Source: a virus (lineage: Duplodnaviria > Caudoviricetes). From it: a stretch of DNA of 64,000 nucleotides. The notes under the pieces were generated by a model, which searched no databases, was not told where the DNA came from, and was given only the letters and a program-made list of their open reading frames with translations. This document shows positions 1-64,000 of this stretch, piece after piece (within the stretch, counting starts at the first letter, position 1; each line of letters opens with the position of its first letter). The stretch lies in the IMG/VR virus record IMGVR_UViG_2588253758_000006; one strand, written 5' to 3'. The translations under genes and the position numbers were made by a program.

Positions 1-46
1 TTACTGCCCCTGCGAGTGATCCGCTGACGCTGATTTTTGCAACCAT
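1..46 (-). CDS. mobB: Relaxase MobB, N-terminus only (runs off the window)
   Basis: ATG at 46 on the minus strand gives MVAKISVSGSLAGAV, the typical start of Bacteroides MobB relaxases; it overlaps the end of mobA. Confidence 0.7.
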   Translation of the reverse strand, partial: MVAKISVSGSLAGAV

Positions 47-453
47 AGTTCTTTGAATTTTTGTGATAATTCGGAAATTTGTCGGCTAATGAGAACTAAC
101 TCTACGGTCTGTTGCTCCAACTTATAGAGCATCGCCAGAGCTTTTCGCTCCTCAAATTTGCTCTTTAGAGTGACGACAGTTTGGTTGTAGTTGACCCCGA
201 TGGCTCGGTACTGACCATATAAAGAGGATAGTAGTTGCGTATATTCAAGCAACGATCCATCAACTTTTACCACCCGAAAGGTCTCGTTAAATATCCGTGC
301 CTTGATGAACGATGCCATGCTATGCACTCCCGATTTCTCAAATAGCGTGAGAAAATCTGCATACTCAACATCACTCAAATTAACACTGATACGATTCTTG
401 GCAGGGTCTATTTTTGGTGGTCTGCCACCCATTTTATTCTTTATTCTATTCAT
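1..453 (-). CDS. mobA: Mobilisation accessory protein MobA (MobC-like ribbon-helix-helix)
   Basis: GGRPPK N-terminus and AIGVNYNQ motif; likely start at MNRIKNK (453) rather than 573. Confidence 0.85.
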   Translation of the reverse strand: MNRIKNKMGGRPPKIDPAKNRISVNLSDVEYADFLTLFEKSGVHSMASFIKARIFNETFRVVKVDGSLLEYTQLLSSLYGQYRAIGVNYNQTVVTLKSKFEERKALAMLYKLEQQTVELVLISRQISELSQKFKELWLQKSASADHSQGQ

Positions 454-489
454 TTTACATACGACTTTGGAGTGTGTAACTAATTCGGT

Positions 490-601
490 GTCGAGCGTTC
501 TCGACCGAGGCTTTTGCGTTGCGCAAAAGGTTTTCCGCAGCGGAAAACACACCTCGCCTATATCTCTAATCAAGATATAGAGTTCGCCCCGAAAGGCGAA
601 C
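490..601. other. Putative oriT (five adjacent inverted repeats upstream of mobA)
   Basis: IRs at 490-505, 511-529, 530-548, 558-580 and 582-601, lying between the DUF3408 gene and mobA. Confidence 0.65.
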
Positions 602-627
602 CTATGAATCTTCGATGCTTTAATTTA

Positions 628-1014
628 CTACATTCGTTTCCACCCATCAAGTTCACTGGCGTAGTCGCTAAGGTGCGCACGAACAAGGTTTTCTACAAAA
701 CCCGATACGCTCAGTTTTCTATCTCCCAACCGTCTGACGACTACATCAACTTCATCTCGTAGCGTTCGACTGATAAAAATAGTCTGCCTATCAACTATCT
801 TTGGAGTAGTGAGATAGGTTTGTTGATACTCCTCTATAGATGCCTTGCGCTGCTTGGGTGAACTACGTTTAGTCGGTTCGATTGGTGGAATAGGTAAAGT
901 TGGTGAACTCTGCTCGGTTCGCTCGGTTCGCTCATTTGCGAAAGGATGATTTTTCTCTTTTGGCAAGCCTGCAATCTGCCCCTGTGTGATGAATTCCTCT
1001 AAATTGTCTGACAT
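628..1014 (-). CDS. DUF3408 family protein
   Basis: EEYQQTYL...IFISRTLRDE...LSVSGFVENLVRAHL pattern; position next to mob genes. Confidence 0.85.
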   Translation of the reverse strand: MSDNLEEFITQGQIAGLPKEKNHPFANERTERTEQSSPTLPIPPIEPTKRSSPKQRKASIEEYQQTYLTTPKIVDRQTIFISRTLRDEVDVVVRRLGDRKLSVSGFVENLVRAHLSDYASELDGWKRM

Positions 1015-1502
1015 AATTTTCAGTTGTTAAATTAATACTGTTTTGCTGTGCCGAGTTCACTCGCTCGGCACGATTCTCAGAGCAAAGTAATAGCGTTAAT
1101 TTTCAATATACAAGCAACTTAGACGAATCGGATAACTCTTCACTATATGGCAGCAAAATGCACTTGACTACCTCCGACGAGTCGGTTTAGTTTGCGTTAT
1201 ATTGCGGAATGACCAAGTCAGCAGATTAAATTCGTGGAGTTGGTGGAGCGACCAATGAAAATACAGATAGTAGAGTTGGTTAAGATAGCAAAGTGGTGCA
1301 ATTTAGTGAATAAGAACCCATTGGTGTGCCGGATTTGGTATTATCAAAAAAGATTCATTACTTTTGCCGCTGAAGCCCCGGAGCTCGCCCTTGGATAAGG
1401 CGAAACAAAAAGTAAAGGGCATCATTTTACTGTGGATTTTTAGTGGTAAGCGGAAGTGCAGAGCGCATTATCTTCTGTACAAAACTTACTAACTAAAAAA
1501 TT

Positions 1503-1775
1503 ATGACAATTTTAAATATTGAAGAGAGTGCCTTTGAATTGATGATGGCACGCTTTGAGGCTCTAGCCCAAAAGGTGGAGCAGCTATGCAGCAATGCTGG
1601 CGACAAAAGAGTAAAGGAGTGGCTGGATGCTACCGACGTATGTTTTCTGCTTAATATCAGAAAACGGCAGTTGCAGAATTACCGTGATAGCGGTAAGATA
1701 GGCTTCTCTAAAATCGGCAACGTGATAATGTATCGTCCCGATGATGTTATGAAACTACTAAAAAAAGCGGAGTAA
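1503..1775 (+). CDS. HTH_17 excisionase-like DNA-binding protein
   Basis: WLDATDVCFLLNIRKRQLQNYRDSGKIGFSKIG motif; TACTTTTG -7 box upstream near 1359. Confidence 0.85.
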   Translation: MTILNIEESAFELMMARFEALAQKVEQLCSNAGDKRVKEWLDATDVCFLLNIRKRQLQNYRDSGKIGFSKIGNVIMYRPDDVMKLLKKAE

Positions 1776-1777
1776 CT

Positions 1778-2077
1778 ATGTCGGAGATTATCACACACCA
1801 GAGTGAGAGAGTAACAAGGTTTCTCTCCACTATCGACCGTATGATGGAGGCGTTGGATGGGCTATCTAAGAGCCACGCCCCACGATTCGGTGGCGAACAT
1901 TACGTTACGGATGCTGAACTGACGGAAAGGCTTAAAATCAGCGACCGAACCACCCAAGAGTGGCGAAGTAGTGGCAAGATTGATTACATCCAATTTGAGA
2001 AAAAGGGCAAAATCCTCTATCGAGAGTCGGATATTCAAAAATTCCTCGAAAAGCACTACCTAAAGTCGTGGAAGTAA
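1778..2077 (+). CDS. HTH_17 excisionase-like DNA-binding protein
   Basis: YVTDAELTERLKISDRTTQEWRSSG...ILYRESDI motif; second gene of a xis pair. Confidence 0.85.
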   Translation: MSEIITHQSERVTRFLSTIDRMMEALDGLSKSHAPRFGGEHYVTDAELTERLKISDRTTQEWRSSGKIDYIQFEKKGKILYRESDIQKFLEKHYLKSWK

Positions 2078-2127
2078 GTTTTATCCAGATTAGAGGGAGT
2101 CTGAAGCTGCAACATTAACAAATAAAA

Positions 2128-2173
2128 GCGATGAACCGAGATTGAAAAATCTACCGTTCATCGCCTTTGTTTT
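2128..2173 (+). terminator. Intrinsic terminator after the xis pair
   Basis: GCGATGAAC...GTTCATCGC stem followed by a T-rich tract. Confidence 0.55.
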
Positions 2174-2410
2174 AAGTTTTTATCCGTCATATCGGTCGCC
2201 CTTGCTGCTATGACTTTTAATTGTATTTAGCTAAGAATTAGACAAGCCTTACGACTGTAAGGAGTAACCCTTTAGGGCTTGGGCTTGGCTATTTCGTGCG
2301 AAATACTCCCTTTACATAAAATTGGATGCGCCTCAGCATAACTCAAATAAATTTGGTTCTGCATTCGGCTTTCACAATTTTTGTCATAGCAGTAAGGGTG
2401 ATTGATATGA

Positions 2411-2773
2411 TTAATTACAAAAATTATCTTTCGCTTCACTGACTCTGATATATATAGGTTGCAAATTGCTCCGCATCATCTTACACATTATCCACTGCCG
2501 AAACAATTCCGCTTTGTGTGATTGAATCCGAAACGCTACTGCCACAACCATATCCAACCCGTGATAATCCGGTACAACGTTGCAACCAACCAACGTTGCG
2601 CCACCCGTCATGTTAGCCGTTGCAACACCTGTTTTGAGAATTGCACGTATATTGGAACGTATGGTCGGCACCATTACCCCGAACAATTCGGCAATCTCAA
2701 AATCTCGCATCTGCACATTTGCAGGCACGATTACCGTGCCGTTATCACTGATTTTTACCATATCTCTTTTCAT
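2411..2773 (-). CDS. RhuM-like small DNA-binding protein of tandem-integrase elements
   Basis: EIAELFGV...IRAILKTG...LDMVVAVAFRIQS..A..FRQW pattern; start MKRDMVKI at 2773 overlaps the integrase end. Confidence 0.7.
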   Translation of the reverse strand: MKRDMVKISDNGTVIVPANVQMRDFEIAELFGVMVPTIRSNIRAILKTGVATANMTGGATLVGCNVVPDYHGLDMVVAVAFRIQSHKAELFRQWIMCKMMRSNLQPIYIRVSEAKDNFCN

Positions 2774-4061
2774 ACCTATCTCTAAATTCAAAATAATTAT
2801 ACTCCTCCACGATTGGCATATCCCTGTCTTCAAAGAGCTTGAATTTACTTTTGCTGCTCTTGACTATCCGCTTCATATCATCACCCACCTTTTTATTACT
2901 CATACGTGCGTAGATCTCGGTAGTTTTCAAATCTTTATGTCCCATCATCTTGGCTACCGTCTCAATAGGCACATCGTTCAGCAGAGTAATCAGCGTTCCG
3001 AAATTATGGCGACTTTGGTGGTATGAGATGGGCTCTTTTAGTCCGCAAAGTTTTTGCATCTTACCCAGATTCTCGTACATCGTAGACCACGTAGTCATAT
3101 TAAAGAGCCTCTCGCTTTTACGCTCACTCCGATATTTATCAATGATTTTCAGCGGAATATCAAGCAGAGGGACATAACATTCCGTGCCCGTCTTTTGTCG
3201 CTTGAAGGTGAGGTGCTTATCCCCTTTATTGTTAATGCCTATGTTTTTATCCGTCAGTTTTACAACATCCGAAAATGAAGTGCCTGTAAATGTGGAAAAT
3301 ATAAACATATCACGACTAAAACAGAGGGCTTTCGATTTAACCTCTGTTGTCATCAGCTTGTGCAAATCCTCTTCTATTTGGTGGCGACACTCCGGTGGTA
3401 CTACATCAAACTTATACCCCACAAATGGATCTTTGCGTAGCGTTCCTTGATTTATTGCACATTTGATAACTCGCTTGAGTGAAATGGCAACCCCGTTGGC
3501 TGTATTTACAGACAATCCCTTTTCTCCCCTTAGAAAGAGCATCATATCTTCTAAGAACCTAAGGTTCAATTTGATTAGCTCTATATCTTCTGCACCATAT
3601 TGAGATTTTATAAAATCGGCAATGTAGTTGATCGCATAGTGGTACATCAGAAAGCTTTTCTCTTCTCTATTAACCCCAACCATCTGTTTGTACTGCTCGT
3701 TATGCTCCCGAAAGAGTTCAAGCAACATATCGGTTTTCTGTCCGATGTTGCAAACTCTGTTTTTCAGAAGCTCTGCCGTTACATACCCCTGCTGCTTAAT
3801 AAAATCCTTATGATAGCCGGTAATCGCATCTGTTAGCTCCTGTAATTGGTTGTTGATTTCAATGGACTCACGCTCTCGCCCTTTCAGACGATACCTTTTA
3901 GCATCCCAAAGAGTTGGATCTACTTCAATCTGTGTTGAGAATTGAACCATCTCACCGCTAACCGATATGCGCCCCATAACGGTGGTCGTACCGTTTTTCT
4001 TGATTCGCCCTTTGTTGATGTAAAACATCACAGCAAAGGTGTTATACTTTACCTTATCCAT
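2745..4061 (-). CDS. Tyrosine recombinase/integrase (second of tandem pair)
   Basis: Arm-binding N-terminus; SYHQSRHNFGT, MMGHKDLKTTEIYA catalytic motifs. Confidence 0.95.
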   Translation of the reverse strand: MDKVKYNTFAVMFYINKGRIKKNGTTTVMGRISVSGEMVQFSTQIEVDPTLWDAKRYRLKGRERESIEINNQLQELTDAITGYHKDFIKQQGYVTAELLKNRVCNIGQKTDMLLELFREHNEQYKQMVGVNREEKSFLMYHYAINYIADFIKSQYGAEDIELIKLNLRFLEDMMLFLRGEKGLSVNTANGVAISLKRVIKCAINQGTLRKDPFVGYKFDVVPPECRHQIEEDLHKLMTTEVKSKALCFSRDMFIFSTFTGTSFSDVVKLTDKNIGINNKGDKHLTFKRQKTGTECYVPLLDIPLKIIDKYRSERKSERLFNMTTWSTMYENLGKMQKLCGLKEPISYHQSRHNFGTLITLLNDVPIETVAKMMGHKDLKTTEIYARMSNKKVGDDMKRIVKSSKSKFKLFEDRDMPIVEEYNYFEFRDRYEKRYGKNQ

Positions 4062-4062
4062 C

Positions 4063-5289
4063 TTATAAGTTTGCTAAATGATATTTTCCTTTGATGCTTT
4101 TGGCAAGTTGCTTCATATCGCTATCCACTTTCTCATAAGATATTTGAGCGTAGATACGAGTGGATTTTATCGTGCTGTGCCCCAGCATCCGACTGACTGT
4201 CTCCATCGGGATACCTTGGGAGAGCGTAATGACACTGGCGTAGCAGTGCCGGGCTGCGTGAAAGCACAAGCACTTATCTATACCGCACATTTGTGCTATC
4301 TTCTTTAGGTGTAGGTTGGTCTTTACATTACTCAACATTCTGAATACGTGTTCGCCATCGGTTGAGCCCCTATACTTGTCAATCAATTTTATAGGCAGGT
4401 CTAATAGAGGGACGTGAAATTCTACGCCTGTTTTAATACGTTTAGAGTGAATCCACACTGTCCCATCATCATTTGTTGCGAGGTCGCTATATTTCAGGTT
4501 GCGAAGATCACTAAATGAGATGCCTGTAAAGGCTGAAAACAGAAATAGGTCTCTCACCAAATACCTGCTTGGAATATCGAGAGGGGTAGTCATAATCTGC
4601 TCAAGCTCCTGACGTGTCAAGGTCTTAGGCTTTGACTCTTCGCCTTCGCTGCGGAATGATATAAATGGGTCAAAAACAATTACATCATCGGTAATTGCAG
4701 ATTTAACCATCAGCTTGATTTTGCCGATTATACCGACAACGCTATTCGCTTTGAATTTTCGTTCTATGCGCAGATAGTGGTCAAATTTCTCGATAAAGGA
4801 GTAATCCAAGGCACCAAATGAGATCTCTTTGAGGTTGTATTTTGCTTTTATGAACTCCCTTAGATATTTGAAAGCTATACGATATTGCTCGCAACTCTTT
4901 GCTTTCAGGTTGATGCCAACACGCTGAAGCATCATTTTGTGGAATTTATCACAATAGCCGAGCAGGGACTCTTGTCCCGATGCCATACCTTGAAAGGCTA
5001 CTACAACTTCTTTCGGGGTGGCTGTACCTTTTCGCTCGATTAGCTCCTCGTAACTTGTGTGAATAGATACAGCGATCTTGTCTAAGGCGCGGTTTAGGTC
5101 GGTAGCAACCTTGCTTTTGCCTAATGCTCTGGCTGCTTTAATATCCCATAGGGATATAGCAACACTTAATTTGGCACTAAATTGTGCCATCTGCTTGCCG
5201 ATGGTGATGCGCCCCATAATTGGAACGGTTCCATCCTTTCTTATCTCTTTGTGCCGGAGATAAAAGCTAACTTTTAGTTCGTTACCCAT
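4063..5289 (-). CDS. Tyrosine recombinase/integrase (first of tandem pair)
   Basis: CFHAARHCYAS, MLGHSTIKSTRIYA motifs; arm-binding N-terminus. Confidence 0.95.
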   Translation of the reverse strand: MGNELKVSFYLRHKEIRKDGTVPIMGRITIGKQMAQFSAKLSVAISLWDIKAARALGKSKVATDLNRALDKIAVSIHTSYEELIERKGTATPKEVVVAFQGMASGQESLLGYCDKFHKMMLQRVGINLKAKSCEQYRIAFKYLREFIKAKYNLKEISFGALDYSFIEKFDHYLRIERKFKANSVVGIIGKIKLMVKSAITDDVIVFDPFISFRSEGEESKPKTLTRQELEQIMTTPLDIPSRYLVRDLFLFSAFTGISFSDLRNLKYSDLATNDDGTVWIHSKRIKTGVEFHVPLLDLPIKLIDKYRGSTDGEHVFRMLSNVKTNLHLKKIAQMCGIDKCLCFHAARHCYASVITLSQGIPMETVSRMLGHSTIKSTRIYAQISYEKVDSDMKQLAKSIKGKYHLANL

Positions 5290-5576
5290 AATAATAAATT
5301 TTACTGTGATTTTTACGTCACAAAATTACTTTATCACGAGCAACAGAACGCCATCAAGATATACGCAAAATAGCGAATAGTAATCTTAATATCAAATAGT
5401 TAGTCTCTACAAATTGCGTCATACTACATTCAGATAAACTGCTAACGCAATCGTAACGTAACTACTTCGTAAAACCACTAAAAACTGCATTTACACCACT
5501 TAGCAATCTATTGCAGTTTTACCACATACAGCACACAATATCAGTAGTTTACTTCATTTATCACTCTATTGCATTT

Positions 5577-6566
5577 TTAGGTTGTTATCTGGTTGCTCAT
5601 TACAGGCAGTACCAACTGACAGGGGAGTTTGCCCGAATACTTTTCGATAATCATTCGTGGCACATCAAGCAACAGAACATTGACCGGGTTGTCAGTCTTT
5701 TGGCGTTTGGTCATAATCCACACCTTGCCATCAAAGGAAGTCCTTACATTACTGTGAGTTAAGTTGCGAACATCGACATACGAAAGCCCCGTGAAGCAAC
5801 AAAACACAAACACGTCACGCACTTGGTCTAACCTCTTTATGTTAATCTCTTTAGACATCATTGTCTCTAACTCCTCATTGGTGAGATAACCTCGGTCAAC
5901 TCTGTTGAGTTTGATGTGGTAGTTGGCAAAGGGGTTAGACGAAATCATTCCGTTGTTGAAGGCAAGGGTAACTATCTTCTTGAGAAACATTATCATCTTG
6001 GCTGCTACATTGTTGCTCAGACTGCAATTTGTTCGCAAGAAAAGTTCATAATCACGGATGAAATTGAGATTTAGCTCTTTTAGAGATATATCCGAGAGGT
6101 TGTATTGGTAGCGTAAGAACTCCTCGACACGACGCATTGCGAGGTCGTACTTCTTATATGTGGAGCGAGTAGTGCTAATGCCGATGAGTCTCTCCGAGTC
6201 GGAGTTGTGTTTGGCGAATAGTTGCAGGAGCGTTGCCTGAGAGTCGTCGTGACCCAAAAATAGATTTTTGAGTTTCTCGGCAGTTACTGTGTTTCCCTTT
6301 TCGTGTTGCTCGTGATAGATGTTGGCAAGTGCTGTGCGAATAGAGTCGAGCGTGTTGTTGATTCTCAATGCTTCGCCACCTCTTCCAGCCACTCTGCCTA
6401 AGGCGACACTCCATGCTTCGGGGTTAATCTCTAACTTCGTGCTGAACTGCACGGTTGCTGCATCAATCGAGATGCGAGCTACAATCGGCATATTGCCGCT
6501 TTTTCTGAGGGCGTTCCGTTTTAGGAAAAATGCCACTTTGAAGGTACTTCGTTTCATACTTCTCAT
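5577..6566 (-). pseudogene. Integrase truncated before the HxxRH and catalytic Tyr motifs
   Basis: Normal through VRDVFVFCCFTGLSY and KRQKT, then stops at VLPVMSNQITT*; compare LLPVMANQNMNAYLK...HVARH in the 26518 integrase. Confidence 0.9.
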
Positions 6567-6909
6567 TTTGTTTTTGCAAAGGTACTTTGCGTTAATAAAA
6601 TTGAGTTGTATGTATCCCCGCCAAAATGCGACAAACTAATTTGTCGTGAATTGTCGTTTGTGACCGCCAAAAAATAGTTTTGTATCTTTTTGATTAACAG
6701 TTTATTACGACTGTTTTCGTGACCTCTTTTTTTGAGAATCCGTGACCTATTGTTTTCCGGAGTAGGTGGTCACGTTTTAGCTTAGATGTTTTGTCGCTTT
6801 TTGGCGTTTTGTTGTCGTTTATGCCCGCCAAAGGACAAAAGAAAAAGCCCACAATATGTTGATATTGTAGGCTTTGTCGCTTTTTGTCGCTGTTTTGGCG
6901 ACTTCTTCT

Positions 6910-6922
6910 GCGGTATGGACGG
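6910..6922 (-). other. att core, tRNA-Asp 3'-end fragment (CCGTCCATACCGC)
   Basis: 13 bp identical to part of 30419-30439; followed on the minus strand by an IR at ~6842-6875 and then an integrase. Confidence 0.75.
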
Positions 6923-7105
6923 CAGCCGAATAAAATCGACTATTTCCTGATTATCAATAAATTATGAGCTTTTTAGACGGGCGATCACCCGAATTGTCAC
7001 ACCTCACATTTTCTCTGTTTTTCAACGTTTTACATAACAGTATTCGCTATCGAACTTCTGTATGTTTTGCAAATGTACAAATTAATTTTTAATTATCAAA
7101 TAGCA

Positions 7106-7756
7106 TTATTTCTTCACCCTCGAATAATCCTCTTGGGTAACGTGGTTGAAACGCTCGTCCGAGGAGGAGGTTGTCCTACATTGCCAGTAGCGATATTTAC
7201 GGTCGTCTTCAGGGTTGTATGGATACACATCGTTCTCCTCCAAATAGAGAATACCTATATCATAAGCGAATGGAGTGGCTATCTCGGGGAAATGTTCGGT
7301 AGGCTGTCGGTATAACCTTTTATACTCTGTGCCATACACCCAGATATTGGTCAGGCGGACATCGGGGTCGATATCAAATTGCTTTGCCCACTCCACAAAG
7401 TCATAAATATCTGTATCGATTAGTCGGTGGTTGAAATGGTCGCCCGCCTCAGCTTCGAGACGTTGGTATGAGTCCCAAATCTGTTGTCGCGTAAGAATCT
7501 CTTTGTAGCGTTTTACGGTAACATAATCTGTTGTGTACCACAGCAGCTCATACCCATTGCCGGTGGAGTCCTCGATATATGCTCTGTCAAACTGATACCG
7601 CTTTACCATATAACTATTATCGATGTCTATTTCGTCGAGCCCCATACAGGAGCGACAAAGACCTATGGCGGCTATCAGCAGTATAAAAGAGGTGGTGCCG
7701 CCCACAAGCAACACCACCGCACAGCCATGGTTTAGAAATTGTAGGAATCTATTCAT
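7106..7756 (-). CDS. Hypothetical membrane-anchored protein
   Basis: 216-aa ORF with a hydrophobic N-terminal segment. Confidence 0.7.
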   Translation of the reverse strand: MNRFLQFLNHGCAVVLLVGGTTSFILLIAAIGLCRSCMGLDEIDIDNSYMVKRYQFDRAYIEDSTGNGYELLWYTTDYVTVKRYKEILTRQQIWDSYQRLEAEAGDHFNHRLIDTDIYDFVEWAKQFDIDPDVRLTNIWVYGTEYKRLYRQPTEHFPEIATPFAYDIGILYLEENDVYPYNPEDDRKYRYWQCRTTSSSDERFNHVTQEDYSRVKK

Positions 7757-7788
7757 TTGTTATTCAATTTTGAGATGAAACATTAGTA

Positions 7789-7854
7789 TTGCTCTCTCGA
7801 TGAGCAATTATTTTTATATTTTGCTCTCTTAGTGAGCAAAAATGATTATATTTG
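7789..7854 (+). promoter_or_regulatory. Bacteroidetes promoter with two palindromic operators
   Basis: TTGCTC-N7-GAGCAA at 7789-7807 and 7821-7839; TATATTTG -7 box at 7847-7854. Confidence 0.65.
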
Positions 7855-7875
7855 CAGAAGTTAAAGCATAAGGCA

Positions 7876-9045
7876 ATGGACAAACTTCAAGAACATTTCG
7901 ACAAATTACTACGTGAAACCACCACTGGATTTCACCGCTATATGTACGACCGCATCAATTGGCAGGGGCGTATGATAGGGCTTACCGGTCCTCGTGGGGT
8001 TGGTAAAACGACGCTTGTGCTCCAGTACATCAAGCAAATTTTGCCTCGTCAAGACTCTTTATATGTCACAGCGGAGGATTTCTACTTTGCCGAACATCGA
8101 CTGACTGATTTGGCTGATACATTCGTTAAAATGGGCGGAAAATATCTGTTCATTGACGAGATTCACAAATACAAGGATTGGTCAAAAGAGCTAAAACTTA
8201 TTTACGACTATCATCCTGAACTGAAGGTCGTTTTTACCGGTTCGTCGGTTTTGGACATCAACAAAGGGGCTTCAGACCTTAGTCGCAGGGCCGTAATGTA
8301 CCATATGCAGGGGCTCTCTTTTCGGGAATATCTGAAACTGTTCAAAGGTATTGAGCTTGCCCGTTACGACCTCTCGGATATATTGGAGCATAAGGTTATT
8401 TTACCCGATGGTTTCCGTCCATTGGCCTATTTCAACGACTACTTGGAACAGGGGTATTATCCGTTTGCCTTAGATTCAGACTTCGATTTGAAGTTGCAGC
8501 AGATAATTACGCAATCACTCGAAACTGATATTCCACAGTATGCCGATATGAATGTGTCGACAGGGCGTAAACTCAAGCAGTTGCTATCCATCATTGCTCG
8601 CAGTGTACCTTTCAAACCCAACATCAGCACTATTGCCACTTCGCTTGGTGCAAGTCGCAACAGTATTGCCGACTATTGCTTATATATTGAAGAGGCCGGA
8701 CTTATCGCCCAACTTCGAGATGAAACGGGTGGTATTCGTGGCTTGGGCAAGGTTGATAAAATCTACTTAGATAATACCAATTTGATATATAGCCTTGGAC
8801 GCGAATTTGTTGACGTTGGTAATGTGCGTGAAACGTTTTTCCTCAATCAGCTCCGTGTAAGACACGATGTTATTACCTCTTCGGTTGCCGATTTCCAGAT
8901 TGATGATATGACCTTTGAGGTGGGCGGCAAGAACAAAAAGCAGAAGCAACTGCAAGGTGTGTCAAATGGATATCTTGCAAAGGACGATATCGAAACCGGC
9001 TATTCCAACGTTATTCCGCTGTGGCAATTGGGTCTTGAATATTAA
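7876..9045 (+). CDS. AAA_14 ATPase with DUF4143-type C-terminus
   Basis: GPRGVGKT Walker A, LFIDEIH Walker B, TGSS, KIYLDNTNL and FEVGGKNK; start MDKLQEH at 7876. Confidence 0.9.
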   Translation: MDKLQEHFDKLLRETTTGFHRYMYDRINWQGRMIGLTGPRGVGKTTLVLQYIKQILPRQDSLYVTAEDFYFAEHRLTDLADTFVKMGGKYLFIDEIHKYKDWSKELKLIYDYHPELKVVFTGSSVLDINKGASDLSRRAVMYHMQGLSFREYLKLFKGIELARYDLSDILEHKVILPDGFRPLAYFNDYLEQGYYPFALDSDFDLKLQQIITQSLETDIPQYADMNVSTGRKLKQLLSIIARSVPFKPNISTIATSLGASRNSIADYCLYIEEAGLIAQLRDETGGIRGLGKVDKIYLDNTNLIYSLGREFVDVGNVRETFFLNQLRVRHDVITSSVADFQIDDMTFEVGGKNKKQKQLQGVSNGYLAKDDIETGYSNVIPLWQLGLEY

Positions 9046-9048
9046 CCG

Positions 9049-9291
9049 TTATTTTGAATTATTTAGTCGGTTGTAAATCTCTTTTACGTGTGCTCGGGCA
9101 GTTGTTGGAGCGATTAGCCCCTCCATATACTTAGAGAGCTCCTCATCGCTCATTGTGTTGAACTTGTTGAGCAGTTCGGTGATGGCGGCATTGAAGTAGA
9201 CCGGAGCAATCCAGCTGTCGTCCAACACTCGCTTGATGCGTTTGTCTATCGGAATGGGTTTTGGTTCGGTGGTTTTCTTTTCTCGTGGCAT
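9049..9291 (-). CDS. Hypothetical protein
   Basis: Last gene of a tightly packed minus-strand run. Confidence 0.65.
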   Translation of the reverse strand: MPREKKTTEPKPIPIDKRIKRVLDDSWIAPVYFNAAITELLNKFNTMSDEELSKYMEGLIAPTTARAHVKEIYNRLNNSK

Positions 9292-9292
9292 A

Positions 9293-9697
9293 TCAGCTTG
9301 CTATTTTGTTGGGTTGATTGTAGAGCCAGATAGTATATAGGTAGCCTTTGCCGCCACGATAAGCAACAGCATTTGTAGCTTTGTTGAATGTCTCCCAGTT
9401 GCATTCACCAACTGTATATCTCTCTTGGTAGTCGTCTTGGTGAAACTCGGTGAGCATCTTTTTCTGCTCGTCGTTCACCTCATTGCTGGTCAGGATAAAC
9501 TTGGTATCGCCCAAATCAATATCCATAAAGTAGACCTCTCGGTCGTCGCATTTGAGCTTATCAGGGTCACCCTCCATCAGAGATAGTGGTTCAAACATGG
9601 CATCGTCCGGGTCGATGTCGAAACTCTTTACCCAGTTGTGTAGCTCGGGATAGTATGCAATCCCCTCGCTTATTTCGGTTACTATGATTGTCTTCAT
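9293..9697 (-). CDS. Hypothetical protein
   Basis: Start MKTIIVTE at 9697 abuts the upstream stop. Confidence 0.7.
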   Translation of the reverse strand: MKTIIVTEISEGIAYYPELHNWVKSFDIDPDDAMFEPLSLMEGDPDKLKCDDREVYFMDIDLGDTKFILTSNEVNDEQKKMLTEFHQDDYQERYTVGECNWETFNKATNAVAYRGGKGYLYTIWLYNQPNKIAS

Positions 9698-9698
9698 A

Positions 9699-10268
9699 TC
9701 AGATTTCGTTTGAAAATTCATATACTTCGGTAAGAATAAAATCGCCGGCCCCAAATTCACACAGAGATTTCAGGTCGGTCAGAGATTTGCAGTAGTAGAA
9801 CACCAAATCATCTTGGTCGTCCAGTTCATTGTTGAGTTTGATAGTCACATCGCCAAGGGGGCTGTTGTCCAGGAACTTCACACAACACGAGACATAGAGC
9901 GGTTCGTCATTATGCTCATCAACATAGGCTTTGAACATACCGTCTATTTTTCGCTGAAGGTGTTCCTTGTTCGCCTCCAACATCAGATAGAGAATATTGG
10001 CTAACTCCTCAGCGTGGAAGCTATCCAACTCTAATGTGAATTTATCTCCATCGAAATCAGTTCTGACCATCAGTTTGCTGTCTTCGATCACAAAAGATTC
10101 TACTACGCAATTAACTCCGGTCTCCTCAGTGGCTTTGTAGGTTCGCCCATTTGAAGGCTCAACCTCTCCGCCAAGTATTTGCACCAGCAGAAACATCGAC
10201 TGCTTAATCTTTTCGTATCGCTCCTTAATCTCTGCTTTGAGAGATTGTATCTTTTCTAATTCGTTCAT
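9699..10268 (-). CDS. Hypothetical acidic protein
   Basis: 189-aa ORF with operon-like spacing. Confidence 0.7.
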   Translation of the reverse strand: MNELEKIQSLKAEIKERYEKIKQSMFLLVQILGGEVEPSNGRTYKATEETGVNCVVESFVIEDSKLMVRTDFDGDKFTLELDSFHAEELANILYLMLEANKEHLQRKIDGMFKAYVDEHNDEPLYVSCCVKFLDNSPLGDVTIKLNNELDDQDDLVFYYCKSLTDLKSLCEFGAGDFILTEVYEFSNEI

Positions 10269-10270
10269 TT

Positions 10271-10522
10271 TTAGTTGTATTTCGGTTTACAGCGTTTCAT
10301 TACTTGCAAATCATCATAGCCGATACTTTTTAGCTCAGCCAAAAGGTTGGCGTACTCACTCTCCGTGGCGGGAGTGGTTGCAGCGATTACTCCGGTGTAG
10401 TCAGCATCTGAGTGTTGCCCAACGTGCATATAAGAGCCTACCATTAGTCTATTGACCTGCTCTGGGAACAAGGCGATAATATCACCGCCCTGTTTGAATT
10501 TGCGAAAAATTACCTTAGTCAT
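10271..10522 (-). CDS. Hypothetical protein of a type seen on phages/ICEs
   Basis: VIFRKF...IIALFP...SYMHVGQHS...EY..LLAEL..IGY pattern. Confidence 0.75.
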   Translation of the reverse strand: MTKVIFRKFKQGGDIIALFPEQVNRLMVGSYMHVGQHSDADYTGVIAATTPATESEYANLLAELKSIGYDDLQVMKRCKPKYN

Positions 10523-10718
10523 TGTATATGTATTTGTTATGTTTATTTCTATCTTTGTGCTCTCCGAAGTGAGTATTAGTAGTTCTTTGTATTATTTCGG
10601 GTCTTTTGTTTGGATGCCCTCCGCCAACTTTTTTCCAGTTTGCGTTAGGGGGAATAACAGTGAGCAACTTTATTAAAAATCTGAATGACATGAATAGATT
10701 AGGAGAAATTTTAGCAAG

Positions 10719-10826
10719 GTGGACAGGAGTTAACGCGGGCAGTTCCAAAGCAAAATGTCTAACCAAATAATATTGAGATATGAATATACTGCAGTTAACT
10801 TCTGGGTTCGAGTCCCAGCTGTCCAC
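10719..10826 (+). ncRNA. tRNA-like structure (acceptor stem + T arm, no D arm)
   Basis: GTGGACAG/CTGTCCAC stem, CTGGG-TTCGAGT-CCCAG T arm, internal stem GAGTTAACGCGG/CTGCAGTTAACTT. Confidence 0.45.
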
Positions 10827-10929
10827 ATAAATACACTCATTTGAATTTCGATCAGTCATTGGTGCCGCATATTTCGGTGTCAGTAATCTTGAAGTCGCCC
10901 ACACTACCGAAACTGTAATCGGTTTCAGA

Positions 10930-12400
10930 GAGACTGTAATCTGAACTCTGTCCAAAAACACTTACCTTTGTATTATGGATAGGAGAAGTCAGGAGTATCA
11001 AATAATGCGTGATAAGGCATTATCTCAGCTTCGGAGTGGGGAGTCACTCACGGGCAAAGATGGGGCATTTGCTCCACTGTTGAAAGAATTTTTAGAAGCC
11101 GCTTTGGATGGCGAAATGGCAGCTCATCTCGACGAGGCGGAACGCCAGCAAGGCAACAAGCGTAACGGTCGAGGAAGCAAACGAGTCAAAACGATGGCAG
11201 GTGAGATTGAAATAGAGACACCTCAGGATCGTCATAGCAGTTTTACACCCGAGATTCTCAGGAAACGGGAGACCATTTTGGCGGATAATATGTCCTCCAA
11301 GATCATCAGTTTGTATGGTATGGGTATGAGCCTGAGGGATATATCTGCTCATATCGAAGAGATGTATGACGTTGAGATATCGCACAATACGCTGAGTGAA
11401 ATTATCGAACGTATAGTTCCCAAGGTCAAGGAGTGGCAAAGTCGTCCTTTGGAGTCGATGTACACTATCGTTTGGCTCGATGCGATGCACTACAAGGTCA
11501 AAGATGGTGGACGTACGGAGAGTCGAGCCGTTTATAATGTACTGGCAGTCAATAAGGATGGTCGCAAAGAGTTAATCGGGATGTATGTATCTGAGAGTGA
11601 GGGAGCGAACTTCTGGTTGAGTGTATTGACCGATTTGAAAGCACGTGGGATGAAAGATGTTTTGATTGCCTGCATTGACAACCTTACGGGCTTTGCCGAG
11701 GCAATCTCCACCATTTTCCCGCAAGTAATCATTCAGAGCTGCATCGTTCACCAAATCCGCAACTCATTGAAATACATTGCCTCCAAAGATCAAAAGGAGT
11801 TTATGGGTGATTTGAAGACGGTCTATCAAGCTCCCACTCTGGATTTAGCCGAACTCAATCTTGATAAATTGGAGGATAAATGGGGGCAGAAATACCCTGT
11901 TGTTATAGGCTCGTGGCGACGAAATTGGGATAAGCTTAGTGCCTATTTTGCTTATGATGAGCATATTCGCAGACTTATCTACACAACTAATGCTGTTGAG
12001 GGATTTCATCGTCAGGCACGGAAAGTTACCAAGACGAAGGGTGTTTTCCCTAATGATATGGCATTGATGAAGTTACTCTACTTAGCGGTGCTCAACATCT
12101 CCAAGAAATGGACTCAACCCCTTCCGAATTGGGCGTTAACAGCAGGTCAATTACGGATAAAGTTTGGCGAAAGGATGCCTATGGAGTTATAGCCCTTGTT
12201 TATTCTTTTCGGTTTTCCAAACGCAAAGAAAAGGCAGTTTCCGGATGTGAGCAAGGGTATATAAACGGCTCGTGCCTCGCCGCCCTTGCACACATCCAAA
12301 AACCGCCTTGAAAAAGCATTTGTAAAGCCGAAAAGAAAAAATTATATTTGTAGAAATTTAACACGAAATATTTACCAGACAGAGTTTATATTACACTCCC
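10930..12400 (+). mobile_element. IS256-family element, copy 1 (1471 bp)
   Basis: IRs GAGACTGTAATCTGAACTCTGTC / GGGAGTGTAATATAAACTCTGTC; 8-bp TSD GTTTCAGA. Confidence 0.97.
10975..12192 (+). CDS. IS256-family transposase
   Basis: WLDAMHYKV, ACIDNLTGF, QSCIVHQIRNS, YTTNAVEGFH motifs. Confidence 0.97.
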   Translation: MDRRSQEYQIMRDKALSQLRSGESLTGKDGAFAPLLKEFLEAALDGEMAAHLDEAERQQGNKRNGRGSKRVKTMAGEIEIETPQDRHSSFTPEILRKRETILADNMSSKIISLYGMGMSLRDISAHIEEMYDVEISHNTLSEIIERIVPKVKEWQSRPLESMYTIVWLDAMHYKVKDGGRTESRAVYNVLAVNKDGRKELIGMYVSESEGANFWLSVLTDLKARGMKDVLIACIDNLTGFAEAISTIFPQVIIQSCIVHQIRNSLKYIASKDQKEFMGDLKTVYQAPTLDLAELNLDKLEDKWGQKYPVVIGSWRRNWDKLSAYFAYDEHIRRLIYTTNAVEGFHRQARKVTKTKGVFPNDMALMKLLYLAVLNISKKWTQPLPNWALTAGQLRIKFGERMPMEL

Positions 12401-12490
12401 GTTTCAGAGATAAGTTCTTGCACATTTTCGTCTGTAATTTGCTCCACCTTGTCGTTCTCAATGTCGAGACGGACGGTGATATAAACTGTT

Positions 12491-12862
12491 TTAGTTGCCA
12501 TTGTTTTCTTTGGTTAATGTATAGTTCATACTTGTGAGAATATCGCTGATCCAATGCACATTTGAGCAAGCAAAGTCGTGATCTTTGCTCGAAAGGGTGA
12601 AAGTATAACCCACGCTTTCGCTATATACTTCAATCTCGAAATCGGTGTCACCATCCAGCATTACAGTTTGCACCACACAGTCGTGTCCGCATCCGTCATC
12701 GTCGAACCATACTACATAGGCAAGATGATCGGGCACTTCATCCAAGGTAACCACTGTGATGTCGTTACTTTTGAGTAGGTCGATAATCGCTTCGGTTATC
12801 TCTTTTCTCAGAGCCACGATGCGGTCGTCGAAACTGTTAATCAGGTCTTTTGTGTATTTCAT
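12491..12862 (-). CDS. Hypothetical protein
   Basis: Start MKYTKD at 12862; operon-like spacing. Confidence 0.7.
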   Translation of the reverse strand: MKYTKDLINSFDDRIVALRKEITEAIIDLLKSNDITVVTLDEVPDHLAYVVWFDDDGCGHDCVVQTVMLDGDTDFEIEVYSESVGYTFTLSSKDHDFACSNVHWISDILTSMNYTLTKENNGN

Positions 12863-12869
12863 ATTGAGT

Positions 12870-13406
12870 CTACTTTTTGTTGTTACCCGGCACTTCCCAG
12901 AAAATAATACCTGTTTCCTTATCATCAAGTGTATGAGTCAGGAACTCAAGAATGTCGTTTTGAGTTCTATCAATGGTTAGGTCATGTAGGCAAGTAGAGC
13001 CACCTCCATAGCTTCCAATAACCAACACATCTGCACCGAGAAGATGAATTTTGGTGATTCCCCAGCAATCACTATCCTCTACGCTATTAAAGTCAATCGT
13101 ATCACCGACTTTCATTTCGGTAACCATTTTGGATAATTCCTCAATAGAGACTGGGATCAAGTCACCTGGTTCAGCAACTTTAATATATCCGACCAGATTG
13201 CGATCTTCATCTCGGATAGCATCACCATCGGCAATCTCTATTTCATCGGTACTGTAACCTGTGTTAGGTGTAGTGATAGCAAGTTTCTTTCCCATGACCA
13301 CCGTTGCTGCTTTGATCAGCCAATACTCAATGGGCTCTTTGTAGTGTTCAAGAACCAAAATCTGATTAGGGTCCTTGATATAATCGTCAAGTTTGAACTG
13401 TTTCAT
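12870..13406 (-). CDS. Hypothetical protein
   Basis: 178-aa ORF overlapping the upstream stop by 4 nt. Confidence 0.7.
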   Translation of the reverse strand: MKQFKLDDYIKDPNQILVLEHYKEPIEYWLIKAATVVMGKKLAITTPNTGYSTDEIEIADGDAIRDEDRNLVGYIKVAEPGDLIPVSIEELSKMVTEMKVGDTIDFNSVEDSDCWGITKIHLLGADVLVIGSYGGGSTCLHDLTIDRTQNDILEFLTHTLDDKETGIIFWEVPGNNKK

Positions 13407-14074
13407 CGCTTTGTTGGTTTGTTTAAGAAAATGATTTCCACACGCTGCGAGCGTACAAATTCGATTGAGTCGAGGGAGACAATTTCACCATCCGAAATGA
13501 TGTCTTGGTCGTCGAAAGTAACCATATCTGCCTCCAATATGTCGCAGATTACATTGCCGTTTTTGTCGGTTACGGCATAGACTTTACCGTCTAACTCCTT
13601 CATAAACTCATTGTGTTCCTTGAAGATGAATAGGTGTTTGCACGGAGCCATAATGATTCTCAGATTGTACTCTCGAAATTTATCAGGTGTCATTTTGGTG
13701 CCTTTGAATAGGGATTTCGAGTTGCTGAAAATGCCCTTCATCAGTTGTCTGACATACTCCTCGTGGTTAATCTCTTCAACCTCGGCAAAGCACATTGCCA
13801 AGTCATCAACGGTTATTTTGAAGTCATCGGGCAGGCGATTGCCATAGCGGTTCTGATTGATGGTACGGCGCATCTGTTCATCCAGCATTGCGTTACCGAC
13901 ACCGGGATATGTCAGAAATAAATATCTCCCTTCACACTGAGCAATACCAAAGCCATCAAACAGATAGGCTGTAATCTCTTTCTCATCAACTTCGGGAAAA
14001 TCCGGTGTATTTAGCTCCATCGTCAGGCTTACTAATCCGCCTAACTCTTCGATTCTTTTCGCATTTATATTCAT
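13403..14074 (-). CDS. Hypothetical protein
   Basis: 223-aa ORF in the co-directional run. Confidence 0.7.
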   Translation of the reverse strand: MNINAKRIEELGGLVSLTMELNTPDFPEVDEKEITAYLFDGFGIAQCEGRYLFLTYPGVGNAMLDEQMRRTINQNRYGNRLPDDFKITVDDLAMCFAEVEEINHEEYVRQLMKGIFSNSKSLFKGTKMTPDKFREYNLRIIMAPCKHLFIFKEHNEFMKELDGKVYAVTDKNGNVICDILEADMVTFDDQDIISDGEIVSLDSIEFVRSQRVEIIFLNKPTKR

Positions 14075-14201
14075 CGCTTTACTTATTTGGTGCGAGACGC
14101 ACTCGCAATTATTTACTTATTTGTTCATTAATAGAATAGGGATAGGAAAAAGAAAGGGGTGAATCTCTCCACCCCAAAATTGATTATTATTGTTTTTCTG
14201 T

Positions 14202-16007
14202 TCAGATTGCGACCTGCAACCCTGCCGCTGAGACCGGAATGCCGATGTCGATGCTCTCGGTGTGAAACTCTTTGAGTTCCTCTTTGACCTTCTCCAATGA
14301 GCCGTAGCGGATAACCTCGCCATCAATCATTGCCGAGAAGTAGAGCTGCTCACCCAATAGCACGTTGGCGTAGATGTCGGCACCATACTCCGAAGCCACC
14401 TTTTTCAGCGAGAAGTAACCATTCGCTTGGTAGGGTTTAAGCGTTTTGCTGACCGTTGGTTTCACGAATGAAGGGTCATAATCGGCGATCATCTTTTCGA
14501 GCCACGTTGTGTGGAATGTGCTGACCTCTTGGCGGAATACTACCTCCGGACGGAAAGAGCGAGGGGAACGGCGTGTTACCGTGATGATGTTTGGCGTGGT
14601 ATAGCTGCTGTCAGCGTGAATGCTGATGTAGGTAGTACCCAATCGGCAATAGGTGTATTGCTTTTTGTCCTCTCGCAATTGAGCAAACGACACCTCACCG
14701 CCGTAGAACTTCTCATCAAGACCTGTGTCGTCCATAAAGTCTTGCAGGTAGTGCTTTGGAATATACGCTTTGTAGTTACGATCACTGCGATAGAGTTCAA
14801 CAGCCTGCTCGGGTGAGATGAGTTCCGGACGAGCACATCTAACATCCCAAGGAGACCTTTTGACAATACTCGCAACGTGTTCTTTTGTTTGTAGATGCTT
14901 CGGTATCTGTTCGAACCATTCAAGCGAAGTCCCATATTGCTCGCAGTATTTCACAAAGTCATCTGTCCATATGGTTTCCGGCAGTTTTGGCAATTCACAA
15001 TTTTTGCGGATATATGCCTGACACACCTCCAACGTAAAGAGTTCGGGATGAGTGTCACGGCAAATTTTCACTACATTACGATCGCATTTCTCAATCGCAC
15101 CAATGAGACGCTCAGGAGTTTGGAACTGCTCGGGCACTCTTTTGAAGTTATTCGGGTCTGCTTCTATCACCTTGTCGGCCATTGCATCGTCCATTACGGC
15201 AAACACAGCCTCCATCAGTTGTTTGTGACTCTCTTTTACAGCTTGTTGTTCAGTGGTTGGCTTGTTGTAGTATGAGTGATATGATGGTGCGTCAAACGAA
15301 ATCTTCTTGTTTTCAATCGCCACCGCAAATATATCGTAGTCATAGAACTGCTTCGGCACAAGCTCGAACTCGGTTGCAGCGACTTTGAGGTAGTATTCCT
15401 TTGTTTTGTATCTATCAGGAGTGAGAATTCCAATGTCCTCTCGTTTGATTTTGAGGTCAAACAAGCTCATATAGAACTCTTTTGTTTTAATCTCGTTGGG
15501 GATATAGCTCAATAGTATCTGCACCCGCTTAACGTCTGATTTAGTCGTTGAGCCGTGATAACCGCCACGAGGACCGTAGGAAGTGATAGTTTCCAAATAT
15601 ACATCTCTCACTCCGGTAAGGGCAAGCTCCAGTGTCCACACCTCAGCGGGAAATAGGTGCAGATACCGGATATTTCGTTTGGTGGTATTCAGGATTTTCT
15701 CCAACATTTTGGCACTCCGCAATGTGGCAGGAACAGCCTCGATGTTTGAATCGTCCTTCTTGACCGCAAACTCGCACACCTCTTTGGTGCGAATATCCTC
15801 GGGTAGGCTCGATAGGTTAAATCCACGCCAGCTGTATGAATCGGCGTTCTTTTCGATAATGCCAACCACCACCTCACCCGTAAGGTATCGATGCGGCAGA
15901 TAGTCCAATAGTTCTATTTTACCTTCTTCAATAGCGGCAGCGGCTATTTCGGGTGTGATTAACTCTTCGGGTAGATTGGCTACCGCTTTGTATATCTCTT
16001 TTCCCAT
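14202..16007 (-). CDS. DUF4116-like repeat protein
   Basis: Repeated P(E/K)xxxT.E.C..AV units (LPEDIRTKEVCEFAVKK, VPEQFQTPERL, IPKHLQTKEHV). Confidence 0.75.
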   Translation of the reverse strand: MGKEIYKAVANLPEELITPEIAAAAIEEGKIELLDYLPHRYLTGEVVVGIIEKNADSYSWRGFNLSSLPEDIRTKEVCEFAVKKDDSNIEAVPATLRSAKMLEKILNTTKRNIRYLHLFPAEVWTLELALTGVRDVYLETITSYGPRGGYHGSTTKSDVKRVQILLSYIPNEIKTKEFYMSLFDLKIKREDIGILTPDRYKTKEYYLKVAATEFELVPKQFYDYDIFAVAIENKKISFDAPSYHSYYNKPTTEQQAVKESHKQLMEAVFAVMDDAMADKVIEADPNNFKRVPEQFQTPERLIGAIEKCDRNVVKICRDTHPELFTLEVCQAYIRKNCELPKLPETIWTDDFVKYCEQYGTSLEWFEQIPKHLQTKEHVASIVKRSPWDVRCARPELISPEQAVELYRSDRNYKAYIPKHYLQDFMDDTGLDEKFYGGEVSFAQLREDKKQYTYCRLGTTYISIHADSSYTTPNIITVTRRSPRSFRPEVVFRQEVSTFHTTWLEKMIADYDPSFVKPTVSKTLKPYQANGYFSLKKVASEYGADIYANVLLGEQLYFSAMIDGEVIRYGSLEKVKEELKEFHTESIDIGIPVSAAGLQVAI

Positions 16008-16014
16008 TGTATTA

Positions 16015-16584
16015 TTAATTTATAGGATGGTTAATAGTTCTGATGAGCTTGTTGTTGCGAAAGACGAAGATTGGAGTTTTGTCGTTGTTGGATTTAGCTA
16101 CGATATCGTCCCAACCCTTGTAGTCACGTCCGTAGAAGTAGGATATTTCACCCTTCTCATCTATGTAGTAGAACTCCAGCCCCTCCAACGGTTTATTGGA
16201 GACGATAGGTAGTGTTGGGGGTAGGATGTCAGAGAACCCATCAGCATAATGGTAGTGCCATTTGCCATCCTTGTATAGAAATAGGTGCCCTTCGAGTTTC
16301 AGAAACTCCGCCTCGCTGCCATAACGAGGAAGACGGGAGCCTTTGCCCTTTTTGTCGTCCCTAATCTCGGCATAGCAATGAACCTTATCTCCATACCCGT
16401 TTGATTTGCCGTAGGGAGTGGGTCTTATCATAACTAAGTTGCCCAGTTCAATGAGTGCCGTCACTCGTGGTTCACGAGCATAAAAATTTCGCAGAATCGA
16501 AGTGATGCGACTGTTGTTGTACTCCGATGTGGTGACGTAGCGAATCGCCCCGTCAGATTGTTGTTGTCCTAAATAGATTGTCAT
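16015..16584 (-). CDS. Hypothetical protein
   Basis: Start MTIYLGQ at 16584; RVTALIELGNL and HLFLYKDGKW segments. Confidence 0.7.
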   Translation of the reverse strand: MTIYLGQQQSDGAIRYVTTSEYNNSRITSILRNFYAREPRVTALIELGNLVMIRPTPYGKSNGYGDKVHCYAEIRDDKKGKGSRLPRYGSEAEFLKLEGHLFLYKDGKWHYHYADGFSDILPPTLPIVSNKPLEGLEFYYIDEKGEISYFYGRDYKGWDDIVAKSNNDKTPIFVFRNNKLIRTINHPIN

Positions 16585-17105
16585 ATCTGTATGTTTTTTA
16601 TTGTTTAACTTACATTTTGAGCTCCCCATCGAATGTGAAATTTTCCTTGTTCGTCCTGTTCGCGACGGAAGAGGGTTTCGATGATGTCGGGTGAGATGTC
16701 GAACTCCTCGAAGATTTCGGATTCATCTTTGACCTCGCCGCTTTTGATAAATTCGTTGAGTCGCTCCTTGGTGAGCACCAACGCCATTAGGTTCTGCTCT
16801 ATTGACTCTTCGTAGGTCAGGTAGTGAACTCGACGCATACCAATGGAGTCCAATCTGATAAAGCGGAAGTAGAACTGCTCCATACGAGGGATGTTCCACT
16901 GCAATGACTCGATAATGATGTCCTCGCAACTCGGTACGTTGGCAGAACTCTTCAGGCTCTGCTGGGTGCAGATCAATAGCCCGTTCTCTGTCTTCTCGAA
17001 CTTATCAAGTATCGCTTGGCGACGCTTGAAATCGACATTGCCCCTAACTACAAACAGCGGTCGTTCTGGGAATCGCTCACTTAGAAAATCGGTATATAGC
17101 TCCAC

Positions 17106-18576
17106 GGGAGTGTAATATAAACTCTGTCCGGTAAATATTTCGAGTTAAATTTCTACAAATATAATTTTTTCTTTTCGGCTTTACAAATGCTTTTTCAAGG
17201 CGGTTTTTGGATGTGTGCAAGGGCGGCGAGGCACGAGCCGTTTATATACCCTTGCTCACATCCGGAAACTGCCTTTTCTTTGCGTTTGGAAAACCGAAAA
17301 GAATAAACAAGGGCTATAACTCCATAGGCATCCTTTCGCCAAACTTTATCCGTAATTGACCTGCTGTTAACGCCCAATTCGGAAGGGGTTGAGTCCATTT
17401 CTTGGAGATGTTGAGCACCGCTAAGTAGAGTAACTTCATCAATGCCATATCATTAGGGAAAACACCCTTCGTCTTGGTAACTTTCCGTGCCTGACGATGA
17501 AATCCCTCAACAGCATTAGTTGTGTAGATAAGTCTGCGAATATGCTCATCATAAGCAAAATAGGCACTAAGCTTATCCCAATTTCGTCGCCACGAGCCTA
17601 TAACAACAGGGTATTTCTGCCCCCATTTATCCTCCAATTTATCAAGATTGAGTTCGGCTAAATCCAGAGTGGGAGCTTGATAGACCGTCTTCAAATCACC
17701 CATAAACTCCTTTTTGTCTTTGGAGGCAATGTATTTCAATGAGTTGCGGATTTGATGAACGATGCAGCTCTGAATGATTACTTGCGGGAAAATGGTGGCT
17801 ATTGCCTCGGCAAAGCCCGTAAGGTTGTCAATGCAGGCAATCAAAACATCTTTCATCCCACGTGCTTTCAAATCGGTCAATACACTCAACCAGAAGTTCG
17901 CTCCCTCACTCTCAGATACATACATCCCGATTAACTCTTTGCGACCATCCTTATTGACTGCCAGCACATTATAAACGGCTCGGCTCTCCGTACGTCCACC
18001 ATCTTTGACCTTGTAGTGCATCGCATCGAGCCAAACGATAGTGTACATCGACTCCAAAGGACGACTTTGCCACTCCTTGACCTTGGGAACTATACGTTCG
18101 ATAATTTCACTCAGCGTATTGTGCGATATCTCAACGTCATACATCTCTTCGATATGAGCAGATATATCCCTCAGGCTCATACCCATACCATACAAACTGA
18201 TGATCTTGGAGGACATATTATCCGCCAAAATGGTCTCCCGTTTCCTGAGAATCTCGGGTGTAAAACTGCTATGACGATCCTGAGGTGTCTCTATTTCAAT
18301 CTCACCTGCCATCGTTTTGACTCGTTTGCTTCCTCGACCGTTACGCTTGTTGCCTTGCTGGCGTTCCGCCTCGTCGAGATGAGCTGCCATTTCGCCATCC
18401 AAAGCGGCTTCTAAAAATTCTTTCAACAGTGGAGCAAATGCCCCATCTTTGCCCGTGAGTGACTCCCCACTCCGAAGCTGAGATAATGCCTTATCACGCA
18501 TTATTTGATACTCCTGACTTCTCCTATCCATAATACAAAGGTAAGTGTTTTTGGACAGAGTTCAGATTACAGTCTC
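17106..18576 (-). mobile_element. IS256-family element, copy 2 (1471 bp)
   Basis: Same IRs as copy 1; 8-bp TSD AGCTCCAC. Confidence 0.97.
17314..18531 (-). CDS. IS256-family transposase
   Basis: 405 aa, two substitutions relative to copy 1. Confidence 0.97.
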   Translation of the reverse strand: MDRRSQEYQIMRDKALSQLRSGESLTGKDGAFAPLLKEFLEAALDGEMAAHLDEAERQQGNKRNGRGSKRVKTMAGEIEIETPQDRHSSFTPEILRKRETILADNMSSKIISLYGMGMSLRDISAHIEEMYDVEISHNTLSEIIERIVPKVKEWQSRPLESMYTIVWLDAMHYKVKDGGRTESRAVYNVLAVNKDGRKELIGMYVSESEGANFWLSVLTDLKARGMKDVLIACIDNLTGFAEAIATIFPQVIIQSCIVHQIRNSLKYIASKDKKEFMGDLKTVYQAPTLDLAELNLDKLEDKWGQKYPVVIGSWRRNWDKLSAYFAYDEHIRRLIYTTNAVEGFHRQARKVTKTKGVFPNDMALMKLLYLAVLNISKKWTQPLPNWALTAGQLRIKFGERMPMEL

Positions 18577-21108
18577 AGCTCCACCGCATCAAGCGAGGTG
18601 CAACCAATTGCAACTTTGCCTTTGAGTTCGTATCTGAGCTTGTGTTCGATAGTGATTGCCTTTTGTGGATAGCCACATCCGAAATAACCACTCATCTTAT
18701 GCGGCACTGAACACGCCTTGATAAGCAGTTGTATTTGTCGAACAAGGTTCAACTGAGACTCCTTCTTCTTGTCGGCAATCGGGTTGAAATAGAAGTGCAG
18801 AATCTCGTGAAACTTTTCGAGGATAGTACGATAAACGGCTCGTTCACCATCGCTGGGCGTTACGGTGTAGTTGATAATCTCGTACTTCTCACCGGCAAAC
18901 TCTTTGAACTTGCGGGTGATGATGCTCTTTTCGATAAGTGCCGCCAAATGTTCTTGGTTGTAAACGTCTTGATTCTGCTTTTCGATACCAAATACTGAAG
19001 CCTTGCCCGGGCAGAAGCACGCTTTGAAGAGCACCGCACCACCACGAGCAGGGAACGGTTCACGGTAGCGATCATTGGTTTTGCTCTCAATCGCTCCATC
19101 TTTATTCTGGAAATAGACGTTGTAGGCGTTGCACATCATATTGACTGAGTTGTTGTAGAGCAGCTCAAATTGCGAGTACAATTCACCGATATTGTTTCGG
19201 GTGGTTGTTCCAGTTGCCAATAGTTTGAATTTAGCCCTGCGGAATATGTTGAGCGATTGCCGTGTGCGTTTGGCTGAGGGGTTAGTAATTTCGTCCGACT
19301 CATCAAACAAGAGGCATATTTTATTGGAGCGCACCTTCATAAACTCTTTGAGCGGCCCCACCAATTCGCTAATCATTGTCAGTGACAGCAGAATGAATGC
19401 TCCTTTGGGTACATTTACAAGGTGCTCGGGCTTGCTGGCGATGATGTATCTCTCGCCGTGCCGTTGCAGAAATGGCTCCCACGTTAGGTGAATGGCGATT
19501 GCAGGAGCGAGAATAACCGTGTTTTTGGTGTGTGGCTCTCGGTGCTTGCCGTAATGATATGCTACTGCCGTTTTACCTGAGCCCTGTTGCCAGTTCAAAA
19601 GAGCGTATCGTTTCTGAAACACCAACCCCATATCGTGCTGTTGCAGCTCGGTGAAGCTGCACGCCTGCATATCTTTATTGTAGAATGTAAGCGACTGAAT
19701 CTTAGTATCCAACGCCTCATCACGCTGCATCGTCTCAAAACTTCTCGATTGCAGTTTATATTCATTTCGTTTGCGTTCGATAAACCGCTCGACAGCGACA
19801 TATTGTCGTCGGAGTTTGGCAGTCATCTTTTCGGGACGTGGCAACTTCGCCCCAACGGATAAAATATCGTTCAGTGATACGGATTTTACAGCTACCTTAT
19901 CCAATAGATGCGGTGCATAGCCCTTCAACTTGAAGCCATTTTGCGTCTTGACTAATGCTATCTCTTTGCGGTGTACGACATTCTGATTTTTGATATATCG
20001 TTTGAGCACCGCAAGCACCTTGTTGTAGGTGAGTTTACGCTTCTCCCACGCCTTGTGCTCATCGAGGGTGCACCCTTCGGGCGGTCGCTGGTTACGGAAC
20101 TTAGCAACGAGGGCGAGAGCCTTGTCGTAATGCTTTTCGAGTGACTTGTGGGTTTTGATTTCGTAGAGATATTTTTTGAGTTTATATTCAAACTCTCGGC
20201 TTTCGGCTGAAATCTCCTCTTTGGTCTCCTGTCTGATTTGTAGTTTGGACTCCTCGGTAATTCCCTTAGCTTGGGCAATACGAGTGGTTAGTTTCTCCAT
20301 CGAGACAAACTCCTCAGCGTTGTAGGGATTCATCTCGATGTTTTTCGACTCCCGCATAAAGACCATAATTTTGGTCTCGAACTTCTCAACGCCTACGCTT
20401 TTGAAAGCATCGGCAGCAAGTTTGGTCTGCCCGATAAACGAGAAGTCACGGTTCATTGCATTGACCTTTGGCCGCTGCCAGAACTCGTTTTGCAGGAACG
20501 ACACCGGCACAATCATCATCAGTAGCCCCGATGGTTTGAGCATCCAGTACGCCTTGTTGCAGTAGTAAAACTGGGATTGAATGCCGTCAAAGTCGAGGTT
20601 GAACGGTGGGTTGCCGATTACGATGTCAAAACGCTCTTCTGGGTTGTGGGTACAGAGGTTGGCGACTTGGATATTTGCATTGGGATAGAGATATTTGGCC
20701 ACCCGCACCGCATCCGGGTCAATGTCGAACCCATAAACGTTGTGTTGGTTTGGCAGGAAGTTGAAAAAGTTACCCATTCCACAACACATATCCATCACCA
20801 TCTCATTCGGCTGCGGTTTAATCGCTTCGACCATCTGGCTACATATTTCGTGTGGTGTGAAGAACTGACCCATCTCCGCCTCACGTTTCGCCTGTGCAAA
20901 GTCGTGGTAAGATGAGAAGTCCGCCTGCTTCAACTCGTGCAGACCTCCGATGCCTGTATATTGATTGTAAACCTCTTCGGCAGAGATAGCTCCGTTGCCG
21001 CTCTCGATGGCTGAGAGTATCTTCGCATTGACCTCCTTTCGCTTGGACTGCGATATTTGTTGTGGAATTATTTGATACATTGTATGTTTCTATTTTATTG
21101 GTTAGGGG

Positions 21109-21405
21109 CTACATAGAGGCTATGTAGCCAAACTCATTGATTTCTTGTTGGTTCTGCTCGTTGAAAGCATCGGTTTTGTAGAATGGTACGCTGCTCGAAG
21201 CGTATTTGTCGGTCATCTCTCGTTTGAAGCAGTTGAAGTGGTCTATCAATTTTTCATCATCTCGATAGCTCTCCAGCAGGTTGATTGCATCGACTACATC
21301 GCCGTCAAGGTTCACACGGCTATTGCCGTAATCTTTGGCGTATTGCTTAAATCCTCTCGCCCCTATGATTTTGGCGACACCTTCTAATGTGGTTACTTTT
21401 TTCAT
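21109..21405 (-). CDS. Hypothetical protein
   Basis: Start MKKVTTL at 21405, just after the upstream stop. Confidence 0.6.
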   Translation of the reverse strand: MKKVTTLEGVAKIIGARGFKQYAKDYGNSRVNLDGDVVDAINLLESYRDDEKLIDHFNCFKREMTDKYASSSVPFYKTDAFNEQNQQEINEFGYIASM

Positions 21406-21407
21406 GG

Positions 21408-21704
21408 CTATTCTGCGTCTGGTAGGTCTTCGTAATAAGGTATTTTGAAGTGAATGACGGCAGATTCCAACTCTGCCCACCATATTTCATAATAGGTCTC
21501 ATCGTTGATGTTGATGCCCTCTAAGTTTCTCTCTCGCACTATCTGTTTTGTGGCGTTATCGGTGAGGTTGATGATATTTTGCATCGTCTCATCGCTCACC
21601 CCATCGGTGCAGAATGGACATGGTAAACTCTCTAATTCACCTCGTGTAATGGAGCTTTTCCCGCAGGTAAACTCTTTGTCGTAGTATTCTTGGTTCTGTT
21701 CCAT
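21408..21704 (-). CDS. Hypothetical protein
   Basis: 98 aa; operon-like spacing after the recombinase. Confidence 0.65.
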   Translation of the reverse strand: MEQNQEYYDKEFTCGKSSITRGELESLPCPFCTDGVSDETMQNIINLTDNATKQIVRERNLEGININDETYYEIWWAELESAVIHFKIPYYEDLPDAE

Positions 21705-21707
21705 ATT

Positions 21708-22298
21708 TTAGAATTTTATCGAGTTAAAAACTTTGTCTATCTCGGCTTGTCGCAGACCGATGTAGACCTTTGTAATATCTATGCTTGAGTGCCTGAAGAT
21801 CGAGTTAAGCAATATCAGCGACTCGGCACTCCGTCCGTTGCTCTCGTAGACATACCGCCCGAATGTCTTGCGGAAAGTGTGGGTCGAGAATGCCTTGATA
21901 GGTAGTCGGTAACGCACTTTGAACCCTTTGAGCAGTCGGTTGATGTACTCTAAAGAATAGGCTGATTTGGTTTTGGGGTTTAAAAAAGGCGAACCTTTTT
22001 TGTTAGGTTCGCCTTGCAATTCGTATAACTCTTTGATTTTATGCTGGACTGAGGGGTTGAATGTGATCCGCCGTCCTTTTTGCGTTTTCCGCTCGGTTTT
22101 GTCGAGAAACTCCCGGTCGAGAATATCCTCCCACGTGAGCGTCAACACATCCGAAGCCCTCAGAGCAGTGCAGAACGACAACCTGCAATAGAGCTCCCAC
22201 ATATATAATTTGTCAGCATGAAGTCCATCTACCAAGCGATTAAACTCTGCAATTGGCAGATAGTCCGCCGTTGTTAGTTTTCCTTTTTCTCTGCTCAT
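21708..22298 (-). CDS. Small tyrosine recombinase (catalytic domain only, resolvase-like)
   Basis: TALRASD, ERKTQK, STHTFRKTFG, FRHSSIDITKVYIG motifs. Confidence 0.92.
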   Translation of the reverse strand: MSREKGKLTTADYLPIAEFNRLVDGLHADKLYMWELYCRLSFCTALRASDVLTLTWEDILDREFLDKTERKTQKGRRITFNPSVQHKIKELYELQGEPNKKGSPFLNPKTKSAYSLEYINRLLKGFKVRYRLPIKAFSTHTFRKTFGRYVYESNGRSAESLILLNSIFRHSSIDITKVYIGLRQAEIDKVFNSIKF

Positions 22299-22307
22299 TT
22301 GGTAACC

Positions 22308-22395
22308 TTATAATAAGTTGTCGTTCGGAATCTCCTCTCCGGTGTAGGGGTTGTAGACCTCGCAGGAGGCAAGGCACTCAGCTTCGATACCGAAA
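22308..22395 (-). pseudogene. 3' remnant of a gene cut by IS3
   Basis: Open frame FGIEAECLASCEVYNPYTGEEIPNDNLL* runs from the IS end to just before the recombinase start. Confidence 0.55.
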
Positions 22396-23736
22396 TATAA
22401 TACTCCCCAAAAATAGGACAGCAGTTTAAGCTATAATTTGGTTATCTTTGGTCTCATAAAAAATGAGACAAACTATGAGGAAAAAGATTTCGGCAGAGAC
22501 CAAAGCGGCAGTAGCCTTGGAAGCTATCAAGGGCTTGAAGACAGTCAATGAGATTGCTTCGATTTATGAAGTTCATCCGACGCAGGTTGGGGTATGGAAG
22601 AAGCAGTTCAAGGAGGGAGCGACCGCCATTTTCTCGACTGACAAGGAGCGTAAAGTCAAGTCTGATGAGCAGGTAGAGAACAATCTTTATCGCAAGATTG
22701 GTCAGCTTGAGATAGAGAACGAGTTCTTAAAAAAAAAGTGGGAGCTACTCAAATCCCGTTAGCCGAGCGTAGAGAGATGGTAGAAAAGAATCATCCTCGG
22801 CTGAGTTTAGTTCAGCAGTGCATATTGCTAAACATTTGCCGCAGTGGCATATACTATGCGAGCAAAGGAAGAGCAAGTGCAGATGAGCTTGCTGTTAAAG
22901 CAGAGATAGACCGCACCTATACCAAAATGCCTTTCTATGGTGTCGAGCGGATGACTGAACACTTGCGAAAGAAGGGTTTTACGATAAGCCCTAAGCGAGT
23001 GCGTCGTTACTTTCGGGATATGTGCATCAGTGCTATCTACCCCAAGCCTAACACCACGTGGCATAATAAGGAGCATAAGATATACCCCTATCTATTGCGA
23101 GGATTAACTATTGACAGGGTAAATCAGGTTTGGAGTACCGACATCACCTATATCCCAATGAATGGAGGTTATATGTACCTGTGCGCCATCATTGATTGGC
23201 ATTCGCGCTTTGTGTTGGCTTGGGGGATAAGCAATACTCACGATAGCGAGTTCTGCCAAGAGTTGCTCAAAGAGGCTATTGCCAGATACGGCAAGCCGGA
23301 GATATTCAACACCGACCAAGGGAGTGAGTTCACGGCCAAGGAGTTCGTTAAGATACTTGAAGAAAATGAGATACAGATAAGTATGGACGGTAAAGGTAGG
23401 GCTTTGGATAATATTTTTGTCGAAAGGTTGTGGCGCAGCGTAAAATATGAGTATATTTACCTGTCGAACCCCGGCAGCGGCAAAGAGTTATATGATGGCT
23501 TGACTGACTATTTTCGTCTTTACAACACCGAAAGGCTACATCAATCGCTTGAATACAAGACTCCGAGTGAGGTCTATATGACGGCGGCATAGAAAAAGTT
23601 TGTTTCATTTCGTTGCCCTTAAGGGCAACGAAATGAAACAAACACTAAAACAACAACTAACAATAACCCGAGAGCAAAGAAACAAATACTATCTTAAGCA
23701 GATACAAAAACTGTCCGAATAGAGGGAAGTATTATA
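22396..23736 (+). mobile_element. IS3-family element, copy 1 (1341 bp, no TSD)
   Basis: IRs TATAATACTCCCCAAAAATAGGACAG / TATAATACTTCCCTCTATTCGGACAG; same length as copy 2. Confidence 0.95.
22463..23592 (+). CDS. IS3 transposase OrfA/OrfB joined by programmed -1 frameshift
   Basis: HTH OrfA 22463-22762; A9G run at 22729-22738; OrfB DDE motifs WSTDITY, NTDQGSEF, DNIFVERLW. Confidence 0.95.
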
Positions 23737-23843
23737 GATAATCTCTTCGTCGTCAGGGTTCGGGAAAGCGAACTACGGAATGATTAGGGCGAGGAGCTGG
23801 CGAAGTACGGCATCAAAATAAAGATTATATAAAATAGTTCCCC

Positions 23844-24764
23844 ATGAACCAAAACGACCTACAAGCATACATTGATGTTCGCATTCAGCAAGATGGCGGA
23901 CAGATGCCCACTATGGAGAAACTTAACAGTTATGTCGCAGAGTTTGTGCAGGCGATGAATAGCTCTGCAAAGGCTCGATTTGAGGGGCTGTCGTCCCAGC
24001 AAATGTTCGAGGCGATACATCGCCCTTTTGGAGAGCAATCGCCCGTACAATTCAATAAACTGACTGACAATGAGTGTAACCTCTCTCCGATACTGCGTCA
24101 GGCAAAGTTGCTCCTAAAGTGTATCGAAGAAGCAGGTGAACTTAAACTGACCGCTATTGGCAATTTGCCGCCCAAAATAGTCAAAGAGATATACCCGCTC
24201 GGCATTGGCGATTGGTATATTGATGCTGGTATGGGCAAACTCTCGAAAGAGACCGATTCAATGTGCGTGCACTTGACAAGGATAACTCTTGAGATTGCAG
24301 GCATAATCAAAAAACGCAATAACAAGCTGTCGCTCACTGCCACAGGTAAGAAACTGATGGCTGATGACTACGCACTCTTTAGTAAGATGTTCACTGCCTA
24401 CTTTGAAAAATTCAACTGGGAGTATTTGGATAGATATGAATTTGATAATTTGGGGAGATTTGCCGTTGCATTTACCTTTGTGTTGCTGGCCAAATATGGC
24501 GATGAGCGGAAGTTAGGAAGCTTTTATGCAGATAAATTCTTTGCTGCTTTCCCAAGTTTGATAGAAGATTACGAATGCGGTAGCGAGTATAATAGTACGG
24601 ACAGCTATCTGTCAAGCTGCTATCGACATAGACTGTTCGAGTATTCATTAAACTTTTGGGGTCTTATCAACTACGTTCACCAAGAGAATACGCCAAACTT
24701 TTGGATTACTAAAACAGAACTTTTTGACAGACTCATCAAATTTATCCCAACACCAAGCAAATAG
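23844..24764 (+). CDS. Hypothetical protein
   Basis: 306-aa ORF (FEGLSS.QM, LKLTAIGNLP motifs); function not recognised. Confidence 0.8.
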   Translation: MNQNDLQAYIDVRIQQDGGQMPTMEKLNSYVAEFVQAMNSSAKARFEGLSSQQMFEAIHRPFGEQSPVQFNKLTDNECNLSPILRQAKLLLKCIEEAGELKLTAIGNLPPKIVKEIYPLGIGDWYIDAGMGKLSKETDSMCVHLTRITLEIAGIIKKRNNKLSLTATGKKLMADDYALFSKMFTAYFEKFNWEYLDRYEFDNLGRFAVAFTFVLLAKYGDERKLGSFYADKFFAAFPSLIEDYECGSEYNSTDSYLSSCYRHRLFEYSLNFWGLINYVHQENTPNFWITKTELFDRLIKFIPTPSK

Positions 24765-24955
24765 AGGTAATAATAGAATCTCTTGATCAATTGAATAACT
24801 TTTCTCAAAGCGTTATTCATTTACTCTGTTGTTGCCAAGAACTCCGTTGATGTCCAGAGATGTCGGCCTTGAGGGATGTAACGATTCGTAACACCCTTGA
24901 TGGTTGAGCGTTGTTTAAGGGGGAGAAAGCTAACTACGGTGAATTACCGTATTAG

Positions 24956-25288
24956 CCCAACTTCAACGATGTATGTAGCCTAAGTGGCTGTTCCAATCGA
25001 TTTTAGCTTTAGTGGATTTTCTCGTGGGTACTACAAATTTTATTATTTTCTAGAAAAACGCTGATTTTTGTGGAAGAAATCTTGAAACCACGCTCAGAAC
25101 ACTTGCGAAAAGAGTTAATACACATCCGCTATAAAGGTAAGCATAAAAATTTTAACTCGTGGGTATTACAAATCGTTTCTGAACAATCTACGAAAAAGTC
25201 ATCATTGAGAATCAAAGGGATGCATCACTAACTCAACAAGAATCGCCCCGAAAATTCATTGAAAAAAGTTCTGAGCGTTGAAGTTGGG
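24956..25288. mobile_element. MITE, non-autonomous IS1634-type element (333 bp)
   Basis: 13-bp IRs CCCAACTTCAACG identical to the IS1634 copies; TTAG TSD; subterminal CGTGGGTA(C/T)TACA boxes. Confidence 0.9.
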
Positions 25289-25605
25289 TTAGGTATGACG
25301 AGAGATGCTATGTGGGGTTTGGTGGATTTGCCGAGAAGATAAGAGCTGATATCAACAATCTTTATATCAGGTGTGAATAGGTGTCCAGAGACGTGACACC
25401 TTGGCCGGTTGGGGATTTTGCATAGAAGAGGTAAACCGATAACTGCATTTTAGTCGTCAGGTTTGGTGTTGATAGCTATGGGGTAGTTTGAAACTACCTC
25501 ATAAATTTAGTGGCTATGGCACTGCTTGTTGAAGCAGGTATCTCACTATCCGATTTTCGGATAGTGCACTACAATCCTATGTGCAAAGGTAAGTAATTGT
25601 TAATC

Positions 25606-25635
25606 AATCGAGAGGTGCATTCACCTCTCGATTTT
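25606..25635. terminator. Hairpin/terminator
   Basis: AATCGAGAGGTG-CATT-CACCTCTCGATT followed by T tract. Confidence 0.55.
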
Positions 25636-25845
25636 GTATTTGTAATTCACTGATAATGACTAAAGCGGGATTATCTCACCTTGGTGTGATTTAGTGCACA
25701 TATAATCAGAAGATAGGTCAAATTAGATTTATTTCAAAATTGGGAATCACATTTCCAATTAATTGTAAAACAATAATTTAGCAATATAAGATAAGAAAAA
25801 TGACGCAAAAATAAACTTTTTACACCGTGTCTACCTACTCTTTTT

Positions 25846-26148
25846 ATGAACTTTAAAAAACCAGTAGTCATGGAAATAGTATGTGTAGATGCACGCAAAA
25901 TTGTGAATCTTAAATCAAAATTAGAGTCCCTCAAAGCACAGGCACAGCAACTGCAAGTGTGCAAAAGAGACAAATCAACAATCGATTGGATAGATGGACA
26001 GGAGGTGATGGCTATTCTTAACATCAGTCCAAGGACGTTGCAAACCTATCGAGATAATGGAATGTTACCGTTTTCGCAAATTGGAGCAAAGTTCTATTAC
26101 AAACCCTCGGACGTTGAGTTGATTCTAAAAACAGCAAAAATTAAATAG
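25846..26148 (+). CDS. HTH_17 excisionase-like protein
   Basis: WIDGQEVMAILNISPRTLQTYRDNGMLPFSQIG motif. Confidence 0.9.
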   Translation: MNFKKPVVMEIVCVDARKIVNLKSKLESLKAQAQQLQVCKRDKSTIDWIDGQEVMAILNISPRTLQTYRDNGMLPFSQIGAKFYYKPSDVELILKTAKIK

Positions 26149-26150
26149 CT

Positions 26151-26450
26151 ATGGAAAATCTTTCAAAAGAGCACAACGTTCAATTGATTGAAATATCAGA
26201 AGCCATCGACCAGATTAACGAGTTGCTTTTTGAGGCAGTCAATCAAAATCGCCCACTACTGAGGGGAGATATTTTTATTAGTGATGCCGAGCTTTCGGAG
26301 ATTCTCAAAGTAAGTCGCCGCACTCTTCAACTGTGGCGAAATGAGGGAAAAATTTCATATTTAATGCTCGGTGGGAAGGTGCTTTACCGTGAATCAGATG
26401 TTCAGGCGATGCTTGATGCCCATTATTGCAAAGCGTTTTATGAGTGCTGA
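26151..26450 (+). CDS. HTH_17 excisionase-like protein
   Basis: FISDAELSEILKVSRRTLQLWRNEG...VLYRESDV motif. Confidence 0.9.
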   Translation: MENLSKEHNVQLIEISEAIDQINELLFEAVNQNRPLLRGDIFISDAELSEILKVSRRTLQLWRNEGKISYLMLGGKVLYRESDVQAMLDAHYCKAFYEC

Positions 26451-27605
26451 GAGTAGAAAACAACAGAGCTCTCTCCAATCAAAGGAAAGAGCTCTGATTC
26501 TATTATCTCGTGCTGGATTACAAGTTAGCCATCTTCTTTTCGACATGAGCCATATCTTGCATTATTGAGCTGTCGAGCACCTTGGCGTAGTGTTGAGTCA
26601 TCTTTGTTGAGGAGTGCCCCAAGATTTTAGATACGTTCTCCATTCTGACATTATTGGCAAGCATCACCGTAGTGGCACAGGTGTGCCGGGCGACGTGTGT
26701 CGAGAGCCGCTTTTTTATCTCGCATAAATCGGCTATCTCTTTCAGGTAGGCATTCATATTCTGATTTGCCATTACGGGCAATAAGACCCCCTTTTTGAGG
26801 CACTGAGGGTGGTTGCTGTAACGTTCGATTATCTCTTGAGCTTTTGACAGCACCGGGATATTACACATAGTGCCGGTCTTTTGTCTGTTTTTACGAATCC
26901 ATGTTGCACCATTCACATCTGTGGTGATGTGGCTATGCGTTAATTGCTGAACATCAATGAAGGCTAAACCCGTATAGCAACAAAATACGAATACATCGCG
27001 CACTTGGGCAAGGCGTGTCAGAGTAATCTCCTTGTTGATGATGCGTTGCAACTCCTCGTTGGTCAGGAATTCTACGTTAACCTCCTCGTGCTTGAACTGA
27101 ATGCCATAGAATGGGTCTTTCTTCATCCATTCATTAACCAAAGCAATACGCACAATCTTCTTCAGATTTTTCAGGTGTTTGATAGTTGAGTTCTGTTTGC
27201 ATTTGTGGACTGTCTTTAGAAAAAAGTCCAACCCGCGAACAAACTCTCCATTTACCTGCGATAGTGGCAGGTCATCTTTATGGTAGTGGTGCGTGACGAA
27301 CTCTTTGAGATGGTGTAACGAAGTGTCAAATTTCTCAACAGTAGATTGCGTAAAGTCAATTCCGATGAGGGCTCGGCACTTCTCATTGTGTTCGGCATAG
27401 ATACTACAGATGGTTTTCTCGGGTGCACTCTCCGCATCGTTACCGTAGTAGCGATTACGGACAGTTTCAAGTGTAACCACCTTCTTCTCTTCCATTAGCT
27501 CTCGTTGGATTTGGAAGATGCGTGTTTTTGTCGAGTCAAGGAAGTAGTTCAGTTCTTTGGCTGCATGATCCTTGCCTCGACTGCACTCTTTGGCTTGGTT
27601 CCAAA

Positions 27606-29757
27606 CCCAACTTCAACGTAATATGTATGCAAATCCTCTGTTCTTTAAGCCTTATCTGTTTTTGGCTTTCTGCGTGGGTACTACAGATTTTTCAATTCGG
27701 AGGTGGTGGTGCAGTTTTGATTGTGTGTCGTCTAAATGGTATGGGGTTGTATCCGAGGATTCGATATAGTTCCGAGGCGGCATCTGTGGGGTCCGAACAG
27801 ATGCGTAGTTCTATTTGTTCTCCGAGTGCGTTTTCTGCTTTGGTGGTAATAGCCTTTTGGGTGGATAGAATGCGCTTTAATTCAGTCCAGTAATGAGTTA
27901 TGCCTTGTAACTTTAGTTTGTGTCGAACTGTGTTTACAATCCAGTATGATAGTAGTCCGAAGAATAGATGGGCATCGGAGTTGTTATCTGTCTGATGGTA
28001 GATGGGGCGCAATTCCAGGTCTGTTTTGAGTTGCCGGTTTGATGTCTCTATCTCTCTAATCAAGTTATAGTACTCCCACGTAGTTCGCTCGTCAAGGGTG
28101 GCTATGTTGGTGCGCAGGAAGTATGTGCCAAAGCGTTGCTCAGTCTCTTCTTGGCTGATTTTGATTTGCCAGCGGATATCTGACATGTGTTCGGGATTCT
28201 CACCCGAGCGGATGTAGTCTATTTGGTAATACTTGGATACAGAGGGGTATTTACCGAGTGCACGTCCAACACGCTCCACCACCTTGTCGTATCTCTTTGT
28301 GCCTCCTTTTGCCGTAAGAGCGTTGCGTGCCTTTGTGAGTTCAAGCTCGAAACGCTCTCGCCACTGTTGGTTCATGGAATGTTCGGTCATTGCTTTGGCG
28401 GGGGAGGTAATGCGAAGGTAGAAGTCGCCTCCCTCCCGGTGCTCGACTTGGGCTATAGTAATGGGACGCTTGCGACTATCAAATACCGTAACAGAGCGAC
28501 CTTCCTCTTTGAGAGTATAATCTTTGAGCTTGGTTCTGCTGACACAAAGGTAATTATATCCTCGTTCTTTGAGCAATCCGAGATTGGCTTCCGTGGCTAT
28601 TCCTGCATCGATGACCACCATAACTTTCTGTTGGGGGTTTGTCGAGACCGGATTCTTCGAGATAATGCCCTCCACCATCGCCGGTAGTGAATCGGGGTCG
28701 GCTGTGTTGCCGGCAAGGATTGAACTGTATCGGATAAAGCCTTCAGTATTGATTGCCAAGGCGAGGACAAGAAGGCGACAGTCTGAGCGTTTCTCCTTCG
28801 AGCGACCAAACTTTGCCTTCTTTGAGCCTGTCTTGCTACCCTCGAAATAGAAGTTGGTCAAATCGAAGAGCATCACCCGGTTAGTGAGATTAAACAACGA
28901 GTCGGTGCGAGAGCACAGATGACGCTCTAGCTTGTCTTTCAAGGCATAAAGCGATGGAGCAGCCGCATATACCTCGCGCTGAGTCGGGCAGTCGCCAAAC
29001 TGACCCGTCAGAAGCTCCATTGCGGCAGAATTCTCGTCGAGTATACGTAGTGCCGCCCATTCCGATGGGGAATATACAGTCCGGATAATCAAGGATGCCA
29101 GTGTAGAATTTATCTTACGCTCCGACCATCCTTCGCGTCGCAGAAATGTGTCGAGCTGTAGTTCGCGTATCGCCTGAAGGCATACATTCTCTGCACCTGC
29201 CTCACGTGCATCTGTATGCTGTATTGTGTTGACATCTATTAATTTGCGGGCTTTGCGTTCTGCCTCATCATAACTTGCCCGTGCGGAATCAATCTTGCCG
29301 CTACCCTTTATCTGACTCCAAAACTTCTCGATGTATCCACGAACCTTTTCACTGTACTCTCCTCTGGGATCGGCAGTAAACATCGCCTGCTGAGCTGGGA
29401 TATACGCACTCTGCTCCATCATATAGGTCAGACCGCGGCGAATCTGCACAATCTCATCGCTACACAAATCGGGAAGGTAACCCGGAGTCAACATTACACG
29501 GGTATGCACACGTCCTATAACGTCACGGAAGGACTCCTTGATTTTATAATAAGGGAGTTCCCTGCCGTGCTCGGGGCTCAAGCGTATGTTCGATGTGAAG
29601 TACATGCCCGCTAAGGTACAACATAAAATTTACTCCCGTGGGTATTACAAAGCACTTCACCAAATAAGCATCTTCTGAAAATCAACTCAATAGTATGAAA
29701 TCACCCCCGTTTTTGAGCAAAAAAACACCGAAAAAACTTTTTGGCGTTGAAGTTGGG
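27606..29757 (-). mobile_element. IS1634-family element, copy 1 (2152 bp)
   Basis: IRs CCCAACTTCAACG; 4-bp TSD CAAA. Confidence 0.92.
27692..29605 (-). CDS. IS1634-family transposase
   Basis: LFDLTNFYFEG, FGRSKEKRSD, VIDAGI, IE...RQLKTDLELRPIYH motifs. Confidence 0.92.
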   Translation of the reverse strand: MYFTSNIRLSPEHGRELPYYKIKESFRDVIGRVHTRVMLTPGYLPDLCSDEIVQIRRGLTYMMEQSAYIPAQQAMFTADPRGEYSEKVRGYIEKFWSQIKGSGKIDSARASYDEAERKARKLIDVNTIQHTDAREAGAENVCLQAIRELQLDTFLRREGWSERKINSTLASLIIRTVYSPSEWAALRILDENSAAMELLTGQFGDCPTQREVYAAAPSLYALKDKLERHLCSRTDSLFNLTNRVMLFDLTNFYFEGSKTGSKKAKFGRSKEKRSDCRLLVLALAINTEGFIRYSSILAGNTADPDSLPAMVEGIISKNPVSTNPQQKVMVVIDAGIATEANLGLLKERGYNYLCVSRTKLKDYTLKEEGRSVTVFDSRKRPITIAQVEHREGGDFYLRITSPAKAMTEHSMNQQWRERFELELTKARNALTAKGGTKRYDKVVERVGRALGKYPSVSKYYQIDYIRSGENPEHMSDIRWQIKISQEETEQRFGTYFLRTNIATLDERTTWEYYNLIREIETSNRQLKTDLELRPIYHQTDNNSDAHLFFGLLSYWIVNTVRHKLKLQGITHYWTELKRILSTQKAITTKAENALGEQIELRICSDPTDAASELYRILGYNPIPFRRHTIKTAPPPPN

Positions 29758-29957
29758 CAAAGAGATATTTCGATACTACGTTTAATCATAATATCACTTC
29801 GTTGCCCTTTGATGGTGATACGCATGGCGATAGGAGCTTCGCCATTTTTGAGTAGTCTTGTCTTTTTGATTAGGAACAAGACGTTGAATGTTGATTTACC
29901 ATTTTGATTCATAGCGGTCATTGTTTATAGTTTTTTTTAAGTCGATTTCAAACTCTA

Positions 29958-30280
29958 TTTGGTGTGATCGAAAAAAGTCACACCAAAGTCACACCAAACT
30001 GCTCCTCTTTTGAAGGTTTGAAAACTACTATAAACTACTGAACTGCAATTATTAACAACGGTTTTGGTGTGACTAAAACTAAGTTTCAAAAAGTCACACT
30101 ATTTATCACACCACCGATAACTTTTGCACGAGTCTATTTATCGCCTGCATTTTTTGGTGTGAGTAAAAAAAGTCACACCAAAACGTTCAAAAGAGGTATA
30201 CAAAAGTACTCTTTCGAGGTCGAATGATAACTATGCAAAACATTGATAAACAGTGATAAAGCCACGATTTGGTGTGACTT
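29958..30280. repeat. Cluster of TCACACCAAA-type integrase arm-site repeats
   Basis: About nine copies in both orientations between the integrase start and att. Confidence 0.75.
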
Positions 30281-30418
30281 TTTTTGAGTACCGCCAAGTC
30301 ACCCTATTTGTCACAGTGATAGATGCTGTATTGTGGGGTATTTTGCTTAGAGGGGTAAAAACAAAAAGTCCCGAAAACCATTGATTTTCAGGACTTTTCC
30401 GCGTTTTGCTACGCTTGT

Positions 30419-30439
30419 TGGCGGTATGGACGGGACTCG
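30419..30439 (-). other. att site, tRNA-Asp 3'-end fragment
   Basis: Minus strand reads CGAGTCCCGT-CCATACC-G-CCA (T arm half, acceptor strand, G73, CCA); IR at ~30363-30398; no 5' tRNA half present. Confidence 0.8.
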
Positions 30440-30581
30440 GAAGTGTTTTGCATAGTTTTTATCACTTTTCATTAATTCCATATTATCAGTGATTTACATT
30501 TTTGTATTTTCTGAATTTTTTGGTAGTTTCGCATAGTTTTTGTAGATTTGCAACACAAATGCAACACAACTTTTTAGCGGT

Positions 30582-30760
30582 ATGGCAAACTACACTCCTT
30601 TCGTAAAACCAAATTATATAGCTAAAGATGGCACCATGCCTCTTTACATCCGATACAATTATGACCGCACGAGGCGGACGTTGATTGCCACCGGCTATTC
30701 CATCAAGCCCGAACATTGGGACGAGAAAAAGAGATGGGTCAAACGTGCCTGCCCGAAGTT
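30582..30760 (+). pseudogene. Integrase arm-binding domain truncated by IS3
   Basis: KDGTMPLYIRY...IATGYSIKPEHWD; preceded by the TGCAACACAA direct repeat at 30549-30570. Confidence 0.8.
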
Positions 30761-30855
30761 TATAATACTCCCCCAAAATAGGACAGCAGTTTAAGCTATA
30801 ATTTGGTTATCTTTGGTCTCATAAAAAATGAGACAAACGATGAGGAAAAAGATTT
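30761..30855 (+). mobile_element. 95-bp left-end fragment of the IS3 element
   Basis: Near-identical to the first 95 bp of the full copy that follows it. Confidence 0.9.
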
Positions 30856-32196
30856 TATAATACTCCCCCAAAATAGGACAGCAGTTTAAGCTATAATTTG
30901 GTTATCTTTGGTCTCATAAAAAATGAGACAAACTATGAGGAAAAAGATTTCGGCAGAGACCAAAGCGGCAGTAGCCTTGGAAGCTATCAAGGGCTTGAAG
31001 ACAGTCAATGAGATTGCTTCGATTTATGAAGTTCATCCGACGCAGGTTGGGGTATGGAAGAAGCAGTTCAAGGAGGGAGCGACCGCCATTTTCTCGACTG
31101 ACAAGGAGCGTAAAGTCAAGTCTGATGAGCAGGTAGAGAACAATCTTTATCGCAAGATTGGTCAGCTTGAGATAGAGAACGAGTTCTTAAAAAAAAAGTG
31201 GGAGCTACTCAAATCTCGTTAGCCGAGCGTAGAGAGATGGTAGAAAAGAATCATCCTCGGCTGAGTTTAGTTCAGCAGTGCATATTGCTAAACATTTGCC
31301 GCAGTGGCATATACTATGCGAGCAAAGGAAGAGCAAGTGCAGATGAGCTTGCTGTTAAAGCAGAGATAGACCGCACCTATACCAAAATGCCTTTCTATGG
31401 TGTCGAGCGGATGACTGAACACTTGCGAAAGAAGGGTTTTACGATAAGCCCTAAGCGAGTGCGTCGTTACTTTCGGGATATGTGCATCAGTGCTATCTAC
31501 CCCAAGCCTAACACCACGTGGCATAATAAGGAGCATAAGATATACCCCTATCTATTGCGAGGATTAACTATTGACAGGGTAAATCAGGTTTGGAGTACCG
31601 ACATCACCTATATCCCAATGAATGGAGGTTATATGTACCTGTGCGCCATCATTGATTGGCATTCGCGCTTTGTGTTGGCTTGGGGGATAAGCAATACTCA
31701 CGATAGCGAGTTCTGCCAAGAGTTGCTCAAAGAGGCTATTGCCAGATACGGCAAGCCGGAGATATTCAACACCGACCAAGGGAGTGAGTTCACGGCCAAG
31801 GAGTTCGTTAAGATACTTGAAGAAAATGAGATACAGATAAGTATGGACGGTAAAGGTAGGGCTTTGGATAATATTTTTGTCGAAAGGTTGTGGCGCAGCG
31901 TAAAATATGAGTATATTTACCTGTCGAACCCCGGCAGCGGCAAAGAGTTATATGATGGCTTGACTGACTATTTTCGTCTTTACAACACCGAAAGGCTACA
32001 TCAATCGCTTGAATACAAGACTCCGAGTGAGGTCTATATGACGGCGGCATAGAAAAAGTTTGTTTCATTTCGTTGCCCTTAAGGGCAACGAAATGAAACA
32101 AACACTAAAACAACAACTAACAATAACCCGAGAGCAAAGAAACAAATACTATCTTAAGCAGATACAAAAACTGTCCGAATAGAGGGAAGTATTATA
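30856..32196 (+). mobile_element. IS3-family element, copy 2 (1341 bp, no TSD)
   Basis: Same IRs and length as copy 1. Confidence 0.95.
30923..32052 (+). CDS. IS3 transposase OrfA/OrfB (frameshift fusion)
   Basis: Near-identical to 22463-23592. Confidence 0.95.
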
Positions 32197-32367
32197 TACA
32201 GAGGCTTTTCGAGCGCGACGATTTCAATTGATAACTTTGCAGCCCATAATAAAGGCTGCAATGAATAAAGAGAAATATGTGTTTGCTCAGTTGATCTCAT
32301 TTCTGAATGAAGATAAATTTAGACGCATTGTCAACAAGTTCCAAGGGAATCGTTACATTAAGTATTT

Positions 32368-33838
32368 GAGACTGTAATCTGAACTCTGTCCAAAAACACT
32401 TACCTTTGTATTATGGATAGGAGAAGTCAGGAGTATCAAATAATGCGTGATAAGGCATTATCTCAGCTTCGGAGTGGGGAGTCACTCACGGGCAAAGATG
32501 GGGCATTTGCTCCACTGTTGAAAGAATTTTTAGAAGCCGCTTTGGATGGCGAAATGGCAGCTCATCTCGACGAGGCGGAACGCCAGCAAGGCAACAAGCG
32601 TAACGGTCGAGGAAGCAAACGAGTCAAAACGATGGCAGGTGAGATTGAAATAGAGACACCTCAGGATCGTCATAGCAGTTTTACACCCGAGATTCTCAGG
32701 AAACGGGAGACCATTTTGGCGGATAATATGTCCTCCAAGATCATCAGTTTGTATGGTATGGGTATGAGCCTGAGGGATATATCTGCTCATATCGAAGAGA
32801 TGTATGACGTTGAGATATCGCACAATACGCTGAGTGAAATTATCGAACGTATAGTTCCCAAGGTCAAGGAGTGGCAAAGTCGTCCTTTGGAGTCGATGTA
32901 CACTATCGTTTGGCTCGATGCGATGCACTACAAGGTCAAAGATGGTGGACGTACGGAGAGCCGAGCCGTTTATAATGTGCTGGCAGTCAATAAGGATGGT
33001 CGCAAAGAGTTAATCGGGATGTATGTATCTGAGAGTGAGGGAGCGAACTTCTGGTTGAGTGTATTGACCGATTTGAAAGCACGTGGGATGAAAGATGTTT
33101 TGATTGCCTGCATTGACAACCTTACGGGCTTTGCCGAGGCAATAGCCACCATTTTCCCGCAAGTAATCATTCAGAGCTGCATCGTTCATCAAATCCGCAA
33201 CTCATTGAAATACATTGCCTCCAAAGACAAAAAGGAGTTTATGGGTGATTTGAAGACGGTCTATCAAGCTCCCACTCTGGATTTAGCCGAACTCAATCTT
33301 GATAAATTGGAGGATAAATGGGGGCAGAAATACCCTGTTGTTATAGGCTCGTGGCGACGAAATTGGGATAAGCTTAGTGCCTATTTTGCTTATGATGAGC
33401 ATATTCGCAGACTTATCTACACAACTAATGCTGTTGAGGGATTTCATCGTCAGGCACGGAAAGTTACCAAGACGAAGGGTGTTTTCCCTAATGATATGGC
33501 ATTGATGAAGTTACTCTACTTAGCGGTGCTCAACATCTCCAAGAAATGGACTCAACCCCTTCCGAATTGGGCGTTAACAGCAGGTCAATTACGGATAAAG
33601 TTTGGCGAAAGGATGCCTATGGAGTTATAGCCCTTGTTTATTCTTTTCGGTTTTCCAAACGCAAAGAAAAGGCAGTTTCCGGATGTGAGCAAGGGTATAT
33701 AAACGGCTCGTGCCTCGCCGCCCTTGCACACATCCAAAAACCGCCTTGAAAAAGCATTTGTAAAGCCGAAAAGAAAAAATTATATTTGTAGAAATTTAAC
33801 TCGAAATATTTACCGGACAGAGTTTATATTACACTCCC
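32368..33838 (+). mobile_element. IS256-family element, copy 3 (1471 bp)
   Basis: Same IRs; 8-bp TSD AAGTATTT. Confidence 0.97.
32413..33630 (+). CDS. IS256-family transposase
   Basis: Protein identical to copy 2. Confidence 0.97.
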   Translation: MDRRSQEYQIMRDKALSQLRSGESLTGKDGAFAPLLKEFLEAALDGEMAAHLDEAERQQGNKRNGRGSKRVKTMAGEIEIETPQDRHSSFTPEILRKRETILADNMSSKIISLYGMGMSLRDISAHIEEMYDVEISHNTLSEIIERIVPKVKEWQSRPLESMYTIVWLDAMHYKVKDGGRTESRAVYNVLAVNKDGRKELIGMYVSESEGANFWLSVLTDLKARGMKDVLIACIDNLTGFAEAIATIFPQVIIQSCIVHQIRNSLKYIASKDKKEFMGDLKTVYQAPTLDLAELNLDKLEDKWGQKYPVVIGSWRRNWDKLSAYFAYDEHIRRLIYTTNAVEGFHRQARKVTKTKGVFPNDMALMKLLYLAVLNISKKWTQPLPNWALTAGQLRIKFGERMPMEL

Positions 33839-35134
33839 AAGTATTTCACTTGCTGGAATCAACTTCTATCTTTGATGTTCGGACAACTCTCCAATCGTGA
33901 AAGTTTGAGAGACTTGATTGTAGCTCTTGATGCTCACCATTCCAAATGTTATCACTTGGGAATGGGTCGAAATGTTTCAAGATCATCTTTGGCGCGAGCC
34001 AATCAAGACAGGGATTATCACATCTTTGAGGAGTATGCCTACTACTTGGTAAATGAAGCAAGGCAGAAGCGTGTCACCGATATCTTCAAACTTGGTGGAA
34101 ACGTGTACGCCTTTGATTCTACAACCATTGATTTATGCCTTTCCGTATTTTGGTGGGCAAAGTTTCGCAAGAAGAAAGGTGGTATCAAAGTGCATACTTT
34201 GTATGATGTAGAAACGCAGATACCTGCATTCTTTCATATCACCGAAGCTTCCGGGCATGATTCAAAGGCTATGAATGAAATTCCCTATGAATCTGGCTCC
34301 TACTATATCTTTGATCGTGCTTACAACAACTTCAAGATGTTGTATCGGATTCATCAGATAGGTGCCTACTTCGTTGTCAGGGCTAAGAAGAATCTACAAT
34401 ACAAGTCTATCAAGTGGAAGCGCAGACTGCCCCAAAAGATACTCTCGGATATGACTATCGAATTGATGGGCTTTTATCCGAAGCAATACTATCCAGAGCC
34501 GCTTCGCTTGGTCAGATATTGGGATGAAGAACAAAAACGTGAGTTTGTTTTCTTAACCAATGCAATGCACATTTCTGCCCTTCAAGTTGCCGAACTTTAC
34601 AAGAACCGCTGGCAAGTAGAGCTGTTCTTCAAATGGCTAAAGCAGCACCTCAAGATCAAAAAGTTCTGGGGGACTACCGAGAACGCCGTTAGAATACAAA
34701 TCTACGCTTCAATATGTACTTACTGTCTGGTGGCAATGGTTCAGCACGATATGAAACTTGATAGAAGTACATACGAAGTTCTTCAAATATTGAGCATCTC
34801 GCTGACCGATAAAACGCCTCTTCGAGACCTCTTTGACAAAACTAAATTTCAAAATGACAAAGAACGATTTGGACCTGATGGGCCAAGTTTATTTGATTTT
34901 TAATAACGTCCCAATTTTAATGGGACACTAGTGATATAAGATATTATATCATAAAGACAAAACCTCCGTAAGAACCAAAACCAATGGCAAAGGGATTTCA
35001 TTTGCATTCTTATCACAAAAAAGAACACCTATTAAGATACTCTGATCAATACTATACTTCCAGCATTTGTCAATGTGGAGTTCCAAATTATGTGTTTACT
35101 TTGGGAGTATATTCTAAGTGGATAGTTAGTTTAT

Positions 35135-36589
35135 CATTATTAACCGACTAAAATCGGATTTTTGTTAATTATTTCTGCAATCGTTTAGTAATCAGCATGT
35201 ATTTCCGCATAAATAGTCATTTCAAAATACCTACCCCCCCTCAAAATAGTGCCATTTGTATCGTTGGGGCTCGGCTCGATGAGCAAAAATTAGCCCCTTT
35301 TCGCTTGTGATAAGTGCGTTTGCAGTTCTGAATCATCCAAAAAATATCCAGATAACTCGTCAAATGTATCCTCACCAACACCGCAACAGTCGAAAATGCT
35401 TTGTCAGTCTGCGTTTTGACTTTCAACACCGTCAAAAGTAGATGAGCAATGAGCGTTATCCATATCTGCGTCTTAATTCCATTCTCGGTCTCAGAGTAGA
35501 AAAAGTGTAGTTGAAAATTCTGCTTCAACTTCTTAAACAACAGCTCTATTTGCCAGCGGCACTTGTAGATAAAAGCCACATCCTCTGCACTGATTTGAAA
35601 GTTATTGGTGATAAAAACCAATATCCGACCCTTTTCATCACGATAAACAACTTTCCTTAAACAAACCTTCTTCTGCTCCTTATTATCCTTATAATTCAGA
35701 TGAATGTGCTCCTCTGATATTACTCCAAACTCTTTGTCGTTCAGCACTTTCTCTGAAATAACCTCCTGTACCTCGTAAACAGCATTGCGTTTCAACCGTC
35801 CGACAAACCAAACTCCCTCTTCTGTCCAGCGGGCATATTGCCCATAGTCGTTGTACGCCTTGTCGAAACAAATCATACTCCCTGCTGTGAGGTTGAGCTT
35901 GCTCAGAAATTTCTTATCGTGCATTTTTGCCTCGCTTATATTGACGTGCTTGGCACAATCGGCGTGAGCGTCTATCATCATATGCACCTTCAATCCACCC
36001 TTCTTCTTACCATCTCCTTTGGGGTTACGACCTACCCCCTTCATTATGTCCGAAAATAGGCGAATAGTGGTAGAATCGAAGATGTAAAACTTCTCAAAAT
36101 CCACCCCCTTAATTCGGCTGACCGACAAAAGTGGCGAGTAGTGGCTCAATAACTCAAAGTAGTAATCCCTGAACAAAACCTCATCTCTATCTCGCAAAGC
36201 ATCGCCTATGGTGCTTTTGGCGGGCGATTTATCTAGCCCCAAATAGCTCAACTTGCCTTGCAAGCCCTGCATTGCTGCTGCAATCTCGCCCACAGAATCA
36301 CACCTGCTAAAGACCCCAAAGAGCAAAGTTATCAACTGCTCCCACGAGCGAAATCGTTTGTAGTACCTATCCGATTTGTGACGGTGAACTAACAGGTCAA
36401 ACTTCGCTCTTGGCAGAAAATCTACAACCTGTTTGAAAATCGGCTGACCGACTAAATTTTTATAACTATCTTTGCCCATAGTTGAATCTTGTATTGTTTG
36501 CACTTACAAAATTACAACTATCGGGGTAATTCTCTTCAAAGGGGATTACCCCTCTCTTTTTTTCTCAACTTTTTTGTCGGTCAGTAATG
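35135..36589 (-). mobile_element. IS4-family element
   Basis: IRs CATTATTAACCGACTAAAA / CATTACTGACCGACAAAAA; 9-bp TSD TTAGTTTAT (right copy later split by IS1634). Confidence 0.9.
35241..36503 (-). CDS. IS4-family transposase
   Basis: IFDSTTIRL, CFDKAY, YKCRWQIELLFKKLKQ motifs. Confidence 0.95.
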   Translation of the reverse strand: MQTIQDSTMGKDSYKNLVGQPIFKQVVDFLPRAKFDLLVHRHKSDRYYKRFRSWEQLITLLFGVFSRCDSVGEIAAAMQGLQGKLSYLGLDKSPAKSTIGDALRDRDEVLFRDYYFELLSHYSPLLSVSRIKGVDFEKFYIFDSTTIRLFSDIMKGVGRNPKGDGKKKGGLKVHMMIDAHADCAKHVNISEAKMHDKKFLSKLNLTAGSMICFDKAYNDYGQYARWTEEGVWFVGRLKRNAVYEVQEVISEKVLNDKEFGVISEEHIHLNYKDNKEQKKVCLRKVVYRDEKGRILVFITNNFQISAEDVAFIYKCRWQIELLFKKLKQNFQLHFFYSETENGIKTQIWITLIAHLLLTVLKVKTQTDKAFSTVAVLVRIHLTSYLDIFWMIQNCKRTYHKRKGANFCSSSRAPTIQMALF

Positions 36590-36593
36590 TTAG

Positions 36594-38745
36594 CCCAACT
36601 TCAACGCCAAAAAGTTTTTTCGGTGTTTTTTTGCTCAAAAACGGGGGTGATTTCATACTATTGAGTTGATTTTCAGAAGATGCTTATTTGGTGAAGTGCT
36701 TTGTAATACCCACGGGAGTAAATTTTATGTTGTACCTTAGCGGGCATGTACTTCACATCGAACATACGCGTGAGCCCCGAGCACGGCAGGGAACTCCCTT
36801 ATTATAAAATCAAGGAGTCCTTCCGTGATGTTATAGGACGTGTGCATACCCGTGTAATGTTGACTCCGGGCTACCTTCCCGATTTGTGCAGCGATGAGAT
36901 TGTGCAGATTCGCCGCGGTCTGACCTATATGATGGAGCAGAGTGCGTATATCCCAGCTCAGCAGGCGATGTTTACTGCCGATCCCAGAGGAGAGTACAGT
37001 GAAGAGGTTCGTGGATACATCGAGAAGTTTTGGAGTCAGATAAAGGGTAGCGGCAAGATTGATTCCGCACGGGCAAGTTATGATGAGGCAGAACGCAAAG
37101 CCCGCAAATTAATAGATGTCAACACAATACAGCATACAGATGCACGTGAGGCAGGTGCAGAGAATGTATGCCTTCAGGCGATACGCGAACTACAGCTCGA
37201 CACATTTCTGCGACGCGAAGGATGGTCGGAGCGTAAGATAAATTCTACACTGGCATCCTTGATTATCCGGACTGTATATTCCCCATCGGAATGGGCGGCA
37301 CTACGTATACTCGACGAGAATTCTGCCGCAATGGAGCTTCTGACGGGTCAGTTTGGCGACTGCCCGACTCAGCGCGAGGTATATGCGGCTGCTCCATCGC
37401 TTTATGCCTTGAAAGACAAGCTAGAGCGTCATCTGTGCTCTCGCACCGACTCGTTGTTTAATCTCACTAACCGGGTGATGCTCTTCGATTTGACCAACTT
37501 CTATTTCGAGGGTAGCAAGACAGGCTCAAAGAAGGCAAAGTTTGGTCGCTCGAAGGAGAAACGCTCAGACTGTCGCCTTCTTGTCCTCGCCTTGGCAATC
37601 AATACTGAAGGCTTTATCCGATACAGTTCAATCCTTGCCGGCAACACAGCCGACCCCGATTCACTACCGGCGATGGTGGAGGGCATTATCTCGAAGAATC
37701 CGGTCTCGACAAACCCCCAACAGAAAGTTATGGTGGTCATCGATGCAGGAATAGCCACGGAAGCCAATCTCGGATTGCTCAAAGAACGAGGATATAATTA
37801 CCTTTGTGTCAGCAGAACCAAGCTCAAAGATTATACTCTCAAAGAGGAAGGTCGCTCTGTTACGGTATTTGATAGTCGCAAGCGTCCCATTACTATAGCC
37901 CAAGTCGAGCACCGGGAGGGAGGCGACTTCTACCTTCGCATTACCTCCCCCGCCAAAGCAATGACCGAACATTCCATGAACCAACAGTGGCGAGAGCGTT
38001 TCGAGCTTGAACTCACAAAGGCACGCAACGCTCTTACGGCAAAAGGAGGCACAAAGAGATACGACAAGGTGGTGGAGCGTGTTGGACGTGCACTCGGTAA
38101 ATACCCCTCTGTATCCAAGTATTACCAAATAGACTACATCCGCTCGGGTGAGAATCCCGAACACATGTCAGATATCCGCTGGCAAATCAAAATCAGCCAA
38201 GAAGAGACTGAGCAACGCTTTGGCACATACTTCCTGCGCACCAACATAGCCACCCTTGACGAGCGAACTACGTGGGAGTACTATAACTTGATTAGAGAGA
38301 TAGAGACATCAAACCGGCAACTCAAAACAGACCTGGAATTGCGCCCCATCTACCATCAGACAGATAACAACTCCGATGCCCATCTATTCTTCGGACTACT
38401 ATCATACTGGATTGTAAACACAGTTCGACACAAACTAAAGTTACAAGGCATAACTCATTACTGGACTGAATTAAAGCGCATTCTATCCACCCAAAAGGCT
38501 ATTACCACCAAAGCAGAAAACGCACTCGGAGAACAAATAGAACTACGCATCTGTTCGGACCCCACAGATGCCGCCTCGGAACTATATCGAATCCTCGGAT
38601 ACAACCCCATACCATTTAGACGACACACAATCAAAACTGCACCACCACCTCCGAATTGAAAAATCTGTAGTACCCACGCAGAAAGCCAAAAACAGATAAG
38701 GCTTAAAGAACAGAGGATTTGCATACATATTACGTTGAAGTTGGG
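36594..38745 (+). mobile_element. IS1634-family element, copy 2 (2152 bp)
   Basis: IRs CCCAACTTCAACG; TSD TTAG. Confidence 0.92.
36746..38659 (+). CDS. IS1634-family transposase
   Basis: 637 aa, two substitutions relative to copy 1. Confidence 0.92.
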   Translation: MYFTSNIRVSPEHGRELPYYKIKESFRDVIGRVHTRVMLTPGYLPDLCSDEIVQIRRGLTYMMEQSAYIPAQQAMFTADPRGEYSEEVRGYIEKFWSQIKGSGKIDSARASYDEAERKARKLIDVNTIQHTDAREAGAENVCLQAIRELQLDTFLRREGWSERKINSTLASLIIRTVYSPSEWAALRILDENSAAMELLTGQFGDCPTQREVYAAAPSLYALKDKLERHLCSRTDSLFNLTNRVMLFDLTNFYFEGSKTGSKKAKFGRSKEKRSDCRLLVLALAINTEGFIRYSSILAGNTADPDSLPAMVEGIISKNPVSTNPQQKVMVVIDAGIATEANLGLLKERGYNYLCVSRTKLKDYTLKEEGRSVTVFDSRKRPITIAQVEHREGGDFYLRITSPAKAMTEHSMNQQWRERFELELTKARNALTAKGGTKRYDKVVERVGRALGKYPSVSKYYQIDYIRSGENPEHMSDIRWQIKISQEETEQRFGTYFLRTNIATLDERTTWEYYNLIREIETSNRQLKTDLELRPIYHQTDNNSDAHLFFGLLSYWIVNTVRHKLKLQGITHYWTELKRILSTQKAITTKAENALGEQIELRICSDPTDAASELYRILGYNPIPFRRHTIKTAPPPPN

Positions 38746-39956
38746 TTAGTTTATATTCTTCTTCGAATGGTTCCAATTTCATTTGGTATACTGTTATGTT
38801 TTTCCTTTTAGCTATATTCAGTAAATGTTGCTTATTGTCGTTATTTATTTTAGTGCCTAGATATATTGCTTTAGGTCTTATTATCTCAATAAAATCAATG
38901 TCAGGTTTATTGTCATCATAATCTAAATTAGATTGTTTAATTATTCGCCATTCTTTTTCGTATTCCCAATCTTTAGATTTGAATAGTAATATTTTGTAAT
39001 ACAACAGCTTGTCTGGAAATGGTATTTTGCATTCAACTCCTATCTGGTGATAGAAATTGTATATAAAATTGTTAGAAACAAATTCCGTGGCGTCAAAGCG
39101 TTTATTAGAATACTGTATTGGAAACAGTTTCTTATCTAAAAATTCTGAACCAACCTGTTTTAGACCAACATCAACAACATATCTTGCTTCAAAATCATAA
39201 CATAGAGCAAATCCAGTGTGGTTGTTTGCATAATGCGACCACATTAATATTGATTCAACCGTTTCTGATAAGCATCCAACGTAAGATGATTGTTTAAGAG
39301 ACTCTATTGACAAAGCAATTAACTTATCAATGAATAATCCATAATACTCTTTACTAGCCTTCAAGTACCTTAATCTGTCTTCTTCACTTTTAAATGAACC
39401 TATTTCCAACAATCTATTTACAAAGTCCAATCCGAACTTTTCAATTTCTTGATTTTTGAATTCTTCATCCTCTTTCATTTTTTTGACTTTATCAAAGCTA
39501 TTACTCCCGTCATCGGAAAGATCTTCAATGATTTTATTTTTATTGATATAAACCAGAGAATCATGGGTCATTAAATAAAGTAGGTTTTGTTAACAGGAAT
39601 TTATCTTCTTCTAAAGTGCGAAAGTTGTTTTCATTACACTCTCTGTATCTAAAAAGATTTCCAGGTGTTATTTCTTTGCATTTATAAAAAATATCACTGA
39701 CAATATTAGCTTCTTCCTCAAGGGGTATATCTGTAGGGATTTTTAATTCTATTAGATAATTGATTAATTCTTCTTTTGCATTATTCATTATTGTAGATAC
39801 TCTATTAGTTTAATTAATACAAAGTTAATATCTTGTCGCCATATATAATTCAAAAAAGGAATAAATCTAACAGTCCGAGTAGTACGTATAAAAATCGAAA
39901 ACCGCACTATCTCACGACAGGACGGTTTTCTTCTTCAAAACTATGTACAACACAAA

Positions 39957-40235
39957 TCAATCCATTATTTTATTAATAAGCTTCTTAACATCTTCAATAT
40001 CATAGTATAGCTTGCCCCTCAATTTACGAGGCGTTAGCTCACCGCTCTTACGGTAACGATAAATACTACGCTTACTAATTTTCAATATCTTGCAGAGGTC
40101 TGCATCATCAATCATCTCACGTCCGTCAATAACGTGCTTCTTATATCCGTCAATTTTGCTCTCAATCGTATCTAAACGGTCGAAAATCCTGCTAACAATA
40201 GCATCTATATATTCTTTTAACTGCTTCATAAACAT
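39957..40235 (-). CDS. HTH_17 excisionase-like protein
   Basis: MIDDADLCKILKISKRSIYRYRKSG...KLYY motif. Confidence 0.85.
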   Translation of the reverse strand: MFMKQLKEYIDAIVSRIFDRLDTIESKIDGYKKHVIDGREMIDDADLCKILKISKRSIYRYRKSGELTPRKLRGKLYYDIEDVKKLINKIMD

Positions 40236-40237
40236 TA

Positions 40238-42298
40238 TTATATTACACCTATCATCAAATAAGTTGAGTTTGACGGATCGTTAATAACTATCTCTTTCTC
40301 ACGCATAAAACGGATATAGCTCTTGGCGGTACGCTCCTTGACATCGAGTGCCGTTTGGAGTTCGGCGCACAAATCGTTGTAGGTGAGGTGTGAGCGACGT
40401 TTGAAAATATCACGAGCAACAGAGAAGAGTTCGTTCTCTTTGCGTTGCTCTTTGTCCTCTTTGGTCTTTTCGCCTGCATACAGGTGCATTGCTGCCACTT
40501 TATCCCACGCAAACTGTATCATCGGAACGTCGAGTGGACTACCGTCTCGCACCTTGAGAGCCTTGATGACCGACACCGACGGGTCGTCATCACGCTCAAT
40601 GGAGAGTATCGCTGCCGCTTTGCGTTGCAACTCCGAGCCGAGATGCCCACGGAGCTTCATTCCGTTGGGGATAAAGTGGAGAACACAGATGATACAAGCA
40701 TTGTAAATTCCCGCCAGACGGTATAACTCCTCGACAATGGCGATACTCTCACCCTCGTCATTCGCACCTCGTATCAGGTCAGCAATACCGTCGATAACCA
40801 CAAGGTGAATACCGCCGTAGTAGTGGTAAAACCTATCCATACTCTCGACAATGGATTGCAGTCGCACGTTTCTCGACATCCCTGTCAGCGAATATGCCTT
40901 GTAGGTTTCGGGCATCCTTTCGAGTTTGGAACGTCGTAGGATGTTTACGCTGTTCTTATAGAGTTGCACTTCTGACTGTTCGGTGTCGTACAGCAGAATA
41001 GCTCTGTTATTTACATTCGGTGCGATTGTTATACCGAGCGTATCTATTTCATTTTCGAGACAATTCAACGAGCCCGAAATTAGCGCACCAACAAAGTTGC
41101 TCTTACCCGTACCTTCGCCCCCTGTTACGCAAAGCAAATTACCCTGCGTGCCAAGTGGGACATCATTTACAGAGACAACCATTTGTGCCTGCGGAGGTGG
41201 TGAGTCAAAATTCACTTCACAAGATTTTAAAATGGATATTGTATTGCTATATATAGCATCTAAAAGGTCAAGAAACAAAGCCTTGAAATCCTCTATGCTG
41301 TTTCCGAGTCGGAAATAGTCTGAAATATCTTTCGCCTGTTTTGTGCCGGGCAGTGGCAATAATAGACGCTTGACGCTAAATTCAGATAGTTGTTGTTGGC
41401 TCTTGAGCGAACTCGACAAGCCTGTTTTATCAACATCGTATAGAATAACGATATGCTTAAACATAAACGACAACTTTCGGATAATAGAGGGCTGAATCTG
41501 TGCCGTCTCGCTATTGAAACAGATAGCGTGAAACCCACGAGCCGAGAGTGTCATCACATCTTTCTCTCCGCCTGTAATGTAGAGAACATCTCCTTTTGCC
41601 GGCAATTGCTCCAATCCGAAGCAGTAATTTTCGGGGAGGTCGCCTCCATACAGAAATCGCATTTCAGAGAATGGTCTGTATATCTTGATGAAATTGGGAT
41701 GCTCATAGCCAAATACGGGTTCGGCAGCCAATGACTCAATACGATACGGTTTACCCTGTCTGTTTTGCGACTCAAAACAAGATAGCGACACTACACGAAA
41801 ACGCTTCAATGTCTCTTTGTTAATCCCATAAGAGAGCCAGTAATCTAACTCCGCTGCCGAAAATGGCTTCGAGTGTGCATAGTATGGCAGAGCATCTACC
41901 TCGGCATTGGGTTCGGTCTGCACCTCAATTCTTTGGGGTAATGGTTGAGACTTGGGAGTGGAAGCAGAGTTCCTATTATCGTGCTCATCTTCAATACCCA
42001 AAAATAAATCGTGATTGATTGTGCGAAGTATCTCGATGAAATCTTTTGGAATCGTGCAGTCATACCCTTTGATTTTTCCGACGATATAGAAACAGTCGCC
42101 CGAATAGTCATCGTTGCCAAAATCTTTCATACGATACGCCCCGGACTTACGATCCAAATAGATATTGCACGACGGGTTTATATCGTCATAGAGCGGATTA
42201 CGAAAATTGCGTTTCACTTTCCAATCGCCCTGTATGTAGTGCCGAAATACATTCAACCCACTACACGTTGCCTCTAATATTGCTTCTCTACTTAGCAT
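40238..42298 (-). CDS. Toprim primase-AAA helicase fusion
   Basis: ITGGEKD and YDVDKTG Toprim motifs, KDISDY; GGEGTGKS Walker A, VVIDGIAD, RGHLGSEL. Confidence 0.9.
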   Translation of the reverse strand: MLSREAILEATCSGLNVFRHYIQGDWKVKRNFRNPLYDDINPSCNIYLDRKSGAYRMKDFGNDDYSGDCFYIVGKIKGYDCTIPKDFIEILRTINHDLFLGIEDEHDNRNSASTPKSQPLPQRIEVQTEPNAEVDALPYYAHSKPFSAAELDYWLSYGINKETLKRFRVVSLSCFESQNRQGKPYRIESLAAEPVFGYEHPNFIKIYRPFSEMRFLYGGDLPENYCFGLEQLPAKGDVLYITGGEKDVMTLSARGFHAICFNSETAQIQPSIIRKLSFMFKHIVILYDVDKTGLSSSLKSQQQLSEFSVKRLLLPLPGTKQAKDISDYFRLGNSIEDFKALFLDLLDAIYSNTISILKSCEVNFDSPPPQAQMVVSVNDVPLGTQGNLLCVTGGEGTGKSNFVGALISGSLNCLENEIDTLGITIAPNVNNRAILLYDTEQSEVQLYKNSVNILRRSKLERMPETYKAYSLTGMSRNVRLQSIVESMDRFYHYYGGIHLVVIDGIADLIRGANDEGESIAIVEELYRLAGIYNACIICVLHFIPNGMKLRGHLGSELQRKAAAILSIERDDDPSVSVIKALKVRDGSPLDVPMIQFAWDKVAAMHLYAGEKTKEDKEQRKENELFSVARDIFKRRSHLTYNDLCAELQTALDVKERTAKSYIRFMREKEIVINDPSNSTYLMIGVI

Positions 42299-42620
42299 CG
42301 TTGATATAGTTTTGGTAGAAATCGTTGATATACTTCGGATCGCACTTGATGATTTTGTTCTTCAATACCCGATAGACTTGACTTGGGAAATATCGTGGCT
42401 TATCCCCCAGAAATGTATGAGGAATTAAATTCTTCTTGCGATAACGGTATAGGGTTTTAGCTGATACGTGCAGAATATTGCACATCTCAAAGGTGTCGAG
42501 CCACGGTTCATCCTCGCTCGGCGGAGCTTGATCCTCGAATCGTTTGATAAATTGATATATTTTATCAACCTTCTTGTTTAGCTCTTCAAATTGTTGGCGG
42601 TCAATAGTAATTTCATCCAT
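42288..42620 (-). CDS. HTH_17 excisionase-like protein
   Basis: WLDTFEMCNILHVSAKTLYRYR motif; start MDEITID at 42620. Confidence 0.85.
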   Translation of the reverse strand: MDEITIDRQQFEELNKKVDKIYQFIKRFEDQAPPSEDEPWLDTFEMCNILHVSAKTLYRYRKKNLIPHTFLGDKPRYFPSQVYRVLKNKIIKCDPKYINDFYQNYINDAK

Positions 42621-42665
42621 CTCTGCTATTTTTGATGCAAAGATGCAGCACCATAAAAGCACAAA

Positions 42666-42691
42666 TACGCAACTTGCTAGCAAGTTGCGTA
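42666..42691. promoter_or_regulatory. Perfect 26-bp palindrome upstream of the xis-primase operon
   Basis: TACGCAACTTGCT|AGCAAGTTGCGTA. Confidence 0.5.
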
Positions 42692-43077
42692 AATTGATTA
42701 TTTTCGTTGCGTAGTATTTTCGTCGAGCTCTTTCAACCTCATCGAAAGTGCATCAACCATTTGTCGGAGGTAGTATATTCGAGAGTGCGGTTTGTTGGGG
42801 TCGTCATATCTGTTCAGGATATCGTTGAATAATCCTGTATGGTTTCTTAGATTGACATTGAGTGCGTCCCCCATAAATATTATAAACTCATTTTTCTTCA
42901 CCTTGCCTCGGTTGATGCTTCGTAGCAAGAGAACACTTTGAAGTATCTCAATGAGATCTGATTTACTATCCGTCCACGTAAAATCAGATTTTAGCTTTTT
43001 GTCTGGGGGAGACTTTTCACCAATGGTTTTAATTGAAGCTGCCGATGGGAATTTTGTTTTTGTCTCCAAAATACCTA

Positions 43078-44280
43078 GTGTTATGTTAATTTTGATATGG
43101 CGTAAATTATTTTTATCTTTGTGATAAATATAGCCTACAATGATTCGTTACACTATCAAATTATCGGCAGCGGAGGTTGCCGAGCTTCAGACAATAATAA
43201 AAAAGGGAAGCCATAGTGCTCATTCTTTTCGTGTTGCTCATATTTTATTGAGTTGCGACAAGGGAGAATTTTCTGACAATAAAGGGATTACCAATGAGAG
43301 TATTTGTAAGGTTTTGAAGATTGGAGCAAGGACAATCGACAGAGTTAAGAAACGATTTGTCGAAGAAGGCTTTGAGGAGGTACTCGAACGTCGCCCTTCG
43401 GGTCAGCTCTATCAGAAAAAAGTAGATGGTGATTTAGAAGCCAAGATAGTAGCATTGTGTTGTAGCGAACCGCCAGCAGGATTTTCCAAATGGTCTTTGC
43501 GAATGCTTTCTAATAAAGTTGTTGAATTGCAGTATGTTGATTACATTTCACACGTTAGTGTGTCTAATGTATTAAAAAAAACGAACTTAAGCCTTGGAAA
43601 GTAAAGGGGTGGGTGATTCCGCCTGAGCAGAGTGCTAATTTTGTGGCTAATATGGAGCGAGTGTTGGATGTTTATAAGCAGCCCTATAATGAAGAGTATC
43701 CGGTTGTTTGTATGGACGAGTCGCCAAAGCAGCTAATTGAAGAAGTTGCATCAATTCCAATGAAACCGGGGCAGGATGCAAGAGTAGATTATGAATACAT
43801 TAGGCACGGAACGGTAAATATATTCATTGCCAATGAACCCCTTACAGGTAGGAGAATAGTGGATGTTACGGATTTTAAGACAAAAGCAGATTGGGCAAAA
43901 TTCATCAAGAAAATATCTGATGAATATCCCACTGCCAAGAAGATAAAATTGGTTATGGATAACTTCAAAACTCACGATGGTTCTGCTTTTTATGAGATTT
44001 TTCCACCTGAGCAGGCAAAGGAGTTATGGGATAGATTTGAGTTTATTTTAACTCCCAAGCACGGCAGTTGGTTGAATATGGCAGAGATAGAGTTACACGT
44101 GCTCAATGGTCAGTGTTTGAATAGGCATATTCCTACCAAAGAAAAAGTTATCGCTGAGGTAGAAGCGTGGCAAAACCATCGAAATAACGCAAACTTGAAA
44201 ATTAACTGGCAATTTACAAATGAAGATGCAAGAATAAAACTCAAAAAATTATATCCGTCAATTCAAAATTAATATAACAC
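43078..44280 (+). mobile_element. IS630-family element
   Basis: IRs GTGTTATGTTAATTTTGA / GTGTTATATTAATTTTGA; TA duplication within a CTAG target. Confidence 0.92.
43140..44272 (+). CDS. IS630 transposase (two ORFs, -1 frameshift at A8C 43574-43582)
   Basis: HTH ORF plus VCMDE, LVMDN, TPKHGSWLNMAEIE; fusion reads LKKNELKPW. Confidence 0.92.
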
Positions 44281-44781
44281 TAGCTCCATATCCAAAAAAT
44301 CGAGCAAGTACTCCATTGAACCCATTATCTGGAGTTCAAATTCTACTGCATCTTTTGTTTTGAAGTGGTTTCGGAGCAGATTTTTCACTTGCAATCTGAA
44401 ATAGCCTAAACTCCGCAGCCCATCCAGATCGGTTTGCCATTTGTCACTAAACTCTTCGAGCATATGAACACACTCGCATTGCAACTCAATGAACGCTTTG
44501 TAATCACTGATTTTCGTCTCAATGGTTTCAGTTAGTTTGTCTACAAACTGGTCAATGGTCTTTTTTTTTCCATAAAACTTTTGCTGTATTTAATTATTTA
44601 ACTTTTTTGATTCATCGCCCCCATTTTGCTATGAGTCAATGTTATCGAATACAAAGTTAATAAATGAAGCAAAAACAGTAAAATGTTGTTAATGGTTTTT
44701 TTCGTCGTATCTATGAATATTTTGGTAGTGTTGCGAATTAGCTGAATTATGTTTATCTTTGAGGTATAAAACTCGGAGAAA

Positions 44782-45057
44782 ATGAGACACGTAAAAGTAG
44801 TTAGCTGCCCATTTTGCGGTAGCGAAGATTTACAGAAGAATGGACATAGCCCCAATGGCACTCAAAGGTGGAAATGTAAGACTTGCGGGAAGTTTTTTCA
44901 GCTATCTTTTAAGAACAAAGGGCGCCTGCCAGACGTAAAAAGGACGATAATCACAATGATCACCAATGGGAGTGGAATACGTGATACAGCAAGAGTTTTA
45001 GGGATAAGTCCTCACACGGTAATAGGTGAGGTTAAAAAAAACTCCAAGCGAAATTAA
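44782..45057 (+). CDS. insA: IS1 InsA (zinc ribbon + HTH)
   Basis: CPFCGS...QRWKCKTC, GIRDTARVLGIS; A8C frameshift site at 45034-45042. Confidence 0.9.
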   Translation: MRHVKVVSCPFCGSEDLQKNGHSPNGTQRWKCKTCGKFFQLSFKNKGRLPDVKRTIITMITNGSGIRDTARVLGISPHTVIGEVKKNSKRN

Positions 45058-45517
45058 CCCCTATTTATTAGACAAGGTTGAGGCAGGCTTACTCAGGGAG
45101 CTTGATGTTGAAATAGCTTATAATGTTGAAATGGACGAATTTTGGAGTTTTGTAGGCAACAAGAAAAATCGTCGTTGGACTTGGTACGCCATCGACCGCA
45201 GCAGCGGATTAGTAGTAGCTTGGCAGAACGGCAAGCGTGATAACGAAACCTGTAAAAAGTTGCTTGATAAAATGAAATGTTTCCCAATAAATAGGTATTT
45301 TACTGATGATTGGGAGTCTTATTCAAGTCTGTTACCTGCGGGCAAACACGTTATCAGTAAGGCTTACACTTGGAAAATTGAGCGATTGAATTTAACATTT
45401 AGAACGCACCTGAAAAGGCTTTGCCGAAAGACAATTTGTTTCTCAAAAAGCGAGCAAGTGCACGACAAACTGATAGGAATATACATCGAAAACAACCTCT
45501 ACCAAAGAACACCATAA
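45026..45517 (+). CDS. insB: IS1 InsB (DDE domain)
   Basis: EMDEFWSFVG, FTDDWESY, IERLNLTFR, TICFSK motifs. Confidence 0.9.
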   Translation: MRLKKTPSEINPYLLDKVEAGLLRELDVEIAYNVEMDEFWSFVGNKKNRRWTWYAIDRSSGLVVAWQNGKRDNETCKKLLDKMKCFPINRYFTDDWESYSSLLPAGKHVISKAYTWKIERLNLTFRTHLKRLCRKTICFSKSEQVHDKLIGIYIENNLYQRTP

Positions 45518-45675
45518 ATATACCAATTCAGCTAATTTGAAACACTACCAATATTTTTATATCGAAAGGAATAAAAGATGCAACTATCATTTGCACAATA
45601 AAGCTTTTCATTGAAAATAATTTTCATTTTGAAGGTATATTGAGTCTTGTGCTGTACGGTGAAAACCGTCACTTT

Positions 45676-46497
45676 TTACGCAAATTTGACCATATCAGCC
45701 AACTGCACGAAATAGTCATTTGACCAAATTTCTAATGCTTTGCGGTCTTTGATAAACGGCTCTACATCTCGTTTGACTACCTTTATATCTGCCGTGAGTA
45801 GTTTTTCTTTGAGCTGCACCATAAAATCCTCACGGCTCATCTCCACGCCATTGAACTGACGTATTCGCTCTTGCAAATGGTTAAAATCAAGAGCAATACC
45901 CTTTTTTACATACCACTCGAAGTCGTACCAATCACGCCCCTTTATTCGGTTTTTCCACGCTCTGAAAACCAATGCGTGCATCTTACCAGCATAGAGGTCG
46001 GGGAGTGTAAAACATCGTGTCATAAACGAAAATGGATAGAGCAACAGTTTTTGCTCGGTGCTAAATTCGAGAGGAGGATTGACATCCACCTCAATTTTTA
46101 TCTTGATACTCTTTTGGTTCGGCAAGGCGACATCATACGTCTGAGTGTCGTTTTTCAAGAAAGCAGACTCAATGTTTGAGAAGTTTTTTTTATCCTTTTT
46201 GGTTATCTCAACCTGTTTCCCAGCGGCTTTGAACTCCTCGATAATTGCCGGGAAATAATCCTCCAGATAAAAACTCTCGTTATTTGCGACAAGCGAAAAA
46301 TCCAAATCTTCCGAGAAACGCTCCAAAGAGTGAAATATCCTCAAACAGGTGCCGCCATAGAAGGCTGCCTTGTCAAAGAAGCCACCACGATAAAGCCCTG
46401 CCAGCGTAATCTCCTGCATCACTTCGTATGTTGCGTTTTGCAGGTCGTTATCCGTTAGAATCTGATAACGAGACAACATTTGGTCAAATATATTCAT
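45676..46497 (-). CDS. abiEii: AbiEii-family nucleotidyltransferase toxin (type IV TA)
   Basis: FYGGTCLRIFH..RFSEDLDF, KIKIEVD, KGRDWYD motifs. Confidence 0.92.
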   Translation of the reverse strand: MNIFDQMLSRYQILTDNDLQNATYEVMQEITLAGLYRGGFFDKAAFYGGTCLRIFHSLERFSEDLDFSLVANNESFYLEDYFPAIIEEFKAAGKQVEITKKDKKNFSNIESAFLKNDTQTYDVALPNQKSIKIKIEVDVNPPLEFSTEQKLLLYPFSFMTRCFTLPDLYAGKMHALVFRAWKNRIKGRDWYDFEWYVKKGIALDFNHLQERIRQFNGVEMSREDFMVQLKEKLLTADIKVVKRDVEPFIKDRKALEIWSNDYFVQLADMVKFA

Positions 46498-46498
46498 C

Positions 46499-47116
46499 TT
46501 ACAGTAGTTTTAGTAGGTTGTTAATCTCATTTTTCTTTCTGCCATTCTCGGCACACTCTCTCAGTATTTCGACATCCATCTTGTAGAACCCGTCCATATC
46601 TAAACGCAAATCCTCTTCTAAAAACAATCGGAGCGACTTCACAAAACGAGGGCGTAATTTTGGCGTATAGGCAATTAGGTCGCACAACGCTTTTTCGGGC
46701 GATGCCATCAAGAACGAGCATTTATCATTGCTTTCAAGATTAATCCCTGTCGAATAATAATTCGGTTCGCAAAGCGTATAATCAAATCGACCTATTGCGT
46801 TCTCAAAACTTCTGGAACGCTTAGTGGTCATCGACTTTACTACATATACACTTTCGGGAATAAGCCCATAGTAACGCAGGGCACTCTCCATCGAGACATA
46901 AGATGGACCATAGATGTGGTTTGCTATCAGCTCACGTTGCAGCAACTCCCCCGACACTTCGGGCGAGAGCACATAAAGCCCACGTTTGAGACGCAGGATT
47001 TGCCCCTGCTTTTCAAGACTGGCTATCTTATGACGTGGTGCACTGTAATCGGATAAAAACGACTCCAAAACAGCGTAATCCACCGGAATGGCTCCAAGTT
47101 GAGATAAGTTTTTCAT
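46499..47116 (-). CDS. abiEi: AbiEi-family antitoxin
   Basis: LRLKRGLY, PSYVSMESALRYYGLIPE, ASPEKALCD; directly upstream of abiEii. Confidence 0.9.
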   Translation of the reverse strand: MKNLSQLGAIPVDYAVLESFLSDYSAPRHKIASLEKQGQILRLKRGLYVLSPEVSGELLQRELIANHIYGPSYVSMESALRYYGLIPESVYVVKSMTTKRSRSFENAIGRFDYTLCEPNYYSTGINLESNDKCSFLMASPEKALCDLIAYTPKLRPRFVKSLRLFLEEDLRLDMDGFYKMDVEILRECAENGRKKNEINNLLKLL

Positions 47117-47222
47117 ATAATCACTATTTATACTATGCAAATATAGTCATTATTTACATAGTTATTCCGTTTTATCTTCATTTTCTATGCAAATTATGAC
47201 GTTTTTGTTTTAGGATAGCTTT

Positions 47223-47274
47223 TTAGTGCAAGGTGCAGGGCTACATATATATGTAGCCCTGCACCTTGCACTAA
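47223..47274. repeat. Perfect 52-bp palindrome
   Basis: TTAGTGCAAGGTGCAGGGCTACATAT|ATATGTAGCCCTGCACCTTGCACTAA. Confidence 0.95.
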
Positions 47275-47473
47275 GCTCGAAAAGATTATTGCTCTGATAT
47301 TTGGTAGATTGAATTGTAATGATTACTTTTGAACCCAAGAGCTATTTACTCCGCCTTGGACAGAAAGTGGACAAAGAATGACACTAAAAATCGTTACAAA
47401 TTCGTTACAGAACACTCAAAGACGAATGTGTAACATATTGATAATACGTTGGTTGAGGTGCAAGGTTCACAGA

Positions 47474-47486
47474 CCTCTCTCTCCGC
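47474..47486 (+). other. att core, tRNA-Ser 3'-end fragment CCTCTCTCTCCGC
   Basis: CCTC-TCTCTCC-G acceptor pattern; one mismatch to the NBU2 core CCTGTCTCTCCGC as recalled; flanked by the direct repeats TCGTTACA x2 and TACACCAAAA x2. Confidence 0.7.
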
Positions 47487-47582
47487 AAACAACACTGAAA
47501 ATCAGCAAGTTGTATGGGTTACACCAAAATCTACACCAAAAAGTGGATTTTGGTGTTTTCTTTTTGAAGCCCCCGAATGTTT

Positions 47583-48284
47583 TTATTCATAATGTGATCT
47601 ACATCTATGAATTATTCCTTTCCCTTGATTTAGAGAATAAGTGACCCTATCAACATGATTAATTCTTTTAGACGCAACCCCATTTTGATGCCTAAGCACC
47701 TCTGTTTGCCCCAGTCCTCCTGTAAACGGGTTTGCCTTAATGTCATCTATTAATTCAATTACCCTGCTAAGTATTGTTTTATCTGAGTTCTGCCAATATT
47801 CTATATCCTCCAATGCACTCGCCTCGAAAGTATATTCAGTATATAAATTTCTTACACACATCTTAATATGCTGCTTATCTCCGTTTATGAGAGTTTTTTT
47901 ATAAAATACATTCTTAGCTCTCGTGCATAATTCACAATTTGTTATTTGTCTTAGTGGATCAATATCACTTGAAGATGAAAAATCAACACCCATAAATCCA
48001 ACATTTTCCAATGGATAATATTTCTCAAACTCAGTATCGTTTACTATGTCGATTTCGTTAGGAGAGCATTGTTCAATATATTTTAATACGCTGTTCACCT
48101 CCGAATATTCAGCACTTAGAAGTTCAAGATATAATGGATTTAGATATATAGATTCGTGTTTTAGGATAGTATCATATTTGTCATTTTTTGATGATGCGTA
48201 ATTCAATTTTTCCAGTCCATTTTTATATATTGCAAAATCGGCAACTAATAAAGATGTAGTATGCAAAAAATATTTTTTATTCAT
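47583..48284 (-). CDS. Txe/YoeB-domain toxin with ~150-aa N-terminal extension (NsnC position)
   Basis: C-terminal EDIEYWQNSDK...IDDIKANPFTGGLGQTEVL...SKRINHVDRVTY...CRSHYE aligns by eye with YoeB. Confidence 0.85.
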   Translation of the reverse strand: MNKKYFLHTTSLLVADFAIYKNGLEKLNYASSKNDKYDTILKHESIYLNPLYLELLSAEYSEVNSVLKYIEQCSPNEIDIVNDTEFEKYYPLENVGFMGVDFSSSSDIDPLRQITNCELCTRAKNVFYKKTLINGDKQHIKMCVRNLYTEYTFEASALEDIEYWQNSDKTILSRVIELIDDIKANPFTGGLGQTEVLRHQNGVASKRINHVDRVTYSLNQGKGIIHRCRSHYE

Positions 48285-49458
48285 TGTGTCTTAATCTAAA
48301 TAGTTCGGCAAAGTCAATTTGTGTTTGGTCAAAGAAACCTTTTGGCCAATTCGTTAGCTCTCCTTTCTTGGTAATAGATATTTCTTCAATCTTCGGCTGA
48401 GGGAATTCTGAACTTGTATCTCGCTCGCTAAAGTGGTTTATTGAAACAAGTTCATTGTTTATTTTGCCTTGAGCCGTAGCAATTTGGATACCATTAATTA
48501 CGTGATCACTGTGTGTCTCGACAATTACTTTAACCCCTGATTGTGCAATTCTCGCTAAAAATTGCCCGATTCTTGATTGAGCAGAAGGATGTAGATGTGC
48601 TTCAGGATTTTCAACAATCATAATAGTCCCTTTTCTAGCAATTAACCCTGTAACAACAATAGGTAAAACATAACTAATACCGAAACCGATATTTGTTGCT
48701 ATAACTTTTTTTCCATTTGTGTAAGAATTCCCAACCAATATCTGTGCTGTCTGTGTTTGCATATCTTGCCTTGCATCAATGGTTATTCCTGGCATTAAAT
48801 ATTGCATCCAGTCCTGTGTCTGCTTCAATAGCTGTTTGTTTGTATCATTAATATCAAATAATCTTTCATTTTCAACCAATATCTCTGTTTTTAGTTCATT
48901 CTTAAAGCCGTATTCATCGAGAATTTGAGCTGTATATTCACCCTGCCATCCAACATTAGGATAATCGTGAGATTTCACTTTTTGTGCAATGCGTGGTCCT
49001 ATTCTTTCTGCATTTAAGTAATACCATTCCTTTTCAAAAAGCGGTAATGTTCTGTAATCTCCTTGTTGGTTTCTGTTTTTTTCGTCTCCAATCTTAATCC
49101 ACAGTAGTGATCTACTGTCATCTAAAGGATATGATAAACGAAACATATTGTTCTTCTCGACCATTTCAAGTTGAAGCTCGCTTTTCAATCCAACATTAGT
49201 AGGAGTAATATCGTTTGATCTACCTAATGAGAGGCAATAAGAATGATTTAACTCAATGTTTAAGTTGTAATCAATTGATCCTGAATATTTATCAACTAAC
49301 CATTTTGCATTATGCTCAATCGTCGCGCGGAATAATAATAATGCTTGAATTACAGAGCTTTTGCCATAGCCGTTTGCTCCAGCCAATAATGTAAGTCCAT
49401 TAATGTTAATTGATGCATTATAAAAGCATTTAAAATTCTTTATATTAAATTTTATCAT
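48277..49458 (-). CDS. ABC-type ATPase with DUF3696 (Menshen NsnB-like)
   Basis: IKNFKCF, GANGYGKSS, NIGFGISY, IVENPEAHLHP, VETHSDH, WPKGFFDQ. Confidence 0.9.
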   Translation of the reverse strand: MIKFNIKNFKCFYNASININGLTLLAGANGYGKSSVIQALLLFRATIEHNAKWLVDKYSGSIDYNLNIELNHSYCLSLGRSNDITPTNVGLKSELQLEMVEKNNMFRLSYPLDDSRSLLWIKIGDEKNRNQQGDYRTLPLFEKEWYYLNAERIGPRIAQKVKSHDYPNVGWQGEYTAQILDEYGFKNELKTEILVENERLFDINDTNKQLLKQTQDWMQYLMPGITIDARQDMQTQTAQILVGNSYTNGKKVIATNIGFGISYVLPIVVTGLIARKGTIMIVENPEAHLHPSAQSRIGQFLARIAQSGVKVIVETHSDHVINGIQIATAQGKINNELVSINHFSERDTSSEFPQPKIEEISITKKGELTNWPKGFFDQTQIDFAELFRLRHNE

Positions 49459-50819
49459 ATCGATAAATGTTCTTTAATTATATTACTCACTGAATAAAAC
49501 ACATACTCTAGATTGGCTCTACCGTTTGTTCCGTATGATAAATAATACATCAGTTCACTATTCTGTTCTAACTTTTTCACGAAGATAGGAAGAAGATAAT
49601 TCTGTGGATATTTTTGCGTTATTACTTCATATGGAATATCAGCAAGTAGTACTGACCATGCAACAAATAGTGCCTTATTGAAAAGTTGCTTTCTTGTATC
49701 ATCGCCAATATGCTCATTCTTAACCTTTCTGAAAGCATATTTACTATCAAAAAGGTATTCTGCATTTTTCATTGCATTAGTAAATAGTTTTATGACTCTT
49801 TCGTGAGTTACACTATCAATTGTGAAATAAGTTTCTGTCGCATCATCAAGAAAGGCTTCCATATATCCATGGTACGAAGATTTAAGAGTGGAATCTTTCT
49901 TGTATGCATCGTAAAAAATAATAAAACGCAATGCAACTTCCTGATCTTCCATTCTATCGGGCTTGACACTTTTATCAGTAGCAGATTTAAATTCGCTCAA
50001 AGCAGTCATTTCGTTGAGTAAATTTCTAAGGTATCTAGATGCTAGGCAGTTTCGTATTTCTTGATTTTTAAGAGGACGACCACCTGTATTTATACGTCTG
50101 AATATATCGTATTTGACTTTAAAAGGGGAAGCAGGGTCAATAACATTTACAGCAAATTGAGTCATGTTAAACCATCTGTAATATTTAGGATCAATACCCT
50201 TTTGCCCCTTCGATTCGTCTGTTTTGTAATATCGACCCTTAACGCCTTCATCTAAATATTCAAGGTGCTTCAATGGAAATTCATTATTCATAAACTCCTT
50301 TATGGTTGTCAAACGTTGCAAACCATCAACAATAGTCAACCTTCCTTCTGTATCTTCAGCTAAGTAAAACATAGGAAGAGGTATTCTGAGTAATAATGAT
50401 TCAATGAGTTTAGATTTTTGCACGGAATTCCAAACAAAATGACGTTGAAAGTCTGGCGTAAAATCGATGTCCTTATTATCGATCATCTCTTCGATAAATT
50501 TAATGCTAAATTGCTTTTGGTGTACCTTTATTAGCTCTGGGTCATATGGAGTAATCTCAGGCTTTGACTCAAATTCATTATTTTCAATACCTGATTGTTC
50601 ACTTTCAACAATTTGAACAGCAAGCATATCAAGTTTGCCAGACAAGTCAGTCTGCCTGGGATCGATATTCATAAAATCCACAACCTCCAAATGAGAGCCG
50701 ACTAATTTTAATGCCATTTGGATTTTATTCTCACTATCAACCAACTCGTATAAACACTGGTTGTTGTTAATTGGAGTCAAAAAAACATCTTCTCCTGTAT
50801 TTAATTTTAGTTCTATCAT
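49455..50819 (-). CDS. DUF262 ParB-like protein (Menshen NsnA-like)
   Basis: PDFQRHFVW, LIESLLLRIP, IVDGLQRLTT, FRRINTGG motifs. Confidence 0.9.
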   Translation of the reverse strand: MIELKLNTGEDVFLTPINNNQCLYELVDSENKIQMALKLVGSHLEVVDFMNIDPRQTDLSGKLDMLAVQIVESEQSGIENNEFESKPEITPYDPELIKVHQKQFSIKFIEEMIDNKDIDFTPDFQRHFVWNSVQKSKLIESLLLRIPLPMFYLAEDTEGRLTIVDGLQRLTTIKEFMNNEFPLKHLEYLDEGVKGRYYKTDESKGQKGIDPKYYRWFNMTQFAVNVIDPASPFKVKYDIFRRINTGGRPLKNQEIRNCLASRYLRNLLNEMTALSEFKSATDKSVKPDRMEDQEVALRFIIFYDAYKKDSTLKSSYHGYMEAFLDDATETYFTIDSVTHERVIKLFTNAMKNAEYLFDSKYAFRKVKNEHIGDDTRKQLFNKALFVAWSVLLADIPYEVITQKYPQNYLLPIFVKKLEQNSELMYYLSYGTNGRANLEYVFYSVSNIIKEHLSI

Positions 50820-50853
50820 AACGTTCTGAATATTTAATATTACTTTGACTGTT

Positions 50854-53800
50854 TTACTCCATTGGTTTAATCATTGATTCGATGAAGGCGATTTCGTCTT
50901 CGGTTAAGCCGTATTTGGCGTATAGTTGCTTGTCTATCTCTGTTGTTGATTTGCTCCAATCAATGTCTGATTTTTCTGTAAAATCTTGAAGAGGTACAAG
51001 TCGATATGTTTTACTAGTTCCGTGTTGGCTCATTTTTGCTAAACTGTGTAGAAAACGAGCAAACTTAGAACGAAGATACATTGATAGGTTTTGGCTTGAG
51101 ATCTCATCCAACGACAATTCTGCACCAACAACTAAAAAAGTTTCAGTACAAATAGTTCTTGGCTTTCCTACAAAAGAATTCTGATTATCATCGTTTAGTT
51201 CCGTACCAATATTATTAGATTCGGACACATAAACCTTCCATAAATCAATCCATTCTTTATGAGAACGTATTTCTGCTTCATCTACATACCCAATGGAACC
51301 ACCTCTTCCATAACACATCACAGGGTTTGTCAACCCTTCTTCATTCGCTCTAAATTTCTCATCGTTAATAAAGAATGTCCTAAACCCAAAAGCCTTAGCG
51401 GCAGATACGTAGTTCGCTAAGCTTTCATTATTTGAATTCGGATTTACTTTATCCATTATAGAAAGAGCTATCCCGTGCCGAATAAATGTTCCTGCATTTT
51501 CTGTTTTTAAGGAACGCATAATAGAAATAGGTTGCATATTCGATTGATGAGTGATAACCTTTGTTAAAGATTCTCTATTATCATATTTCTCACTCCACAA
51601 GAAAAAGCATAAACCGCCTCTGATGTTGGTATTAGGAAACACATCCTCAGGATTAAGAAAATCGTGAAGCAATGATATATGCTTGTCGTTAAGCATATTT
51701 TCTCTAAACTCGTCTAAACCTTTGCCTCCGGCATACCACCTTGAAGGCATAATCATAGATATATATGATGGTTTGATTTTTTTAGCTATATCAACAAACT
51801 TATCATATATAGGTTTTGCGCTTGCTTGTGCCCCTCCATCCATTACTTGATACGGCGGATTTCCTACGATTGCTTTGAATTTCATATTATTATTTTCGTT
51901 TGCTTTCCAATAAGATTTGCCTTGTGAAACTTTCTCAACAAAGGCAGTTGATTTATTAGTGATTTGGTTGATAAGGTCTTCGAAATACCTCGCATTGACC
52001 TTTGCTTTGCGAAAGCCCACAAGAGTACGTTTGGTGATACTCTTTGCCATAGGGGTTTTGCAAAGTACGAAGATGTTTTCATTCAACACCTTATCCCATA
52101 TCTTCAAATGGTGTTCGAGAGAATCACTTTCTGTTTTGTCGAAAAGGTCGGTTTGCTCGGCAAGTCGAGAACGATAAACAGAGTAGGCGACATAGAGGGG
52201 ATATAAACCCGTTTTAGAGTTGATTTCGAGAATCTTGGTATCAGAACCAAACACCTCGTCAGCAACACCTCCGTTGTCGGCAAAACGAGGCTTTGAAAGA
52301 GTATTCTCATACTTTTCGTCATAGAACACATAACCACCCATACATTCGCCCATATGCATATTGACAACTCGCCTCGGGGTCAACACTGTCTCCTTGTCGG
52401 GATTGCGGAAGGTAGAGAATATGTTTGTTATACGTTCGATACGCTCCTCAATATCGAGCGAGTCGGCAGCCTTTGCCATAGCTCGAATACGTTTACCTGC
52501 TGCACAGAATATTTCTGGGTCGTAGTATTTCTTGAAACTATTAAAAGTTTGCTTATAAACACCCTTTGGCATAAACTCCTCCCACGATTGAGGGTCGATA
52601 AGTTCGGTGAAATTGTCGAGCGTTATGTCGGCTGTCTCGTCTTTAAGTTCGGCTCCATAGATAAGCAGAGGCATACGGATAGAGATGCCACGAAGAATGG
52701 AAACAGCCGTATCACGATTTTTGCGTTTCTTTACCTTATCTTCGAGTAGTTCTTTCTGCTCGTCGGTCAACTCCTTGCCTTTGCGTTTATCTTTCTCAGC
52801 TTGCCCCAACTGCTCGTACTCTTCATCGGCAAAGCCCTGATTGTTCATATCTATATCACCACTCTTAGGCATTGCCTTAGTCGAGCCAATAATCTTTTTT
52901 AGGTTGTCGAACTCTTGCAAATCTACGTCGGTGAGTTTCATCAAATCATCATTGTAGAGATAACCGTCCTCGAATCCATTCTTAACCACTCTCTCAACGT
53001 ATACCTTTTTGAGTTGTTCGAGCATACGAGGAACATCATAATCTCGCATCTGTGAACCATCGACTGCAATGATAGGGCAAAAGTTCAAAAACTCGCCCAT
53101 AATCTTGCGGTCGTCGGTAGAGGTTTTACCTGCTTTTGCCGATATTTTAGCTGTTTCAGCAATAACCTTCAATGTGCGGTCGGGAGCAAAATCGAATACA
53201 AAACACTCTTCCTTGACCTTACCGCCTATAGTTGCAGGGGTTTGAACACGGAAGATAGTCTGCATATAACTTGATGCAGAGGTGTTAAATGAGCCTGAAA
53301 GCATCATCACGGCAGTCCACGGCTTAACAGAGACTCCTGTTGTCAATCGACCACAAGAAAGCGTGATTGTATATGTCTCCTCTGGTTTGTTGCCAATAGC
53401 ATCTTCAACAGCTTTTAGAGCATCAGAGTATGATGCCTCTTCATCGCCATCACCTGCCACGTTGACTATAGTGAAATGTTGGAAAACTGGGTGTTGTTGG
53501 AGCATCGCACTTAACGCACGTGCCTCCTTAACACCCGGAACCATCCACAACGAATGGCGGAAATTATCTCGATAAGCCTCGGTCGAGTATGGATAATTAC
53601 TCTCCTTATCAGATTTTGTAATCAAATTCAGAAATGACAAAACATCGCTTCTATGTATAAAATTACCCGACTCATCGGTGCGGAAAAACTCTCTAAAGTT
53701 GAACGCCAACTCGCTATCAGCGAATTTTTCGATAAGTTTACCAAGATCGTATGTGTAGATATTTAGTCGAGGCAAAGAGGCGTATGGATTTGGATCGCCA

Positions 53801-54849
53801 AAATGAGTCAATGACCACTCCGCCTTCGCACGTTGCTCCATAACGTAGTCCCACGTATATATCTCATCCTCCTTGTATTCGTCAATCAAATTAAAAGGCG
53901 TACCCGACAAACGTAGCACTTTAGTGGTGTCTTTTGTTAGTTCATACATTACAGCCCTACCAAGTTCAGTTTGTGTACCTTCGTGTGCTTCATCGACAAT
54001 GATGAAGTTCCACGGAGTAGCGAAAATTTCATTATTCTTATCGAAGTTGCCTCCCACCTTCTCAGACCCACGCAAATCTTGCATTGACGCAAAATAGACA
54101 TAGTGTTTATCTTCCTTTAAGGCTTGACGCTCCAATGAAGAGTGAGTATCGCCATTGTTCTTTGAACCATAAATGTAGTTAGGGGTATCATAGAATATTT
54201 TGGTAAAATCCTCAAACCAACCAGCATCAACCACTGGACGGTGTGTAAGTATCAAAGTGCGCTTAAACTGCATTTCCTTTGTAACTTGCAGAGCCGACAG
54301 AGTTTTACCAAAACGCATTTTGGCATTCCACAAGAATTGGTTGCCCTTAGTAAAATGCTTTTTAGTGAGTTTGATAGCCTCTTTCTGTTCTGGACGAAAG
54401 TCAATAGGATTTATATCTGTGGATATTTCTGTTGAATTCAACGAGCATCGACCCTCTTTGGCAGCTTTGATAGCATTCTTTACCGTTTCAACGTCTGTTA
54501 AAACCCATTCATTCGCTTTACCTTCAATCTCAAACACCTTTCTCTTGATGCCTGAACGCAATAAAACTTCTCGTACAGCTCCATCATTTAATGCACATAA
54601 CCTACCACCAGCAGTGTATATAGCCAACTCGGTATACAGTAAATCATAAGCAATCCCAGCAGTCTGGGTATATTGATTGATCCGTTTTTTAGCTGCAACA
54701 TTTAGATTGTGACTCGACGGAGCAAGTCCCCATAAATCTTCATTGTCGTCGGCAGTGGCTTCGCCAACTTTCAAACAACCTTTATGAGCCTCGTCATTAA
54801 TACGAAACACATAAATTAGCTTTAGTTTAAATGATGATACAAACTTCAT
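50854..54849 (-). CDS. Nuclease-SF2 helicase-adenine methylase fusion (Eco57I-domain RM enzyme)
   Basis: GIY-YIG-like IYVF..KVGEA N-terminus; AKMRFGKT, DEAH, SGTP; EINSKTG, GNPPY, MPSRW; YGLTEDEIAFIE tail. Confidence 0.88.
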   Translation of the reverse strand: MKFVSSFKLKLIYVFRINDEAHKGCLKVGEATADDNEDLWGLAPSSHNLNVAAKKRINQYTQTAGIAYDLLYTELAIYTAGGRLCALNDGAVREVLLRSGIKRKVFEIEGKANEWVLTDVETVKNAIKAAKEGRCSLNSTEISTDINPIDFRPEQKEAIKLTKKHFTKGNQFLWNAKMRFGKTLSALQVTKEMQFKRTLILTHRPVVDAGWFEDFTKIFYDTPNYIYGSKNNGDTHSSLERQALKEDKHYVYFASMQDLRGSEKVGGNFDKNNEIFATPWNFIIVDEAHEGTQTELGRAVMYELTKDTTKVLRLSGTPFNLIDEYKEDEIYTWDYVMEQRAKAEWSLTHFGDPNPYASLPRLNIYTYDLGKLIEKFADSELAFNFREFFRTDESGNFIHRSDVLSFLNLITKSDKESNYPYSTEAYRDNFRHSLWMVPGVKEARALSAMLQQHPVFQHFTIVNVAGDGDEEASYSDALKAVEDAIGNKPEETYTITLSCGRLTTGVSVKPWTAVMMLSGSFNTSASSYMQTIFRVQTPATIGGKVKEECFVFDFAPDRTLKVIAETAKISAKAGKTSTDDRKIMGEFLNFCPIIAVDGSQMRDYDVPRMLEQLKKVYVERVVKNGFEDGYLYNDDLMKLTDVDLQEFDNLKKIIGSTKAMPKSGDIDMNNQGFADEEYEQLGQAEKDKRKGKELTDEQKELLEDKVKKRKNRDTAVSILRGISIRMPLLIYGAELKDETADITLDNFTELIDPQSWEEFMPKGVYKQTFNSFKKYYDPEIFCAAGKRIRAMAKAADSLDIEERIERITNIFSTFRNPDKETVLTPRRVVNMHMGECMGGYVFYDEKYENTLSKPRFADNGGVADEVFGSDTKILEINSKTGLYPLYVAYSVYRSRLAEQTDLFDKTESDSLEHHLKIWDKVLNENIFVLCKTPMAKSITKRTLVGFRKAKVNARYFEDLINQITNKSTAFVEKVSQGKSYWKANENNNMKFKAIVGNPPYQVMDGGAQASAKPIYDKFVDIAKKIKPSYISMIMPSRWYAGGKGLDEFRENMLNDKHISLLHDFLNPEDVFPNTNIRGGLCFFLWSEKYDNRESLTKVITHQSNMQPISIMRSLKTENAGTFIRHGIALSIMDKVNPNSNNESLANYVSAAKAFGFRTFFINDEKFRANEEGLTNPVMCYGRGGSIGYVDEAEIRSHKEWIDLWKVYVSESNNIGTELNDDNQNSFVGKPRTICTETFLVVGAELSLDEISSQNLSMYLRSKFARFLHSLAKMSQHGTSKTYRLVPLQDFTEKSDIDWSKSTTEIDKQLYAKYGLTEDEIAFIESMIKPME

Positions 54850-54861
54850 ATGCTAGTGGTT

Positions 54862-55860
54862 TTATTTTATCAAATCTATGAAACGGTATTTTCTACCTAA
54901 CTTTTTTGTAATTGGATCTTTAGCTCTCCAATCCTTTACTAAACAATAGACTCCTGTATGATATAAGAATCCATCTTCCTGACATCCTCTGCAAGGTATT
55001 TTAGTAATATCTCCAAACAGAGATGTCTCCTCTATTGTTTTACAACTATTCGGTATAACTCCTTTAAGCCCATCCATCTGCCAAATATTCCACGATACAA
55101 TATAAGCAATGAATTTCAAAGATACCGGCAATGGATCTTTACCAAACTTGTGCTTGTAATAGTCCTTAAAAGTATATAGCAACGCTTCTCGTGCCAATAG
55201 AAGATTGTCTCCCTGATATTCAAAACCATAAATGCTTTTATAGGCTGTTTGTGCCCACTCAAGCCACTCGGTTGATGTTTCCGTATTCTCGCCAACGATA
55301 CGTAGTTTGCGGTCAAGCAGACCGATACGTTGCTCTATTGGAATAGCATCACCAGTTGTAGCATCGTATCTGCTTACTAAATATGGAGCTTCTCCGCACG
55401 AAATTTCCAAGCGATTTTCACGTACATAATCTTTCCATGATTTATCTTCTGGAAAGATTATTGTGTCTGTTACTGATATCCAAGAACGTTTTCCGTCCTC
55501 AGAGGTTAACTCTTTGTTAAATACATTATTGCGACCGAACCACGCTTCGTCTATAAGATTATTCTGTGCGTTACAAATCCACGATGGAGTGAATACTTCT
55601 GCTTTATCTCTTACACGGGATAATTGTTCGGTTTTGTTTTTATCTACTCTTGGTTTAATAATATCACCATTCTTGCCTGTTATCTGAGATACAGTTATCT
55701 CATCAGCCTCTCCATATCCATCTCCCATAAAAGCATAATTATCCGTAGCCCAAATTATATTCTTTTTTGAACTATGGTCTTTAAGTAATATAGGCAAAAG
55801 CTCCTTGTCGTACTTAATTATATCATTCTCTTTTATATCAACGAGGTTTTTTGAAACCAT
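54862..55860 (-). CDS. Partner adenine methylase-like subunit
   Basis: AEVFTPSW, LEISCGEAPY, YGFEYQGDN, NIWQMDGL motifs. Confidence 0.8.
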   Translation of the reverse strand: MVSKNLVDIKENDIIKYDKELLPILLKDHSSKKNIIWATDNYAFMGDGYGEADEITVSQITGKNGDIIKPRVDKNKTEQLSRVRDKAEVFTPSWICNAQNNLIDEAWFGRNNVFNKELTSEDGKRSWISVTDTIIFPEDKSWKDYVRENRLEISCGEAPYLVSRYDATTGDAIPIEQRIGLLDRKLRIVGENTETSTEWLEWAQTAYKSIYGFEYQGDNLLLAREALLYTFKDYYKHKFGKDPLPVSLKFIAYIVSWNIWQMDGLKGVIPNSCKTIEETSLFGDITKIPCRGCQEDGFLYHTGVYCLVKDWRAKDPITKKLGRKYRFIDLIK

Positions 55861-55862
55861 AT

Positions 55863-56060
55863 CTATTTTTTCTTTTTACTATCAATCAATTCCTTCGGAT
55901 CTACTTGTAAGATTTCCGCTATCTCAAAAAGTAGTTCGAGACTTGGTTGGCGACGGTTGCAGACATAAGCATTCACGATACTGAAACTCTTTCCGAGTTT
56001 ATCCGCAAGCCATGTTTGCCTAATGCCTTTTTCATCAAGCACTTCTCTTATTCTATTCAT
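55863..56060 (-). CDS. XRE/Cro HTH regulator (RM controller-like)
   Basis: MNRIREVL...QTWLADKLG...NRRQPSLELL; immediately precedes the methylase. Confidence 0.85.
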   Translation of the reverse strand: MNRIREVLDEKGIRQTWLADKLGKSFSIVNAYVCNRRQPSLELLFEIAEILQVDPKELIDSKKKK

Positions 56061-56186
56061 CGCATAAATCTTTTGCATAACATCTATTTGACCATAAAGG
56101 TATGAAATATTATGATGCATCCATATAAAATGGAGAGAAAATATTTTGTATTTCCCTCTCCATCATTATTTTTCGATGATTGAATG

Positions 56187-56759
56187 CTATTTTTTCTTGA
56201 TTTTTTCAGCCTCGTGGTTTAGCTTTTCAGCTTCTTGTTGGCGGAGTCGGGCTTGCTCATCGAGGGTGGCTTTCTGTTGTACGGCTCGTTCGTAATTCTC
56301 TACATCTTTACTCATCTGTCGGATTTTGGCATTATCCCGGTTAATTTCGAAGAGGTCTTCTAATTCTGAGATGCGCTGTGGCGTGGCTTCGCCTTTCATT
56401 TTGATGTATCGGTATTTTAGGTCGTTGTCGATTCGGTCGTAGTTTGGACGTGTGGCGAGGTAGAGCCACGCACTTAGTCCGGTAATAATGATAATCATTC
56501 CGATGAAAATAAAAACAGCCTCTTTCGACACGATGTCAATTGTGATGCGTCGTTCTCGGATTACTGGTTTGCGAGCCTCCTCGATTGCTTCTTTTAGCTG
56601 TGTTGTATTGTCGGCTGTCTGGTCGATGCTGCTTTGCATCATCACGGTGAGGGTCTCTACTTTTGAGAGGTCGGATTGTGGGGACTTACTGTTCTGCTTG
56701 ACCAATTTGGTCAGTTCTTCAATCATAAAGATGATTACATCTTCTTTGTCTGTTGCCAT
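56187..56759 (-). CDS. Membrane-anchored mobilisation-associated protein
   Basis: Single TM helix, DNDLKYRYIKM motif, coiled-coil tail; follows the relaxase. Confidence 0.7.
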   Translation of the reverse strand: MATDKEDVIIFMIEELTKLVKQNSKSPQSDLSKVETLTVMMQSSIDQTADNTTQLKEAIEEARKPVIRERRITIDIVSKEAVFIFIGMIIIITGLSAWLYLATRPNYDRIDNDLKYRYIKMKGEATPQRISELEDLFEINRDNAKIRQMSKDVENYERAVQQKATLDEQARLRQQEAEKLNHEAEKIKKK

Positions 56760-56780
56760 ATTTTTTTAGTTTTTAAATGG

Positions 56781-57695
56781 TTAAAATCTGATTCCTTTTT
56801 TCTTTTTTCGTTGCATACGCTTGCGGAATGCCTCCTCTTCGGGGTCTGTGCCGTTGGGGAGTATCGGCATATCGAAGAGTGAGCCGATAGAGTCGCCAAC
56901 GGTGCTGCTTTCGTGGTGTTCGGGGCGGTGCTGCGGTTGTTGCACAGGTGGCAAGACCTGTTGCTCCGCTCGGTTGTTCTGCCGTAAGGCGTAGTCGATT
57001 TTGGAGTAGCTGAACTGGCGATCTACCTTTGAGCCATTGAACGAGAGGTTGTTCATCGTAAACCTTACCCCCTCAATTTGGTCGGTTGAGCCTTTGGTTT
57101 TGAAGCCCAACTCTATCCCCTCTGTTCTGAGCCTGCTGCGGAGCTCTTGCCACGATTTCGATTGAGGGACGTGTTTGCAAAGAGCATCATAAATTTGGTA
57201 CTTCGTTGCATCGGGTTCTCGGAGCTGCTCTCGCTTGACGTTCTCTTTTCCACTTGAAACATACAAGCCGTGTTTGATTGTTAGCTCTTTGCAGAGTGCC
57301 GTGCTGCGGAACCGTTCGTTTTGGTCGGAGATGCGTTTGCCGTTAAAGTCGATGCGGTTCATTATTAGGTGGATGTGCGGATGGTCTCGGTCGGTGTGGC
57401 GGACGATTAAGACCTGCGTATTGCCGTAGCCCATCTTTTTCATATACTCATCTGCTATCTCAATCATCTTCGCATTGGTCAGTTTTTCTCTATCCTGTGC
57501 CGAAAAATCGAGAGAGATATGGGCGACAGGCTTAGCAATTTGCACCAGTCGAGCCTGTGTTTCGAAGCTGCGGATTATGGACTCTTTGTCGATATTCCGC
57601 ACTCCTTTTGTGGCGATTATATCGGCTTCTTTGCGATTCAAAACGTAGTTTACAGCATTGCCAAAACTATTTCCTTGTATGATTTTTGCTATCAT
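56781..57695 (-). CDS. MOBP-type relaxase
   Basis: MIAKII.G..F..AVNY, HISLDF, HTDRDHPHIH (3H motif), FNGSKVDRQFSY. Confidence 0.93.
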   Translation of the reverse strand: MIAKIIQGNSFGNAVNYVLNRKEADIIATKGVRNIDKESIIRSFETQARLVQIAKPVAHISLDFSAQDREKLTNAKMIEIADEYMKKMGYGNTQVLIVRHTDRDHPHIHLIMNRIDFNGKRISDQNERFRSTALCKELTIKHGLYVSSGKENVKREQLREPDATKYQIYDALCKHVPQSKSWQELRSRLRTEGIELGFKTKGSTDQIEGVRFTMNNLSFNGSKVDRQFSYSKIDYALRQNNRAEQQVLPPVQQPQHRPEHHESSTVGDSIGSLFDMPILPNGTDPEEEAFRKRMQRKKKKGIRF

Positions 57696-57728
57696 TTTTT
57701 ATTGAATTATTTAATCTGTCGTGTGCGG

Positions 57729-58091
57729 TCACGCACCATTTTCGATGGATTTTATTACGTTATCAATCTCTTTGGCGAGTGTTTCGGACTCGGTTTTCGC
57801 TGCGAAATACCCTGCTTGATTGGCTCGTTTGGCAATCTGATTTAGGTTGTTTGCCATACCTGTGAGCTTGGTTATCAGTTGCAGGTGGGTGGTGGTAAGC
57901 CGCTCTTTGACGGTGGAGTTTCGCAAGGCACTGCGGATGTATTCGCTTATGGTCAGTCCTGCTGTACTCGCATTTCTTAGCAATGCTTTGTACTCAATCA
58001 GCCCCAATTTTATGGAGGCTCGATACTGCCATCGGTCAATCGCCTCTTTCTTAGGGCGACCGTTCTCATTTCTATTTTTTATCGTTTTCAT
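57729..58091 (-). CDS. mobC: MobC relaxosome protein
   Basis: GRPKKE, GLTISEYIR, GMANNLNQIAK motifs. Confidence 0.9.
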   Translation of the reverse strand: MKTIKNRNENGRPKKEAIDRWQYRASIKLGLIEYKALLRNASTAGLTISEYIRSALRNSTVKERLTTTHLQLITKLTGMANNLNQIAKRANQAGYFAAKTESETLAKEIDNVIKSIENGA

Positions 58092-58125
58092 TATCTTGTT
58101 TTTTAGTCAGACCATCGGGATTCAC

Positions 58126-58160
58126 TGTTTCTGTCTGACAGAAACACAAACTTGCTTAGT
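58126..58160. other. Putative oriT
   Basis: IR TGTTTCTGTC-T-GACAGAAACA followed by CAAACTTGC, between DUF3408 and mobC. Confidence 0.65.
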
Positions 58161-58184
58161 AAACTCCCATAAATTACAGTTACC

Positions 58185-58466
58185 CTACTCATCATCATTG
58201 TTTTCTGATTTAGAACCTCCGGTAAATTCGATGTACTGCTCTTCTCTTATCTCCTCCAGCAGCGGTCTGTAAGTCTCGATATGGTGGCGCAGGATGGTGT
58301 CGATTAGAGATGCCGTTGTCACGTGTTGGTCTCGGAATAGGTGGGAGATAATCTTCATCTTCGCGTGGGTCTCGGCACTCACATAAAGCACTTGACGGTC
58401 ACGGATTCTGATGTCTCGGCAAAAAGTCTCGATATATTTCTCTCGTGAAATCTGTTTTGTTTTCAT
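58185..58466 (-). CDS. DUF3408 family protein
   Basis: YIETF...RQVLYVSAETH...SLIDTILRHH pattern. Confidence 0.8.
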   Translation of the reverse strand: MKTKQISREKYIETFCRDIRIRDRQVLYVSAETHAKMKIISHLFRDQHVTTASLIDTILRHHIETYRPLLEEIREEQYIEFTGGSKSENNDDE

Positions 58467-58469
58467 AAC

Positions 58470-59390
58470 TTATATATTTCTTGATTTCGATGTTGGTCTA
58501 TTGTTTGATTTATGGATTGGTGTCCGCATAGATTCCTTTATTGGCTCCAGTGCTGATTTCAGTCTGTGTGCCACTATGTATTCGTTCAGGTCTTTGTGGT
58601 TTCTGTAAAATGGCGATTGGTCGATGGTCTCACGTCCCAACCTTTCAACGGCTGCGAATGCTCGCCTGCCTGATTCGTCATTATCCAAAAAGCAGTGGAT
58701 TGTCTGGTGCTGTTTCAAAAACTCTTCGGCTCGGTGGAGGTTGTGGACGGAGTTCAGCACTGCCATATCCACAGTTGGGCGAATGGCGTTTTTCAAGGTG
58801 AGGTAGGAGAGCATATCCATAAATCCCTCGATGAGCAGACAAGTGGGCGAGCTGCTGCCGATGGTAGTCGGAGATTTGGGTGACGTACTGCCTTTGAAGT
58901 ACTCGTTGCGAAGTTCCCAACCTCCGGCATCGCTCTGAAATCCGATGGCAAAGAATGGTTTGCCGTTTGTGGTGTAGTGAACCTCACGGCAATACTCTCG
59001 TGCGATGTCGAGGTTTATGGAGCGTTTCGACTGGAGATAGTTTATCAGGTGGTGATTCTGTAATGGTTTTACGGACACGATTTGCATAGTTGACTGTACT
59101 GGCTCTGTTGATTCACTACGATGAAATGAAAAGTTGCTGCCGTTTTCGAGTTTGGCAATAGCTTCATTAATGGTGCAGCCGTCGAGCTTCATCACAAGGT
59201 CGATTATAGAACCACCCTCGCCCGAACCGAAATCGTACCACAGGTTTTTATTGTAGTCCACTTTGAAACTCGGAGCAGTTTCGCTGCGGAATGGCGACAC
59301 GTACATTCCATAACCTGTTCGTTCTTGTTTTGGCAAAACTCCCTGCTCGGCAAGGAAGTTTTTGATATTTATATCTTTTACGTTGTACAT
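58470..59390 (-). CDS. Primase (zinc-finger-like + Toprim, PrmN1-like)
   Basis: SPFRSETAPSFKV..WYDFG..GGSIID, IEGFMDMLS, FLDNDESG, KDLNEY. Confidence 0.9.
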   Translation of the reverse strand: MYNVKDINIKNFLAEQGVLPKQERTGYGMYVSPFRSETAPSFKVDYNKNLWYDFGSGEGGSIIDLVMKLDGCTINEAIAKLENGSNFSFHRSESTEPVQSTMQIVSVKPLQNHHLINYLQSKRSINLDIAREYCREVHYTTNGKPFFAIGFQSDAGGWELRNEYFKGSTSPKSPTTIGSSSPTCLLIEGFMDMLSYLTLKNAIRPTVDMAVLNSVHNLHRAEEFLKQHQTIHCFLDNDESGRRAFAAVERLGRETIDQSPFYRNHKDLNEYIVAHRLKSALEPIKESMRTPIHKSNNRPTSKSRNI

Positions 59391-59403
59391 AAGCTGTTTT
59401 TTT

Positions 59404-59533
59404 TGTGAGAATGTGAGAAAATCCCATCAATCTCCTGTGAAATAAAAAGTTAAGTAGCTCACAAACTTCTAACACAATTTCAAAGTGTGAGAATACACCG
59501 TTTGTAAATGTGAGAAAGTGAGTAGAGTGTGAG
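59404..59533. repeat. TGTGAGA iteron-like repeats
   Basis: Copies at 59404, 59412, 59486, 59509, partial copies at 59518 and 59528, inverted copy at 59458. Confidence 0.65.
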
Positions 59534-59586
59534 TTTTTTGTGAAATTAGATATATAATAGATAATCAAAGTATTATATATCACAAT

Positions 59587-60780
59587 CTAACAAACTAACA
59601 GAATTGCATTCAACCGCTCTTTGGTGATGGTGTAGTACCGTCCAGTGGCGGTCTTTCGCTCGGTACTGCCGTCGTTGCGTAGAGCGTAAGTCGAATAGTA
59701 TTGCGATGCTGGCGATGGCTGCAACTCCCAATTGTGTTGCAAAATTCTCCGTAGGTGGGGATGCTCTACCCGAATACCTCTCACCTCCAACATACCCACC
59801 ATATCCACCACACAAAACATCAGTTCCGTGAGCTGCTCGACCTCCATTATCTCGGCAAGGATTTGGAGCATCTCGTTTTCTGCCTTATTGCGGTTGTGGT
59901 TTATCATCTTACGCAAAGCATTGGTAATTAATAGGTCGTGCCGAAACCACATTCGGGACTCTTTGGTAGTGGTGAGCCGACGATGCAACAAGTGCCACAG
60001 CAATGCAGGTAGCTCCTTTTTCATTTCACTGAGAAGGTTGGGGTTATCAGTGGCAAGGGTTGGAATTTTCCGCACCCAGTAGCGTGTCTCGCCCTGCTCG
60101 ATGTAGATGGGGTTCAGTTCGTTGTTGGAGTTCAGAACGAATTTTGCGAAAAACTCTACCTCATTGCGGTCTTTGCCTTTGGCTTCAGATTTATAACTGC
60201 GTGCGGTTGAGAGGTTTTTAATTCGCTCGGAGTCCTCTTTTCTGTCGAGAAGCACTTCATCAACGGCAACTATCAATTTTGTCGCCCAATCAGAATTGAA
60301 CTGACTGCGAAAATCCTCGTTGGTATTGAAGGTCATATTTGCCCCAAAAATCGCTTTGAGCAGATTTAGGAATGTGGTCTTACCTGTATTTTTCTCTTTA
60401 GATACCAATAAGATAATCGGCAGACGTTGGAGCGGTTGCGTATAGAGCAACTGCAAGTAATCAAGCCCCATTTCGTACTGCTCCCCAAAAATATGGCGTA
60501 AAAACGCCTCTATTTTCAGAAGCTGACCTTGCTGCGGTTCAATCTCCACAGGCTCGTAATCATTGAGGAATGTGCCGATGGTGCGTTGGTAGTTGGTGTG
60601 GCTCGGAACGCAACAAAAGCCGTCGTACTTCTCAATCAATGGTTTAATATCTGCTGAGTGGTCTCTCCTGAAAGTTTCATAATTCCATACCACTCGCATT
60701 TCGATAAAATCACCACTCAATAGCGGTTTGCGGACAATCTTATACAAGGTTGTAGCCACTCGGATATATCTATCTTCCAT
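59587..60780 (-). CDS. P-loop primase-helicase family protein (NBU Orf3-like)
   Basis: KNTGKTT Walker A, VAVDEV Walker B, EAKGKD, LNSNNE, TRYWVRK. Confidence 0.85.
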   Translation of the reverse strand: MEDRYIRVATTLYKIVRKPLLSGDFIEMRVVWNYETFRRDHSADIKPLIEKYDGFCCVPSHTNYQRTIGTFLNDYEPVEIEPQQGQLLKIEAFLRHIFGEQYEMGLDYLQLLYTQPLQRLPIILLVSKEKNTGKTTFLNLLKAIFGANMTFNTNEDFRSQFNSDWATKLIVAVDEVLLDRKEDSERIKNLSTARSYKSEAKGKDRNEVEFFAKFVLNSNNELNPIYIEQGETRYWVRKIPTLATDNPNLLSEMKKELPALLWHLLHRRLTTTKESRMWFRHDLLITNALRKMINHNRNKAENEMLQILAEIMEVEQLTELMFCVVDMVGMLEVRGIRVEHPHLRRILQHNWELQPSPASQYYSTYALRNDGSTERKTATGRYYTITKERLNAILLVC

Positions 60781-60782
60781 GT

Positions 60783-61088
60783 CTATCGTCCTCCTGTTTT
60801 ACGCCCTGCAAGCTCCATAGCAAGTTCGGCATCTACGATAATTTTTCGCCCTATTTGCGTGATTGCTTGGTCGATTTTTCCGCTCTTCTTGATTCGGTGG
60901 GCGGTCGGCATACTGCACCCGAATAGCCGGGCGATACCTACTATTCCATAGACGTGTTTTTTAGTGGTGCTATCTATTGCAGGCGTGAGAGCGGTGGCGG
61001 TTGTTGCTCCGGTATTTTGTTGCAGGTATAGAAACTCTTCACCTGTCATTTGCCAAATCGGCTTCTCTTTTAAATGATCAATATTCAT
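60783..61088 (-). CDS. DUF3853 excisionase-like protein (Orf2x-like)
   Basis: PIWQMTGEEF, VYGIVGIARLFGCS..TA.RIKKSG motifs. Confidence 0.9.
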   Translation of the reverse strand: MNIDHLKEKPIWQMTGEEFLYLQQNTGATTATALTPAIDSTTKKHVYGIVGIARLFGCSMPTAHRIKKSGKIDQAITQIGRKIIVDAELAMELAGRKTGGR

Positions 61089-61293
61089 TTTACAGTGTTA
61101 TTTGAATGAAACAATAGCCTTGTACTCGGGCTGTTAACTTGTTCGAACACTGCAAAGGTAGAGGGTGATATAAGTGGTGTGGATGTGGTATGAAATAAAA
61201 CAGTCGCCTGAATATCAGACGACTGCAAAATTATTTTAAGTGGTAAAAGTGGTGGACAGGTGGTGAAATGATACTCTTTGAGGTTTTATGAGT

Positions 61294-62310
61294 CTATTGT
61301 CCCAAAATAGACTTCAACTCCTTGGCGAACTGCACAGATTTTTGGCTCGGAATATCAGATACAGGCTCACGATATTTTGAGCCGTAGTAGCTCTCGGATA
61401 TTTCCAATTTGCGAAGCATATCGCCACGCCATACGGCTTTGTCTGCTCCTTTAATCTTCTCGCTGAGACAGTGAATCAGATAACACATCCGTGTTTTCTC
61501 GCCAGACTTGATTTTCAGCACAGCCGCTGTGACTTGATTGTTAAGAGTAGCATACAAATCAAGTTCTGAAATCGCTTCAAACTGCTGGTCGTTACATAGC
61601 TTATGAATAGCCGAAACAAGCCCCATATCGAAATACGCTGCCGACGGAGCAGTTGGTGCAACTGGTGCAACGGTTGGCGTAACTGTTTTTATTTCAGTGG
61701 GCAGATATTTTTCGACAATCTCTTGGAAGGTCTCCAACAAATCGCACAGGCTGGGGAAAGGATTAAAATGGTATCTTTTGGCAATCGCATCGCACTCTTT
61801 ATGCTTTTGATATATTTCATAAAGTTGTTCGGTGATGGCTTGATGTTGTGCGAGTGCTGATTCGTACTTATTCCAAGCATCATCATCGCTCAAGCCTTCG
61901 GGACGATCTACATCTTGATTTACCATTGCTGCATACTCACAAAACTCAGCCCCACAACTATTTAGCTTCGGGATAAGTTCTTCTATCTCACTGTGATGGT
62001 TCATCTCGATATTATTGCTAATACATTCGGGCTCAGCTTCATCAAATACAGCATCACTTTCGTAATATATTTCCAGAATTTTATCGAGTTCGCCTTTGAG
62101 ACTCGACAATACTATCGCCAATGTCTGCTTGTCCTTTTCAAAAAGCATATCTAGCATCATCTTCTCGAACTGCCCCACATCACGGTGCGTATAATAGAAA
62201 TCCACAGCCTTGCGGAAGGCGTCGAAATCCATCTCATCAAGCTCAATGAAATCGGTGTATATTGTTCGTAGCTGCTGAAGCTGCGGTAAAAATTCTGTGA
62301 TTTGGCTCAT
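61294..62310 (-). CDS. Hypothetical protein (Orf2 position of NBU-like elements)
   Basis: 338-aa ORF directly upstream of DUF3853. Confidence 0.75.
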   Translation of the reverse strand: MSQITEFLPQLQQLRTIYTDFIELDEMDFDAFRKAVDFYYTHRDVGQFEKMMLDMLFEKDKQTLAIVLSSLKGELDKILEIYYESDAVFDEAEPECISNNIEMNHHSEIEELIPKLNSCGAEFCEYAAMVNQDVDRPEGLSDDDAWNKYESALAQHQAITEQLYEIYQKHKECDAIAKRYHFNPFPSLCDLLETFQEIVEKYLPTEIKTVTPTVAPVAPTAPSAAYFDMGLVSAIHKLCNDQQFEAISELDLYATLNNQVTAAVLKIKSGEKTRMCYLIHCLSEKIKGADKAVWRGDMLRKLEISESYYGSKYREPVSDIPSQKSVQFAKELKSILGQ

Positions 62311-62317
62311 AGTTCAG

Positions 62318-63706
62318 TTATAGTTCAGTCTTTAAAATCCAATATCCTCCCGTCTTTAAAGCACCTCTAAATTCAATTTTGTTTGCTTCTTTGAGTTTGG
62401 CAAGGTGTCGTTTGATAGTTTTCAGACTCTTACCTGTTAGTTTAGAGAGGCTTGGGGCAGATATCCCCTCTTGTCTTTTGATTAAATCAAATAGGGTATC
62501 CTCAAAATTTATAGGGTCATTTATAGGGTCATTTATAGGGTCATTTATAGGGTCATACCCTGTAACTTTATCGGGTCGCCTAAAAGTTATCGTAAAGAAT
62601 CCCTTTGTCTCAAAAGTTGGTTCAGGCAAACCTGCTTTAATCATCGCCTCACGCATACGAGGGATACCCGATGCCACACGTTCCACTAAGTGCATACGTG
62701 TGAAAAGCCCGAAGACAAGAGGGTTTCTCGAAGCACTCTTACGTCCAAAGTTTTCAGCTACTTCTGAAAGGAGTCCGCCCGGATTGGATATTTCTACACG
62801 ATCATCATAAATCTCAACCATCGTATTTGCCCCCTGCTCGTAATAATCTCTGTGAGCAAGTGCATTGATTATCGCCTCTTTGAACACCTCCAACGGTATC
62901 TCCCAAACCTCCTTGCGAGGTCCCATACCCTCGATGATGTAAGCGACTTTGAGTTTATCCTTTATCCACGCCTCCGCTTGCAAGTATTGATTATAGAGTG
63001 TTCCTCCATACGTTTTATCGTCAATAATATGAACTCTTGAAGTGCCCTTAAAAAGCACACAACGAGTAATTGCTTGTGGGAAACGGTTTTCGGGGTGCTT
63101 GGCAAAAAACATTACACCACCATTTTTTATCTCATCGCTTTTTTCAAATACTTGTAAATTTTCTAATATTTGGTGAGTGGGTACATTTTTGGTGATGCCT
63201 GCTTCAAGGCAGAATATGTCGAAGTTTTCCTCGTCAAACTCTTTGTCGAAATTGAAATCATCGCACGGAATAGCATCGAAGAATATCTTATTGGCACGTT
63301 GAAAAAAGCTGCGTATCTCCTCGGCAGTAGTCAGTTTCTGTGAATTAGCACTCTCTCTTACATATATAGAACCCGAAAGCACATAGGGTCTATCCTTTCC
63401 CGATGGCACATCAAGCACCCAAACGATTTTGCCATCAACATCGACTTGGTAAATATCGACTTTGAGAGTTGGGGAAATATCTCGAATAGTATCCTGTATT
63501 GCCGACCGCTTGGGATTATCAATCTCTGCACCTACTATCCGTCCGCTGTCATCAACTCCGATTAGCACATAACCACCTTCGCTATTGGCAAAGGCACACA
63601 CCTCTTGCGAGAGCTCCCGAACTTTGGCAGGTACTCTCAATTTGAAATCTACATTATACCCTTCACCACTTGCGACTAAGGCTTTTATATCTTCTGCTGA
63701 TAACAT
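62318..63706 (-). CDS. Schlafen/AlbA_2 + HATPase_c_4 + HTH protein
   Basis: VDFK, CAFANSEGGYVLIGVDD, EAIINALAHRDY, EISNPGGL, SRNP, C-terminal wHTH. Confidence 0.9.
   Translation of the reverse strand: MLSAEDIKALVASGEGYNVDFKLRVPAKVRELSQEVCAFANSEGGYVLIGVDDSGRIVGAEIDNPKRSAIQDTIRDISPTLKVDIYQVDVDGKIVWVLDVPSGKDRPYVLSGSIYVRESANSQKLTTAEEIRSFFQRANKIFFDAIPCDDFNFDKEFDEENFDIFCLEAGITKNVPTHQILENLQVFEKSDEIKNGGVMFFAKHPENRFPQAITRCVLFKGTSRVHIIDDKTYGGTLYNQYLQAEAWIKDKLKVAYIIEGMGPRKEVWEIPLEVFKEAIINALAHRDYYEQGANTMVEIYDDRVEISNPGGLLSEVAENFGRKSASRNPLVFGLFTRMHLVERVASGIPRMREAMIKAGLPEPTFETKGFFTITFRRPDKVTGYDPINDPINDPINDPINFEDTLFDLIKRQEGISAPSLSKLTGKSLKTIKRHLAKLKEANKIEFRGALKTGGYWILKTEL
62507..62554. repeat. 12-bp tandem repeat x4 encoding DPIN
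   Basis: ATTTATAGGGTC repeated four times, in frame in the linker before the HTH. Confidence 0.95.
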
Positions 63707-64000
63707 AATTTTATTGCTTTTCTATTTGTGTTATCACTGTTGACACAATTCATAATACAAAGATAATCAGTTTCGTTTGTAGTTTATGAAATTTCCTAAA
63801 CTTTATCGTATATGCTGATAATCTACTACTTGAATCATATTTATAGTAATTCATTAAACCCAGAGTTATTATAAGTATGTTTATAATTCACGAGACTGCA
63901 TTACTTTTTCAGCCTCTCTATAAATATCTCTTTTATTTGCCTATCTGTGTGCCAAGGCACTTGTTTGCGTCACTCTATTATTGCAGGTATATTTATCATA

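What the first reader, a model, noticed from the sequence alone, without database searches (positions are those of the whole stretch)
47583..50819. DUF262 + ABC ATPase + orphan extended YoeB RNase: candidate anti-phage system with a translation-cutting effector
Seen: three translationally coupled, AT-rich genes with 4- and 8-nt overlaps. Gene 3 ends in a YoeB/Txe domain that keeps the equivalents of E. coli YoeB E46, R65, H83 and Y84 (QTEVL, VDRVTY, SHYE). It carries an unexplained ~150-aa N-terminal domain, and no YefM/Phd antitoxin gene lies nearby. Known: DUF262 plus DUF3696-ATPase matches Menshen NsnA/NsnB, whose third gene is variable. Inference: the ATPase/ParB-like pair holds the RNase inactive through the N-terminal domain and releases it on infection, as AriA does for AriB in PARIS. 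I cannot tell whether this effector type is already catalogued.
Basis: partly seen in the sequence, partly recalled or inferred. Interest (0 to 1): 0.85.

Follow-up and report, generated by a model that had tools for sequence, protein, structure and literature searches.

The report
Menshen anti-phage operon, YoeB-type effector
This is an ordinary copy of the known three-gene Menshen anti-phage system, whose third protein joins a regulatory front domain to a YoeB-type RNA-cutting domain, an arrangement already described in print in 2025.

Summary
Three intact, overlapping minus-strand genes lie at 47583-50819. PADLOC identifies the first two as Menshen NsnA (E 3.9e-106) and NsnB (E 3.9e-108).

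The "unexplained" front domain is the NsnC N-terminal domain. It is homologous to the front domains of proteins that PADLOC calls NsnC. It models confidently as a Rossmann/PIN-like alpha/beta fold.

In 13 of 13 genome loci recovered with gene 3, NsnA and NsnB lie directly upstream.

Li et al. 2025 (NAR, PMC12065111) already describe NsnC as an inactive-PIN domain plus a swappable effector. They name YoeB among the effector families. They also propose that NsnB holds NsnC by its N-domain, as in PARIS and Septu.

The scan's earlier notes cover this same stretch read again, not other DNA.

Interest is low.

The parts
49455..50819 (-). nsnA: ParB-like DUF262 protein, 454 aa, the proposed DNA sensor
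   Evidence: PADLOC NsnA PDLC03877: E 3.9e-106, residues 72-452 on profile 18-383/385. Pfam GmrSD_N: residues 109-259, E 2.6e-27. Motifs QRHFVW at 125, DGLQR at 165 and FRRIN at 240.
50607..50819 (-). N-terminal extension of NsnA, about residues 1-71, lying ahead of the PADLOC NsnA profile. It may be an extra sensor domain, which would make this a 'Type II' Menshen. Its fold is not determined.
   Evidence: The PADLOC profile match starts at residue 72. By tblastn the extension is shared only with L001-L003; the other 10 loci align from residue 66-91 onward. The Atlas look-up gave nothing usable.
48277..49458 (-). nsnB: ABC-type ATPase with a DUF3696 tail, 393 aa. Overlaps nsnA by 4 nt.
   Evidence: PADLOC NsnB PDLC03878: E 3.9e-108. 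Pfam AAA_15, AAA_21, and DUF3696 at residues 333-386. Walker A GANGYGKS at 27; Walker B IMIVEN at 279, with EN in place of DE; GFG at 258. The paper gives these as NsnB hallmarks.
47841..48284 (-). nsnC N-terminal domain, residues 1-148: an alpha/beta, Rossmann/PIN-like fold. It is the proposed handle by which NsnB holds the effector.
47583..47840 (-). nsnC C-terminal YoeB/Txe RNase domain, residues 149-233 plus the stop codon: the effector. nsnC overlaps nsnB by 8 nt.
47533..47556 (-). Hairpin 27 nt downstream of the nsnC stop codon, terminator-like. It also coincides with repeats that another reader took for arm sites of a mobile element.
   Evidence: Consensus scan only: 9-pair stem. This is not evidence of function.
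50854..55860 (-). Neighbours, not part of Menshen: a type II methyltransferase (54862-55860, 332 aa) and a 1331-aa helicase/Eco57I-type methylase (50854-54849). They run in the same direction, 34 nt upstream of nsnA.
   Evidence: PADLOC MTase_II E 2.2e-118. PADLOC MTase_II and REase_MTase_IIG, Pfam Eco57I and ResIII. A homologue of the large protein lies upstream in only 1 of 13 related loci, L001.

Best explanation
The three genes are a Menshen anti-phage system (NsnA-NsnB-NsnC). It is carried as cargo next to a restriction-modification pair on a mobilisable element of a Bacteroidales genome.

Shown here:
- Gene 1 is a full-length NsnA with the three DUF262 motifs intact.
- Gene 2 is an NsnB ABC ATPase with the family's unusual EN Walker B motif and a DUF3696 tail.
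- Gene 3 is a two-domain NsnC. Its roughly 148-aa N-domain is homologous to other NsnC N-domains. Its C-terminal domain is a structurally canonical YoeB domain with all four catalytic residues.
- The gene trio is conserved.
- The genome holds no Phd/YefM antitoxin match.

Inferred, following Li et al. 2025 and what is established for YoeB:
- NsnA senses incoming phage DNA.
- NsnB, probably a tetramer, holds NsnC by its N-domain between paired DUF3696 tails and keeps it silent. NsnB thus replaces the antitoxin.
- On infection, ATP binding or hydrolysis releases or switches on NsnC.
- The YoeB domain then cuts mRNA, most likely in the ribosomal A site. This stops translation, and with it phage growth.
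For: Family assignment:
- PADLOC NsnA E 3.9e-106 and NsnB E 3.9e-108.
- NsnA motifs QRxxxW, DGxQR, FxxxN. NsnB motifs GxxxxGKS, hhhhEN, GxG. The paper defines these.

YoeB domain:
- Sequence.
- Across 13 related loci the Glu and Arg are kept in 13 of 13 and the His-Tyr pair in 12 of 13. I read these counts from the sequences printed. L010 ends in His-Pro.

Gene linkage:
- All 13 confirmed loci of the genome-contig scan have NsnA and then NsnB directly upstream. 106 stretches matched a pattern in that scan and 13 passed tblastn.
- In L001-L003 the nsnB/nsnC overlap is again 8, 8 and 4 nt.

Domain shuffling, as published:
- The same N-domain family carries YoeB in 14 of 24 aligned relatives and other C-domains in the rest.
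- The YoeB domain also follows a different, roughly 200-aa N-domain in L004-L013.
- Relatives of either half hit PADLOC NsnC models.

No antitoxin: 0 PF02604 matches in the genome.

NsnC-type YoeB domains are their own lineage. 15 of them split from 12 stand-alone YoeB genes of the same order with 100/99 support.

Published hypothesis and phage protection by the S. silvestris system: PMC12065111, sections 4, 18 and 19.
Against: - Gene 3 hits none of the PADLOC 2.0.0 NsnC models at E <= 0.01, so a standard PADLOC run may not call the third gene.
- Nothing here shows binding of NsnB to NsnC, toxicity, phage protection or ribosome dependence.
- No experimental mechanism for any Menshen system turned up in the passages I read. 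One preprint reports only that Menshen forms higher-order complexes of unresolved stoichiometry.
- A 148-aa domain fused to YoeB might hinder entry into the A site. E. coli YoeB binds there as a small dimer (recalled).
- The NsnC-type YoeB domains replace the GFWSRRI stretch of the stand-alone genes with ASKRI-type sequence. Substrate handling may therefore differ.
Confidence: 0.85

Rival explanations
1. Same Menshen system, but the effector does not work on the ribosome. The N-domain binds particular (phage) RNAs and guides the YoeB domain to cut them directly. Li et al. propose this for inPIN domains in general.
For: The paper predicts that inPIN domains bind RNA and serve as target-recognition modules (section 18). 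The N-domains are highly variable while the YoeB domain is kept, as expected for a part under arms-race pressure. NsnC-type YoeB domains differ from stand-alone ones in the GFWSRRI region.
Against: The same paper's AF3 models give the N-domain a different job, docking to the NsnB DUF3696 tails. The catalytic set kept here is that of the ribosome-dependent YoeB. No RNA-binding evidence exists for any inPIN domain.
Confidence: 0.25
2. The five co-directional genes (methyltransferase, large helicase-methylase, NsnA, NsnB, NsnC) form one integrated system in which Menshen guards or is triggered by the restriction-modification enzyme.
For: The gaps are only 12 and 34 nt. The closest locus, L001, also has the large enzyme upstream, at 53% identity. 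The paper reports that 27.9% of Menshen operons lie next to BREX, R-M systems or methylases.
Against: The large enzyme is found upstream in only 1 of 13 related loci. L002 and L003 share this NsnA and NsnC type without it. Menshen from S. silvestris protects on its own, according to the paper's introduction.
Confidence: 0.08
3. The N-domain of NsnC is an active PIN nuclease, so the protein is a dual nuclease. A 2026 preprint argues this for Menshen proteins that carry BECR-Tox2.
For: Eight N-domain columns are acidic in at least 60% of 69 relatives, for example D38 in 66 of 69 and position 101 in 51 of 69. This protein is acidic at 7 of those 8 columns.
Confidence: 0.07
4. Gene 3 is a self-contained toxin-antitoxin fusion whose N-domain acts as a built-in antitoxin. 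It would be functionally unrelated to the two genes upstream.
For: No separate antitoxin exists in the genome. The high pTM of 0.90 suggests the two domains pack in a fixed arrangement.
Against: The gene is always found behind NsnA and NsnB (13 of 13) and overlaps nsnB. The N-domain is alpha/beta and shows no sequence match to Phd/YefM. The same N-domain carries unrelated C-domains.
Confidence: 0.03

Closest known systems
Menshen (NsnA/NsnB/NsnC). The system from Solibacillus silvestris was validated by Millman et al. 2022 (known to me only through the NAR paper's introduction). Domain catalogue: Li et al. 2025, NAR, PMC12065111.
   Same: Gene order. NsnA with DUF262 motifs. NsnB with the EN Walker B motif, GxG and a DUF3696 tail. 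NsnC as an N-terminal regulatory domain plus a C-terminal BECR-superfamily RNase. The paper names YoeB among the NsnC effector families. Neighbourhood with methylases and R-M systems.
   Different: The archetype carries inPIN11 plus PB-BECR1 (YafQ-like, H-R-H triad); this one carries a shorter N-domain plus YoeB. NsnA has about 70 extra N-terminal residues. Gene 3 is missed by the PADLOC 2.0.0 NsnC models. I could not see the paper's supplementary tables, so I cannot say which of its 35 inPIN families this is, or whether this locus is listed there.
YefM-YoeB / Axe-Txe type II toxin-antitoxin modules
   Different: There is no Phd/YefM antitoxin anywhere in the genome. The protein is 233 aa, against about 84-108 aa open frames for the stand-alone genes listed. 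The domain belongs to a separate lineage with a PFTGGxGxTE signature. The proposed control is by an ABC ATPase.
PARIS (AriA/AriB) and Septu (PtuA/PtuB)
   Same: An ABC ATPase of the OLD/AAA_15 kind is thought to hold a nuclease effector and to release or switch it on upon infection. NsnB matches the AriA profile weakly (E 8.5e-31).
   Different: The effector here is a RelE-superfamily RNase, not a TOPRIM or HNH nuclease. A third, ParB-like sensor protein is present. The NsnB match (E 3.9e-108) is far stronger than the AriA match.
Cami1 (CARF-RelE of type III CRISPR-Cas)
   Different: There is no CARF domain and no cyclic-oligoadenylate signalling. Regulation is presumably by protein-protein contact with NsnB.

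Membership tests
Menshen | NsnA: ParB-DUF262 domain with QRxxxW, DGxQR and FxxxN motifs, followed by the C-terminal ParBDB region | tested here: met
   QRHFVW at 125, DGLQR at 165, FRRIN at 240. The PADLOC NsnA profile is covered 18-383 of 385, E 3.9e-106. The fold of the C-terminal region was not modelled.
Menshen | NsnB: ABC ATPase with Walker A GxxxxGKS, Walker B EN in place of DE, GxG in place of SGG, and a DUF3696 tail | tested here: met
   GANGYGKS at 27, IMIVEN at 279, GFG at 258. DUF3696 at residues 333-386, E 5e-12. PADLOC NsnB E 3.9e-108. E283, N284, G258 and G260 are invariant in 13 NsnB sequences.
Menshen | Three adjacent co-directional genes in the order A, B, C | tested here: met
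   Overlaps of 4 and 8 nt. The same order is found in 13 of 13 related loci.
Menshen | NsnC C-terminal effector domain from the known repertoire (BECR RNases including YoeB, Toprim, PLD and others) | tested here: met
   YoeB domain by Pfam, NCBIfam and PDB sequence search and by fold. YoeB is named in section 18 of PMC12065111.
Menshen | NsnC N-terminal domain homologous to known NsnC N-domains | tested here: met
   Residues 1-150 hit P0013 (E 5.4e-10) and P0016 (E 2.4e-6) by phmmer. Those proteins match PADLOC NsnC models PDLC03897 (E 4.3e-36) and PDLC03912 (E 4.7e-46), with the matches running through their N-domains.
Menshen | NsnC N-terminal domain has a PIN-like fold without the PIN catalytic residues (inPIN) | tested here: inconclusive
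Menshen | Match of the third protein to a PADLOC NsnC model | tested here: not met
   0 families at E <= 0.01 for gene 3. Close relatives P0004, P0006 and P0010 also give none. This is a limit of the 2023 model set, not of the system's definition.
Menshen | NsnB binds NsnC through paired DUF3696 tails | not testable with these tools
The claim rests only on the published AF3 models.
Menshen | Protection against phage | not testable with these tools
   Needs a plaque assay.
YoeB/Txe type II toxin-antitoxin toxin | YoeB fold with catalytic Glu, Arg, His and Tyr | tested here: met
YoeB/Txe type II toxin-antitoxin toxin | Cognate Phd/YefM antitoxin gene adjacent | tested here: not met
   No PF02604 match in the whole genome. 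No such ORF lies near the gene.
YoeB/Txe type II toxin-antitoxin toxin | Small single-domain protein | tested here: not met
   233 aa with a 148-aa N-domain. The stand-alone YoeB frames listed for the order are mostly 84-108 aa.
PARIS | AriA ATPase paired with an AriB TOPRIM (DUF4435) effector | tested here: not met
   The ATPase matches NsnB far better than AriA (3.9e-108 against 8.5e-31). Gene 3 matches no PADLOC family, AriB included.

The most novel reading that the evidence does not exclude
This short-N-domain, YoeB-type NsnC subfamily is missed by PADLOC 2.0.0 and has no antitoxin in the genome. It could be a true ribosomal A-site mRNA interferase, kept silent by an ABC ATPase instead of an antitoxin and released by a ParB-like DNA sensor. 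If shown, it would be the first direct demonstration of how any Menshen system kills. It would also be a second route, after CARF-RelE, by which a RelE-family toxin is wired into immunity.
Probability: 0.35. Interest if true: 0.45.

Novelty: already known. Interest (0 to 1): 0.15.

Why it matters
As a discovery it matters little. The system, the effector class and the proposed control mechanism were all published in 2025.

There are two small practical points:
- This NsnC subfamily is not recognised by the PADLOC 2.0.0 NsnC models. Automated defence annotation may therefore report the locus as incomplete.
- The YoeB-type NsnC would be a convenient test case for the still unproven Menshen mechanism, because YoeB chemistry and its catalytic mutants are well understood.

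Tried and rejected
First structure model. The model built on only 6 sequences (A1) left the N-domain unresolved: pLDDT 63 overall and below 50 over residues 1-14, 34-50 and 60-116. A 69-sequence alignment (A3) fixed this.

NsnA N-terminal extension. The Atlas feature search gave scores of 0.80-0.86, all below the level that can be trusted, and no structure search was possible.

Expression. The look-up of sequencing runs listed no RNA holder and only small shares (at most 0.14 of the sampled words). I did not lay any reads.

Promoter scan. 36 sites were found against 32.4 expected. The scan is uninformative, and sigma-70 consensus is not the promoter type expected in Bacteroidota (recalled).

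Toxin-antitoxin fusion reading. Rejected on gene linkage and on the N-domain fold (see rivals).

PARIS membership. Rejected (see membership test).

Third-gene survey.
- Of 30 NsnB loci fetched in the order, 26 had an NsnA tblastn hit.
- I dropped L028 and L029, where the third gene is absent or a 50-aa stub, and L041-L044, which have no NsnA hit.
- I scanned the remaining 24. L032 is cut by its contig end. L022 was read as an open frame without an in-frame start near nsnB.
- YoeB was found in 3 of those 24.

Tree.
- The 12 stand-alone YoeB rows are the 12 best-scoring matches, not a random sample.
- L007 was dropped as a duplicate of L006.
- The alignment has only 84 columns.

Supplementary files of PMC12065111 were closed. 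I could not check its Table S1, its list of the nine BECR families, or the inPIN family assignments. Figures are not held.

What I saw of each paper:
- PMC12065111: abstract and outline, passages from two term searches, and sections 4, 13, 14, 16, 17, 18, 19, 20 and 21 in full.
- 10.1101/2025.07.10.664194: three passages.
- 10.64898/2026.08.28.747851: seven passages.
- Other rows: search listing only.
- Millman et al. 2022: not seen.
Full report
**What is there**

The minus strand carries three intact ORFs:
- 49455-50819, 454 aa
- 48277-49458, 393 aa
- 47583-48284, 233 aa

They overlap by 4 nt (ATGA) and 8 nt (ATGAATAA). GC is 0.32-0.36 across them, against 0.40-0.46 in much of the surrounding DNA.

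**Genes 1 and 2**

Gene 1:
- It matches Pfam GmrSD_N/DUF262 at residues 109-259, E 2.6e-27.
- It matches the PADLOC NsnA model almost end to end: E 3.9e-106, residues 72-452 on profile positions 18-383 of 385.
- It has the three DUF262 motifs that Li et al. list: QRHFVW at 125, DGLQR at 165 and FRRIN at 240.

Gene 2:
- It matches AAA_15, AAA_21 and DUF3696, and PADLOC NsnB at E 3.9e-108. The AriA model of PARIS scores only 8.5e-31.
- It shows the peculiarities the paper gives for NsnB. Walker A is GANGYGKS. Walker B is IMIVEN, with EN in place of DE. GFG stands where ABC ATPases have SGG.
- These residues are invariant in 13 NsnB sequences.

**Gene 3, C-terminal half**

- Residues 153-232 match Pfam YoeB_toxin over the whole model: E 2.1e-16, 60.1 bits, cut-off 27.
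- They also match TIGR02116 above its cut-off.
- phmmer finds E. coli YoeB (2a6q_E, E 2.5e-10). In the printed alignment E195, R213, H231 and Y232 lie opposite E46, R65, H83 and Y84.
- With a 69-sequence alignment AlphaFold2 gives a confident model: pLDDT 96.0, pTM 0.90.

**Gene 3, N-terminal half**

Homology is clearer. A full HMMER search of 1.84 billion representatives with residues 1-150 found 20 proteins at E <= 0.001. Most are 228-267 aa.
- 14 of 24 aligned relatives carry YoeB. The rest carry other C-terminal domains with no Pfam match.
- Relatives with other C-domains are recognised by PADLOC as NsnC. P0016 and P0062 hit PDLC03912. P0013 and P0058 hit PDLC03897.
- Conversely, YoeB-ended third genes with a different, roughly 200-aa N-domain (L031, L022, L004) hit NsnC model PDLC03895 through that N-domain.

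Each half of gene 3 is therefore found in recognised NsnC proteins. The particular combination escapes the 2023 PADLOC models. Close relatives P0004, P0006 and P0010 escape them too.

**Linkage**

A scan of one genome per species with the gene 3 family matched 106 stretches, of which 13 were confirmed.
- In 13 of 13, tblastn finds NsnA and then NsnB directly upstream.
- The YoeB-ended ORF starts within about 40 nt of the NsnB end.
- In L001-L003 the nsnB/nsnC overlap is 8, 8 and 4 nt.
- The catalytic Glu and Arg are present in 13 of 13 and His-Tyr in 12 of 13. L010 ends in His-Pro. I read these counts from the sequences printed.

In a sample of 401 genomes of the same order, 43 have an NsnB match at E <= 1e-30. 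Among 24 third genes taken from NsnA+NsnB loci, 3 carry YoeB and many hit PADLOC NsnC models. The third gene is variable and YoeB is one recurrent choice.

**No antitoxin**

The genome is one 3.15-Mb contig, 99.96% complete. It has a single YoeB match, which is this gene, and no Phd/YefM match.

In the same order, 153 of 401 genomes have YoeB matches. The listed ones are mostly 84-108-aa stand-alone frames with far higher scores. On a tree of the domain, 15 NsnC-type sequences separate from 12 such stand-alone genes with 100/99 support. Caveats: the alignment is short, and the stand-alone rows are the best-scoring ones only. The NsnC type has the signature PFTGGxGxTE and lacks the GFWSRRI stretch.

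**What is known**

Li, Tan, Basu, Corbett and Zhang (NAR 2025, PMC12065111) analysed 1997 Menshen loci. Their findings:
- NsnC is always an N-terminal inPIN domain plus one of 15 effector families. They define 35 inPIN families and leave 81 sequences ungrouped.
- Nine of the effector families are BECR RNases. [quoted passage not shown]
- AlphaFold 3 models of NsnB4-NsnC2 place the inPIN domain between two DUF3696 tails. They compare this with Septu and PARIS, where the ATPase controls or releases the nuclease.
- NsnA was not predicted to join the complex.
- 27.9% of Menshen operons lie beside BREX, R-M systems or methylases.
- According to their introduction, the S. silvestris system protects against T2, T4, T6 and Fado.

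Two other sources bear on this:
- A 2026 preprint on BECR RNases adds another Menshen effector and questions whether the PIN domain is really inactive.
- A 2025 preprint reports only that Menshen proteins form higher-order complexes.

My two searches turned up no experimental mechanism for Menshen in the passages I read.

**Mechanism**

Shown here:
- the identities of the three proteins
- intact motifs
- a canonical YoeB active site
- conserved linkage
- no antitoxin

Inferred:
- NsnA senses phage DNA.
- NsnB holds NsnC by its N-domain and so takes the place of an antitoxin.
- Activation frees or switches on the YoeB domain, which cuts mRNA, probably in the ribosomal A site, and stops translation.

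Whether the fused N-domain allows A-site entry is open. Cami1, a CARF-RelE fusion, shows that such fusions can act on ribosomes. I know that work from the paper's reference list and from PDB titles; its details are recalled.

The acidic residues of the N-domain are partly conserved: 8 columns are acidic in at least 60% of 69 sequences. None is invariant, and position 10, behind strand 1, is Thr here. An active PIN is therefore unlikely but not excluded.

**Surroundings**

- Upstream, 34 nt from nsnA, lies a 1331-aa helicase/Eco57I-type methylase. A 332-aa type II methyltransferase precedes it. Only L001 of the 13 loci shares the large enzyme, so I treat it as a neighbour.
- Further upstream lie a relaxase, a NikA/MobC-like protein, a primase, DUF5906 and DUF3853. 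These fit the mobilisable element that another reader noted.
- Downstream lies an AbiEi/AbiEii pair.

**Verdict**

The finding is real and correctly read. It is a standard instance of a published architecture with a published mechanistic hypothesis, so it is already known and of low interest.

Noticed in passing
window 45676-47140 (-): A complete AbiEi/AbiEii pair lies just downstream of the Menshen operon. PADLOC gives AbiEi E 2.4e-75 and AbiEii E 8.2e-115, and the two genes almost abut. It is another defence or toxin-antitoxin module in the same island.
   Followed up: partly
window 50854-55860 (-): A 332-aa type II methyltransferase (PADLOC MTase_II E 2.2e-118, no Pfam hit) is followed after 12 nt by a 1331-aa protein with ResIII helicase and Eco57I methylase domains (PADLOC REase_MTase_IIG E 1.9e-113). 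The pair runs in the same direction as Menshen. A 53%-identical copy of the large protein lies upstream in L001 only.
   Followed up: partly
window 56781-61088 (-): A mobilisation and replication gene set: MobA/VirD2 relaxase, NikA/MobC-like protein, CHC2-Toprim primase, DUF5906 protein and DUF3853 protein. The defence genes appear to be cargo of a mobilisable element.
   Followed up: partly
window 62318-63706 (-): A 462-aa protein with Schlafen AlbA_2, HATPase_c_4 and a wHTH domain. It has weak PADLOC matches to pAgo-associated models (E 5e-19). Its function is unknown.
   Followed up: no
window 50607-50819 (-), NsnA residues 1-71: This N-terminal extension of NsnA is shared only with the three closest loci (L001-L003). 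It could be one of the extra 'sensor' domains that define Type II Menshen. Its fold was not determined.
   Followed up: partly
L022 (G313) and L028/L029 (G215, G085): These Menshen loci have a damaged third gene. L022's YoeB-type nsnC lacks an in-frame start next to nsnB. L029 keeps only a 50-aa stub and L028 has no third gene. This agrees with the sporadic effector loss reported in the literature.
   Followed up: partly
window 43613-45517 (+): Transposase-like ORFs (219, 91 and 163 aa) lie between the AbiE pair and the genes further left. They suggest IS insertions at the edge of the island. They were not analysed.
   Followed up: no
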